38,789 bases of DNA, from contig JBILSS010000003.1 in NCBI GenBank assembly GCA_044371965.1, positions 1 through 38,789 on the forward strand, in the 5' to 3' direction. Below the pieces are notes generated by a model. That model saw only the letters and a list, made by a program, of their open reading frames with translations, was not told where the DNA came from and did not search any database. This DNA is from Vampirovibrionales bacterium (GTDB taxonomy: Bacteria > Cyanobacteriota > Vampirovibrionia > Vampirovibrionales > JAJTHC01). How positions within the stretch are numbered: position 1 is the stretch's first letter; the number at the start of each line of letters is the position of its first letter. Made by a program: the position numbers and the translations under genes. This document shows, piece by piece, positions 1-38,789 of this stretch.

Positions 1-179
1 CCACAATGGGCAGCGTACTTGTCACGGTTGGAAAGTTGCTTGCCGTTGGCTTCAGGCTTATATCTGCCAGCATGCACAACCCCTTTGGAATCAACACTGA
101 AGTGATAATGCTTTTTGTCGCTAGCGTTGGGGCTTAATCCGCCAGCCGTCCAATGTAAGCAGATATACTTTAGCTCCAT
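1..179 (-). CDS. N-acetylmuramoyl-L-alanine amidase (endolysin), 5' part; runs off the window edge
   Basis: Not in the ORF track. Manual translation from ATG at 179 gives MELKYICLHWTAGGLSPNASDKKHYHFSVDSKGVVHAG...YAAHC, with the Amidase_2-type LHWTAG and YHF motifs. It is coupled (TAATG) to the holin-like gene. Confidence 0.8.
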   Translation of the reverse strand, partial: MELKYICLHWTAGGLSPNASDKKHYHFSVDSKGVVHAGRYKPEANGKQLSNRDKYAAHC

Positions 180-490
180 TAGCGTAAGGCTCCTTCTTTA
201 TTGCTGACAGACGCTTCAAGGTTTCTCATTCGGGTATTCAAGCTGTCGATAGAAGTTGACATCTCGTGAACCACATCTTTAAGTTCATCAATGGAATGTT
301 TAAAGTCTTGAAGAAGTTTAATCGTATTCTCAATGCTTTGAATCAAAGATTTTAAGAAATCGCCGATACTGGGCTTGAGCAACCAAAACAAAAAAGCAAC
401 GACACACACCATTAACGCATTGCTAAAGACATTACCGACGATCATAAAAATCATGACATCAGGCGTGAATAGGTTTTGTAAATCTTGCAT
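179..490 (-). CDS. Holin-like membrane protein
   Basis: One N-terminal hydrophobic segment plus a C-terminal coiled coil, directly upstream of the amidase. Confidence 0.55.
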   Translation of the reverse strand: MQDLQNLFTPDVMIFMIVGNVFSNALMVCVVAFLFWLLKPSIGDFLKSLIQSIENTIKLLQDFKHSIDELKDVVHEMSTSIDSLNTRMRNLEASVSNKEGALR

Positions 491-503
491 CTTAAAAAAC
501 CTC

Positions 504-875
504 CTAACTGTTTAAAATGGCGAGTATGGCGGATTTAAGGGCTTCTTTGTTGGCGTCGCCTGTCACATCGACACCGTCAACCACATCGATCGCCGATTCT
601 AAATCGCCCCCACCCAAGGCAACGTAAACCAGTGTCGAAATCGGCAAGAACGCCGTTCGCACTTCTTGGGGCAGTTGAAGCATAAAGGCGATGAGTTCAT
701 CACGCTTTTGAAGGGGTGACTTAGGCAAGGTGGGTACGGCTTCCCAAAAGCCGTCGAGGGAATCCGCCTCAACCATCGTCTCATTGTCGCCTAACTCCCA
801 GTCTGCTTCCACCATGCGAAAGCCTGTGTAGGTGGCGTTTTCTTCATTGAAATTAGTGAATGCGTAAAACGGCAT
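504..875 (-). CDS. Phage protein, possible tail fibre assembly chaperone
   Basis: Acidic 123-aa ORF immediately after the tail fibre gene. Call is from position only. Confidence 0.4.
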   Translation of the reverse strand: MPFYAFTNFNEENATYTGFRMVEADWELGDNETMVEADSLDGFWEAVPTLPKSPLQKRDELIAFMLQLPQEVRTAFLPISTLVYVALGGGDLESAIDVVDGVDVTGDANKEALKSAILAILNS

Positions 876-886
876 AATGAAATCCT

Positions 887-1855
887 TTATAAGTTGATTG
901 AATATCCTGTAACAGCTATATCAAATCCGTTGATTGTGACTCGTGCGTCAATACTTTGACTGGCATTTGTAAGCACTTGAAACTCTCTCGAATGCCCTCC
1001 ATTTATAATGTCAAAGACATACTCCAGCGTTCCACCTGTTGGGCGGAACAAGAAAGCACCTGTTCCTCTTGCGGCACCAAACAGGGTCGCTGTTGTGGAT
1101 AGTGGAGGTACAAAAGAACTCAGCGAAAATGCGGCATAAGTCCCACTAGAAACTAGCCCGACCAAAGTAGTCGTGCCTGTCAATCCTGTGGTCGTGCCAT
1201 TTAAAGTGGTGGCATAACGCAGGCGTGAACTCTTACCTCTCCATGCTTCCATGTAAAACGGCAAGATGTTTGCTGAGCCGTCGGTTCTCAACGTCAAAGG
1301 CAACTGCACGACCTTTTGTGACGTTCCGCCGATCGTCAAGGTACTGGCTCCGTTGGTGGTGGAAGCAACATAACCGCCTGAATAGGCGTAGACGTAGTAC
1401 CATGTGTTGTTGGCAACGGTTAAGCCGTCAGCAAGTCCGTTGGCTCCGTTGGTGGCAAGGTCAAGGTTTCGGCTCGCACTGGCAAGCGTGATGTTCGCTG
1501 TGTTGTCTTGAGTTCTTGCGTTCAAGGCTCCGTTGAAGTTGACTCGCTTGGGTTGAGCTGAATCGTAGGTGGGAACAGGGGCGTTTAAGTATCCGTTTGG
1601 GAAAACGGTATTGCTGACAATGCTCGTGACAATTGCCGTCAATAATTGCGTGTTGGTCGCATTGTTAAAGGTCAATCCAGCCTGTTCAATCACATACTGG
1701 ACTTGTTCCGCCACTTTCTTTAAGTAAACATCATTGCTCCCTAATCTTACGGCGGCTTTGTTTAAAACCGCCGTTTCCCCACCAAGCACAGGGTCGGTCG
1801 TTTCGATGCGATAGACATCGGGGCTAAACGTATTGGTCAACGTCAAGTTTGCCAT
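887..1855 (-). CDS. Tail fibre protein
   Basis: Follows the gpI-like gene. The N-terminus (VYRIETTDPVLGG...L..N.VYLK) is typical of P2-like fibre anchor domains, and the body is T/N/G/A-rich. Confidence 0.75.
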   Translation of the reverse strand: MANLTLTNTFSPDVYRIETTDPVLGGETAVLNKAAVRLGSNDVYLKKVAEQVQYVIEQAGLTFNNATNTQLLTAIVTSIVSNTVFPNGYLNAPVPTYDSAQPKRVNFNGALNARTQDNTANITLASASRNLDLATNGANGLADGLTVANNTWYYVYAYSGGYVASTTNGASTLTIGGTSQKVVQLPLTLRTDGSANILPFYMEAWRGKSSRLRYATTLNGTTTGLTGTTTLVGLVSSGTYAAFSLSSFVPPLSTTATLFGAARGTGAFLFRPTGGTLEYVFDIINGGHSREFQVLTNASQSIDARVTINGFDIAVTGYSINL

Positions 1856-1856
1856 A

Positions 1857-2462
1857 TTACACTACTCCTGCGGTAAAAGTACCGTCTGCTACAATTGAAC
1901 CATCACAGATATTGGATGCCTGCACAAAGCTAATTTCATTCAACACACATCGAGCAGGGGTAACCAATTTAAGCAGTTGCCGAATATCGTAAGACTGCTG
2001 AATGCTAATCGCACGATTCAATTTGATGTTATATTTGGCGAAAGAGTCTGAACTTCCGCAGTCATACGTGCCGTCTGCATAAATCGAACCGTCACAAAAG
2101 GCATCGCCAACCCCTTCATCGACGACGATGTCGTAATCGGGGAAATCGTCAATACCTGTTTTGCAGATTTTCACGGTTCCCCAGCCCAAACTTTCCAACG
2201 CCAAACGCACCGAAAGCACCGTGCCTTTTCGGCGATGCGTTTCAATCGAATTGGCAATCGCCAAACGCTTCACTTCATCGCTCGCTAGGGGGTTCCAATA
2301 ATCTAAGCTAAAGCCCCACGCCAACCATGGTAACAGTGCCACAGGGCAAGTTGCAGGATTCCAAAGCGTCGTAAACTCAAAGAAAACGCTCGTGCATTTT
2401 TCGCCGAGTTGATCAAAGGCGACTTCTAAAGGGCTACGATTGGGAGGAAGCAGGCTCATCAT
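1857..2462 (-). CDS. P2 gpI-like baseplate/tail protein
   Basis: SLLPPNRSPLE, LWNPATCPVALLPWLAW and HRRKGT motifs of the Tail_P2_I family. Confidence 0.9.
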   Translation of the reverse strand: MMSLLPPNRSPLEVAFDQLGEKCTSVFFEFTTLWNPATCPVALLPWLAWGFSLDYWNPLASDEVKRLAIANSIETHRRKGTVLSVRLALESLGWGTVKICKTGIDDFPDYDIVVDEGVGDAFCDGSIYADGTYDCGSSDSFAKYNIKLNRAISIQQSYDIRQLLKLVTPARCVLNEISFVQASNICDGSIVADGTFTAGVV

Positions 2463-2463
2463 C

Positions 2464-3354
2464 TTAAACCGCCTCCGTCACAGAAATAGCCGTGCAGTAA
2501 GGGGCTTGTGTTGCGGAAGCCACGACGTTCGCCGTGGGAGCAGTCAAACTCACAGACTCGACCCCTGCTTGATGCAAGGCAGCATAAAGCCCCGACAAAC
2601 TCACCGTAGCCCCCACTTTGTGTTGAGCATCCACATAAGCCGTTAAAGCCTCTTGAGCCGTTTCTAAAACAATCGCCATGTCTGGTCCCGTAAATAACGT
2701 AAGCTCTGCCGTCACGCTATAGTTTAAAATTGAAGCCGAAACAACTTCGACGGTATCCGTAAACGGACGCACACTTTCGGCGTTCAAGGCATTTTCCACC
2801 GCCGTCAATAAAGGTGTGCCTGCGGTTCCTGACCCTGTACGAGAAAGCACCGATACCTGCACCGTGCCTGCCGTCGGTTGTGTAATACCCACATCTTTCA
2901 CATCCGCATCAGCACTTAGGGCATGGAAGCGATAGGCTCCCACGCTTCCAGCGGTGCTAAATCCTTCTAAAGACAACTGAATCCGCTCTCTAAAATTATC
3001 GTCACTTTCCAACACCGCCTCAACAGGAGGAAAGGCTAACGGATCCGCAGGGATTAAAACAAAGCGTTCAACGCCGTAAAAGGCTCCCAACTGATCCAAG
3101 TTTGAGCCAATGGCATAGGCGAGCATGCACTGCTTCGCCGATTCATTGATGCGGTTTCTTAGCAATAACTCACGATACGCCATCGTTTCCAAAACCAAAT
3201 AAGCAGGATCGCTCGGCAAAATACCTGTGAACAAATCAGGATTAAGGGCTTGTAAGTACACCAAGGACTCGTTTAAAATTGTCGTAAAGTCTAAAGGCTC
3301 CACCACGGTGGGGGCTGGCAATTGGCTTAAATCAATGGCGGTAAACTCACTCAT
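2464..3354 (-). CDS. P2 gpJ-like baseplate assembly protein
   Basis: IDLSQLPAPTVVEPLDF, YRELLLRNRINE and STAGSVGAYRFHALSAD motifs. Confidence 0.93.
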   Translation of the reverse strand: MSEFTAIDLSQLPAPTVVEPLDFTTILNESLVYLQALNPDLFTGILPSDPAYLVLETMAYRELLLRNRINESAKQCMLAYAIGSNLDQLGAFYGVERFVLIPADPLAFPPVEAVLESDDNFRERIQLSLEGFSTAGSVGAYRFHALSADADVKDVGITQPTAGTVQVSVLSRTGSGTAGTPLLTAVENALNAESVRPFTDTVEVVSASILNYSVTAELTLFTGPDMAIVLETAQEALTAYVDAQHKVGATVSLSGLYAALHQAGVESVSLTAPTANVVASATQAPYCTAISVTEAV

Positions 3355-3689
3355 TAGCGTACTTGCACCCCTTGAATGTTAATCGGTTGACCGTTGGCTA
3401 AGATCTCGGCGGACACATCGATCGTCGCCTTGCCTGTTTCATCAGACTTAACAGACACCTGCTTGACGCTAATGCGTGGTTCCCATAAAGCGAGGGCATC
3501 CGCCGATGCCGCAATCATCTTGAGTTTGGTGGACGCATTCATAGGGGCATCCGTAAGCTGAAAGAGCTGGGAGCCATACGCACGGTTCATCACCCGAGAT
3601 CCTAACGGCGTGGTGAGAATATGCCCCACACTTTGGCGGATGTGGTCGGGGATATTTAAGCTGGTGCCGACGTGCCGATTCATACCCAT
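3354..3689 (-). CDS. GPW/gp25 baseplate wedge protein
   Basis: HIRQSVGHILTTPLGSRVMNRAYGS and WEPRI motifs. Confidence 0.93.
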   Translation of the reverse strand: MGMNRHVGTSLNIPDHIRQSVGHILTTPLGSRVMNRAYGSQLFQLTDAPMNASTKLKMIAASADALALWEPRISVKQVSVKSDETGKATIDVSAEILANGQPINIQGVQVR

Positions 3690-3718
3690 TGGGGAGCCTC
3701 CAAAGCTTTTACCTGTTC

Positions 3719-3752
3719 AGCTTAGCAAGTCTCCCTCCTTGTTTCTTGGGCA
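3719..3752 (-). promoter_or_regulatory. Putative activator-dependent late promoter, copy upstream of gpW
   Basis: TGCCCAAGAAA (3752-3742), a 17-nt spacer and TAAGCT (3724-3719). The same geometry occurs at three other sites. Confidence 0.6.
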
Positions 3753-3761
3753 ACGATACGC

Positions 3762-3791
3762 AAAAAAATCCCCGATGCTCATGCGTCGGGG
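3762..3791 (-). terminator. Intrinsic terminator after the spike gene
   Basis: CCCCGACGC-ATGA-GCATCGGGG stem (one mismatch) followed by ATTTTTTT on the minus strand. Confidence 0.55.
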
Positions 3792-3828
3792 GATGATGAT
3801 AGGGATTTCATCGGACGTTAAATTAAGA

Positions 3829-4377
3829 CTAAGACATGGGAGGCGTGGCTCCTGCCCCACCGTGGTTGTGGCTGTTGTACTGGCTACGCATTGTTGCCAT
3901 CGTGCCTGTGGCATCGGCGACGGTGCTTCCTACAATAGCCCCACTTACTGTTAAATTGCCTTGAATTGAAATACTTCCTTGCCACGTCGTCAATGGGCAG
4001 GTCACCGCAAGGGAACCTGTCGAATCCACCGTAAGGGCTTTGGTGCTTGTGTTGTACATGAGCTTTGTGCCGTCGCCAAAATCGATGTAGTGCTGATTGG
4101 CGGTTCCGCCCGAAGCCCCCACAACACCGCCTAAGGCAAAGGCATGTTCCCAATTGTGATCAGGCACGATTAAAACGCAGTGTGTGCCGATGCTTGGCAC
4201 GCTCCACACCTTCACCGCTCCCCATGCAGGAGACACCCATGGAATCCAATCCGTGACCAATTCGCCGTCGTCGACTTTCACTCGAGCAGTCGTGGCATCA
4301 ATGGCGACCACTTCGCCTGCTGTCGTGCTTTGGGCTTGCTGGCGTTGCGTTTCCGCAAGGGCATACTGATTAAACAT
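3829..4377 (-). CDS. P2 gpV-like baseplate spike
   Basis: ARVKV...TDWIPW...WSVPSIG OB-fold motifs and a C-terminal HNH (HxH metal-binding tip). Confidence 0.9.
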   Translation of the reverse strand: MFNQYALAETQRQQAQSTTAGEVVAIDATTARVKVDDGELVTDWIPWVSPAWGAVKVWSVPSIGTHCVLIVPDHNWEHAFALGGVVGASGGTANQHYIDFGDGTKLMYNTSTKALTVDSTGSLAVTCPLTTWQGSISIQGNLTVSGAIVGSTVADATGTMATMRSQYNSHNHGGAGATPPMS

Positions 4378-4910
4378 TAAAGAATCACCTCCGTGCTAGG
4401 GTTGGCTCCGTTGACGGTAACGTAAGCAGAAATATGCTCAAACTCCACCGTAAGCGGATCTTCCCAAATGTTTATCCCTGCCAAGGCTTCCGTGTGGGCT
4501 TCAATGAGCATGACCGCATACTTTCGGTTTTTATCGTCCATCATAAAGTCGGTGGTGATGTCGTCGATTTTAAAGTGCTTAATGGGTTGATCAAACTGAT
4601 TCAAGTGAATCGCTTGAGCCACCTTTAATGCCAAGCCTCGTGCCTTGAGCTGGGCGTTGCCTTCATCAATCAAGACGACTCGAAATTCAAAGTCCAACTG
4701 CACACGCAATTGCTCGCCACCGCCTTGTTCCGCTACAGGGTTCATGCGGTTACATTCAATCGTCAGCAAGGGAAAGTCTTGTCCATGCCACGTTTCAAAG
4801 TCTATAAAGGTATAATCCGCCTTAATGGTTTTTAAGGCAGGCACAGCCGTTGCCAACGCTTCGGCAATCGCCGTGTGCAAGTCCTGTAAATTAACGGCAG
4901 GAATATCCAT
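4377..4910 (-). CDS. Tail completion/terminator protein (Gp37/gpU-like)
   Basis: Lies between the gpZ-like and gpV genes. The LQDLHTAIAEAL N-terminus is typical of this neck family. Confidence 0.55.
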   Translation of the reverse strand: MDIPAVNLQDLHTAIAEALATAVPALKTIKADYTFIDFETWHGQDFPLLTIECNRMNPVAEQGGGEQLRVQLDFEFRVVLIDEGNAQLKARGLALKVAQAIHLNQFDQPIKHFKIDDITTDFMMDDKNRKYAVMLIEAHTEALAGINIWEDPLTVEFEHISAYVTVNGANPSTEVIL

Positions 4911-5411
4911 TTAAATCGCTCCTAATCGGTGTAAGTGATGCTCGTAACGGCTTACAAAGTAAGCAATCATCTGTTCTAAAACGCCATCCATTAAAGATTC
5001 TGATTCCGTCACAGGCATATCTTGCTTGACTTTAATAATCGGCAATCGACTATTGCCTAGTCGCATGTAGACGCTTTTTTTAGGACTGTTCTTTTTGAAA
5101 AACGCCCCTTCATACTGAACTTTGTTTGCCTTGATACCTCGTGCGGTTTGGGTTGGCTTTAAATAAGCCAAATCCACAGGGTTTAAGCCCAAGAAAACCG
5201 AGCCTTTGCCTTCAGACGCTTGAATACGTTGCAACAACCGCTTTTTCAACACAGAAGCAGGCACTAGCCCCTTGAGTTCTTTTTGTACTAAGCTTCGCCC
5301 TCTACGAGTGGCATCACTCAAGGCAAAACGCTTGGCTTTTTCTGCTTCACTCCCTAGGCTTTTAATCCATTGATCAAGGGGGGCTTTATTAAATTTGGCA
5401 CTTATTGCCAT
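4911..5411 (-). CDS. Minor tail protein Z-like (neck)
   Basis: Basic protein with FLGLNPV and YEGAF...VYMRLGNSRLPI motifs resembling lambda gpZ. Confidence 0.65.
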   Translation of the reverse strand: MAISAKFNKAPLDQWIKSLGSEAEKAKRFALSDATRRGRSLVQKELKGLVPASVLKKRLLQRIQASEGKGSVFLGLNPVDLAYLKPTQTARGIKANKVQYEGAFFKKNSPKKSVYMRLGNSRLPIIKVKQDMPVTESESLMDGVLEQMIAYFVSRYEHHLHRLGAI

Positions 5412-5776
5412 TCAAAGACCTCCTCTTCTTCCGTATTGGAACCTGTCGCAATATCGTTGACGTGATTAAGCGTCAAGCCAAACCGAACGAGACCAAACTC
5501 GTCATGCAAGGCATGGGTAATGCGGTAATTCGTCTCATGGATCGTGACAATATCATCACGCTTGAGACCTTGCGACTCACTCATCTGCATAATCGCCACA
5601 GCCTCCGCTTCCTCTAAAGTCAAAATACCTAAACGCACCAACATTTCAGGCGACTGTAAAATACAAAGGGCTTCATGCGGTTCGCCGTCTTTCACCCAAG
5701 CAATAGATTGAGCAAACTCATCGCCGTCAAAGAGTTCATTTAAATCGGGTAAGGGTAACATCTTAATCTCCTTCAC
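5402..5776 (-). CDS. Head-tail joining protein (gpFII-like)
   Basis: LFDGDEFA N-terminus and GLKRDDIVTIHETNYRI...DEFGLVRFGL beta-barrel pattern, upstream of the gpZ-like gene. Confidence 0.6.
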   Translation of the reverse strand: MKEIKMLPLPDLNELFDGDEFAQSIAWVKDGEPHEALCILQSPEMLVRLGILTLEEAEAVAIMQMSESQGLKRDDIVTIHETNYRITHALHDEFGLVRFGLTLNHVNDIATGSNTEEEEVFEWQ

Positions 5777-6752
5777 AGTTTAATTGGGTGGTTAACCCTT
5801 GGGTTAAATCGAAATTATGGGTGACTCGTATAATCTGCCACGTCACCCCTGCAATCGGCGGTGTCGTGCCTGTAATCGTGACTTTGTGCAAGGCAAAGAT
5901 AGATGTATCGCCTAAGGGGAGTTTCAGGCTCAAGCGTCGGCTTGATTTCTGTGTCTGATTCAAGTGAGCTGATGCCGCCTGTTGGGCTTGGCTCAAACTG
6001 GGGAAGACGGTTTTTAAGCGTCGCACAGGCTCCCCCGAACCAACAATAATACTTTCGGCTTTCTTTTGCGTGCGTGAACGGTAACGTGCCACGCATGAAC
6101 CGCCTTCGCCACGTCCGCCGTCGCTGTACTGTAGACTGCTGACTTCTTTTGCATTAAAGCGATGAAGGGGCAGGTTTTGACCTGTAGGCGTAATCAATGA
6201 GCCAAGGGCTTGAAAAATGAGGGAGCCGCCATTAATTTTAAACGTGGCATGATTCGTGCGTGCCAAGCGTTGCACCAAGTGCAGATCGCTTTCTTGCCTT
6301 TGATAAAAAGCCGTCATGGGAATACCTGCCAAGGAAGGACTAATCGACGCATTCAAGCCATTCCGCTTAGCGATGCTTTGAAGCACAACGCCTAGCGTCC
6401 CTGCTTGCCACGCTTGCGTTCGTTGGCTCTGCATTTGCTTATAGCTGGCATTTGTATTGAGGGGAGTCCCCTTGCATCGCAAGACAACCAAGCGACTGTC
6501 TTCGTCGATTTCTCGTTCATCCACCACATACCGCCCGACTTTAATCAAGCCCGACTCAAGAAAGCCGATGCTAGCTTCAAGAATCGCCCCACGATGCGGA
6601 ATGACTAAAGTCGGCTGACGCACCAAAACCAATTCCAAGGCATCCGACTCGTCTTTCGCATCATCGGTGACGGAAAGTTCCACAAAAAGAGGCTTTAGTT
6701 TTTCAGTGACATCTTCACCATTGACGACGAGTTTAAAGGCAGGGGTTCGCAT
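5763..6752 (-). CDS. P2 gpD-like late control / baseplate hub protein
   Basis: PAFKLVVNGEDVT, LSVTDDAKDESDALEL and QRQESDLHLVQRLA motifs. Start taken at the ATG coupled to the gpX stop. Confidence 0.9.
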   Translation of the reverse strand: MRTPAFKLVVNGEDVTEKLKPLFVELSVTDDAKDESDALELVLVRQPTLVIPHRGAILEASIGFLESGLIKVGRYVVDEREIDEDSRLVVLRCKGTPLNTNASYKQMQSQRTQAWQAGTLGVVLQSIAKRNGLNASISPSLAGIPMTAFYQRQESDLHLVQRLARTNHATFKINGGSLIFQALGSLITPTGQNLPLHRFNAKEVSSLQYSDGGRGEGGSCVARYRSRTQKKAESIIVGSGEPVRRLKTVFPSLSQAQQAASAHLNQTQKSSRRLSLKLPLGDTSIFALHKVTITGTTPPIAGVTWQIIRVTHNFDLTQGLTTQLNCEGD

Positions 6753-6958
6753 TACCATAAGACAATCGCCTCCCCTTCATTACTGGGAGCCTTCCAGTCA
6801 GGCAGGGTAATCTTCATCCCTTGCGTCAATTCAGCAGGGGCATTGGCAATCAAGGGATTCGCTTCAAGCACGGTTAAAACGGCATCCGTACTGCCGTAAT
6901 GCTGAAAGCAAATCAAGTCGATCGTGTCGCCGTCGTGCGACGTGTAAAGTACCGTCAT
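6752..6958 (-). CDS. P2 gpX-like LysM tail protein
   Basis: YTSHDGDTIDLICFQHYG...VLEANP...ITLPD. Confidence 0.92.
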   Translation of the reverse strand: MTVLYTSHDGDTIDLICFQHYGSTDAVLTVLEANPLIANAPAELTQGMKITLPDWKAPSNEGEAIVLW

Positions 6959-7374
6959 TATTTACCCTCCACTCGGCTTAATTCAAGCCTTACTTTGGTT
7001 TTGAGCAATTGACCCGAAAGCGTGTATTGATCGCCCGACTCGCCGATGCTTTGAATCACCCAATTACCGTGGTTCTTACCCATGCCGTCATAGAGGGGGG
7101 CAGGCTTGCCCGAAGCAGCCAAGGCATCTAGCTTAGCCAAATCCACGCCGTTGTCATTTTCACGACCCAACTCCGACCGCAAGCCCTTGGCAAACAATAC
7201 GGCATCAACGGCATAGGTTTCTAAGCCACGCCCCATGTACTGGTGAACGACACCTGCTCCTAGCGTGTCTTGGCTGGTGTATCGGTACGTTTTACTGCGG
7301 CTCATGGATTCAAGGGCAAGGGTGCTGATTGTAAACTGCACGTCGCCCAGTTGCATCATAATGTCTTGACTCAT
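6958..7374 (-). CDS. P2 gpU-like tail tube initiator
   Basis: MMQLGDVQF, QYMGRG and LYDGMGKNHGNWVI motifs. Confidence 0.88.
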   Translation of the reverse strand: MSQDIMMQLGDVQFTISTLALESMSRSKTYRYTSQDTLGAGVVHQYMGRGLETYAVDAVLFAKGLRSELGRENDNGVDLAKLDALAASGKPAPLYDGMGKNHGNWVIQSIGESGDQYTLSGQLLKTKVRLELSRVEGK

Positions 7375-7399
7375 GCGAAAAATCCCCTTTCATACCTTA

Positions 7400-7433
7400 A
7401 GTATAAAAGGGGACTGTCTTTATTTCTTGGGCA
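7400..7433 (-). promoter_or_regulatory. Putative late promoter, copy upstream of gpU
   Basis: TGCCCAAGAAA (7433-7423), 17 nt, TATACT (7405-7400). Confidence 0.65.
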
Positions 7434-7447
7434 TAAATCGTAAGGAT

Positions 7448-7804
7448 TTAGAACTTGGGGGTGAGTCCAAACTTCTCAATCGTCATGCGTTCAATGAGTT
7501 CACCGACGCTAACGCCTGCTTCTTTCGCTTGGAGCTTCAAGGTCGCTTTGACATCCGCAAATAAACGAGTCGTCAAGTTTTGACGACCTAAGGCAGGTCG
7601 CCCCACCTTTTGGTTCATGTAGTGATTGCCTTGTTCAAAGGCTTCCCATTGAGACGCAAGCATTACGCCAAAAATCTGTATGGCTTCTTCTTTCGTGTCG
7701 CCACAGCCAATATGCACATCCCACAAATCGCTTTCAGCGACAAAGCATTCGCCTTCTTCGTCCCACCGTGTTTTAAGGGTTTTTAAAATATCACTTTGTT
7801 TCAT
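7448..7804 (-). CDS. hicB: HicB-family antitoxin with C-terminal DNA-binding domain
   Basis: WDEEGECFVAE...GCGDTKEEAI HicB motif plus a GRP/ribbon-helix-helix-like tail. Confidence 0.8.
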   Translation of the reverse strand: MKQSDILKTLKTRWDEEGECFVAESDLWDVHIGCGDTKEEAIQIFGVMLASQWEAFEQGNHYMNQKVGRPALGRQNLTTRLFADVKATLKLQAKEAGVSVGELIERMTIEKFGLTPKF

Positions 7805-7818
7805 TATGAGTAGGTTCC

Positions 7819-8040
7819 TTATGGGTTATTCGCTAAAAAAGCGTGGCATGTTTTAAGAACTTTACGGTAATAAGGCATCTTCACCATGCCTCTTTTGGCA
7901 TTCTTGCCGTGAGTCGTGGCAAAGGCAGTCACCCAACGGTGTTTCCAATAGATTTGATAATGTCCGCTGGCGTCTTGTTTGACGGTGAAGCCGAGGGCTT
8001 CCAATTCGGCTTTCAGTTGCTTAAAGGTAAACTCGGGCAT
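7819..8040 (-). CDS. hicA: HicA-family toxin
   Basis: Small basic protein, LKAELEALGF...SGHYQI with the conserved His, upstream of hicB. Confidence 0.75.
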   Translation of the reverse strand: MPEFTFKQLKAELEALGFTVKQDASGHYQIYWKHRWVTAFATTHGKNAKRGMVKMPYYRKVLKTCHAFLANNP

Positions 8041-8071
8041 GGGCGGTCTTTCCTGTGCTGGATATGCTTTT

Positions 8072-8115
8072 AGTATAATTCATAATTAGGATATTGTCAA
8101 TACCTTAATTATGAA
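8072..8115 (-). promoter_or_regulatory. hicAB sigma70 promoter overlapped by a palindromic operator
   Basis: TTGACA (8100-8095), 17 nt, TATACT (8077-8072). Inverted repeat TTCATAATTA (8079-8088) / TAATTATGAA (8106-8115) with inner TATTG-T-CAATA. Confidence 0.75.
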
Positions 8116-8123
8116 ACACAAAC

Positions 8124-8150
8124 AAAAAGGGAGCCGATGAAGGCTCCCTT
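8124..8150 (-). terminator. Intrinsic terminator
   Basis: AAGGGAGCC-TTCATC-GGCTCCC followed by TTTTT on the minus strand. Confidence 0.75.
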
Positions 8151-8158
8151 GGGGTTGC

Positions 8159-8974
8159 TTAAGCCTTAGATGCTATTTCTAAGACTTTTTCAACTTCACT
8201 TAACCGCCTGTTCAAGTCTTCAAGCGTGACAGGCTTCTTCGCAGGAGGCTCTATTTCTTTATAGCCTTTAAAATCACACCATGCCGCTAGTGCAAAGAGT
8301 CTTAAATCTAAGGCATCGGTGTCTCTGCCTTGCTGATTCACCCAAAACCAACCACCCTCAAGCTTGATGTATTGTTGTGACGTTAAGGACGAAAAATAAG
8401 CGTCACTGTTCATCCCGTACCTGAAATGGAAGGGGTATACGTCCCTATTGTTCAAGAGCTTGTAAAAGAAAGACTTGATTCGGTCATGGCTTATAAAATA
8501 AAGCGGAGCCTCCTCACGCTCGTCCATATCGTTCAGCTCGTCGTTAGAAAAAGAGCTGACCAACGGATGTTCCCCATAAACGACTTTACACATCGACACG
8601 CTAGAATCGACATCCTTGTCTTGCACAAACGCTAAGACTTGGCGTGGCAAAAAGCCACTGTCGATAAACGTGCGACCAATCGGCATAGGCTTGCCGTCTT
8701 CATGTTGGTAGACCTTGTTCAAGCGTTGATACAAAATGTCCCATATGTTTTTATTCGTGGGGTCACCATGAATGGCACCCCAATCGATCGACCAGCTTTC
8801 AAAGCGTTCGCCCCAACCCACCACTTCATATTCCAAACGGTTTTTAAACACCGCCACGCCTGCGGTTAACGCCAGTACCCCTTTAGGCACTTCGGCGTTG
8901 TACACTTCTAAACAGGCTCTTAAGTCTTCAGGGCGGACTTGGGGTTTTGTTTCTAATACAGTCGGATTCATCAT
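8159..8974 (-). CDS. Stand-alone paralog of the TerL (GpA) C-terminal nuclease domain, catalytic Asp replaced by Ala
   Basis: Aligns by eye with the nuclease half of 17409-19400 (VPKGVL.LTAGV, RLEYEV.GWG, FIDSGFLPR, ALDLR) but reads AGVAVF instead of AGVDVQ. No ATPase domain. Confidence 0.85.
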   Translation of the reverse strand: MMNPTVLETKPQVRPEDLRACLEVYNAEVPKGVLALTAGVAVFKNRLEYEVVGWGERFESWSIDWGAIHGDPTNKNIWDILYQRLNKVYQHEDGKPMPIGRTFIDSGFLPRQVLAFVQDKDVDSSVSMCKVVYGEHPLVSSFSNDELNDMDEREEAPLYFISHDRIKSFFYKLLNNRDVYPFHFRYGMNSDAYFSSLTSQQYIKLEGGWFWVNQQGRDTDALDLRLFALAAWCDFKGYKEIEPPAKKPVTLEDLNRRLSEVEKVLEIASKA

Positions 8975-8978
8975 AACC

Positions 8979-9350
8979 TTAGTTTCCTTTATTCTTAGGG
9001 GTATTTAACTCTTTTAAGCGTGCTTCAAAAATCAGCTTCTTCCGCCACGCCCGATCTTCTTCGAGCTTCTTGGCTTCGGCTTCACGCTTTTTCACCAACT
9101 CCGCATGCGTGGCTTTGCGTTCCAAACGCTTCACCTTCTCATGCTTCATGGGTTCGGCTCCGTGCAGAATCTGTAGAATCTGCTTCTTTTGTTGCAGATT
9201 CAAACGGTATTCTTTCGGAAATTCATGCACCACAGACCCCCCTTGGGGGTAGGTCGTGGTGACACGAATGTAGCCGAAATGCACTTCATGTTGCCCCAAC
9301 AGTTCGTGAGGCATCTCACCGCCTGTGGCGGTGTAGAGGTCGTTATTCAT
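8979..9350 (-). CDS. Hypothetical phage protein, basic helical C-terminus
   Basis: Good SD (AAAAGGA), co-oriented and 4 nt upstream of the nuclease paralog. Confidence 0.65.
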   Translation of the reverse strand: MNNDLYTATGGEMPHELLGQHEVHFGYIRVTTTYPQGGSVVHEFPKEYRLNLQQKKQILQILHGAEPMKHEKVKRLERKATHAELVKKREAEAKKLEEDRAWRKKLIFEARLKELNTPKNKGN

Positions 9351-9403
9351 TTGACTTTTTTCCTTTTCTAGGGGAATTCACAACGTAAAAAAGGGCTTGG
9401 ATG

Positions 9404-9506
9404 TAGAAAACCCGAAAAGTCAACGGGCGATTTTGCCTTGCGACAGAATCCATCCAAACCCTAAAAATAGGTTTGTTTTTTGTAGTTGACTTTTGAGGGT
9501 TTTCTA
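9404..9506 (-). ncRNA. Candidate structured leader / small RNA
   Basis: Closing inverted repeat TAGAAAACCCGAAAAGTCAAC (9404-9424) / GTTGACTTTTGAGGGTTTTCTA (9485-9506) with inner short hairpins. It lies downstream of a TTGACT-17-TTTAAT promoter-like sequence. Confidence 0.4.
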
Positions 9507-9580
9507 AGCCCATGTGTTTATTAAAGCAAATGGGGCTAGAAAAGTCAAGCGGTTTTTTTGAACTCGTTTGTTCGGGGGAG

Positions 9581-11515
9581 CTACGCATATTCAGGCATGT
9601 CCGACATCGTGCCTTGTGTGGCATTCTTTGCCATATCCATAAAGGCGGTCAACTGCTGACGACTCGGCAGGCTTGCCACCTGCACCACGACCGTACCTCC
9701 GCCAGCACTCGCTTTTTTAGCAGGGCTTTGTCTCTTGGCAGGAGGCACAACATTGGGGTTATAATAGGGTGTGGATTCATCCCAAAAGGCATCCCCTGTC
9801 TTCGTGGATTTGGGCGTGTAAGATTTGACAAAGGTTTGAATGCCTTTCTTTTCTTTTTCCGTGGCAGGTCTTGTACCTGCTTTAATCACATTTGTCATTA
9901 AATCTAAGGCACCCGCCGTTAGGTCGGCGAGTTTGGATCCGATCGGATTAAGAGCGACTAACACTTGCGTACTAAACTTGTGCCAACTCGACCCCAGTCG
10001 CTGTGTACTCGCTTCACTGCTTTGGCTGATATTCTTAAAATCACGATCAATCGCCCCAGCGGAATCCTTGCTAGACTTTTCTTTAATGCGTTCGTACTCT
10101 TGCCAGTTCGACATCATAGGAATCAGGAAGTTCTTCACCTGTTGATCGCCAAACAAGGCACTCATCACCTTTAGATCTGTGCCGTTCTTCGTCATTTCAC
10201 GGATCTTCATCATAAAGGCTTCTAAGCCCGATTCGGCTTTGGGGAAGTATTTCTTCGGATTGGCGATTAAATCGACCACATCCACGCCTTTTTTACTGAA
10301 CTTGTTTAGCGTTTCAGTTGAATAAGCCTTAGACAGGAAGTTGAAGAGGTTGTTAGCCGCTTCTTCAGGTGTACCTGCTCCCTTTTTAGCGACTTGGAGC
10401 ATTGCCCCCACCGCAGGAAGGTTCTTTTGATCAAGGTTCATTACTTTAAACATAGCACCCAACTTCGGCATGAATTGAGCCATGTTGTTCAACTCAAAGC
10501 TTCCCAGCTTCCCTGCGGTGGAAAGCACATCTAGGGCTTTGCCTATGTCTTGAGGCTTAACGCCCATGTGAAGACTTAACGCCGTCGCCAGTTCCGCCAT
10601 ATCCAGCGGATCCGTCCCACTGCCCTTGCTTGCCTTCGCCAGCGTCGGCAACATCGCTAACGCCGTTTGAGTCTGTACACCGTTGGCAATCAACACCTGC
10701 AAGGCATCGATCAGTTGAGGCTCCTGCATCAGGCTCATGCTACTGGTGCGAAGCAAGGTATCGGAAATCGTGCCACGCATGGAATCACTAAATCCGCCTG
10801 TATTCTGCATCAAACGCAAGGCGGTGTCTTTACTGCGGTAGGCTTGCCCTTCGGCTCCGTTAAACATCCCCACCGCTCCGCCTGCTAAACCCAAGGCTCC
10901 CATCGTCGCCAAACCTGCCCCACCCCCAAAGAGGGTAGATGCCACCATGCCCGCACCGCCCATCATGGGGTTACCGCCAAGCAAAGTCGTCAGGGGCAAG
11001 GCACTGCTAATCGTTTCCCATTTTTTACCCCACTTGATTTTAGAGTCTAAACGAGTCCTCACTTCTATTTGAGACTTTAACACACTGGTGAGCTTTTCCT
11101 CATTGCGTGCCACATCTTTCGTGTAAAGCCCTTGCGACTTCAGTGAAGCCTTATAATGACGCATGGAGTTTCCTAAGACCTTATGCTGGCGTTCTTGGGT
11201 TTTCAAAAGCCTCGTATAATGTTCCATTTGGCTTGTGGCGGTGGCATCTAAACTGCCTGAATTCTTCAAAACCGTCTGAAACTCTTTAAGCTTGGTCTTG
11301 GTGGTGCCGATGCCTTTTTGAAGAGCGACCAAGTTATTCTTGGTTTTGTTAAAGCCTCCAAGGGTTTTAGCAGCACTGTCGGCAGCTTTAAACTGCTTAT
11401 TCAGCGAATCCACGCCTTTGGACGTGGCGTTCAACGCATTTTGAGCCGTCTTTAAGCCCTTTTCAAGACCGCTGGCATTGGCTTCTACTTCAAGAATCGC
11501 TCGCATTTTGGACAT
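9581..11515 (-). CDS. Tail tape measure protein
   Basis: Long A/G/K-rich helical protein with TP901-type core (AGKLGSFELNNMAQFMP, EEAANNLFNFLSK, LFGDQQ). The ATG at 11515 is preferred because the track's GTG at 11536 abuts the -10 box. Confidence 0.88.
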   Translation of the reverse strand: MSKMRAILEVEANASGLEKGLKTAQNALNATSKGVDSLNKQFKAADSAAKTLGGFNKTKNNLVALQKGIGTTKTKLKEFQTVLKNSGSLDATATSQMEHYTRLLKTQERQHKVLGNSMRHYKASLKSQGLYTKDVARNEEKLTSVLKSQIEVRTRLDSKIKWGKKWETISSALPLTTLLGGNPMMGGAGMVASTLFGGGAGLATMGALGLAGGAVGMFNGAEGQAYRSKDTALRLMQNTGGFSDSMRGTISDTLLRTSSMSLMQEPQLIDALQVLIANGVQTQTALAMLPTLAKASKGSGTDPLDMAELATALSLHMGVKPQDIGKALDVLSTAGKLGSFELNNMAQFMPKLGAMFKVMNLDQKNLPAVGAMLQVAKKGAGTPEEAANNLFNFLSKAYSTETLNKFSKKGVDVVDLIANPKKYFPKAESGLEAFMMKIREMTKNGTDLKVMSALFGDQQVKNFLIPMMSNWQEYERIKEKSSKDSAGAIDRDFKNISQSSEASTQRLGSSWHKFSTQVLVALNPIGSKLADLTAGALDLMTNVIKAGTRPATEKEKKGIQTFVKSYTPKSTKTGDAFWDESTPYYNPNVVPPAKRQSPAKKASAGGGTVVVQVASLPSRQQLTAFMDMAKNATQGTMSDMPEYA

Positions 11516-11537
11516 AAAACATTCCCTTCCAACCACC

Positions 11538-11571
11538 AGTATAGAAGGTAGTGCATCTTATTTCTTGGGCA
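11538..11571 (-). promoter_or_regulatory. Putative late promoter, copy upstream of the tape measure gene
   Basis: TGCCCAAGAAA (11571-11561), 17 nt, TATACT (11543-11538). Confidence 0.65.
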
Positions 11572-11637
11572 GAAACCGTCAAGATTTTATTAAATTGCAG
11601 AAATAAACTGCATCAAGTGTATTCATAATTCACCTTT

Positions 11638-12348
11638 CTATTTTTTGTACCCATTAGAGACGTAAACCAATTGTTCCAACTCACGATCTACAAAACTCTG
11701 CCATTCAAGAGAGGAATCTTTATCTCCTTTTTGTAGAAGGGTAATATACTCTTCTGGCGTAACGCAATCTTTTCTATTTTCTCTGTATGGATACCATGTT
11801 CTAGTGGGTCTCGGGTATTTCTTTACAAAAGCATCAAGGCACTTTCGCATTATGGTGAAACTTTGATACTGATTATAAGACGAGAGCATATTAAAAAAGG
11901 CTTCCTTTGCTCTAGCTTGTCGCTCTAAAAAAACCTCTAAAAACTCGTCATCACCTCTTTTGCAAGTGTATTGCCTGTATTGATCATGCTTAAGTAAGTA
12001 GCACAAGCTGTTTATGATAAGACCACCTTTTATATCTTTTAAAATATGCTTCGCAAAGCAGGATGCAGACGGAATCCACTCAAACTCAAAAGATTCAGGA
12101 TTTCCCCCATAATTAAAATGTTCTTTTAGGAAATCCGATATACGTTGATTCTCAATGTGTTTAATTCGTGAATTGAAAACGTCTAAAGATGGAATGCCTT
12201 CATGTAAAAAAGGCTCTCCATTTCGTTCTCTCTTTTTAAAATCTTGCCCCATCAATTCATTATAAATTCTAACGTACTCTTGATGAGTGGGTAAGTGGTC
12301 TAACATCTCAATAATTTTATCAAAATAACAGTGAGTTTCGTTAGGCAT
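11638..12348 (-). CDS. AT-rich hypothetical protein (moron)
   Basis: 236-aa ORF with SD AAGGAG and its own extended -10 (TGTTATAAT). Confidence 0.7.
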   Translation of the reverse strand: MPNETHCYFDKIIEMLDHLPTHQEYVRIYNELMGQDFKKRERNGEPFLHEGIPSLDVFNSRIKHIENQRISDFLKEHFNYGGNPESFEFEWIPSASCFAKHILKDIKGGLIINSLCYLLKHDQYRQYTCKRGDDEFLEVFLERQARAKEAFFNMLSSYNQYQSFTIMRKCLDAFVKKYPRPTRTWYPYRENRKDCVTPEEYITLLQKGDKDSSLEWQSFVDRELEQLVYVSNGYKK

Positions 12349-12385
12349 CGTACTCTCCTTTTTTCTAAATTATAACATCAAGTCT

Positions 12386-12409
12386 TTTTTTGCGGACGTC
12401 CGCAAAAAA
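12386..12409. promoter_or_regulatory. Perfect 24-bp palindrome (operator or terminator)
   Basis: TTTTTTGCGGAC|GTCCGCAAAAAA between the LuxR-type gene and the moron. Confidence 0.6.
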
Positions 12410-12417
12410 CGCTTTGT

Positions 12418-12987
12418 TTAAATAGCAGATTCAAGATCAATTTCTTCAATCCCAACCAAACCGTATTTGATCGCATAAAGGCAGGCTTGGGTGCGGTCGT
12501 TTACACCTATTTTTTTGTAGATGTGGGTTAAGTGGGTGTTAATCGTTTTAGGACTCAACACCAGCATTTCAGCAACGCTCTTTTTGTCATGCCCTTTGGC
12601 GACAAGCTTCAAGACTTCTAACTCACTCGCCCTTAAGTCGTCTAGCTTGCTGGGGCATGGATTTTCTGAAAGCATCCATAACAGGGTCAAGCCTCCATTA
12701 AGCGTGTCCGCCAAGTGGTAGAGGCTCATTTTTTCGTCGAAATAAACCGCTTGAACTTTAGAGCCTTTTTCTAAGCGGATCGGTAAGTCTTCGTACTCTA
12801 TCAATTTTTCGGTAAAAAACCCCAAAGTCCGAGGGGGGCTGGCGATATTTCTCACCAAACGAATGGAGACTTCTTCCTTTTGCTTATCCAGCAAGGCTTG
12901 GAAGTGGAACAGGTTGCCGTTAATGCCAACCGTTCCGTCGCCATGGCGATTCAACAGTTCTTTTAGATCTGAAATAGTCAGCTCCAT
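12418..12987 (-). CDS. LuxR/NarL-type HTH transcription factor without a receiver domain
   Basis: C-terminal ELEVLKLVAKG...LVLSPKTINTHLTHIYKKIGVNDRTQA. Confidence 0.85.
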   Translation of the reverse strand: MELTISDLKELLNRHGDGTVGINGNLFHFQALLDKQKEEVSIRLVRNIASPPRTLGFFTEKLIEYEDLPIRLEKGSKVQAVYFDEKMSLYHLADTLNGGLTLLWMLSENPCPSKLDDLRASELEVLKLVAKGHDKKSVAEMLVLSPKTINTHLTHIYKKIGVNDRTQACLYAIKYGLVGIEEIDLESAI

Positions 12988-12992
12988 AGGGC

Positions 12993-13478
12993 TTAGGCTC
13001 CCTCTGCTTTTTTGAGTTCAATTTCTTTTAAAAACTTTTGGGAAATCAGGCACGGCATAAAAAACCCAACGACTTCGCCATTAAAAGCAAAATAAATAGG
13101 TTTTAATCTGCTTTTTTGCCAAAAAGTAAACTCTACCAAGGACTTATTGGTAAACTCATTAAAAACATAAGAAGCAATATAAGATTCAATTTTGCCAATT
13201 TTTACTTTTACAAAATCCTTGTGAGTCTCTTCGGTTTTTTCAAGTTTGGAAAATTGGGTACAATCCAAATTTTCAAAATCTAAAATTAAAGGCTTTGTCT
13301 TTAGAGTAACCTTATTCTTAACAGTGGAACCCGTTATATCGACGAATCTTTTATTGACTGCAATAATTGCATTTGAATACAAGGTACGATCATTTAATTC
13401 CAACTCGTATAGATCTTTAAATTGAAAAAGACCGTTTCTTTTAATCTTAAATGTTTGTTTGACTTTTGCAATCTTCAT
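12993..13478 (-). CDS. Hypothetical phage protein
   Basis: AT-rich ORF translationally coupled in the accessory block. Confidence 0.65.
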   Translation of the reverse strand: MKIAKVKQTFKIKRNGLFQFKDLYELELNDRTLYSNAIIAVNKRFVDITGSTVKNKVTLKTKPLILDFENLDCTQFSKLEKTEETHKDFVKVKIGKIESYIASYVFNEFTNKSLVEFTFWQKSRLKPIYFAFNGEVVGFFMPCLISQKFLKEIELKKAEGA

Positions 13479-13666
13479 TAGTCACCTTCTTTCTTGCTTA
13501 CATCACGAATAAAATCATCAAAAGTTTTTTCAGCCTTTGGTAGCCCATATTTCAATATGCCTACGATTAGAGCAAAGGGCAGAATGGCCAATTGGATAAA
13601 CACCCAAAGCAAAACAAGAAAAAGCTTGAGGGTCACACGAATGATCATACGCAACATTTCCATCAC
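13478..13666 (-). CDS. Small membrane protein
   Basis: 62 aa with a long hydrophobic stretch, coupled on both sides. Confidence 0.6.
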   Translation of the reverse strand: MMEMLRMIIRVTLKLFLVLLWVFIQLAILPFALIVGILKYGLPKAEKTFDDFIRDVSKKEGD

Positions 13667-14058
13667 TCACCTTCTTTCTGTAGTTTCCACTCAATCAGAT
13701 ACCCCTCAAACGGCAAGTCGCCATATTGAGCCACAAAGAATGCCTTCATCTCTTCAAAGTCTTTGAAGCCGTCTTTTTTAGCCAACTTATTGAGTGTCTC
13801 ATAATTGGCAGAGGCGACCATTTTAAGGCAGTCTCCTTTAGTGGGGGAATACGTCCTGATGTGATTTTCAAAAATAAGAATCTGCGAGACTTTTTTCACA
13901 ACGGCTTCACCCAATTGACGACACGCCTTTGTACGTTGCCCTGTGTAGAGCTGGAGGGTATCCCCCACCTTAAAGCGGTTCGTCCGCCGTATCGTCTGCG
14001 TCTTCTTGCCTGTAGCGACGGCATCCGCAAATTGCTCTTTAAAATTGAGGGCTATCAT
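13663..14058 (-). CDS. ASCH-domain protein
   Basis: LNFKEQFADAVATGKKTQTIRR...GDTLQLYTGQRTK and LAKKDGF motifs. Confidence 0.88.
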   Translation of the reverse strand: MIALNFKEQFADAVATGKKTQTIRRTNRFKVGDTLQLYTGQRTKACRQLGEAVVKKVSQILIFENHIRTYSPTKGDCLKMVASANYETLNKLAKKDGFKDFEEMKAFFVAQYGDLPFEGYLIEWKLQKEGE

Positions 14059-14621
14059 GCGTCACCCTCCCAAACTTTAACAGATTCAAACAAACTAAAA
14101 TCACTAGGATTGAAAGGCTTGAAGGCTAAAATACTAAGGTCTTCGTGCCAATCTAGGGAATCCGCAACATCTCCACAGAACATTTCAATATGCCCGTGGT
14201 CTGCATTTACTAGATGATGTGTCGGTTTGGAATCACCCCGTTGAGCCATAACTAAAAAATAACCACATCTTTCAATTTCTTCTTCAAGATTTAGCTCAAG
14301 GGCATGAGCAAAGTCTAGCCAAGGATGCCGAGCTTCGTACATTGCCTCCATGGCTTCTTTAAAAGCCTCGCCAATGCGGACGTTGTCATCAAAATCACTA
14401 GTAAGCATGGGGAGTTCTTTATGGGCGATAATCTGATCACCACCTGTTTTGTAGTGATTACAACAAACCGCTATAAAGCAATTCGTATTAACAGGATAAC
14501 CCCGTGTGTCTTGCCGTTTCAATACTTTCAAATAAAGCGGATGTGAGTTATCATTCGATACATCAACTGCTTCAGGTGTCCACCCTTCAGGGAGTGTACA
14601 AGGTCTTTTGGCTTTAGTCAT
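14055..14621 (-). CDS. Hypothetical phage protein
   Basis: Coupled ORF (TAATG / ATGA overlaps). Confidence 0.65.
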   Translation of the reverse strand: MTKAKRPCTLPEGWTPEAVDVSNDNSHPLYLKVLKRQDTRGYPVNTNCFIAVCCNHYKTGGDQIIAHKELPMLTSDFDDNVRIGEAFKEAMEAMYEARHPWLDFAHALELNLEEEIERCGYFLVMAQRGDSKPTHHLVNADHGHIEMFCGDVADSLDWHEDLSILAFKPFNPSDFSLFESVKVWEGDA

Positions 14622-14950
14622 TATTCACCTGCTTTCTTGATTTCTGCTAATTCACAGTGTGCCAGTCCGAACTGGCGAAGAATAGAAGTGCGTCGTTTTC
14701 TTGCTTCCCACAACAAGTAATTTTTCCTAACCTCTGATCCTCCCTCCAGTGCTTCAACCGTTTGGATGTCTTCCTCTGCACTTTTAAGGGACTCTCTAAG
14801 GCGTTTTAACTCATCATAAGCCTCGTAAAGCTCCACATCCTTAGCTAGCTTGTCTAGGGTCTTCCCCTGTTTGTCTGAAAGGGTTTCAAGTTGCATTAAG
14901 TCGTAGATTTTACTTAAAGCGTCTTGGTAGCTTGCATCGTCTTTCATCAT
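14621..14950 (-). CDS. Hypothetical coiled-coil protein
   Basis: Coupled ORF. The N-terminus (YQDALSKIYDLM...LAKDVELYE) recalls the N-terminal part of HigA-like proteins (weak). Confidence 0.6.
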   Translation of the reverse strand: MMKDDASYQDALSKIYDLMQLETLSDKQGKTLDKLAKDVELYEAYDELKRLRESLKSAEEDIQTVEALEGGSEVRKNYLLWEARKRRTSILRQFGLAHCELAEIKKAGE

Positions 14951-15105
14951 GCGTCATCTTCTCCATATATTTGTTCTTGAAAGAATCCACCGCCCCCTGC
15001 GAGTTCTTTTTTAGAGTCGTCTAGGCTTTTGAAAGAGTGGATGCAATCCAGTAATAAATCGAGGCACTTAAGAAATAGGAGAATCGTTAAAAGCTTCTTA
15101 ATCAT
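14947..15105 (-). CDS. Small ORF, 52 aa (MIKKLLTILLFLKCLDLLLDCIHSFKSLDDSKKELAGGGGFFQEQIYGEDDA)
   Basis: Not in the ORF track. Manually translated; it fills the gap exactly and overlaps both neighbours. Confidence 0.55.
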   Translation of the reverse strand: MIKKLLTILLFLKCLDLLLDCIHSFKSLDDSKKELAGGGGFFQEQIYGEDDA

Positions 15106-15322
15106 GCGTCAATCTCTCTTTCTCATTCATATCAAATGGCTCATAGGGTATTTCTTTTCCCTGCCAACCGCCACGCTGAACACCATAGATGTTTTTATCA
15201 ACAGGGGTTCCGTCTAGCTTGACCCAACTTTCTCTTTCAAAAGTGCCAAATTCAGCATACGTGGCGTATGCCTTGATGTGCGAGCCATCGTCGAACGTCA
15301 ACCAAAAAAACTCTTTCATCAT
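15098..15322 (-). CDS. Hypothetical phage protein
   Basis: Coupled ORF with SD AGGTGA. Confidence 0.6.
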   Translation of the reverse strand: MMKEFFWLTFDDGSHIKAYATYAEFGTFERESWVKLDGTPVDKNIYGVQRGGWQGKEIPYEPFDMNEKERLTHD

Positions 15323-15645
15323 GCTTCACCTGCTTGCTTTTGGTAAGGCTTCAGCTTCCACTGACTTAAAATCAGCCTGAAAATATGGGCTGGTAATTCT
15401 TCAATAAGGGCTGAACCCTCAAATACCTCCACATCCCCTGAAATATCAGCAAAAAATAACCTCTCTTCATTAACATCCATTGCAGATAAGCGTCTTACAA
15501 CGACCTTAAGAGTTACATCAGGATTTGAGATATTTTGCAAATACACAGGCAAGCCTTTATCTCTTGATTTCCCAATTGTATTGTAGGTTTTTGAAAAATC
15601 GACGGACGTTTTCTCTTTAAAAAAATTATGCTTAAGATTCTTCAT
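15319..15645 (-). CDS. Hypothetical phage protein flanked by 17-bp direct repeats
   Basis: AAGCAGGTGAAGCATGA (minus strand) at 15319-15335 and 15642-15658. Confidence 0.65.
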   Translation of the reverse strand: MKNLKHNFFKEKTSVDFSKTYNTIGKSRDKGLPVYLQNISNPDVTLKVVVRRLSAMDVNEERLFFADISGDVEVFEGSALIEELPAHIFRLILSQWKLKPYQKQAGEA

Positions 15646-15659
15646 GCTTCACCTGCTTT

Positions 15660-15860
15660 CTAGTATGAAATCCAACCAAGTTGCTTAAATAGTTGAAGTG
15701 TATTTGCAAACCAATTCAACAGTAAAAGTAGGGAAACCCCCGAATTAAAAACAGCCAATCCGTAGAGTCCTTCCTTGTACTGCTCTATACTTAGGCTGTG
15801 GAAGACAAACATCCCAACTAGGGCGAAAAGTATACAAATACACTGCACAAATACTTCCAC
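15660..15860 (-). CDS. Small two-TM membrane protein
   Basis: Strong SD GGAGGT before a GTG start; two hydrophobic segments. Confidence 0.6.
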   Translation of the reverse strand: MEVFVQCICILFALVGMFVFHSLSIEQYKEGLYGLAVFNSGVSLLLLLNWFANTLQLFKQLGWISY

Positions 15861-15874
15861 TATTTACCTCCAAA

Positions 15875-15896
15875 CCCTCCCCAAGAAAGGGGAGGG
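15875..15896. terminator. GC-rich hairpin
   Basis: CCCTCCCC-AAGAAA-GGGGAGGG perfect 8-bp stem with only short T tracts. Confidence 0.45.
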
Positions 15897-15912
15897 GCTT
15901 TATATACTGTAA

Positions 15913-16746
15913 CTAGCTCTTAGCGGTGTAGTTCTTCACAATCAACAGAGGCTTTTCGATAAACTGTTCCGTGATGTAATCCGCTTCATCTTGAAGCAAC
16001 AGGTCTTTGGTGATGTTCAATTCAGGAATAGAGACGGAAAACTTCCAATCACGAGACCCTTGATTGTTCGCAACACCTGTCGCATCAATCACCGCTTCAA
16101 ACGAGTAGGTTTCTTCGCTTCCACGCACCAAAGGCATGGTCAAATCAAAGGAAAATGGCAAGTTCACATCCGATTCAGCATTGGTGTTTTTGATTTTCAC
16201 CTTCATGCTGGCGGAAGCAGCACCTGATCCATCTTGGGTGATGTCAGGAGCCGAGACAAAGGCATTGTCGTCTGAAATGGTGATTGTTGACCACTGACGG
16301 TAGAAGTCATTAAACCCTTCGATACTGGGGCGGAGCGTACGCAACTTCTTAATAAATTGAGCGTGAGCCAGTGGCTTTTCGTCCAATAAATCAAGCAAGG
16401 TCACCCATTGTTGACTTTTGCAACGTTCATAACGCACGAACTTGTGGCGATTTCCATGCGTAAAGTCAGGGTAGAAAGTCGCCCCTTCATCATCTAAGGC
16501 GATTTCAAAAAGCTTATGAGCCTCTTCTTCGCTATTCGCAATCAAGTGTTTGATGATGTCTTTAAGCGATTCAATCGTGCTGACGTTCCGCACCTGTGGG
16601 TTAGGCGTGGGGGCATCAGGAGCCACTTCTTTGTACTCAAAGGACTCGTCGTCTTTCTCAAGTAAAAAGTGACGTGTCTTGTCAATCGTGATCACTTCAG
16701 GCATTTTCGGGGTCAACTTTTCCAATAAGGAATCAATCATGTTCAT
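15913..16746 (-). CDS. Phage protein, probably YfdQ/DUF2303-like
   Basis: Size, V.TIESL.D, S.QW..L and LPFSFDLTMP patterns, and pairing with the upstream 116-aa ORF. Confidence 0.5.
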   Translation of the reverse strand: MNMIDSLLEKLTPKMPEVITIDKTRHFLLEKDDESFEYKEVAPDAPTPNPQVRNVSTIESLKDIIKHLIANSEEEAHKLFEIALDDEGATFYPDFTHGNRHKFVRYERCKSQQWVTLLDLLDEKPLAHAQFIKKLRTLRPSIEGFNDFYRQWSTITISDDNAFVSAPDITQDGSGAASASMKVKIKNTNAESDVNLPFSFDLTMPLVRGSEETYSFEAVIDATGVANNQGSRDWKFSVSIPELNITKDLLLQDEADYITEQFIEKPLLIVKNYTAKS

Positions 16747-16805
16747 AAAATAGGTCTTTCTTAAAAAATAACAATAACAACGGGAACATTTAAATTAGGG
16801 AACAT

Positions 16806-17156
16806 CTAAATAATTTGTCGGACGTTTTGCACCTCTTGCAAGTCCAACTTCTGCTGATTCGGATGTTCATCATACAGATTGCCGTGCTGACTCATGTACA
16901 AGGGTTGAGAGCCTAGCTTAGGCTTAGGGGACTTGATCGATCTTGCGACGCTCACCATGACGCTGTCACGGCTGTCCGCCTTAAAGTTAAACTTAACGGT
17001 CAAGGAGCCTGAACCCCCTAGCTTGACTAAGTTCTGAATCAAAGTCGCCAAATCTTCATTGATCAATTGCAACTCACTCATCGGGATGCCTGTGGTCAAG
17101 CCGTGATCGGTTTGACGCTCCAACAAATCCACCACATTCAAAGCGTGTGAAATCAT
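16806..17156 (-). CDS. Phage protein, YfdP-like partner
   Basis: GGSGSLTVKFNFK...IKSPKP...LYMSQHGNLYDEHPNQQKL pattern typical of the gene preceding DUF2303. Confidence 0.55.
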   Translation of the reverse strand: MISHALNVVDLLERQTDHGLTTGIPMSELQLINEDLATLIQNLVKLGGSGSLTVKFNFKADSRDSVMVSVARSIKSPKPKLGSQPLYMSQHGNLYDEHPNQQKLDLQEVQNVRQII

Positions 17157-17422
17157 AGTGATTCCTCCTTATTTTCCATTAACAACGGATTCTCAATCAA
17201 ATCCGACTTACCTATAACAAACAAAACATTCGTGCCTGCACACTGCTTGTAATGAGCGTTCACACGCTCCCACATTTCAGGCGACAACGTCCAACCATAC
17301 TTATTCAAAACACCCACCAACCCACGAGGGGACTGGGCAAAGTGAGAACCACCCAAAGGGGCTTGCACTTCAAAGCAAGGGGGGTCTTTGTGATACGTCC
17401 TTGCCATATTAACGACCTCCAT
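17153..17422 (-). CDS. Hypothetical phage protein
   Basis: ORF overlapping the TerL stop. The second Met follows a GGAGGT SD and is the likelier start. Confidence 0.55.
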   Translation of the reverse strand: MEVVNMARTYHKDPPCFEVQAPLGGSHFAQSPRGLVGVLNKYGWTLSPEMWERVNAHYKQCAGTNVLFVIGKSDLIENPLLMENKEESL

Positions 17423-19400
17423 ACGTCAAGCGGCGTGACCGCTTCTTTTTCTTAATTTCTACTTTATCTAAAATTACCTCCTCTTTCTTGGGCATTTTTC
17501 GTAAGTTTTCTTTTGAATTTTCTGCAGTCATTTCCTCTAATTTCTTCAATACGTTCCTGTATTCCTCTTTTCCTGCATCGTCCGAAATTCCTGCAATACT
17601 TTCCTGTATTTCTCTTTTTTCTTGAGATATCCTATTGATTTTAGATTCCAATTTACGGGCGATTCTATGCCAGTTGGGATCCAAGTTATGACACGCAGCG
17701 AGAGCATAGACCCTTAAATCCAACGCTTCGTTCCGCTTGCCCCCTTGATTGACCCATTCATAGCGAATGCCTGCCTTGGTGTCCTTCTTTACACGCTTTT
17801 CAGCGGTCAATTGGGCGAAATAGTTCTCGTTATTCATGCCGTCTTTAAAGTGGCAGTAGCCAGCCCCGACTTCATCCATGGTCAAGTAGCTATAAACGTG
17901 CATCTTGGCTTCATCCACACCGATCATGTAAAGGGGGACGGTTCGCTGTTCACGATCGCTACGCTTCTTCTGTTGAGGTTTTTCCACCAATGGGTAAGAA
18001 CCACCACGCCCTTTAGAAGCAGAAACACCCGAACTTGCCCCTTTTTTCGCCACAAAGTCATACACGGCACGAGGTAAGAATCCTGAATCGATAAAGGCAC
18101 GAGCAATCGTCATTTTCAAACCGCTGTCATGCGTGTAACGCTTAGTAAGGATCTCATCCAAGGCTTGCCACGTTTCTTGATGCAAGGGGTTTCCATAAAT
18201 CACACCCCAATCCACCGACCAGCTTTCGTAGCCCATGCCCCAACCGATGACCTCGTATTCCAAACGGTCTTTCTGCACATCCACGCCTGCGGTTAAAATC
18301 AACACGCCCTTCGGTACGTCCGCCGTGTAGACTTCTAAACGCTTCATAAGCCCTTCGGGTTCCACCGATTCGCCCACGTCCGACCACGGCAAGCCTAGCG
18401 TCGTGTTTTGAAAAGTTTTTTGTCCTTGAATGCCTCTAGTCATTGCCTCGTGAAAAGTAACCGATATATCTTTCCAACTTATAAAAGGGCTGAGAAAACC
18501 CGGAACATGAAAACTACGAATATCGGTGACTTCGGGGTTTTGAGCCACAAACTCGCCCCCCATCGCCTTCCAGTCGTACTCATCGTGAAAGGAGCCACAG
18601 GCAGGACACGCCATTTGATAGGTGTCACAATCAAAACGGTCAAACTCAAAGACGCTCGACTCGCCACAACTCGGGCAAGGGGTCATCCATAGTTCTTGGC
18701 TCCCTAGCAGGTATTCTGCCTTAATGCGACTGGTCGTGGCATCTGTGGGAGTACTGGTATTGACCTCCTTAAAATCCCAGTAACTATTTCCACGTTGACG
18801 AGCCAAGAGCATCGGGTCACCTTCGCCGTCCACATCCAAAGCATATCGGTCACATTCATCCATTAAAAGCAAGCCAACACTATTCATGGCTAAATCACCA
18901 CTGGCTTGCGTCCCTGCCATCTTTAAAAATCCACTAGGAAACTGAATATGAGTAAGTGAATTTTCAGTTTGAGTGCCTCTCAAGGTTCCTGTCAAGGCGA
19001 GTAAGCCTTCATTCCCTTCAATAAAAGGACGCATTTTATTTTTCACAAACTCTTTGCAAAGCCCGATATTGGGTTGAATAAACAAGATAGGTCGTGGGCG
19101 TTCTTTCATGTAGTAGCCGACCGCACATTGCTGAATGAGTGTTTTACCGATTTGTGAGCCTGACATCACGGCAATCCGTCTCACCTTAATGTCTGAAATC
19201 GCATCTAGTATGGGAGCTTGATAAGGAGCCGTCTCACGACTCCACCGCCCCGACAAAGACGTATTGGTGGGCAACTTGATGTTCTGCTCCGTCCAATCAC
19301 TCAAGTTCATCGTCAAAGGGGGTAAAAATTGACTCATCATCTTCTGAAAGAACTGCATCGTGTGATTCGGTATTTCCGCCCAGTTCGTCGTTAAAGTCAT
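17409..19400 (-). CDS. Terminase large subunit, lambda GpA family
   Basis: TAPYQ, Walker A SGSQIGKT, Walker B LLLMDECD, STPT, two CPxCG motifs, nuclease AGVDVQ / IDSG / NEALD. Confidence 0.96.
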   Translation of the reverse strand: MTLTTNWAEIPNHTMQFFQKMMSQFLPPLTMNLSDWTEQNIKLPTNTSLSGRWSRETAPYQAPILDAISDIKVRRIAVMSGSQIGKTLIQQCAVGYYMKERPRPILFIQPNIGLCKEFVKNKMRPFIEGNEGLLALTGTLRGTQTENSLTHIQFPSGFLKMAGTQASGDLAMNSVGLLLMDECDRYALDVDGEGDPMLLARQRGNSYWDFKEVNTSTPTDATTSRIKAEYLLGSQELWMTPCPSCGESSVFEFDRFDCDTYQMACPACGSFHDEYDWKAMGGEFVAQNPEVTDIRSFHVPGFLSPFISWKDISVTFHEAMTRGIQGQKTFQNTTLGLPWSDVGESVEPEGLMKRLEVYTADVPKGVLILTAGVDVQKDRLEYEVIGWGMGYESWSVDWGVIYGNPLHQETWQALDEILTKRYTHDSGLKMTIARAFIDSGFLPRAVYDFVAKKGASSGVSASKGRGGSYPLVEKPQQKKRSDREQRTVPLYMIGVDEAKMHVYSYLTMDEVGAGYCHFKDGMNNENYFAQLTAEKRVKKDTKAGIRYEWVNQGGKRNEALDLRVYALAACHNLDPNWHRIARKLESKINRISQEKREIQESIAGISDDAGKEEYRNVLKKLEEMTAENSKENLRKMPKKEEVILDKVEIKKKKRSRRLTYGGR
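17461..17494 (-). promoter_or_regulatory. Putative late promoter embedded in the TerL 3' end
   Basis: TTACGAAAAA-TGCCCAAGAAA (core 17494-17484), 17 nt, TAAAGT (17466-17461). Confidence 0.55.
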
Positions 19401-19944
19401 AGGTCATTTCCTTTTTCAAATCTAGGTTAGTAATTTCTTGTAAGGCTTCATCAATGGCTTGAATGGCTTTTTCGCAAAGTTCTGCTTCACTTTTGCACCT
19501 GAACCACAAGGGGGCTTTCGTGAAGGGTAAGGCTCTCAAACGCCCGACGGCAGTCTTAATCACTGTGGAAAGAAACTTATTGAGATGTCTCTCATGGTGA
19601 AGTTCCCCACGCTGTTTGGCGACTTTCAGCTCCTTCATTTCCGCCGTCGCTTTGATGTCACGGGTTTTGTAGTCTTCCGCCACAGGGTTGGCTTTGCCTG
19701 TCATCTTCCCACGCATCCACACAATGTAGTCAGTGACGCTCGTACTGGCATAAAGCCCCGTGCTAAGGCGTGTAATCACGCCTTTTTCAGCGGATTCCTG
19801 AACGTTCCTCGTCGTACACGCAAAGATCCGTGCCAAGGCATCCACCGTAAACCCCTTCAGTTCTGAAGACGGCACACCTTCAAGCTTCAACTGGCTCGCT
19901 TCTTCCTGATTTTCCAAACCGTACAAATCGGTCACATCTTCCAT
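19297..19944 (-). CDS. Terminase small subunit (Nu1-like)
   Basis: N-terminal wHTH (LARIFACTTRNVQE...GVI), coiled coil AEMKELKVAKQRGEL, and overlap with TerL. Confidence 0.85.
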   Translation of the reverse strand: MEDVTDLYGLENQEEASQLKLEGVPSSELKGFTVDALARIFACTTRNVQESAEKGVITRLSTGLYASTSVTDYIVWMRGKMTGKANPVAEDYKTRDIKATAEMKELKVAKQRGELHHERHLNKFLSTVIKTAVGRLRALPFTKAPLWFRCKSEAELCEKAIQAIDEALQEITNLDLKKEMTYDFNDELGGNTESHDAVLSEDDESIFTPFDDELE

Positions 19945-20009
19945 TTTAAAACCTTTCGCTAAACCTCTAAAACCTTTCCATTCCTAGCGTTTTCGCAACT
20001 TCCCACCCC

Positions 20010-20498
20010 TCACCGAAGCGAAGTCCCCGAAAAATCACCACGCATAGCCACATTTCGGGGTTCAGCAGACCCGCAGGAAAAAGGGCTAGGGAGTACCTTT
20101 TGATTCTCAAAGAGATTCAATTGCCCCAGTGACAAATCCTTCAAGATCTCTTTCACACGGCGAGGGGTGATCTTCATTTGATGAGCAATAGACGCATCAG
20201 AGTAGCCCAGTAAAGCCAAGATGCCCACATTGTGTCGCTTGATTATCATCTCTACTCGCTTCTGCTGGCTGATGTCAACCAGTTCAGAGGCGTATAATTC
20301 GCATAAGCTGTTTGCCAGTTCTGCTCCTAGTATTTTAACCAAGCGGTCGTAAGCCTTCCCCTTCTTTTTCTTGGGAAAGTAAATCTTTCGCAAGTCTGAA
20401 AACTCCTTGGCAAGAGCATACGCCCTTTGCTTGCCAACCATTTCGGCAATACCAGCTAGCTCCCCAGTCAGCTCAAGCTTTTCAAAAATATCACTCAC
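20010..20498 (-). CDS. Mor/C-family transcription activator
   Basis: IAEMVG..RAYALAKEF...IYFPK repeat plus C-terminal HTH (IAHQMKITPRRVKEIL). Confidence 0.75.
   Translation of the reverse strand: MSDIFEKLELTGELAGIAEMVGKQRAYALAKEFSDLRKIYFPKKKKGKAYDRLVKILGAELANSLCELYASELVDISQQKRVEMIIKRHNVGILALLGYSDASIAHQMKITPRRVKEILKDLSLGQLNLFENQKVLPSPFSCGSAEPRNVAMRGDFSGTSLR
20025..20098 (-). other. Putative cos packaging site (cosQ/cosN-like)
   Basis: Minus strand AGGTACT...GCGGGTCTGCTGAACCCCG just upstream of TerS, resembling lambda cosQ (GGGTCCT) and the cosN dyad. CCCCGAAA/TTTCGGGG inverted repeat at 20025-20032 and 20053-20060. Confidence 0.5.
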
Positions 20499-20787
20499 TT
20501 GGACTCACCTCCATCGATTGATCACGGCGTGCAAAGGCATACGCCTTGGCTCTCACGACGGATTGCATTAGCTGACGAGTTTTGGGAGCCTCTTCAGGAT
20601 GCTCCTTAAAGTAGTCTAAAGCCTCTTGAATGTTGGCTTTGCTAAGCTTAACCGCAGGTAGATTTAGGGGCTTTAATGGCTTAGCTGTTCCGATTGTTGC
20701 TGGCATGGTATTTTTCTTTCTTTCGCTTGGCTTGATTGCTTTTTTAACTTCTTTCGTTGTCGGCTTAAAGTAGTTTTTCTCGCTCAT
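20491..20787 (-). CDS. Hypothetical basic phage protein
   Basis: Co-oriented ORF between the replication and activator genes. Confidence 0.6.
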   Translation of the reverse strand: MSEKNYFKPTTKEVKKAIKPSERKKNTMPATIGTAKPLKPLNLPAVKLSKANIQEALDYFKEHPEEAPKTRQLMQSVVRAKAYAFARRDQSMEVSPSE

Positions 20788-20799
20788 GTTTTCAACCCT

Positions 20800-21762
20800 T
20801 TACTTGCGTTGTGCCTTGTTTTCAGGGGGAAGCCACTCCTTCCAGTTTTGCCTGAAGGCTCCAAGCAAAAAGGCTTTGAGCGATCGGACGCTTCCCAAAT
20901 CTTTCTTGAACAAGCCGTCAACCGCTCGCTTCAAGCAATCGGATCGGACTTGTCGCTCGTCGAAATGGACGTAATCGGCGTGATTCACGCCTTTGGCTTG
21001 CCATATCGTGATTTTGGCAAGCGTGTTCCCAAACTCCCCCAAATCCACGGCTTTCCCTTTGCAAGCCCTGCCCAAATACTCGTTTGCCTGAAGAAAAAAC
21101 GTCTTCTGCCCTTCTTCGCTCAATTCTTTGAGCAAGTCCGTCGCCCGAGCAGGCTTGCCCTGCTCTTTGAAAAAAAGTTCGCTTGATGCCACTGGTGGGT
21201 TTTTCTTTTTTTGTGAACTTTTTTTAAATGATTCTGATTCTGATTCTGATTGCTTAAGCGTCACTTCAAGCATTGCTTGAGCATCACTTGAAGCAGTGCT
21301 TGCGTTTTCCGCTCGCTTTTTACCCCCCTTTGAACCAGCCTTAATCCGCTTAGCTTCTTTGTCTCGGTACTTGTCAAGTTCTTTTTTTAAACGTGTGTTT
21401 TCCCAAAATAAATCGAGGGTGTTCAAAAGTTTTTTAGAATTATTTTCTGAACATTTTTCATTAATTTGATCAACATTTGACGAACATTTGACGTTTAAAT
21501 CAAAAAGATTAAAGTTTTGAACAGGCTCCCCCGATTGTTGAACAGGCTTAAAAAATGATGTCAGAATAAATAAAACATCTTCTTTCTGCTTCTTTGTGTA
21601 GGCTTCGACGATCTTACAGGCACGTTTGAAATCAATGGGGGACTCTGTGTCCCACTGGTCGACGAGTAGTAGCATATAGGCTCCGTGTTGCCACGTGGTG
21701 AGGCGGTGGCGAGTGTCTTTGAGGTAATCCCCTGTGTAAAATGGCATGTAGGCTTTCGGCAT
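20800..21762 (-). CDS. Phage replication initiator, YdaU/DUF1376 family
   Basis: YMPFYTGDYLKDTRHRLTTWQHGAYMLLL N-terminus, N.RL..E and AGSKGGKK motifs, low-complexity linker. Confidence 0.85.
   Translation of the reverse strand: MPKAYMPFYTGDYLKDTRHRLTTWQHGAYMLLLVDQWDTESPIDFKRACKIVEAYTKKQKEDVLFILTSFFKPVQQSGEPVQNFNLFDLNVKCSSNVDQINEKCSENNSKKLLNTLDLFWENTRLKKELDKYRDKEAKRIKAGSKGGKKRAENASTASSDAQAMLEVTLKQSESESESFKKSSQKKKNPPVASSELFFKEQGKPARATDLLKELSEEGQKTFFLQANEYLGRACKGKAVDLGEFGNTLAKITIWQAKGVNHADYVHFDERQVRSDCLKRAVDGLFKKDLGSVRSLKAFLLGAFRQNWKEWLPPENKAQRK
21230..21301. repeat. Iteron-like repeats inside the replication gene (putative origin)
   Basis: (GATTCT)x3, then two 23-bp units TGCTTAAGCGTCACTTCAAGCAT / TGCTTGAGCATCACTTGAAGCAG (19/23 identical), next to an AT-rich tract. 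Confidence 0.5.
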
Positions 21763-21799
21763 GATTCTCTCCTTTCATGCTCCCCAAGAGACGCATACC

Positions 21800-22036
21800 T
21801 TAATGGTTTGCGTCTCTGCTTTCTTTTAACGGTAGTGTTGGAACAAAAAGCTTAGGCGGACGCAGACTAGCAAGCGTCGCATAATAAAAGGCTTTTTCTT
21901 CTTCGCTCAATTCAGGCAGCGGATGGCAAAAGTTCGGATAGTCGGAGTGTCCATCTAAGACCGTTTTCCACCGTTTCAAGTCATCTCGAACTTGAGACTT
22001 AATCATCCACTGGCGATGTCTTGGGAGTTCGTGCAT
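21800..22036 (-). CDS. Hypothetical phage protein
   Basis: Coupled (TAATG) ORF. Confidence 0.55.
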   Translation of the reverse strand: MHELPRHRQWMIKSQVRDDLKRWKTVLDGHSDYPNFCHPLPELSEEEKAFYYATLASLRPPKLFVPTLPLKESRDANH

Positions 22037-22296
22037 TATAAGCCCCCCACTGTCGCTAATTGAACCGATAATGCAAAACGTTGGAGTCTGTATTTATTCA
22101 TAAGGGCTTTAGACTCGTCCAACTCTTGCTGAAGGCCTTTGATGTCTTCAATCATTCCTTTTTGGTCTTGGTGCAATTGCAGGATCATCGACTCGGCTTG
22201 TTTTAAATCCTCAATCAATTTGAGGGTTTTAGGCGTTGGGTTTGGCAGATAAAAAGCATCTGCATTCATTGAATTAGACATGGGTTTTCTCTCCAT
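22036..22296 (-). CDS. Hypothetical coiled-coil phage protein
   Basis: Heptad pattern, co-oriented. Confidence 0.55.
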   Translation of the reverse strand: MERKPMSNSMNADAFYLPNPTPKTLKLIEDLKQAESMILQLHQDQKGMIEDIKGLQQELDESKALMNKYRLQRFALSVQLATVGGL

Positions 22297-22315
22297 AAAT
22301 TAACTAAACTAAATT

Positions 22316-22349
22316 AAAAAAAGAGGGTAAATAGGGTTTCTTTACCCTC
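22316..22349 (-). terminator. Intrinsic terminator
   Basis: GAGGGTAAA / TTTACCCTC 9-bp stem followed by a T7 tract on the minus strand. Confidence 0.65.
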
Positions 22350-22367
22350 GCACCTTGGGAACAAAAA

Positions 22368-22769
22368 CTAATGCGTTTCGTCGACGCAAGGACGACTAGC
22401 GAAACTTTCTCTAAACTTTTGGACTTCTTCAGGCGTTAAAGAAAGGGGGTTATAGTTATCAGGCAAAATAATGGCTTCGTCCGCTATGTGTTCGCTTTGG
22501 GATTCTTCGACGGCTTGGACGGCTTTCTTTTCTGCTTTAGCTTCTGCTTCTTTGATGACTTGCCTTAGGGCTACATCCGTCAATAAAGCCATGGCTTCGT
22601 TGGCAAGTTGAGTCCTCCATTCGTTGGACTTTTTGAGCTGGTGAAGCTCGTTTTCGGCAATCTGCAGATTTAAATTAACCAATCGGTGGATCTTCTCTTC
22701 TAAGTTAATCGAGGGTCTTCCGACTTTATTGGTTAATTTAACGGCTTCTCTTTCTACTGTATTTGTCAT
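22368..22769 (-). CDS. Hypothetical phage protein
   Basis: SD AAAGG, KVGRPS motif, helical. Confidence 0.6.
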   Translation of the reverse strand: MTNTVEREAVKLTNKVGRPSINLEEKIHRLVNLNLQIAENELHQLKKSNEWRTQLANEAMALLTDVALRQVIKEAEAKAEKKAVQAVEESQSEHIADEAIILPDNYNPLSLTPEEVQKFRESFASRPCVDETH

Positions 22770-22821
22770 AAATGACCTTTCTTTAATTGAACTATCAAGG
22801 AATACTTGACGGTTGAGGTGA

Positions 22822-22902
22822 CTAAAACTTCTTAAAAAAGCTTGTTAAAACGGCAATGGCTCCAAATGAAGCCAAGCCCATAATGATCAAGAGTTGCTTC
22901 AT
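22822..22902 (-). CDS. 26-aa hydrophobic peptide MKQLLIIMGLASFGAIAVLTSFFKKF
   Basis: Not in the ORF track. ATG overlaps the upstream stop (TAATG), with SD-like AAAGGGA. Confidence 0.45.
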   Translation of the reverse strand: MKQLLIIMGLASFGAIAVLTSFFKKF

Positions 22903-23111
22903 TAGGCGTCCCTTTCAAAGTTCTTGGGTGGGGTTTGGGGGCTTAAATGCTTGGCGGTTGGGGCGTGTCCCATTCTGATGAGGATGTCTTGCAGATCTTC
23001 ATCAGAATCTTGGGCGGTGGCTTTTACTCGCCGTGGTTTTGGTAGGGGAGTAAGTGGGGTTGGGTGAAATTGAATGGGTTTCATGGTTTTTCCTTCCGTG
23101 GTTTGTAACAA
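22902..23111 (-). CDS. Hypothetical Pro-rich small protein
   Basis: First ORF of the element. The likely start is the ATG after GAAGGA (MKPIQF). Confidence 0.45.
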   Translation of the reverse strand: MLQTTEGKTMKPIQFHPTPLTPLPKPRRVKATAQDSDEDLQDILIRMGHAPTAKHLSPQTPPKNFERDA

Positions 23112-23114
23112 TTT

Positions 23115-23151
23115 AAAAAAATCGACCCGATAAAAACGAGTCGATAAAAAA
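23115..23151. terminator. Hairpin insulating the prophage end
   Basis: Minus strand ATCGACTCG-TTTTTAT-CGGGTCGAT followed by a T tract. Confidence 0.55.
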
Positions 23152-23209
23152 TTAAAAGTTGTGTTATGATAGGGTGGTTATCGTTGTCGCAGTTGAGAGT
23201 TGGAAAAGT

Positions 23210-23264
23210 GAGCATCTGCCTTCCAAGCAGACTGTCGCGCGTTCGAGTCGCGTCGCCCGCTCCA
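23210..23264 (+). pseudogene. 3' fragment of tRNA-Gly(TCC), probable prophage att site
   Basis: GAGCA-TCTGC-CTTCCAA-GCAGA-CTGTC-GCGCG-TTCGAGT-CGCGT-CGCCCGC-T-CCA. Anticodon arm, T arm and 3' acceptor strand are intact, but there is no upstream GCGGGCG or 5' D-arm strand. Confidence 0.85.
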
Positions 23265-23304
23265 TTTTTTATTTCTCTCCAATGCTTGTGAGTAAAGGGG
23301 TTTC

Positions 23305-24252
23305 ATGTCATTTCCTTCGCCAGCCTTTGATGAAAGCCAGTTCTTGGCGACACCCTCGCCCTTTGAACGAGTCACCATTATCGGGGCAGGTCTAATAGGT
23401 GGATCCTTTGCATGGTTGATGAGAGAACGCTTTAGCACCGAAAAGCTACACATTACGCTAGTCGACAAAGACGAAAAAACCTTACAGCTTGCCTTACGCA
23501 AAGGCATTGCGAATGTGGCTCAACAAAGTTTGCCCGCTACCTTTGAAGGATCTCACTTGCTCGTTTTGGCGACGCACTTGGATTCCAACGAAGCCCTATT
23601 GCCCGAAGTCGCCAAACGTGTGCAAGGTAACGATGTGTTGGTGACGGATATTGGTAGTGTAAAGCGTGGCATTGTGGACTTGGGCTTTAAGCTGTTGCCG
23701 AATGCCTTTGTGGGCGGTCATCCTATGGCTGGGCGTGAAAAGCAGGGACTTGAACATGCCAGTGCCTTACTCTTTTATCAGAAGCGTTTTTTGTTGACAC
23801 CGCATCCTATGTTTACGGAAACACGCTTGCTGAATCACTTTAAAGCCTTTTTGGAACTCATCGGCATGGTGCCTGTTGTCATGGAAGCCCCGCATCACGA
23901 TGAAGCCATGGCTTATGTGAGCCACCTGCCCCAATTGTATGCGGTGCTACTGACGAATCTCATTGCTCAACACAAACCAGGGCATCTGCTGGCGTTTCAT
24001 GGTGGGGGGATTGACGATCAACTGCGTTTGGCGGCGAGTCCTGCGGCGATGTGGGTGCCTGTGTACGAACGCAATGCCGACAATATGGAAACCGTCTTGG
24101 ATGAAATGATTCGCCTGTTGCAAGATATGCGAGCAGGCATGAAAGACAACGATGCCGTCAGATCATGGTTTGAAACGTCGAATACGATTCACACGGCATA
24201 CCAGCAGTTGAAGCAACAGCAGGTGCATCCGCTTAAGAACACCCTGATTTAG
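23305..24252 (+). CDS. tyrA: Prephenate/arogenate dehydrogenase
   Basis: IIGAGLIGGS Rossmann motif, TDIGSVK, GGHPMAGRE, HD..MAYVSHLP. Confidence 0.93.
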   Translation: MSFPSPAFDESQFLATPSPFERVTIIGAGLIGGSFAWLMRERFSTEKLHITLVDKDEKTLQLALRKGIANVAQQSLPATFEGSHLLVLATHLDSNEALLPEVAKRVQGNDVLVTDIGSVKRGIVDLGFKLLPNAFVGGHPMAGREKQGLEHASALLFYQKRFLLTPHPMFTETRLLNHFKAFLELIGMVPVVMEAPHHDEAMAYVSHLPQLYAVLLTNLIAQHKPGHLLAFHGGGIDDQLRLAASPAAMWVPVYERNADNMETVLDEMIRLLQDMRAGMKDNDAVRSWFETSNTIHTAYQQLKQQQVHPLKNTLI

Positions 24253-24276
24253 GTAAGATCTGTGGTTTCTTCATTA

Positions 24277-24425
24277 TATAGCCAAGTTTAGATTTTTCTA
24301 TACAGTAGGCTATTCCAGGAGCCTAGACTCGCAGATGGGCGATTGTACAGAGACGACCATAAGCACATCGAGAACCCGAGCGACAACGAAGAGACACTGT
24401 ACAGGAAATTATACACTTGGCTATA
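24277..24425. mobile_element. 149-bp MITE-like palindromic element
   Basis: Terminal inverted repeats TATAGCCAAGT / ACTTGGCTATA, extendable to 30 bp with 5 mismatches. Non-coding. Confidence 0.7.
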
Positions 24426-24579
24426 CCGCTCTATTCAACGGATGCCATTTGCTGGTTGAGGTGAAACAGGGCTTCGTTGTAATTTTATCAAAACGTTCAC
24501 TTTGAAATAATTGAGTTGACCTAGCTTTCATTGTAGAATTATGTTAAACATTCTATTCAATATCATTCGTGAGGTACAA

Positions 24580-26223
24580 ATGACGCATTTCAACTTGTCT
24601 TGTCCTAAGCCAAATGGTGAGGAGGCTCTAGAAATCTCTTTAGCCCTTGGCAACATTCTTTTTGTCTTGGGTGCGAATGGTACAGGAAAATCGGCTTTTT
24701 TAACTCATATAAATACAAAATTTACTCATGTCAAACGTATTCTTGCCCACCGCCAACTAGCGTTGGAAGATAATGGTATTGACTTACGCTCTACTCACAT
24801 GAATAACTATAAAATAAATATAGATCAGTTTAATAGGACTCCCGAAGCTCGGTGTAGTCCCAGATATTTAAGAGAAGTACCTCAAATGATATTATCGGAC
24901 TTAATAAGTATTAACAACCAATACAATCAAAGTATTATAGAGGCAATTAAAGCAGGTGAGGTCGTAGAAAATATCTTATCACCTCTTGATAAACTCAACA
25001 ATCTTTTACAATTATCGAACTTAGAAATTTCGATCACTACTGATTTAAACAAATTCTACGCTTCTAAAAACTCTAGTCCTCGTTACAGTATTGTAAATCT
25101 TTCAGATGCCGAAAAAAGTGCACTCTCCTTAATATCGGAAGTTTTAACTGTTCCGCCAAATACTTTAATTCTGATTGATGAACCAGAACGACATTTTCAT
25201 AGGTCGATTATTTCCCCCTTAATTACACAACTTCTACAGGAAAGAGACGATTGTGCCTTTGTTGTGGCAACCCATGACATAAACTTACCTATGGACAATC
25301 CAAACGCAAACGTTTTATTAATAAGAAGTTGCGAGTGGAAAAATGAAGGTAATTCGTGTTTTTGGGACGCTGATCTTTTAGAATCAAAGGATGAGATTGA
25401 TGATAAATTAAAACAAGACATTTTAGGTTCACGTCGAAACTTACTTTTTGTTGAGGGAGAGACTCAAAGCCTAGATTATCAACTTTACAAAATTTTATTC
25501 CCAGACGTATCGGTTATTCCTAAGGGAGATTGTCGAAATGTTCAAGCCGCTGTAAAAAGCCTTAGAGAGAATGAATCTGTTCATTGGGTAAAAGCTTATG
25601 GAATTATCGATGCGGATGACCACGATGAATCTGACCTTGAGAGTCTAAAAAATGATTATATCTACGCATTACCATGCTATGCAATAGAATCCATTTATTT
25701 TAGTCCTGAAGTTTTAGAAGAAATGGCTAACAGAGTCGCAAGCCATAAAGACGTTTGCCGAGAAGAACTCCTAGAAAATACCCAAAAAGCAATCCTAGAT
25801 AAAATGGGACAACGCAAAGAACATTTATGTAGTTATTTATGCGAACGTATAATAAGAAAACAAATAAAAGATCCTGAACGACCAAAGCGAGATCAAATTT
25901 TAGGGAAAGGAACATTCAAGCCTTATGAGGGTCTTGAATTCCAACAAGAAATAGACTTGGATGCTTTTCTTGAGACAGAAATGGGAATCTTTGAATCTCT
26001 TTTAACACAAACAGATACTCAAACACTTATATTTCGGTATCCAGTTAAAAAGTCAGGCGTTATGGGTGCCGTTGCAAAGGCTTTAGAATTTAGAAATACG
26101 GAAGACTATATGGCTGGTTTCCGAAAAATGATGATGGATAATAATGAGTTCCGTAATAAGTTTATCGAACTTCATTTTAGTGAGTTAAGTCGAGAGATTC
26201 AAGCTACTGAAACAATGGTATAA
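24580..26223 (+). CDS. ABC-ATPase (AAA_21) fused to a TOPRIM/DUF4435-like domain; PARIS-fused or OLD-like defence protein
   Basis: Walker A GANGTGKS, signature LSDAEK, Walker B ILIDEPERHFH, H-loop VATHD, TOPRIM FVEG and IDAD. AT-rich. The ATG at 24580 follows GAGGT. Confidence 0.8.
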   Translation: MTHFNLSCPKPNGEEALEISLALGNILFVLGANGTGKSAFLTHINTKFTHVKRILAHRQLALEDNGIDLRSTHMNNYKINIDQFNRTPEARCSPRYLREVPQMILSDLISINNQYNQSIIEAIKAGEVVENILSPLDKLNNLLQLSNLEISITTDLNKFYASKNSSPRYSIVNLSDAEKSALSLISEVLTVPPNTLILIDEPERHFHRSIISPLITQLLQERDDCAFVVATHDINLPMDNPNANVLLIRSCEWKNEGNSCFWDADLLESKDEIDDKLKQDILGSRRNLLFVEGETQSLDYQLYKILFPDVSVIPKGDCRNVQAAVKSLRENESVHWVKAYGIIDADDHDESDLESLKNDYIYALPCYAIESIYFSPEVLEEMANRVASHKDVCREELLENTQKAILDKMGQRKEHLCSYLCERIIRKQIKDPERPKRDQILGKGTFKPYEGLEFQQEIDLDAFLETEMGIFESLLTQTDTQTLIFRYPVKKSGVMGAVAKALEFRNTEDYMAGFRKMMMDNNEFRNKFIELHFSELSREIQATETMV

Positions 26224-26224
26224 A

Positions 26225-28669
26225 TCAGCCTGAAGACAGCAGTTTCACCTCTTCTGAAGACCCCCGACGCAGTTTTTCCCACAAAATCGGATGCTCCTGC
26301 TGAAGCCCCGCCACGCCCAAACGCTCCACCCACTCAAACGCCGTTTGGCGTGCTTGAGCCAATAGCTCGTAATCGTCCACCAAGTTGGCAAATTGCAGTT
26401 CGGGCAACCCACTTTGACGCAAGCCCACATAATCCCCCGGCCCTCGAATGGCAAGGTCATGTTCCGCAATTACAAAGCCGTTACTGGTTTCTTCCATAAT
26501 TTCAAGACGTTTGGTCGTTTCTTCGTTCTTTTGTTGAGCAATCAACACGCAGTAACTTTGATGTTCCGCACGACCCACACGCCCTCGTAACTGGTGAAGT
26601 TGAGCCAGCCCGAAACGCTCCGCATTTTCAATCAGCATGACACTCGCATTCGGCACGTTCACGCCGACTTCCACCACCGTCGTGGAAACCAAAATATCAA
26701 GCTCGCCTTGCACAAAGGCGTGCATGACGGCATCCTTTTCTTCCGCTTTGAGCTTGCCGTGCATCAAGCCCACACGCCGATGCTGAAAGACTGCCGTCCG
26801 CAGGCGTTCATATTCCGCCGAAGCGGCTTTCGCACTCAAGCTTTCGCTTTCATCAATCAAGGGAAAGACGATATAGGCTTGACGACCATACACCAACTGC
26901 GTTTCAATCAGATCGTACGCTTCCTTGCGATGGCTATTGCTCAACAGACGGGTTAAAATCGGCGACCGCCCTGGAGGCAATTCGTCCAATACGCTCACAT
27001 CCAAGTCGCCGTGCATTGTCATGGCAAGCGTCCGAGGAATGGGCGTGGCGGTCATCGAAAGCAGTTCAGGCATTTGATCGTCCACCCCCTTATTGCGGAG
27101 GGCGAGGCGTTGCTTGACGCCAAAGCGATGCTGTTCATCCACCACGACAACGCCCAAACGATGAAACTCGACGCTTTTTTGAATGAGGGCGTGCGTCCCC
27201 ACCACCAAATGAATCTGCCCATTGGCGAGTGATTGCAAGACCTCTCGCTTGGCTTTCGCCCCGAGTTTACCCACCAATAACGCCGTTTTAATCCCCAAGG
27301 GAGCTAGCATCTCGACGCATCCTTGATAGTGCTGTTCGGCGAGAATCTCCGTCGGTGCCATGAACGCCCCTTGAAAACCATTTTCGATCGCCACCAGCAG
27401 GGTAAGCATCGCCACCACGGTCTTACCACTACCAACATCCCCATGCAGCAGGCGGTTCATCGGCAAGGGAGACGCTAAATCGTCGCAAACTTCTTGAAAC
27501 GATCGAGCCTGTGCCTTGGTGAGCTGATACGGCAGGCTTTCCAAAAACTGATGCACCAAGCCATCGGGCTTGACGTGGATGCTCTGCCCGTGAATTTCGT
27601 GCTTATAGGTGTAACGCATCAACGCCAAACGCAGTTGTAACAGGAACAATTCTTCAAACCCAAAGCGATGCTTGGCTTTTTCCGCAACCGCTAGATTCAT
27701 GGGAAAATGCAGGCTATGAAAGGCTTCATGCACACCCATGAGCTGGTGTTCTTGGCGGATCGCTTCAGGCAAGGCATCGGGGATTTCGGCACTGAAGGTG
27801 TCGAGGGCGTTTTGAATGCATCGACGCAGGCTTTTCAGATTTAAGCCCTGCGTCAACGGATACACAGGCAAAACAGTCGTCGCACCATGCCCCAGCATCG
27901 GGGATTCGTCGCCGTCTTCATAGCTTAAGGTTTGCATTTCGGCGTTGTCGAGTTGGGGGCAGTGGTTGAAGCTGTCCCACTTGACTTTACCGCTAATCAG
28001 GACTTCCGTGCCTTTGGGGAACTTGGACTTGACGCTTTCAAGCATGGCTCGTTGGCGGGTGCTGAAAAAACGTTGTGAGCTAGCTTTTCCGCTGTCGTCC
28101 TGAAATAAAAACCGCAACACACTCAATTTACCGCTTTTCAAGTCATGCGATTCCACTCGCTTGATGGTGGCAATCAGGCTCACGTATTCGCCTTCCATGA
28201 CATCCGCCAGCTTTTTGCGTTGCTGGTAGTCAATGTACTGACGGGGGGCATATCGCAAGACGTCTTCCACCGTTGCCAAGCCCAAGTTTCGGAGCATTGC
28301 TTCTAATTTCGGTCCGATGCCTTTAATCTTCGCCAAAGACTGCTGCCCAGCGGAGGCGTTTTCATTATCATCCACAGTCGCCGTTTTTTTCGTCGGAGGC
28401 TTAAGCATGGCATGGCAGAAATGTTCGAGGGCATCGACGGCGTGCATCCGCAGGGGGAGATCCATCATGTCGTAGCGTTGAAACTGCATCAGCAGTTTCG
28501 GGATGGCATCTTCGTCGAGGACGTGCTTGATGACGAGTTTCAGTTGCAAGCGAACGAAGGCATCAAAGCGACGTTCTTTGCCTTGCACGTTGATGAATCG
28601 ATGCTTTTTTTCAACATCGATGCCTTTGAGCAGGGTTTCAAACACGGCGTTGACTTCGGGGCTTAGCAT
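26225..28669 (-). CDS. recG: ATP-dependent DNA helicase RecG
   Basis: MNRLLHGDVGSGKT, DEQHRFGV, MTATPIPRTL, GLAQLHQLRGRVGR. Confidence 0.97.
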   Translation of the reverse strand: MLSPEVNAVFETLLKGIDVEKKHRFINVQGKERRFDAFVRLQLKLVIKHVLDEDAIPKLLMQFQRYDMMDLPLRMHAVDALEHFCHAMLKPPTKKTATVDDNENASAGQQSLAKIKGIGPKLEAMLRNLGLATVEDVLRYAPRQYIDYQQRKKLADVMEGEYVSLIATIKRVESHDLKSGKLSVLRFLFQDDSGKASSQRFFSTRQRAMLESVKSKFPKGTEVLISGKVKWDSFNHCPQLDNAEMQTLSYEDGDESPMLGHGATTVLPVYPLTQGLNLKSLRRCIQNALDTFSAEIPDALPEAIRQEHQLMGVHEAFHSLHFPMNLAVAEKAKHRFGFEELFLLQLRLALMRYTYKHEIHGQSIHVKPDGLVHQFLESLPYQLTKAQARSFQEVCDDLASPLPMNRLLHGDVGSGKTVVAMLTLLVAIENGFQGAFMAPTEILAEQHYQGCVEMLAPLGIKTALLVGKLGAKAKREVLQSLANGQIHLVVGTHALIQKSVEFHRLGVVVVDEQHRFGVKQRLALRNKGVDDQMPELLSMTATPIPRTLAMTMHGDLDVSVLDELPPGRSPILTRLLSNSHRKEAYDLIETQLVYGRQAYIVFPLIDESESLSAKAASAEYERLRTAVFQHRRVGLMHGKLKAEEKDAVMHAFVQGELDILVSTTVVEVGVNVPNASVMLIENAERFGLAQLHQLRGRVGRAEHQSYCVLIAQQKNEETTKRLEIMEETSNGFVIAEHDLAIRGPGDYVGLRQSGLPELQFANLVDDYELLAQARQTAFEWVERLGVAGLQQEHPILWEKLRRGSSEEVKLLSSG

Positions 28670-29781
28670 GGGGAATCCCTATAAAAAAGTGCTTCAATTA
28701 AAGCATTGGTATAGCTTTTATGTTCTTTTTTAAGTTCTTTATCTGTCTCAATTGCATTTAAATAAGTCGTCATAAATTGTTGATTATCTTGTATTAAACG
28801 TAAATAATACTTCAAGGTATCCAAAACACCATTGACGACAATTTGGCATCCATGCTCTTCTTTTACTTCTGCTATAATCTTTTGTATGTCTTCCACATCG
28901 TCTTTCGCAATACCGATACAAGACAGCACATAGTAACGCGTCGGATTGTATTGATAGATTTTTTCTTTGACAATTCTTAACAAGTGTATATCAATCGGCT
29001 TGTCTAATTTGACTTCAATCGATTCAAATAACTTATCTTCTTTATAAACTTCAATATCGCCTGATGTTTTAGAGGTTCTATCCGAAGCCGTATGACTTCC
29101 TAAGTCCAAGAGTGTACAATGTTGATAACGGTTCAATTCCGACAATAAACAAGTATACATACTATGCAAGGCTAAAACAGGCAACTTACTACCTCCTTGC
29201 GTCTCATAAGAATGAAAAAATTGTGCTTTTAAAAAGTCAACCACTTGAGAAATAAGCAATTCATCGGGATTTTTTAAAGGTAGTATAGGGATATGATGCT
29301 CTATTGTCATTTCCCAAGTAAGACCCAACAACACACTTAAAACTTCAAAAGAGGATGCACCTTTTTCTTCAACAGCATCCAATAGACTTAAAAAGGCAAC
29401 TTTTACCCCTTTTCCACTAATTTTTCCTTCGTATGCCAAAGAATAGGGGAACGGTTGTTCCAAGGAGCGAGTCAACCAACCACTTTCACTCATTGAAGGT
29501 AAGCCCATCTTTTTAAGCAGGGGTGTAATATACTTGGTATCAATACTTCTGCCTGAAAAACCATTGTTCATATGGGATTGATGTAAACGTATATCTTGCT
29601 TAGGTTCGAAAATTTTATAAACCAAAAGCGTAACTAAAACAGTATAAACACCTTTTTGAGAATAAGCATTATCCGCAATACATTTAACCCAGCTTTGAAT
29701 TTGATCGTTGAGATGATTGCTCGAACAAACTTTGTTGTCGAATGCGTGTTGTAAAATTTCCGAAGGGTTTGACGTTGTCAT
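28663..29781 (-). CDS. Putative type II restriction endonuclease (PD-(D/E)xK; possibly SacI-like)
   Basis: Downstream of a C5 methyltransferase, GDIEV...IEVK motif, AT-rich. Confidence 0.7.
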   Translation of the reverse strand: MTTSNPSEILQHAFDNKVCSSNHLNDQIQSWVKCIADNAYSQKGVYTVLVTLLVYKIFEPKQDIRLHQSHMNNGFSGRSIDTKYITPLLKKMGLPSMSESGWLTRSLEQPFPYSLAYEGKISGKGVKVAFLSLLDAVEEKGASSFEVLSVLLGLTWEMTIEHHIPILPLKNPDELLISQVVDFLKAQFFHSYETQGGSKLPVLALHSMYTCLLSELNRYQHCTLLDLGSHTASDRTSKTSGDIEVYKEDKLFESIEVKLDKPIDIHLLRIVKEKIYQYNPTRYYVLSCIGIAKDDVEDIQKIIAEVKEEHGCQIVVNGVLDTLKYYLRLIQDNQQFMTTYLNAIETDKELKKEHKSYTNALIEALFYRDSPC

Positions 29782-30796
29782 GGGGGATGTCCTTTATCTC
29801 AAAGAATTGGCTTTTTATTGCACAAGCGACGGCTTGAATCATGGGTATACAAACCGAATTACCGATTTGCTTATAAGCTTCTGATTTAGAGGAATGTATT
29901 TGAAACACTTCAGGGTAGCCCATAAAACGATAACATTCTCTTATTGTTAGTCGTCGCACCGCATCAATGCGATCATCATAGATAAAAAAGCGTCCTGAAA
30001 CTTCTTGAGAAGGTAACGTGGGATGAGTCCCCTGAATAGAATAAATACGGTTAGGTTGTTTATGGACACGAGACAAATGTTCTGTATTAGGACGTGTTCC
30101 ATTAATGCGAATGTTTTTATTTCGGTAGCCTGCAAAAATCAATCCCGAACGTTGCTGTGTTACTTTTTCAAGAAGTGTGTACTCTGCTTTTTCAAGAAAA
30201 TCAAAGTCTCCTTCCACATCTAAAAAGTCTTTCATGGCTATTTTTTGAGGATGGTACGATATTTTATTAAAATCAAAAGGCTTACTTTTCGTTGCGATGA
30301 TTATAATACGTTCTCTATTTTGAGGTGTATTAAAATGAATGGCATTTAATACTTTAAACCTGACAAAATAACCTAAATCTTCCAAACTTTCTAAAATAGT
30401 ATTAAGTGTTTTACCATTGTCATGGTGAACTAAGTGTTTGACGTTTTCTAAAAAAATAACAGGCGGTTTTTTAATTTGTATGATTTGACAGATATTAAAA
30501 AATAACGTACCTCGTGTATCTTCAAACCCTTTTTGTTGTCCACAAATACTAAACGGTTGACAGGGAAAGCCTGCACACAGCACATCAAAATCAGGGATGC
30601 TTGTGTAGTCGACCTGCGTAATATCTCCCGCAAAAAAGCCGTCTTCAAATAAAGTGGGTGAAATGGACTTAAAATTGGCTTCGTAGGTTTGGCGAGCATG
30701 GGTGTCTATTTCAGAGGCAAACACACAGTCCCCACCCACCTGATGAAACGCCAAGTGAAAGCCCCCGATGCCTGCAAATAAATCAATAAACTTCAT
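29684..30796 (-). CDS. DNA (cytosine-5)-methyltransferase
   Basis: DLFAGIGG, GFPCQPFS, ENV, QNRERI and YKQIGNSV motifs. Confidence 0.96.
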   Translation of the reverse strand: MKFIDLFAGIGGFHLAFHQVGGDCVFASEIDTHARQTYEANFKSISPTLFEDGFFAGDITQVDYTSIPDFDVLCAGFPCQPFSICGQQKGFEDTRGTLFFNICQIIQIKKPPVIFLENVKHLVHHDNGKTLNTILESLEDLGYFVRFKVLNAIHFNTPQNRERIIIIATKSKPFDFNKISYHPQKIAMKDFLDVEGDFDFLEKAEYTLLEKVTQQRSGLIFAGYRNKNIRINGTRPNTEHLSRVHKQPNRIYSIQGTHPTLPSQEVSGRFFIYDDRIDAVRRLTIRECYRFMGYPEVFQIHSSKSEAYKQIGNSVCIPMIQAVACAIKSQFFEIKDIPHDNVKPFGNFTTRIRQQSLFEQSSQRSNSKLG

Positions 30797-30808
30797 GATG
30801 ATCTCCTC

Positions 30809-30932
30809 TTGACATTATCGCAAAAAGGAGCTAAAAAACAAGAGTCGCCCTTTGACACATTTCCAATTTGCTTGGAAGGAGGTGAGGCGACTACGATATT
30901 TTTATTATGACTATTTTTATTCATTTTGTCAA
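30809..30932. promoter_or_regulatory. R-M promoter region with a structured leader between convergent sigma70-like promoters
   Basis: Minus TTGACA-17-CATAAT (30932-30904), plus TTGACA-17-TAAAAA (30809-30837). Nested stems AGTCGCC/GGCGACT and TTCCAA/TTGGAA lie between them. Confidence 0.5.
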
Positions 30933-30972
30933 GCCTTTGCTCTAAATCAAGGAGCCGTCCCCTTCTAAGTTC

Positions 30973-31794
30973 CTATCGTTCGGCAGGCACATAATCAGGC
31001 AAAGGTCGGCGAGCAGGGATCTTGTCAATCAAGTTAAACAACAACGTTTTCACATTCACCACATTTTGATTGAAAAACGCCATGACTTCCCCATGGCTCA
31101 CAGGGGGGATGCCATCCACACCCGAATCATAGTCGGTAATCAACGCAATACTAATCGGGTAAAGATTCAATTCTTTCACCAAGTGGACTTCAGGGTACTG
31201 CGTCATATTGATGACTTCCCAACCCTGATTGCGGAACCACTGGCTTTCTGCCTTTGTCGAAAAACGAGGTCCTTGAATGACTACGACTGTACCTGTTTCA
31301 TGCACCGTCAAGCCTGCTTCTTTGCCTGCTTCAATTGCCCACTGACGACCTTCTTCATCAAAGGGATCCGCCGCTGAAACGTGGGTGATGATGCTTCCTT
31401 CATAGAAGGTGTCGCCACGGCTATGCGTGCGGTCGACGTACTGATCGCAAATGACCACATGCCCCGGAGCCACTTCTTTTTGAAGGCTCCCTGCGGCACA
31501 GGGAGAAATCACGGTATGCACGCCCAAGCTTTTCATCGCCCATACGTTGGCTTTGTAGTTAATACGATGCGGAGCGATCGTATGGCTTTTACCGTGACGA
31601 GGCAAAAAGGCGACTCGCTTGCCGTTGATCGTGCCGAGCGTGATTTCATCGCTAGGGGAGCCGAAAGGCGTTTCCAAGCGTATGGTTTGGGTGTCTTCCA
31701 AAAACTGATAAAAGCCTGAACCTCCAAAAACGCCAATATCGGCGACGGCGTGTTCATCGGTGTGAAAGGCAAAGGGAGCAGAAAGTTGAGACAT
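30973..31794 (-). CDS. mtnP: S-methyl-5'-thioadenosine phosphorylase
   Basis: GVFGGSGFY, FLPRHG, QGPRFSTKAES, INMTQYPE, TDYD. Confidence 0.93.
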   Translation of the reverse strand: MSQLSAPFAFHTDEHAVADIGVFGGSGFYQFLEDTQTIRLETPFGSPSDEITLGTINGKRVAFLPRHGKSHTIAPHRINYKANVWAMKSLGVHTVISPCAAGSLQKEVAPGHVVICDQYVDRTHSRGDTFYEGSIITHVSAADPFDEEGRQWAIEAGKEAGLTVHETGTVVVIQGPRFSTKAESQWFRNQGWEVINMTQYPEVHLVKELNLYPISIALITDYDSGVDGIPPVSHGEVMAFFNQNVVNVKTLLFNLIDKIPARRPLPDYVPAER

Positions 31795-31869
31795 GGTGGG
31801 GCATCCTTAAGGTTTAATATTCTGTCAAACCTGTTAAGAATACCTCAAATAAGTCGCACTTACAAGATT

Positions 31870-32676
31870 TTATTTGCCCGATTCAGCATCAAGCTCCTTA
31901 CCCACTTCAGGATAGTAAACCTTCAGCTTTTCTTGGATAAAATTTGGGCTTTCCCCTGCTTGAATCGCCATAACGCCTTCAACCATCATCGTGCGTTCGT
32001 GAAGAATATGCTTCACCTTAAACTTGACGTTACTGCCCAAGGGAATAAACAACAGGTTCGCAAACGCCACGCCGTAAACCGTTGCCACAAAGGCAACGGC
32101 AATCCCTGAGCCGAGCTTCGACGGATCGTTCAAGTTTTCCATAACGTGAATCAAACCCAATACCGCCCCGATAATCCCGACGGTTGGCGTAAAGCCTCCC
32201 GCCGTTTCCCACACCTTGGCGGCGGCTCCCATGCTTTCTTCGTAAACGGTGAGTTCCGTTTCCATGATGTCTCGCAAGAGTTGAGGATCCGTGCCGTCGG
32301 TCATCAGTTCCATGCCTTTTTTGAGGAAGGGATCTTCAATTTGCGTAATATCGTTTTGAAGGGCGAGAATCCCTTCTTTACGAGCCTTGGTCGCTAAGCT
32401 AATCAACAACTGAATCATGGCCTTGGGATCTTGATGATGCCCTTGAAAAATAAGCCCCAAGGTTCCCACGCCATTTTTGAGTTCTTCAGTCGTGAATGAA
32501 AGCACGGTTGCCCCAACGGATCCGCCCACCACGATCATAAAGGCAGTGGGTTGCACCAACGCCATAACTGAACCACCTTCCAAGACTTGACCGCCTATGA
32601 CGGCGAGAAAGGCAAGTCCAAGTCCTCCAATTGCAAATAAATCCATGGGTGCTAAGCTCTCTTTTTTGGGCGACAT
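31870..32676 (-). CDS. motA: Flagellar stator protein MotA
   Basis: ARKEGILAL, DPFLKKG, PTVGIIGAVLGLI, IAVAFVATVYG. Confidence 0.93.
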   Translation of the reverse strand: MSPKKESLAPMDLFAIGGLGLAFLAVIGGQVLEGGSVMALVQPTAFMIVVGGSVGATVLSFTTEELKNGVGTLGLIFQGHHQDPKAMIQLLISLATKARKEGILALQNDITQIEDPFLKKGMELMTDGTDPQLLRDIMETELTVYEESMGAAAKVWETAGGFTPTVGIIGAVLGLIHVMENLNDPSKLGSGIAVAFVATVYGVAFANLLFIPLGSNVKFKVKHILHERTMMVEGVMAIQAGESPNFIQEKLKVYYPEVGKELDAESGK

Positions 32677-33171
32677 TCTTTATTAGTGTGACAGAAAGGG
32701 AAAGCACCAAACGTTTTTGTGATTAAAATTACATTATTAAAGTGATTTATAGCCGTCTTTTAATGTTTTGTTAAGCTTTGTAACATACGAGCAATAATTA
32801 GGATTATGAAGACTTTATTAAAGTGAAGGAACTCCAAACCCCGAGCTTCTTCAAACCCCACCCACCCCAATCTCCTTCCCACCCCAACCTTAATTTACGA
32901 ACCTATCGTTCCCCTTTTCTTATTTTCCCAGTTCAGATCCACCCCAAGTTTTATGTAGACATTTCGCTCTAGGTACGCCACCTAAACCATTGTGTTTACA
33001 TTTTGTACAGACCTTCCAACACCGAAGGCTCTGTACCCCTCATTCAGAATCCACCTATCGAATACTATAACCGCTAAACAAACCTTTAAACACCACGAAG
33101 CCCGCTTGCTTCATCCCTTTCTCCCGTGTTTCAGATTTACCCTCTCCCTCTCTTCTATATGCCTATGTCCC

Positions 33172-33201
33172 CCTGTAATGAGCTTTCATTACAGGCTTTT
33201 T
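33172..33201. terminator. Intrinsic terminator hairpin
   Basis: CCTGTAATGA-GCTT-TCATTACAGG then CTTTTT on the plus strand. Confidence 0.65.
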
Positions 33202-33250
33202 ATTGCGATTTTCAGAATTTCCTTTCGCAATGACGGTGTGTTTTTGTGGC

Positions 33251-34291
33251 TTACTCCGCCTTGAGCTTGCGGTTCATCAAAGACCGCACCATCATCTCTT
33301 GCGACACTTCTGTGCCACTCACGGCTTGCACTACCAAATCCACAATCGGCATATCTAAGCCCAGCTCTTTAGCGATCTTATGCACGGCTTTAGCAGCTTG
33401 AACGCCTTCAGCGACCACTTTCATATCCGCCAAAATGGCATCTAAGGGCTCTCCCTTACCAAGTCGAAAGCCGACTTGAAAGTTACGGCTCAACGGTGAA
33501 TTACAGGTCGCCAACATATCACCTAAGCCTGCCAAGCCATAAATCGTTGATTCTTCGGCATTTTGAGCCAAGCAAAAACGAGCCATTTCCGCCAAGCCCC
33601 GAGTCAACAAAGACGCCTTGGCATTGTCGCCCAATTCTTTAGCCGTCATAAAACCACTGGCAATGGCGAACACGTTTTTAGATGCTCCAGCAAGTTCCAC
33701 ACCCAAGACATCGGTGTTGGTGTAGAGACGGAATTGTCTATCACAATTTAAGAGTTCTTGTAAGATTTTCGCCGTTTCAAGCGATTCTGCTGAAATCGTG
33801 CAAGCGGTAGGAAGTCCTTTTAAAATCTCTTTCGCCAGTGTAGGTCCCGACAAAACCCCAATTTTATGATGGGGAAAATATTCCTTCAAGACTTGTGACA
33901 TCGGCTTTAGCGACGGGTATTCCAGCCCTTTCGACGCATTTACCAGCATCGCCGTTTCAGGCAAAGCCCCCGTCGCTAAAATGGCTTGAGCCACTTCACG
34001 AGTCGCTTTTGCCGTGACGACAAACAAAACCGCATCGGCATCTTTAACCGCAGCCGCTAAGTTTGACGTTATTTCAACAGAAGCGGGAATATCCATTTGA
34101 ACAGGGAAGTCCACATGACGATTTTTGTTGAACGCCTCAACTTTCGCTTCATTGCGTCCCCATAAAGTCACCTGCATACGAGCTTTGTCAGGATCTCTTA
34201 ACTGGCTTTGTGCGGAAATCCACGCCAAGGTCAAGCCCCAACTCCCTGTGCCTAGAATACATAGTTTTTTGGCTGTTTCATCTTTCTTCAT
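33251..34291 (-). CDS. gpsA: NAD(P)H-dependent glycerol-3-phosphate dehydrogenase
   Basis: LGTGSWG, ASKGLE, LSGPTLA, GLGDMLATC.S.LSRN. Confidence 0.95.
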   Translation of the reverse strand: MKKDETAKKLCILGTGSWGLTLAWISAQSQLRDPDKARMQVTLWGRNEAKVEAFNKNRHVDFPVQMDIPASVEITSNLAAAVKDADAVLFVVTAKATREVAQAILATGALPETAMLVNASKGLEYPSLKPMSQVLKEYFPHHKIGVLSGPTLAKEILKGLPTACTISAESLETAKILQELLNCDRQFRLYTNTDVLGVELAGASKNVFAIASGFMTAKELGDNAKASLLTRGLAEMARFCLAQNAEESTIYGLAGLGDMLATCNSPLSRNFQVGFRLGKGEPLDAILADMKVVAEGVQAAKAVHKIAKELGLDMPIVDLVVQAVSGTEVSQEMMVRSLMNRKLKAE

Positions 34292-34317
34292 AGAAGTCGT
34301 CTAAAATCCTTCAATCC

Positions 34318-34953
34318 TTAAATTTTATTTTCGGTGCCTGCCATCAGTCGTTTGATATTGTCCCGATGACGTAAGAATACCAAAATACAAGCCGCCACCG
34401 TGAAACTCAGGTAAGGCTTAGGCGAGCCGAAGAGGTACATCACAGGCGTTGCTAAAAACGCCGCCGTCAAGGAAGCAATCGACACCACCCGAGTGCTTAA
34501 AATCAAGGTAACGGCAAGCACACCAAGTACTAAGGCGGAATAGGGCGATAGGGCAAAAATTACACCGAGGGAACTCATCGCACTTTTACCACCTTTAAAG
34601 CCTAAAAACACTGATTTTGAATGCCCGACAATGGCAATAATACCTATCAGCACATGCAACCAAGATTCTTGAGGCAAGAGGTATCTTAAGAGTAGAACAG
34701 GTAGGGCGGCTTTAATGAAATCAAGGGCGTAAACAGCAAGTCCGGCATTTTTCCCACACAGACGCATCACATTCGTGCCACCTGTATTTCCACTGCCTTC
34801 TTGGGTAATATCCTTGTTATAAAAGAGTTTGGCGACCAAGTAACCCATCGGAATCGCACCCATGAGGTAGCCTAGTAAAAGGGACCCTCCCCAAATAAGA
34901 GGCATCGGCGTATGTTCTAAAAAGCGTTCAATCATCAGCGATTTCCTAAACAA
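34318..34953 (-). CDS. plsY: Glycerol-3-phosphate acyltransferase PlsY
   Basis: GYLMGAIP, GSGNTGGTN, FKGGK, HRDNIKRL..GTE. Confidence 0.95.
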   Translation of the reverse strand: MFRKSLMIERFLEHTPMPLIWGGSLLLGYLMGAIPMGYLVAKLFYNKDITQEGSGNTGGTNVMRLCGKNAGLAVYALDFIKAALPVLLLRYLLPQESWLHVLIGIIAIVGHSKSVFLGFKGGKSAMSSLGVIFALSPYSALVLGVLAVTLILSTRVVSIASLTAAFLATPVMYLFGSPKPYLSFTVAACILVFLRHRDNIKRLMAGTENKI

Positions 34954-35053
34954 GACGTTTACGTCTAAACTAAGTCTTCTATATTGTAACGCAAGCGAAG
35001 ATTTTACACCACATATTTTTTACGCTCGCTAATGATGTCGTGTTTTAAAGAGA

Positions 35054-35078
35054 TATAGCCGAGTTTAGAGTTTTCTAT
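35054..35078 (+). repeat. Second, partial copy of the MITE left end
   Basis: TATAGCCGAGTTTAGAGTTTTCTAT matches 24277-24301 at 23/25 positions. Confidence 0.65.
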
Positions 35079-35108
35079 CAGATGGCTTCAAGTAACAAAG
35101 TGGCGGGG

Positions 35109-35134
35109 AGATCCTTCGTTGCACTCAGGATGAC
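35109..35134. repeat. REP-like half element
   Basis: AGATCCTTCGTTGCACTCAGGATGAC resembles the widespread GTCATCCTGAGCG-type extragenic repeats. Confidence 0.5.
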
Positions 35135-35282
35135 GACTTGCTTTTCTATGCTGTTTTCAAGGAGCCACTCTTTTTCAGTATGACAAAGGGAAGCGTCTTT
35201 TGAATAGTGCCTAAAACCCACGATTTTTTTTGTTTGAGATACAATAAAACTCAAACCCTGTGGAAGCCTTGAGGATAATAAA

Positions 35283-35996
35283 ATGCCAACAGAAATGACC
35301 TTTTTATATTGTGACGAAAGTTGCCACTTAGAACATGATCATCAACCCAATATGGTTTTAGGAGCCATGGCTTGTTCTCAAAAAAATGTTGCTAAAACAC
35401 ATAAGGCACTTCGTCAAATTAAAGAAGCGTATGGCATGAAGGGTATCGATGTCAAATGGAATAAGGTTTCTCCTGCCAAGTTAGATTTTTACTTGGCATG
35501 GGTGGATTATTTTTTTGATAATGATGCCTTACGTTTTAGAGGATTGGTTGCTCACAAGGCTGATTTAAAGCATGAGCAGTATCATCAAAAACATGAAGAC
35601 TGGTACTATAAAATGTATTATTATTTACTCGACCGCCACATTCATAATCAAGGATGTTTTCATATTTTCTTAGATATTAAAGATACCTGCGGATCTCAAC
35701 GAAGAGACAAGCTCAAAACAGTTTTATGTAATGCGAATCATGATTTTCAAATGGACTTAATTCGAGATATTCAAGCCGTGCATTCCCATGAAGTCGAACT
35801 GATTCAATTGACGGATCTACTATTGGGAGCGGTTATGGCTCATAATCGTCCGAATCCAGCTGAAAGTTTAGCGAAACAAAAGCTAATTGAGCATATTCAA
35901 AAACGTAGTGGTTACACACTCAAACATTCTACCCCACTGGGCGAAGTAAAGTTCAACCTCTTTCACTGGCAAGCTAGAAAAGCGGAGGGAAACTAA
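35283..35996 (+). CDS. DUF3800 domain protein (predicted RNase H-like fold)
   Basis: N-terminal YCDES, .KWNKVS and C-terminal IQLTDLLLGA motifs. Confidence 0.88.
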   Translation: MPTEMTFLYCDESCHLEHDHQPNMVLGAMACSQKNVAKTHKALRQIKEAYGMKGIDVKWNKVSPAKLDFYLAWVDYFFDNDALRFRGLVAHKADLKHEQYHQKHEDWYYKMYYYLLDRHIHNQGCFHIFLDIKDTCGSQRRDKLKTVLCNANHDFQMDLIRDIQAVHSHEVELIQLTDLLLGAVMAHNRPNPAESLAKQKLIEHIQKRSGYTLKHSTPLGEVKFNLFHWQARKAEGN

Positions 35997-36499
35997 TGTC
36001 TGTTCAAAACAATAGCCTCCCTAGTTGGTTACCTGCTTTTGTTGAAATGAGAAACTGGGATACTTATTTAGTCGATCTTGTTAGCCTTTTTGAAGAAGAC
36101 TGGGAGAACGCCCCTCCTCAATTTCAAGGATTGCCTGTTCGTTATGATCACGTTAAAAATAACCTCCAAGTGCCAAAAGGTATTTGGAAAGTGATTTCTC
36201 AAGAATCACCGAACACGGGGCAACGTATTTTTGACTCAATTAGAGGAGAACGTATTTTATGGATTCGTTCCATTATAGAAGCATATGCAGAAGGGGAAGC
36301 AGACGTCCTTCACTATACACAAACAACAAAAAATAGTAAAAACCGTACTGTGACTCGGGATATTTTATTTCTTGATATTGAACACTATTGCCATGAAATT
36401 ATTTTAGAAAGAAAAAAAGACTACTATTATCTAGTATCTATGTTTCAGATTAGGGAAGATTGTAAAAAATGGAGGGCTTATAGCCGAAGATCCCCCTAA
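35996..36499 (+). CDS. Conserved hypothetical partner of DUF3800
   Basis: TAATG-coupled. Motifs R.ERI.WIR.IIE and ILERKKDYYYLVSMF. Confidence 0.7.
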   Translation: MSVQNNSLPSWLPAFVEMRNWDTYLVDLVSLFEEDWENAPPQFQGLPVRYDHVKNNLQVPKGIWKVISQESPNTGQRIFDSIRGERILWIRSIIEAYAEGEADVLHYTQTTKNSKNRTVTRDILFLDIEHYCHEIILERKKDYYYLVSMFQIREDCKKWRAYSRRSP

Positions 36500-36570
36500 A
36501 AACAGACTGACGCCCCTACTAAGCAGGGACGTCTATCCGAACTCCTTTGACAACATGGTCAATGAGCCTC
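36498..36570 (-). ncRNA. Candidate DUF3800-associated small RNA, convergent with the operon
   Basis: Two hairpins that pair better on the minus strand (G-U instead of A-C), a terminal T5 tract, and an upstream TTGACT-17-CAAAAT (36605-36577). Confidence 0.6.
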
Positions 36571-36726
36571 AGTAGTATTTTGACTCACTAGAAACATAAA
36601 GTCAAGCAAATGACACAAAAATACACATTTCGTTTGATCTGTCAAGTTATTTTCACATTGGTTATTGAAAACACATTAAACCCCCTACCCCACGAGGCTA
36701 GTCTATTCGCTAACCCTTAAAGCAAT

Positions 36727-37560
36727 CTAGCCCTTCGCTCCGCCTTGCGACTGGATGAGATAACGTTGCATCACCCCGAAAAACAACAACGACGGCAACA
36801 ACATCAAGACCGTGCCAGCGGAAATTTGTCGCCAGTCACTGCTAAATTGACCCTGCAACTGCACCAAGCCTGTCGTCAATGTCAAAGTCTCGGGTTCATT
36901 TGTCAACAGCGATGCCCATAAAAAGTCGCCCCACACCGCAATAAAGCTAAAAATCGTTAACGTCACCAAAGTCGGCTGAATCAAGGGCATAATCACCCCG
37001 AAAATTCGCTGAAATAAAGACGCTCCATCCAATAACGCCGCCTCTTCATAATAAGGAGGCAGGTTGTCGACGGCATCTTTCACCATTAAAATGCCAAAAC
37101 CACTGACGCAAAACGGCAACGCCAACCCGATCCACAAGGGAATCATGCCTGAACGAGCCGTCAAACCCAGTTGCAAGACGCTTTTGTACAAAGGGATCAT
37201 CAACACTTCAAAGGGGACGAACATCGTGGCGAAAATCAGCCCAAAAAAGAGCGTCTTGCCCTTAAAGTCAAAGCGACTGAGGGCAATGCCTGCTAAAACG
37301 GCGTTCAGCACATTACCAAAGCTCGCCAACGTGGTGACCACCAGCGAATTAACGAAGAATTGAAGCATGGGTAACGCCTGCCAGACCTTCACATAATGTT
37401 CAAACGTGGGATGCAACGGCACCCATTGCGGAGGCGTCGTAAACAAGGCTTCTTCGGAGCCTTTGAAGGAGGTCGACAGCATCCACAAAAAGGGCATCAC
37501 AGCGACGAGTATAAAAAATGCTCGTCCCAAATAGCGGAGCCACGGGTTCTTCGCTTGCAT
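36727..37560 (-). CDS. Carbohydrate ABC transporter permease (MalG-type)
   Basis: PFLWMLSTSFK, EEAALLDGAS loop, WGDFLW. Confidence 0.92.
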   Translation of the reverse strand: MQAKNPWLRYLGRAFFILVAVMPFLWMLSTSFKGSEEALFTTPPQWVPLHPTFEHYVKVWQALPMLQFFVNSLVVTTLASFGNVLNAVLAGIALSRFDFKGKTLFFGLIFATMFVPFEVLMIPLYKSVLQLGLTARSGMIPLWIGLALPFCVSGFGILMVKDAVDNLPPYYEEAALLDGASLFQRIFGVIMPLIQPTLVTLTIFSFIAVWGDFLWASLLTNEPETLTLTTGLVQLQGQFSSDWRQISAGTVLMLLPSLLFFGVMQRYLIQSQGGAKG

Positions 37561-38438
37561 TAAGATGCCCCCTTGCTTTCGCTATGCTCTGCCGTTAAAC
37601 GTTTTTGAATGAGGGTTAAAATCACGATTAAGACGGCGAAAATGAGTCCTGCGGCGGCGGCGATGCCCAAGTCCAAACGCTGAAAGGCTCGTTCATACAG
37701 GTAGAAAATCAGCGTTTTGGACGCCCCAATCGGTCCGCCGCCTGTGAGGATGTAGACTTCGCTGAAGATCTTCAGGCTCCCGAGCGTGCAGATCATCGCC
37801 ACAAGAGCCAGCATGCCCTTGAGCTGGGGCAGGGTGATGAAGTAAAAGCGTTGCAAGGCATTCGCTCCGTCGAGTTCCGCCGATTCATACATCGCCTTGG
37901 GGATGCCTTCCAAGCGAGTAATCAGCATCATCATATAGTAGGCACTGGCTTTCCACACCACGACCAACGCAATCGCAGGCAAGACCCAGTTAGGCGAACT
38001 CAACCACGGCACGCTTGGCAAGTGCAAAATCGCCAAGCCACTATTGAGCAAGCCTTCGCCTGCGAGCAACCACTTCCACAGCATCCCAGCGACGACCATA
38101 CTGATGACCACAGGCAGGTAAACCATCACTCGTAGGAGGCTCACGGCTTTAAAGCGTCCCGCAAAGAGCAGTGCCATAGCGGTGGACAAAAGCAAAACCG
38201 CTGGTAGAATATAGACCAGCAAAACGAGGGTATTCCAGAGAGCTTGGGCAAAATCAGGCGATGTCAAAACGCTGGTATAATTGGCGATGCCCACCCATTG
38301 CGGCGTGTAAAGATTATGCGTAAAATCTAGCCCACTCATCGAAACGGCTTGAATCAGGGGGACGACAAACACAAGCATCAAGCTTAAAAAGGGCAGGCTC
38401 AAGAGTAGGAAAGGAGCGATTTTGGCTTTAGACGACAT
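37560..38438 (-). CDS. Carbohydrate ABC transporter permease (MalF/UgpA-type)
   Basis: WVGIANY, YESAELDGA, TGGGP. Confidence 0.92.
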   Translation of the reverse strand: MSSKAKIAPFLLLSLPFLSLMLVFVVPLIQAVSMSGLDFTHNLYTPQWVGIANYTSVLTSPDFAQALWNTLVLLVYILPAVLLLSTAMALLFAGRFKAVSLLRVMVYLPVVISMVVAGMLWKWLLAGEGLLNSGLAILHLPSVPWLSSPNWVLPAIALVVVWKASAYYMMMLITRLEGIPKAMYESAELDGANALQRFYFITLPQLKGMLALVAMICTLGSLKIFSEVYILTGGGPIGASKTLIFYLYERAFQRLDLGIAAAAGLIFAVLIVILTLIQKRLTAEHSESKGAS

Positions 38439-38452
38439 GAAGCACCCCCTAC

Positions 38453-38789
38453 TTAAGTGGACTTACTGCTGGCTAGGCGAGGATCCAAGACGACCAGTAA
38501 GGCATCCGCCAAGGCATTGCCGATGACCAGCATAATGCTAGACAGCACCAAGCTTGCCATGACCATATTCGCATCGCCAGCCAACGCCGCTTGATACATC
38601 TGCAAGCCAATACCAGGGTAGCCTAGCACGGTTTCAACCAGCACGGCTCCGCCGAATAAGCTTGCGAATTCAAAGCCCAAAATCGTCACCAGCGGATTCA
38701 ACGCATTGCGAACAGCGTGCTTCCAAATTACCAGCCATTCTTGGACGCCACGGCTACGCATGGCAAAAATGTAGTCTTGTGAAAGCACT
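38453..38789 (-). CDS. Peptide/nickel ABC transporter permease (DppB/OppB-type), 3' part
   Basis: LSQDYI..RSRG, KHAVRNALNP, GGAVLVETVLGYPGIG, LDPR. Runs off the window edge. Confidence 0.9.
   Translation of the reverse strand, partial: VLSQDYIFAMRSRGVQEWLVIWKHAVRNALNPLVTILGFEFASLFGGAVLVETVLGYPGIGLQMYQAALAGDANMVMASLVLSSIMLVIGNALADALLVVLDPRLASSKST

Follow-up and report, generated by a model that had tools for sequence, protein, structure and literature searches.

We analysed a 38,789-nucleotide stretch of DNA from a Vampirovibrionales bacterium, referred to here as the window, in which a prophage carries a variable cargo slot (7448..9580, minus strand) between the genes for the tape measure (9581-11536) and gpU (6958-7374). 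The slot holds ORF123, a solo terminase nuclease gene and a HicA/HicB-like pair. The solo gene (8159..8974, minus strand) encodes a 271-residue GpA-type terminase nuclease domain with alanine (Ala41) in place of the catalytic aspartate. Immediately upstream, ORF123 (8979..9350, minus strand) encodes a protein of 123 residues matching no described family, and its stop codon lies 4 nt before the solo ATG. A first-pass annotation of the same DNA had reported both a stand-alone terminase nuclease reading frame and a 123-residue partner, and both are confirmed here. The solo gene is co-oriented with the late tail operon, and the GC content of the slot cassette (0.45-0.48) is like the phage's own.

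The Pfam family GpA_nuclease (PF20454) matches ORF 8159-8974 on the minus strand with an E value of 9.5e-37 and 127.2 bits (cut-off 22.5), covering model positions 58-287 of 294, and phrog_15, the terminase large subunit, matches as well (E 3.8e-39). By Pfam, the packaging ATPase domain (PF05876) is absent from the solo protein. No remnant of a TerL ATPase was found in six frames 5' of the gene, where the open frame reaches only 10 codons beyond the ATG (a 281-residue open frame), and an RBS-like AAGG precedes the start. Residues ~8-240 make up the nuclease fold and are followed by a tail (243-271) that is of low confidence in the model. This tail had been described as a newly gained coiled coil; a helix is indeed predicted at residues 251-270 (pLDDT <50), but the idea of a gain lacks support, since in the alignment the tail falls, if loosely, opposite the beginning of the helical extension at the C terminus of TerL itself. 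The solo protein stops ~40 residues past the fold, whereas TerL runs on for ~95 residues to KKKKRSRRLTYGGR; the last ~65 TerL residues, including the basic tip, are missing. In lambda gpA, the C-terminal extension has a role in prohead/portal binding. Neither the solo protein nor ORF123 nor the HicAB-like pair matched an NCBIfam model, the PADLOC models left the solo protein and ORF123 without a match at E <= 0.01, Rfam had no match anywhere in the window and a PDB sequence search with TerL and the HicA-like and HicB-like proteins returned no matches.

The solo copy is most closely related to the full-length GpA-type TerL of the same element (17409..19400, minus strand; 663 residues, PF05876 plus PF20454), which joins ATPase and nuclease and whose catalytic residues D374, D438 and D561 are all intact. 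By BLASTP the two proteins share 107 identities over 225 positions (48%, E 8e-63), corresponding to TerL residues 346-569, and the 16-mer pointed out in the first-pass annotation has exactly two copies in the window, starting at 8854 and 18281. Together with the nuclease-only Pfam match, these results bear out the earlier proposal of a copy of only the nuclease half of the element's own TerL, with shared nucleotide blocks. Among full-length TerLs, those of the resident clade are nearest to the solo copy (47-48% identity), followed by one step at 39% and all others at <=37%. In a phylogenetic tree, the solo copy groups with the resident TerL clade (support 95/86) on a branch of length 2.51, ~20 times longer than the branches of the clade's TerLs (0.01-0.12). 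Some synonymous similarity persists over the first 90 aligned codons, where identical codons are used at 28 of the 46 identical residues, with 16.3 expected (z 3.75). These observations support the interpretation of the solo gene as a stand-alone paralogue of the nuclease domain of the element's own TerL.

The two copies differ in the active site. As the first-pass annotation had read it, AGVDVQ in TerL (D374, codon 18279-18281) corresponds to AGVAVF in the solo protein (A41, codon 8852..8854, minus strand), with GCG aligned to the TerL codon GAT; our alignment also places lambda gpA D401 in this column, as the annotation had it. Two codons downstream, the solo protein has Phe43 (TTT), aligned with a family-invariant Gln (CAG in TerL). 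The lambda triad columns D401/D465/D589 correspond to A41/D105/D223, such that Ala41 breaks the acidic triad, and Asp occupies the A41 column in all 311 other homologues covering it. The annotation had held the lambda residue to be required for cos cleavage, a statement for which we found no support in the literature searched; in the accessible part of PMC3074133, D401 is a residue of T4 gp17 and not of lambda gpA, and the T4 gp17 residue at the A41 column belongs to the catalytic triad. At columns conserved to >=80% across 118 TerLs, the solo protein differs at 25 of 71 and its own TerL at 6 of 71. The invariant residues altered are D41A, Q43F, G130K, E200Q, E220D and Y227F, while D105, D223, K167, R46, E48 and E50 are retained; the KGxGG, GYCHFP and RNE motifs are gone. 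The replacement of basic segments was likewise read correctly, with SKGRGG becoming CKVVYG and KPQQKKRSDREQR in TerL standing against SFSNDELNDMDEREE in the solo protein, and the net charge of the solo domain (-9) falls below that of every other domain in a set of 119, in which the family mean is -0.1 (sd 2.8). From its residues, the solo protein is most likely non-cutting.

The fold of the domain appears to have been preserved. An AF2 model of the solo protein reached a pLDDT of 85.8 and a pTM of 0.83, and the top 34 entries recovered with it by VIA-align, at Z 11.2-13.8 and rmsd 3.1-5.1 A over 168-193 aligned residues, were terminase nuclease domains without exception, with RuvC and IS621 next at Z <= 8.9. 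The protein is thus confidently predicted to adopt the RNase H/RuvC-like terminase nuclease fold.

Its partner is less easily placed. ORF123 belongs to a strongly conserved family, in which residues 21-78 form an invariant core among relatives of 65% identity, and its C-terminal half is a basic helix with a net charge of +9. The model of ORF123 (pLDDT 62.4, pTM 0.26) was too poor for a fold search, an Atlas search with it gave no usable match and the predicted complex of the solo protein with ORF123 received a score of 0.06 and a mark of 0.32, values that speak neither for nor against binding. Loci of the 65%-identical relatives (P0318-P0324) were found neither in 49 genomes of the order nor in the genome, viral and metagenome contigs searched.

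The cassette had been placed between a sigma70-like promoter and a clean terminator. The latter was borne out by the scanner, which calls an intrinsic-terminator-like hairpin and T run at 8150-8127 on the minus strand (9 pairs, 6 of them G-C), 8 nt past the solo stop. The promoter claim held in part: TTGACT-17-TTTAAT is present by eye at 9548-9520 (minus strand), ~170 nt upstream of ORF123, but its -10 is weak and the scanner left it uncalled on account of the T at position 2 of the -10 hexamer, and promoter-like sites are no commoner in the region than in shuffled sequence (7 versus 5.3 +/- 2.5). TTGACTTTTC recurs at 9423-9414. A transcription unit of their own for ORF123 and the solo gene is plausible on these signals. 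Expression of the solo gene is hinted at by a 151-nt contig of depth 94 that spans the ORF123/solo junction (8933-9076) in a single RNA library, which may contain DNA. A contig from an RNA library also covers 7528-7885, again no more than a hint.

The solo gene is real DNA: independent metagenome contigs cover the stretch, and it is present in runs from 16 studies. All of the copies are near-identical and come from freshwater metagenomes, with population variation limited to A20S, a change of two bases in one codon seen in one DNA run. The annotation had counted an absence of homologues against its functional reading, and other diverged solo homologues were, formally, absent from our searches. 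No orthologue more diverged than that one residue (A20S) was found in 5.8 billion clustered proteins; among 1.84 billion representative proteins the solo protein retrieved only itself at E <= 1e-30; and there was no diverged orthologue in JGI metagenome and IMG/VR contigs or in 401 genomes of the class. Long-term retention of the gene is, for this reason, beyond demonstration. Short matches to GpA_nuclease only (for example P0008, P0023-25 and P0040) were considered as solo homologues and set aside; they keep the Asp and have TerL-like ends, and we interpret them as gene calls in which a TerL was split or truncated. The solo-nuclease arrangement is rare, in that the Asp is missing only from this lineage among 311 homologues and, of 218 matching phage records, a single one has a second matching place.

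A sister prophage (G009) permits a comparison of the slot, which rests on this one relative, as a search of viral contigs via gpU gave no more related phages. Its slot measures ~400 bp and holds a different small ORF along with remnants of the cassette, namely ~52 nt from the 3' end of ORF123, together with the 3' end of hicB; going by these remnants, the sister prophage is one that has lost the solo cassette. The existence of a sister prophage lacking the cassette makes the solo gene accessory and its slot a variable one. The prophage itself could be mistaken for a headless, defective element, given that no portal, capsid, sheath or tube gene lies between TerL and the tape measure. We rejected this idea upon finding these genes elsewhere: in the sister prophage they stand after the fibre and lysis genes, and the portal of G000 is on contig C84 (91% identity). 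Judged by gene content, the prophage is a complete temperate myovirus-like element with its head genes on another contig. Its other genes are under purifying selection (omega 0.055-0.20).

Several features of the solo gene bear on the balance between selection and drift. In simulated neutral drift, a procedure that ignores indels, the stop-free fraction came to 0.0013 once identity had fallen to 48%, and to 0.011 at 65%. Changes affect 22 of 65 family-conserved columns and 99 of 153 others (Fisher 4.8e-5). In the N-terminal half, 4 of 32 conserved columns are changed versus 33 of 66 others, and in the C-terminal half over half of the conserved columns (18 of 33) are changed, so that decay also fits. 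The D41A replacement needs two base changes and Q43F three; within the 39-nt stretch around them, one other base differs (AAC/GAC, N versus D) and every synonymous site is unchanged between solo gene and TerL. Three-taxon dN/dS over codons 1-90 is ~0.4-0.6 on the solo branch, a strong relaxation, and ~0.03 for TerL, the solo estimates being rough because dS has reached saturation in two thirds of the gene. For the same reason, the whole-gene pairwise values (dN 0.45-0.48 over dS 1.7-2.4) are usable only as a bound. Instead of one history, a mosaic or gene conversion may lie behind the difference between the gene's two parts. An intact frame, changes that fall off the conserved columns and multi-base changes in the active site argue that the solo gene is not a random relic, and signs of continued selection for the fold are supported by the substitution pattern.

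Taken together, these results suggest, with a probability that we put at roughly 55%, that the solo gene is an accessory TerL-derived gene whose product most likely folds, does not cut DNA and has been maintained by selection as a pseudo-nuclease. The alternative best able to compete, which we regard as possible though not probable, is that of a decaying relic, a TerL fragment left by illegitimate recombination between related phages that drifts and has so far stayed unbroken. Such a history would be in keeping with the confinement of the gene to one nearly clonal lineage and its loss from the sister prophage, with a branch exceeding those of the related TerLs ~20-fold in length, with changes at six residues that are invariant in the family and at 25 of the 71 conserved columns and with a solo-branch omega far above that of TerL. 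It is harder to reconcile with an intact 271-codon frame behind an RBS-like AAGG, where neutral drift would leave 0.1-1% of frames stop-free (indels uncounted), or with changes that spare the conserved columns (p 4.8e-5) and involve several bases precisely at the two active-site codons, where the synonymous sites around them are unchanged. The confident fold model and the position of the gene 4 nt behind a partner from a strongly conserved family also speak against a relic.

If the solo gene is a pseudo-nuclease kept by selection, it would have arisen by copying of the nuclease domain alone from the phage's own TerL lineage, followed by very fast evolution in which the protein lost the first of its metal-binding Asp residues, along with most of the conserved active-site and DNA-groove motif residues, and became strongly acidic, the residues underlying the RNase H/RuvC-like fold being retained. 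The product is probably co-expressed with the small basic ORF123, transcription ending at the cassette's own terminator, and we infer that it acts through protein-protein binding and not on DNA. The most likely route would be the formation of non-productive complexes with a large terminase or another packaging component, the outcome being that packaging of a related competing phage is hampered or the phage's own terminase restrained. A more specific version, to be regarded as tentative and rather doubtful, has an acidic, non-cutting mimic derived from the phage's own terminase poisoning terminase holoenzymes, either those of superinfecting related phages, as a prophage-encoded exclusion acting during packaging, or, in the lysogen, its own, as a safety catch on cos cleavage; ORF123 would then be a partner or regulator and the second gene of the cassette exchangeable. 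That the sister phage lives without the solo gene counts against a retained function.

The first-pass annotation had proposed a dominant-negative inhibitor or a decoy for terminase-sensing defences, and both functions are conjectural. A decoy would soak up or blunt a sensor of terminase-sensing immunity (Avs1-3-like STAND proteins, Upx) during lytic growth, and the predicted terminase nuclease fold, as well as a co-oriented position in the late tail operon that would allow production alongside TerL, could serve such a role. We consider it improbable, and published data weaken it. In the accessible part of PMC13601566, some nuclease domains are able to activate KpAvs2, and SeAvs3 binds this domain when it is in its native conformation, but for EcAvs2 the activator is the ATPase domain, nuclease domains having hardly any effect, and SeAvs3 reads active-site residues and bound ATP; neither an ATPase domain nor the catalytic Asp is present in the solo protein. 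A protein that binds the sensor would also be expected to trigger it and not to block it, and no TerL-derived decoy was found in the accessible portions of the literature on decoys, inactive paralogues and dominant negatives (including PMC11564622 and PMC13581612). Very improbable is a still active nuclease, an accessory or homing-type DNase using D105, D223, E48 and E50, since the survival of two of the three triad positions, along with that of several conserved acidic residues, is outweighed by an Ala41 that cannot bind metal in a column where all 311 other homologues have Asp and T4 gp17 has a member of its catalytic triad (PMC3074133, accessible part), by acidic segments in place of basic DNA-groove ones (net charge -9) and by the loss of the KGxGG, GYCHFP and RNE motifs.

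The putative pseudo-nuclease resembles the GpA-type TerL nuclease (PF20454; the C-terminal half of lambda gpA) in sequence, in predicted fold and in D105 and D223 at the lambda D465 and D589 columns. It departs from it in lacking the ATPase domain and the basic tip, in the Ala at the D401 column and 25 of 71 changed columns, in being acidic where TerL domains are near-neutral and in residing in a tail-gene cargo slot and not beside TerS, which lies at 19297-19944. Separately made C-terminal terminase products are exemplified by HSV-1 UL15.5 and the internal-start products of T4 gp17. Like these, the solo protein is a nuclease-domain polypeptide apart from the full-length motor; unlike them, as they are made in-frame from the terminase gene with sequence and active site unchanged, it comes from a paralogous gene of its own, which is highly diverged and lacks the catalytic Asp. 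The satellite proteins SaPI Ppi, PICI Rpp and P4 Sid/Psu bind TerS or capsid proteins and redirect or block packaging. With these, the prophage-encoded solo protein, a putative packaging binder, may share an analogy of action but no homology. The gene is also reminiscent of morons in its location between conserved late genes, its terminator and possible promoter, its variability in a relative and its toxin-antitoxin-like neighbour, but this cargo copies the phage's own core gene and not a foreign one, and its GC content is not distinct.

Terminase is the most conserved enzyme of the tailed phages and a target of both host immunity and satellite interference. Even if the solo gene is only a slowly decaying fragment, it documents the duplication of a core phage gene into a cargo slot. 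If it is kept by selection, it would represent a new kind of phage pseudoenzyme and a ready-made probe for the surfaces of the nuclease domain in terminase assembly, and a mimic that poisons terminase would, if true, be the first packaging inhibitor derived from terminase itself.

The 271-residue open reading frame at 8159-8974(-), the solo copy, has GpA_nuclease as its sole Pfam match (127 bits, model positions 58-287 of 294) and aligns with residues 346-569 of the resident large terminase subunit (TerL, 17409-19400(-), 663 aa) at 107 of 225 identities (E 8e-63). The 16-mer that the first-pass annotation took to be common to both genes is found at 8854 and 18281, and a check of the sequence bore out both the reading AGVAVF where TerL has AGVDVQ and the replacement of basic segments. 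In an alignment with lambda gpA, residues D401, D465, E586 and D589 correspond to A41, D105, D220 and D223 of the solo copy. Upstream of the ATG the frame stays open for just 10 codons and no trace of the ATPase half is found in any frame; the last ~65 TerL residues, including the basic tip, are absent as well. The stop codon of the upstream partner, ORF123 (8979-9350(-), 123 aa), lies 4 nt ahead of the solo ATG. The DNA itself is real: contigs of an independent metagenome run span 7300-9625 in five overlapping or near-abutting pieces, and the stretch is present in runs of 16 lake/fresh-water studies. The only variant in the independent run is A20S, also seen in protein P0001; it takes two substitutions within a single codon (GCC to TCG, at window 8915 and 8917), and the other ~2.3 kb under that run's contigs are identical to the window.

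Of the 71 columns with at least 80% conservation in 118 TerLs, 25 are changed in the solo copy and 6 in the resident TerL. The invariant columns altered are D41A, Q43F, G130K, E200Q, E220D and Y227F; the motifs KGxGG, GxGYCHFP and RNE are dissolved, and LTAGV, RLEYEVVGWG, ESWS, FIDSG and ALDLR are retained. When 317 collected proteins and the solo query were aligned with hmmalign, the first catalytic column proved to be Asp in 311 of the 311 GpA-nuclease homologues covering it; Ala occurs there solely in the solo query and in two near-identical full-length members of its cluster (P0001 and P0046). The net charge of the nuclease-domain part, -9, is the lowest among 119 (family mean -0.1, sd 2.8). 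An AlphaFold2 model built on an 89-row alignment scores pLDDT 85.8 and pTM 0.83, and every one of its top 34 structural matches is a terminase nuclease domain (Z 11.2-13.8), with RuvC-type folds at 8.9 or below. These data show a protein that is predicted to fold as a terminase nuclease while lacking the first metal-binding Asp, the basic groove segments, the ATPase and the TerL C-terminal tip.

In the literature searched, no description was found of a terminase nuclease paralogue that is encoded on its own and catalytically disabled. The solo protein matches 218 of 50,697 phage records, just 1 of which has a second matching place. Across 401 genomes of the class, all other matches fall in frames of 618-684 aa with two exceptions, one at a contig edge and one a 357-aa copy in a genome with five copies; the solo copy is confined to one lineage. 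Among the full-length TerLs in 5.8 billion clustered proteins, the nearest to it, at 47-48%, are that of the prophage itself and two close relatives; the next stands at 39% and the rest at 37% or less. A maximum-likelihood tree of 33 nuclease domains joins it to this resident clade (support 95/86); its branch measures 2.51 changes per site, as against 0.01-0.12 for the clade's TerLs, and is so long that the tree tool flagged its placement as uncertain. Over aligned codons 1-90, the same codon is used at 28 of 46 identical-residue positions, where codon usage predicts 16.3 (z 3.75), a trace of synonymous similarity to TerL; across the other 128 codons synonymous change is saturated (16 of 54, 20.3 predicted). 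Where the resident TerL differs from that of the sister prophage in genome G009, the solo copy matches its own 8 times and the sister's 6 times in codons 1-90, and 8 versus 14 times in the rest. It is no closer to the one than to the other; its split therefore predates the divergence of the two phages, and the gene may be a mosaic or partly homogenised by gene conversion.

The window is a whole contig (C93) of a 2.05 Mb genome in 202 contigs. Bases 1 to about 22,800 belong to a prophage, of which they are a part, with every gene on the minus strand, and chromosomal genes run from about 23.3 kb onward. From the right end, a replication protein and a late activator stand upstream of TerS (19297-19944(-)) and the GpA-type TerL; two conserved ORFs of 116 and 277 aa without assigned function come next, then a cargo region of low GC (11.6-15.9 kb), the tape measure (9581-11536(-)), gpU (6958-7374(-)), gpD and baseplate genes V, W, J and I with fibre genes. 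An element devoid of head and sheath genes was considered and rejected: the G009 prophage, the sole related one found (same genus, complete genome), carries a lambda-family portal, a protease-capsid fusion, sheath and tube after its fibre/lysis genes, and the resident genome has the portal on contig C84, at 91% identity. Because of these head genes, and of omega values of 0.055-0.20 (dS 0.16-1.09) across all 15 genes compared between the prophages of the two species, the prophage is complete and under purifying selection; its module order is unusual. In this myovirus-like prophage (window 1-22800 plus C84; L004/L005 in G009), TerS-TerL is split from portal, protease-capsid fusion, sheath and tube by tape measure, baseplate, fibre, lysis and D12 methyltransferase genes. 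The variable cargo stretch (11608-15913, GC 0.37-0.43), between the 277-aa ORF and the tape measure, encodes a GerE/LuxR-type regulator (12418-12987(-)), an ASCH/DUF3850 protein (13663-14058(-)) and several family-less ORFs, and its G009 counterpart is an unrelated 1.2 kb. Just outside the prophage, in a low-GC patch (0.36-0.41), a 560-aa ATPase-Toprim protein (24541-26223(+)) matches the PADLOC fused PARIS AriAB model (E 1.4e-68); its neighbours are a helicase-like 814-aa ORF (26225-28669), an ORF of 372 aa and a DNA methyltransferase (29684-30796), and the group is possibly a small defence island.

ORF123 and the solo copy occupy a slot between tape measure and gpU. Profile searches returned no family for ORF123, whose C-terminal half is modelled as a long basic helix (net +9); residues 21-78 are invariant in a cluster of 65%-identical relatives, which marks it as a real gene. 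Of the transcription unit proposed for the pair, the terminator is a good hairpin right after the solo stop; the promoter motif (TTGACT-17-TTTAAT) is present, but weak and uncalled by a promoter scan. Two copies of the 10-mer TTGACTTTTC (9548-9539 and 9423-9414(-)), at an interval of 125 nt, stand in the 230-nt spacer from the tape measure stop to ORF123, where they may be a pair of regulator sites or of weak -35 boxes. Downstream follows a unit whose promoter is close to consensus (TTGACA-17-TATACT, 8100-8072(-), 11/12) and which comprises a HicA-like frame (7819-8040(-), 73 aa) and a HicB-like frame (7448-7804(-), 118 aa, RHH-like C-terminus); the pair matches Pfam below gathering scores, with no PDB or NCBIfam match. 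A hairpin, CCCCTTT...AAAGGGG plus T's (7385-7440(-)), just upstream of gpU, is conserved in G009, so both phages have a terminator-like element ahead of their remaining tail genes, which implies either antitermination or a promoter downstream of it. Contigs from three RNA libraries include two short pieces on hicAB (7528-7885) and one of 151 nt (depth 94) at 8933-9076 across the ORF123/solo junction, only a hint of expression of the unit, as RNA libraries of this kind can carry DNA and a contig is no proof of a transcript.

The sister prophage has lost the cassette. Its slot (L004 11020-11450) retains about 52 nt of the ORF123 3' end, with stop codon and ribosome-binding region, a different small AT-rich ORF directly after it, and a remnant of the hicB 3' end. 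The cassette thus predates the separation of the two phages, the gene behind ORF123 has been exchanged or lost, and the solo gene is dispensable for the phage, in a slot of cargo exchange.

That the solo copy is a slowly decaying fragment is a serious rival, even if its odds are well short of even. When the TerL fragment was randomly substituted in silico (substitutions alone, without indels), 0.13% of 4000 copies were stop-free at 48% residue identity and 1.1% at 65%. Changes relative to the resident-clade consensus avoid conserved columns (22/65, versus 99/153 elsewhere; Fisher 4.8e-5), most strongly in the N-terminal half (4/32 versus 33/66); the C-terminal half has alterations at 18 of its 33 conserved columns. 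Across a 39-nt active-site stretch, all synonymous positions are the same as in TerL, while the Asp codon has gone from GAT to GCG (2 bases) and the invariant Gln codon from CAG to TTT (3 bases); the stretch was picked after inspection, hence no probability is attached. The stop-free frame, column avoidance, active-site codon pattern and fold model argue against pure drift. Against selection counts the three-taxon omega, roughly 0.4-0.6 on the solo branch and about 0.03 for TerL (codons 1-90, dS being saturated elsewhere), which is a strong relaxation. Also weighing against it are the sister prophage without the cassette and the lack of any orthologue more diverged than A20S in the collections searched, including 5.8 billion clustered proteins and 401 class genomes.

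The first-pass annotation had proposed a non-cutting mimic, either a decoy for Avs immunity or a packaging inhibitor. The decoy is the less likely, since the triggers described in PMC13601566, namely the ATPase domain for EcAvs2 and active-site residues plus bound ATP for SeAvs3, are all absent from the solo protein. RNase H-like terminase nucleases use two-metal catalysis with a triad that includes the strand-1 Asp (D401/E458/D542 in T4 gp17; PMC3074133). By analogy, the solo protein should neither cut nor bind DNA well, so that its remaining role would be to bind protein. Most likely, at a probability of about 0.25-0.3, it forms non-productive complexes with a large terminase or another packaging component; such complexes would interfere with the packaging of a related phage, or restrain the prophage's own enzyme.
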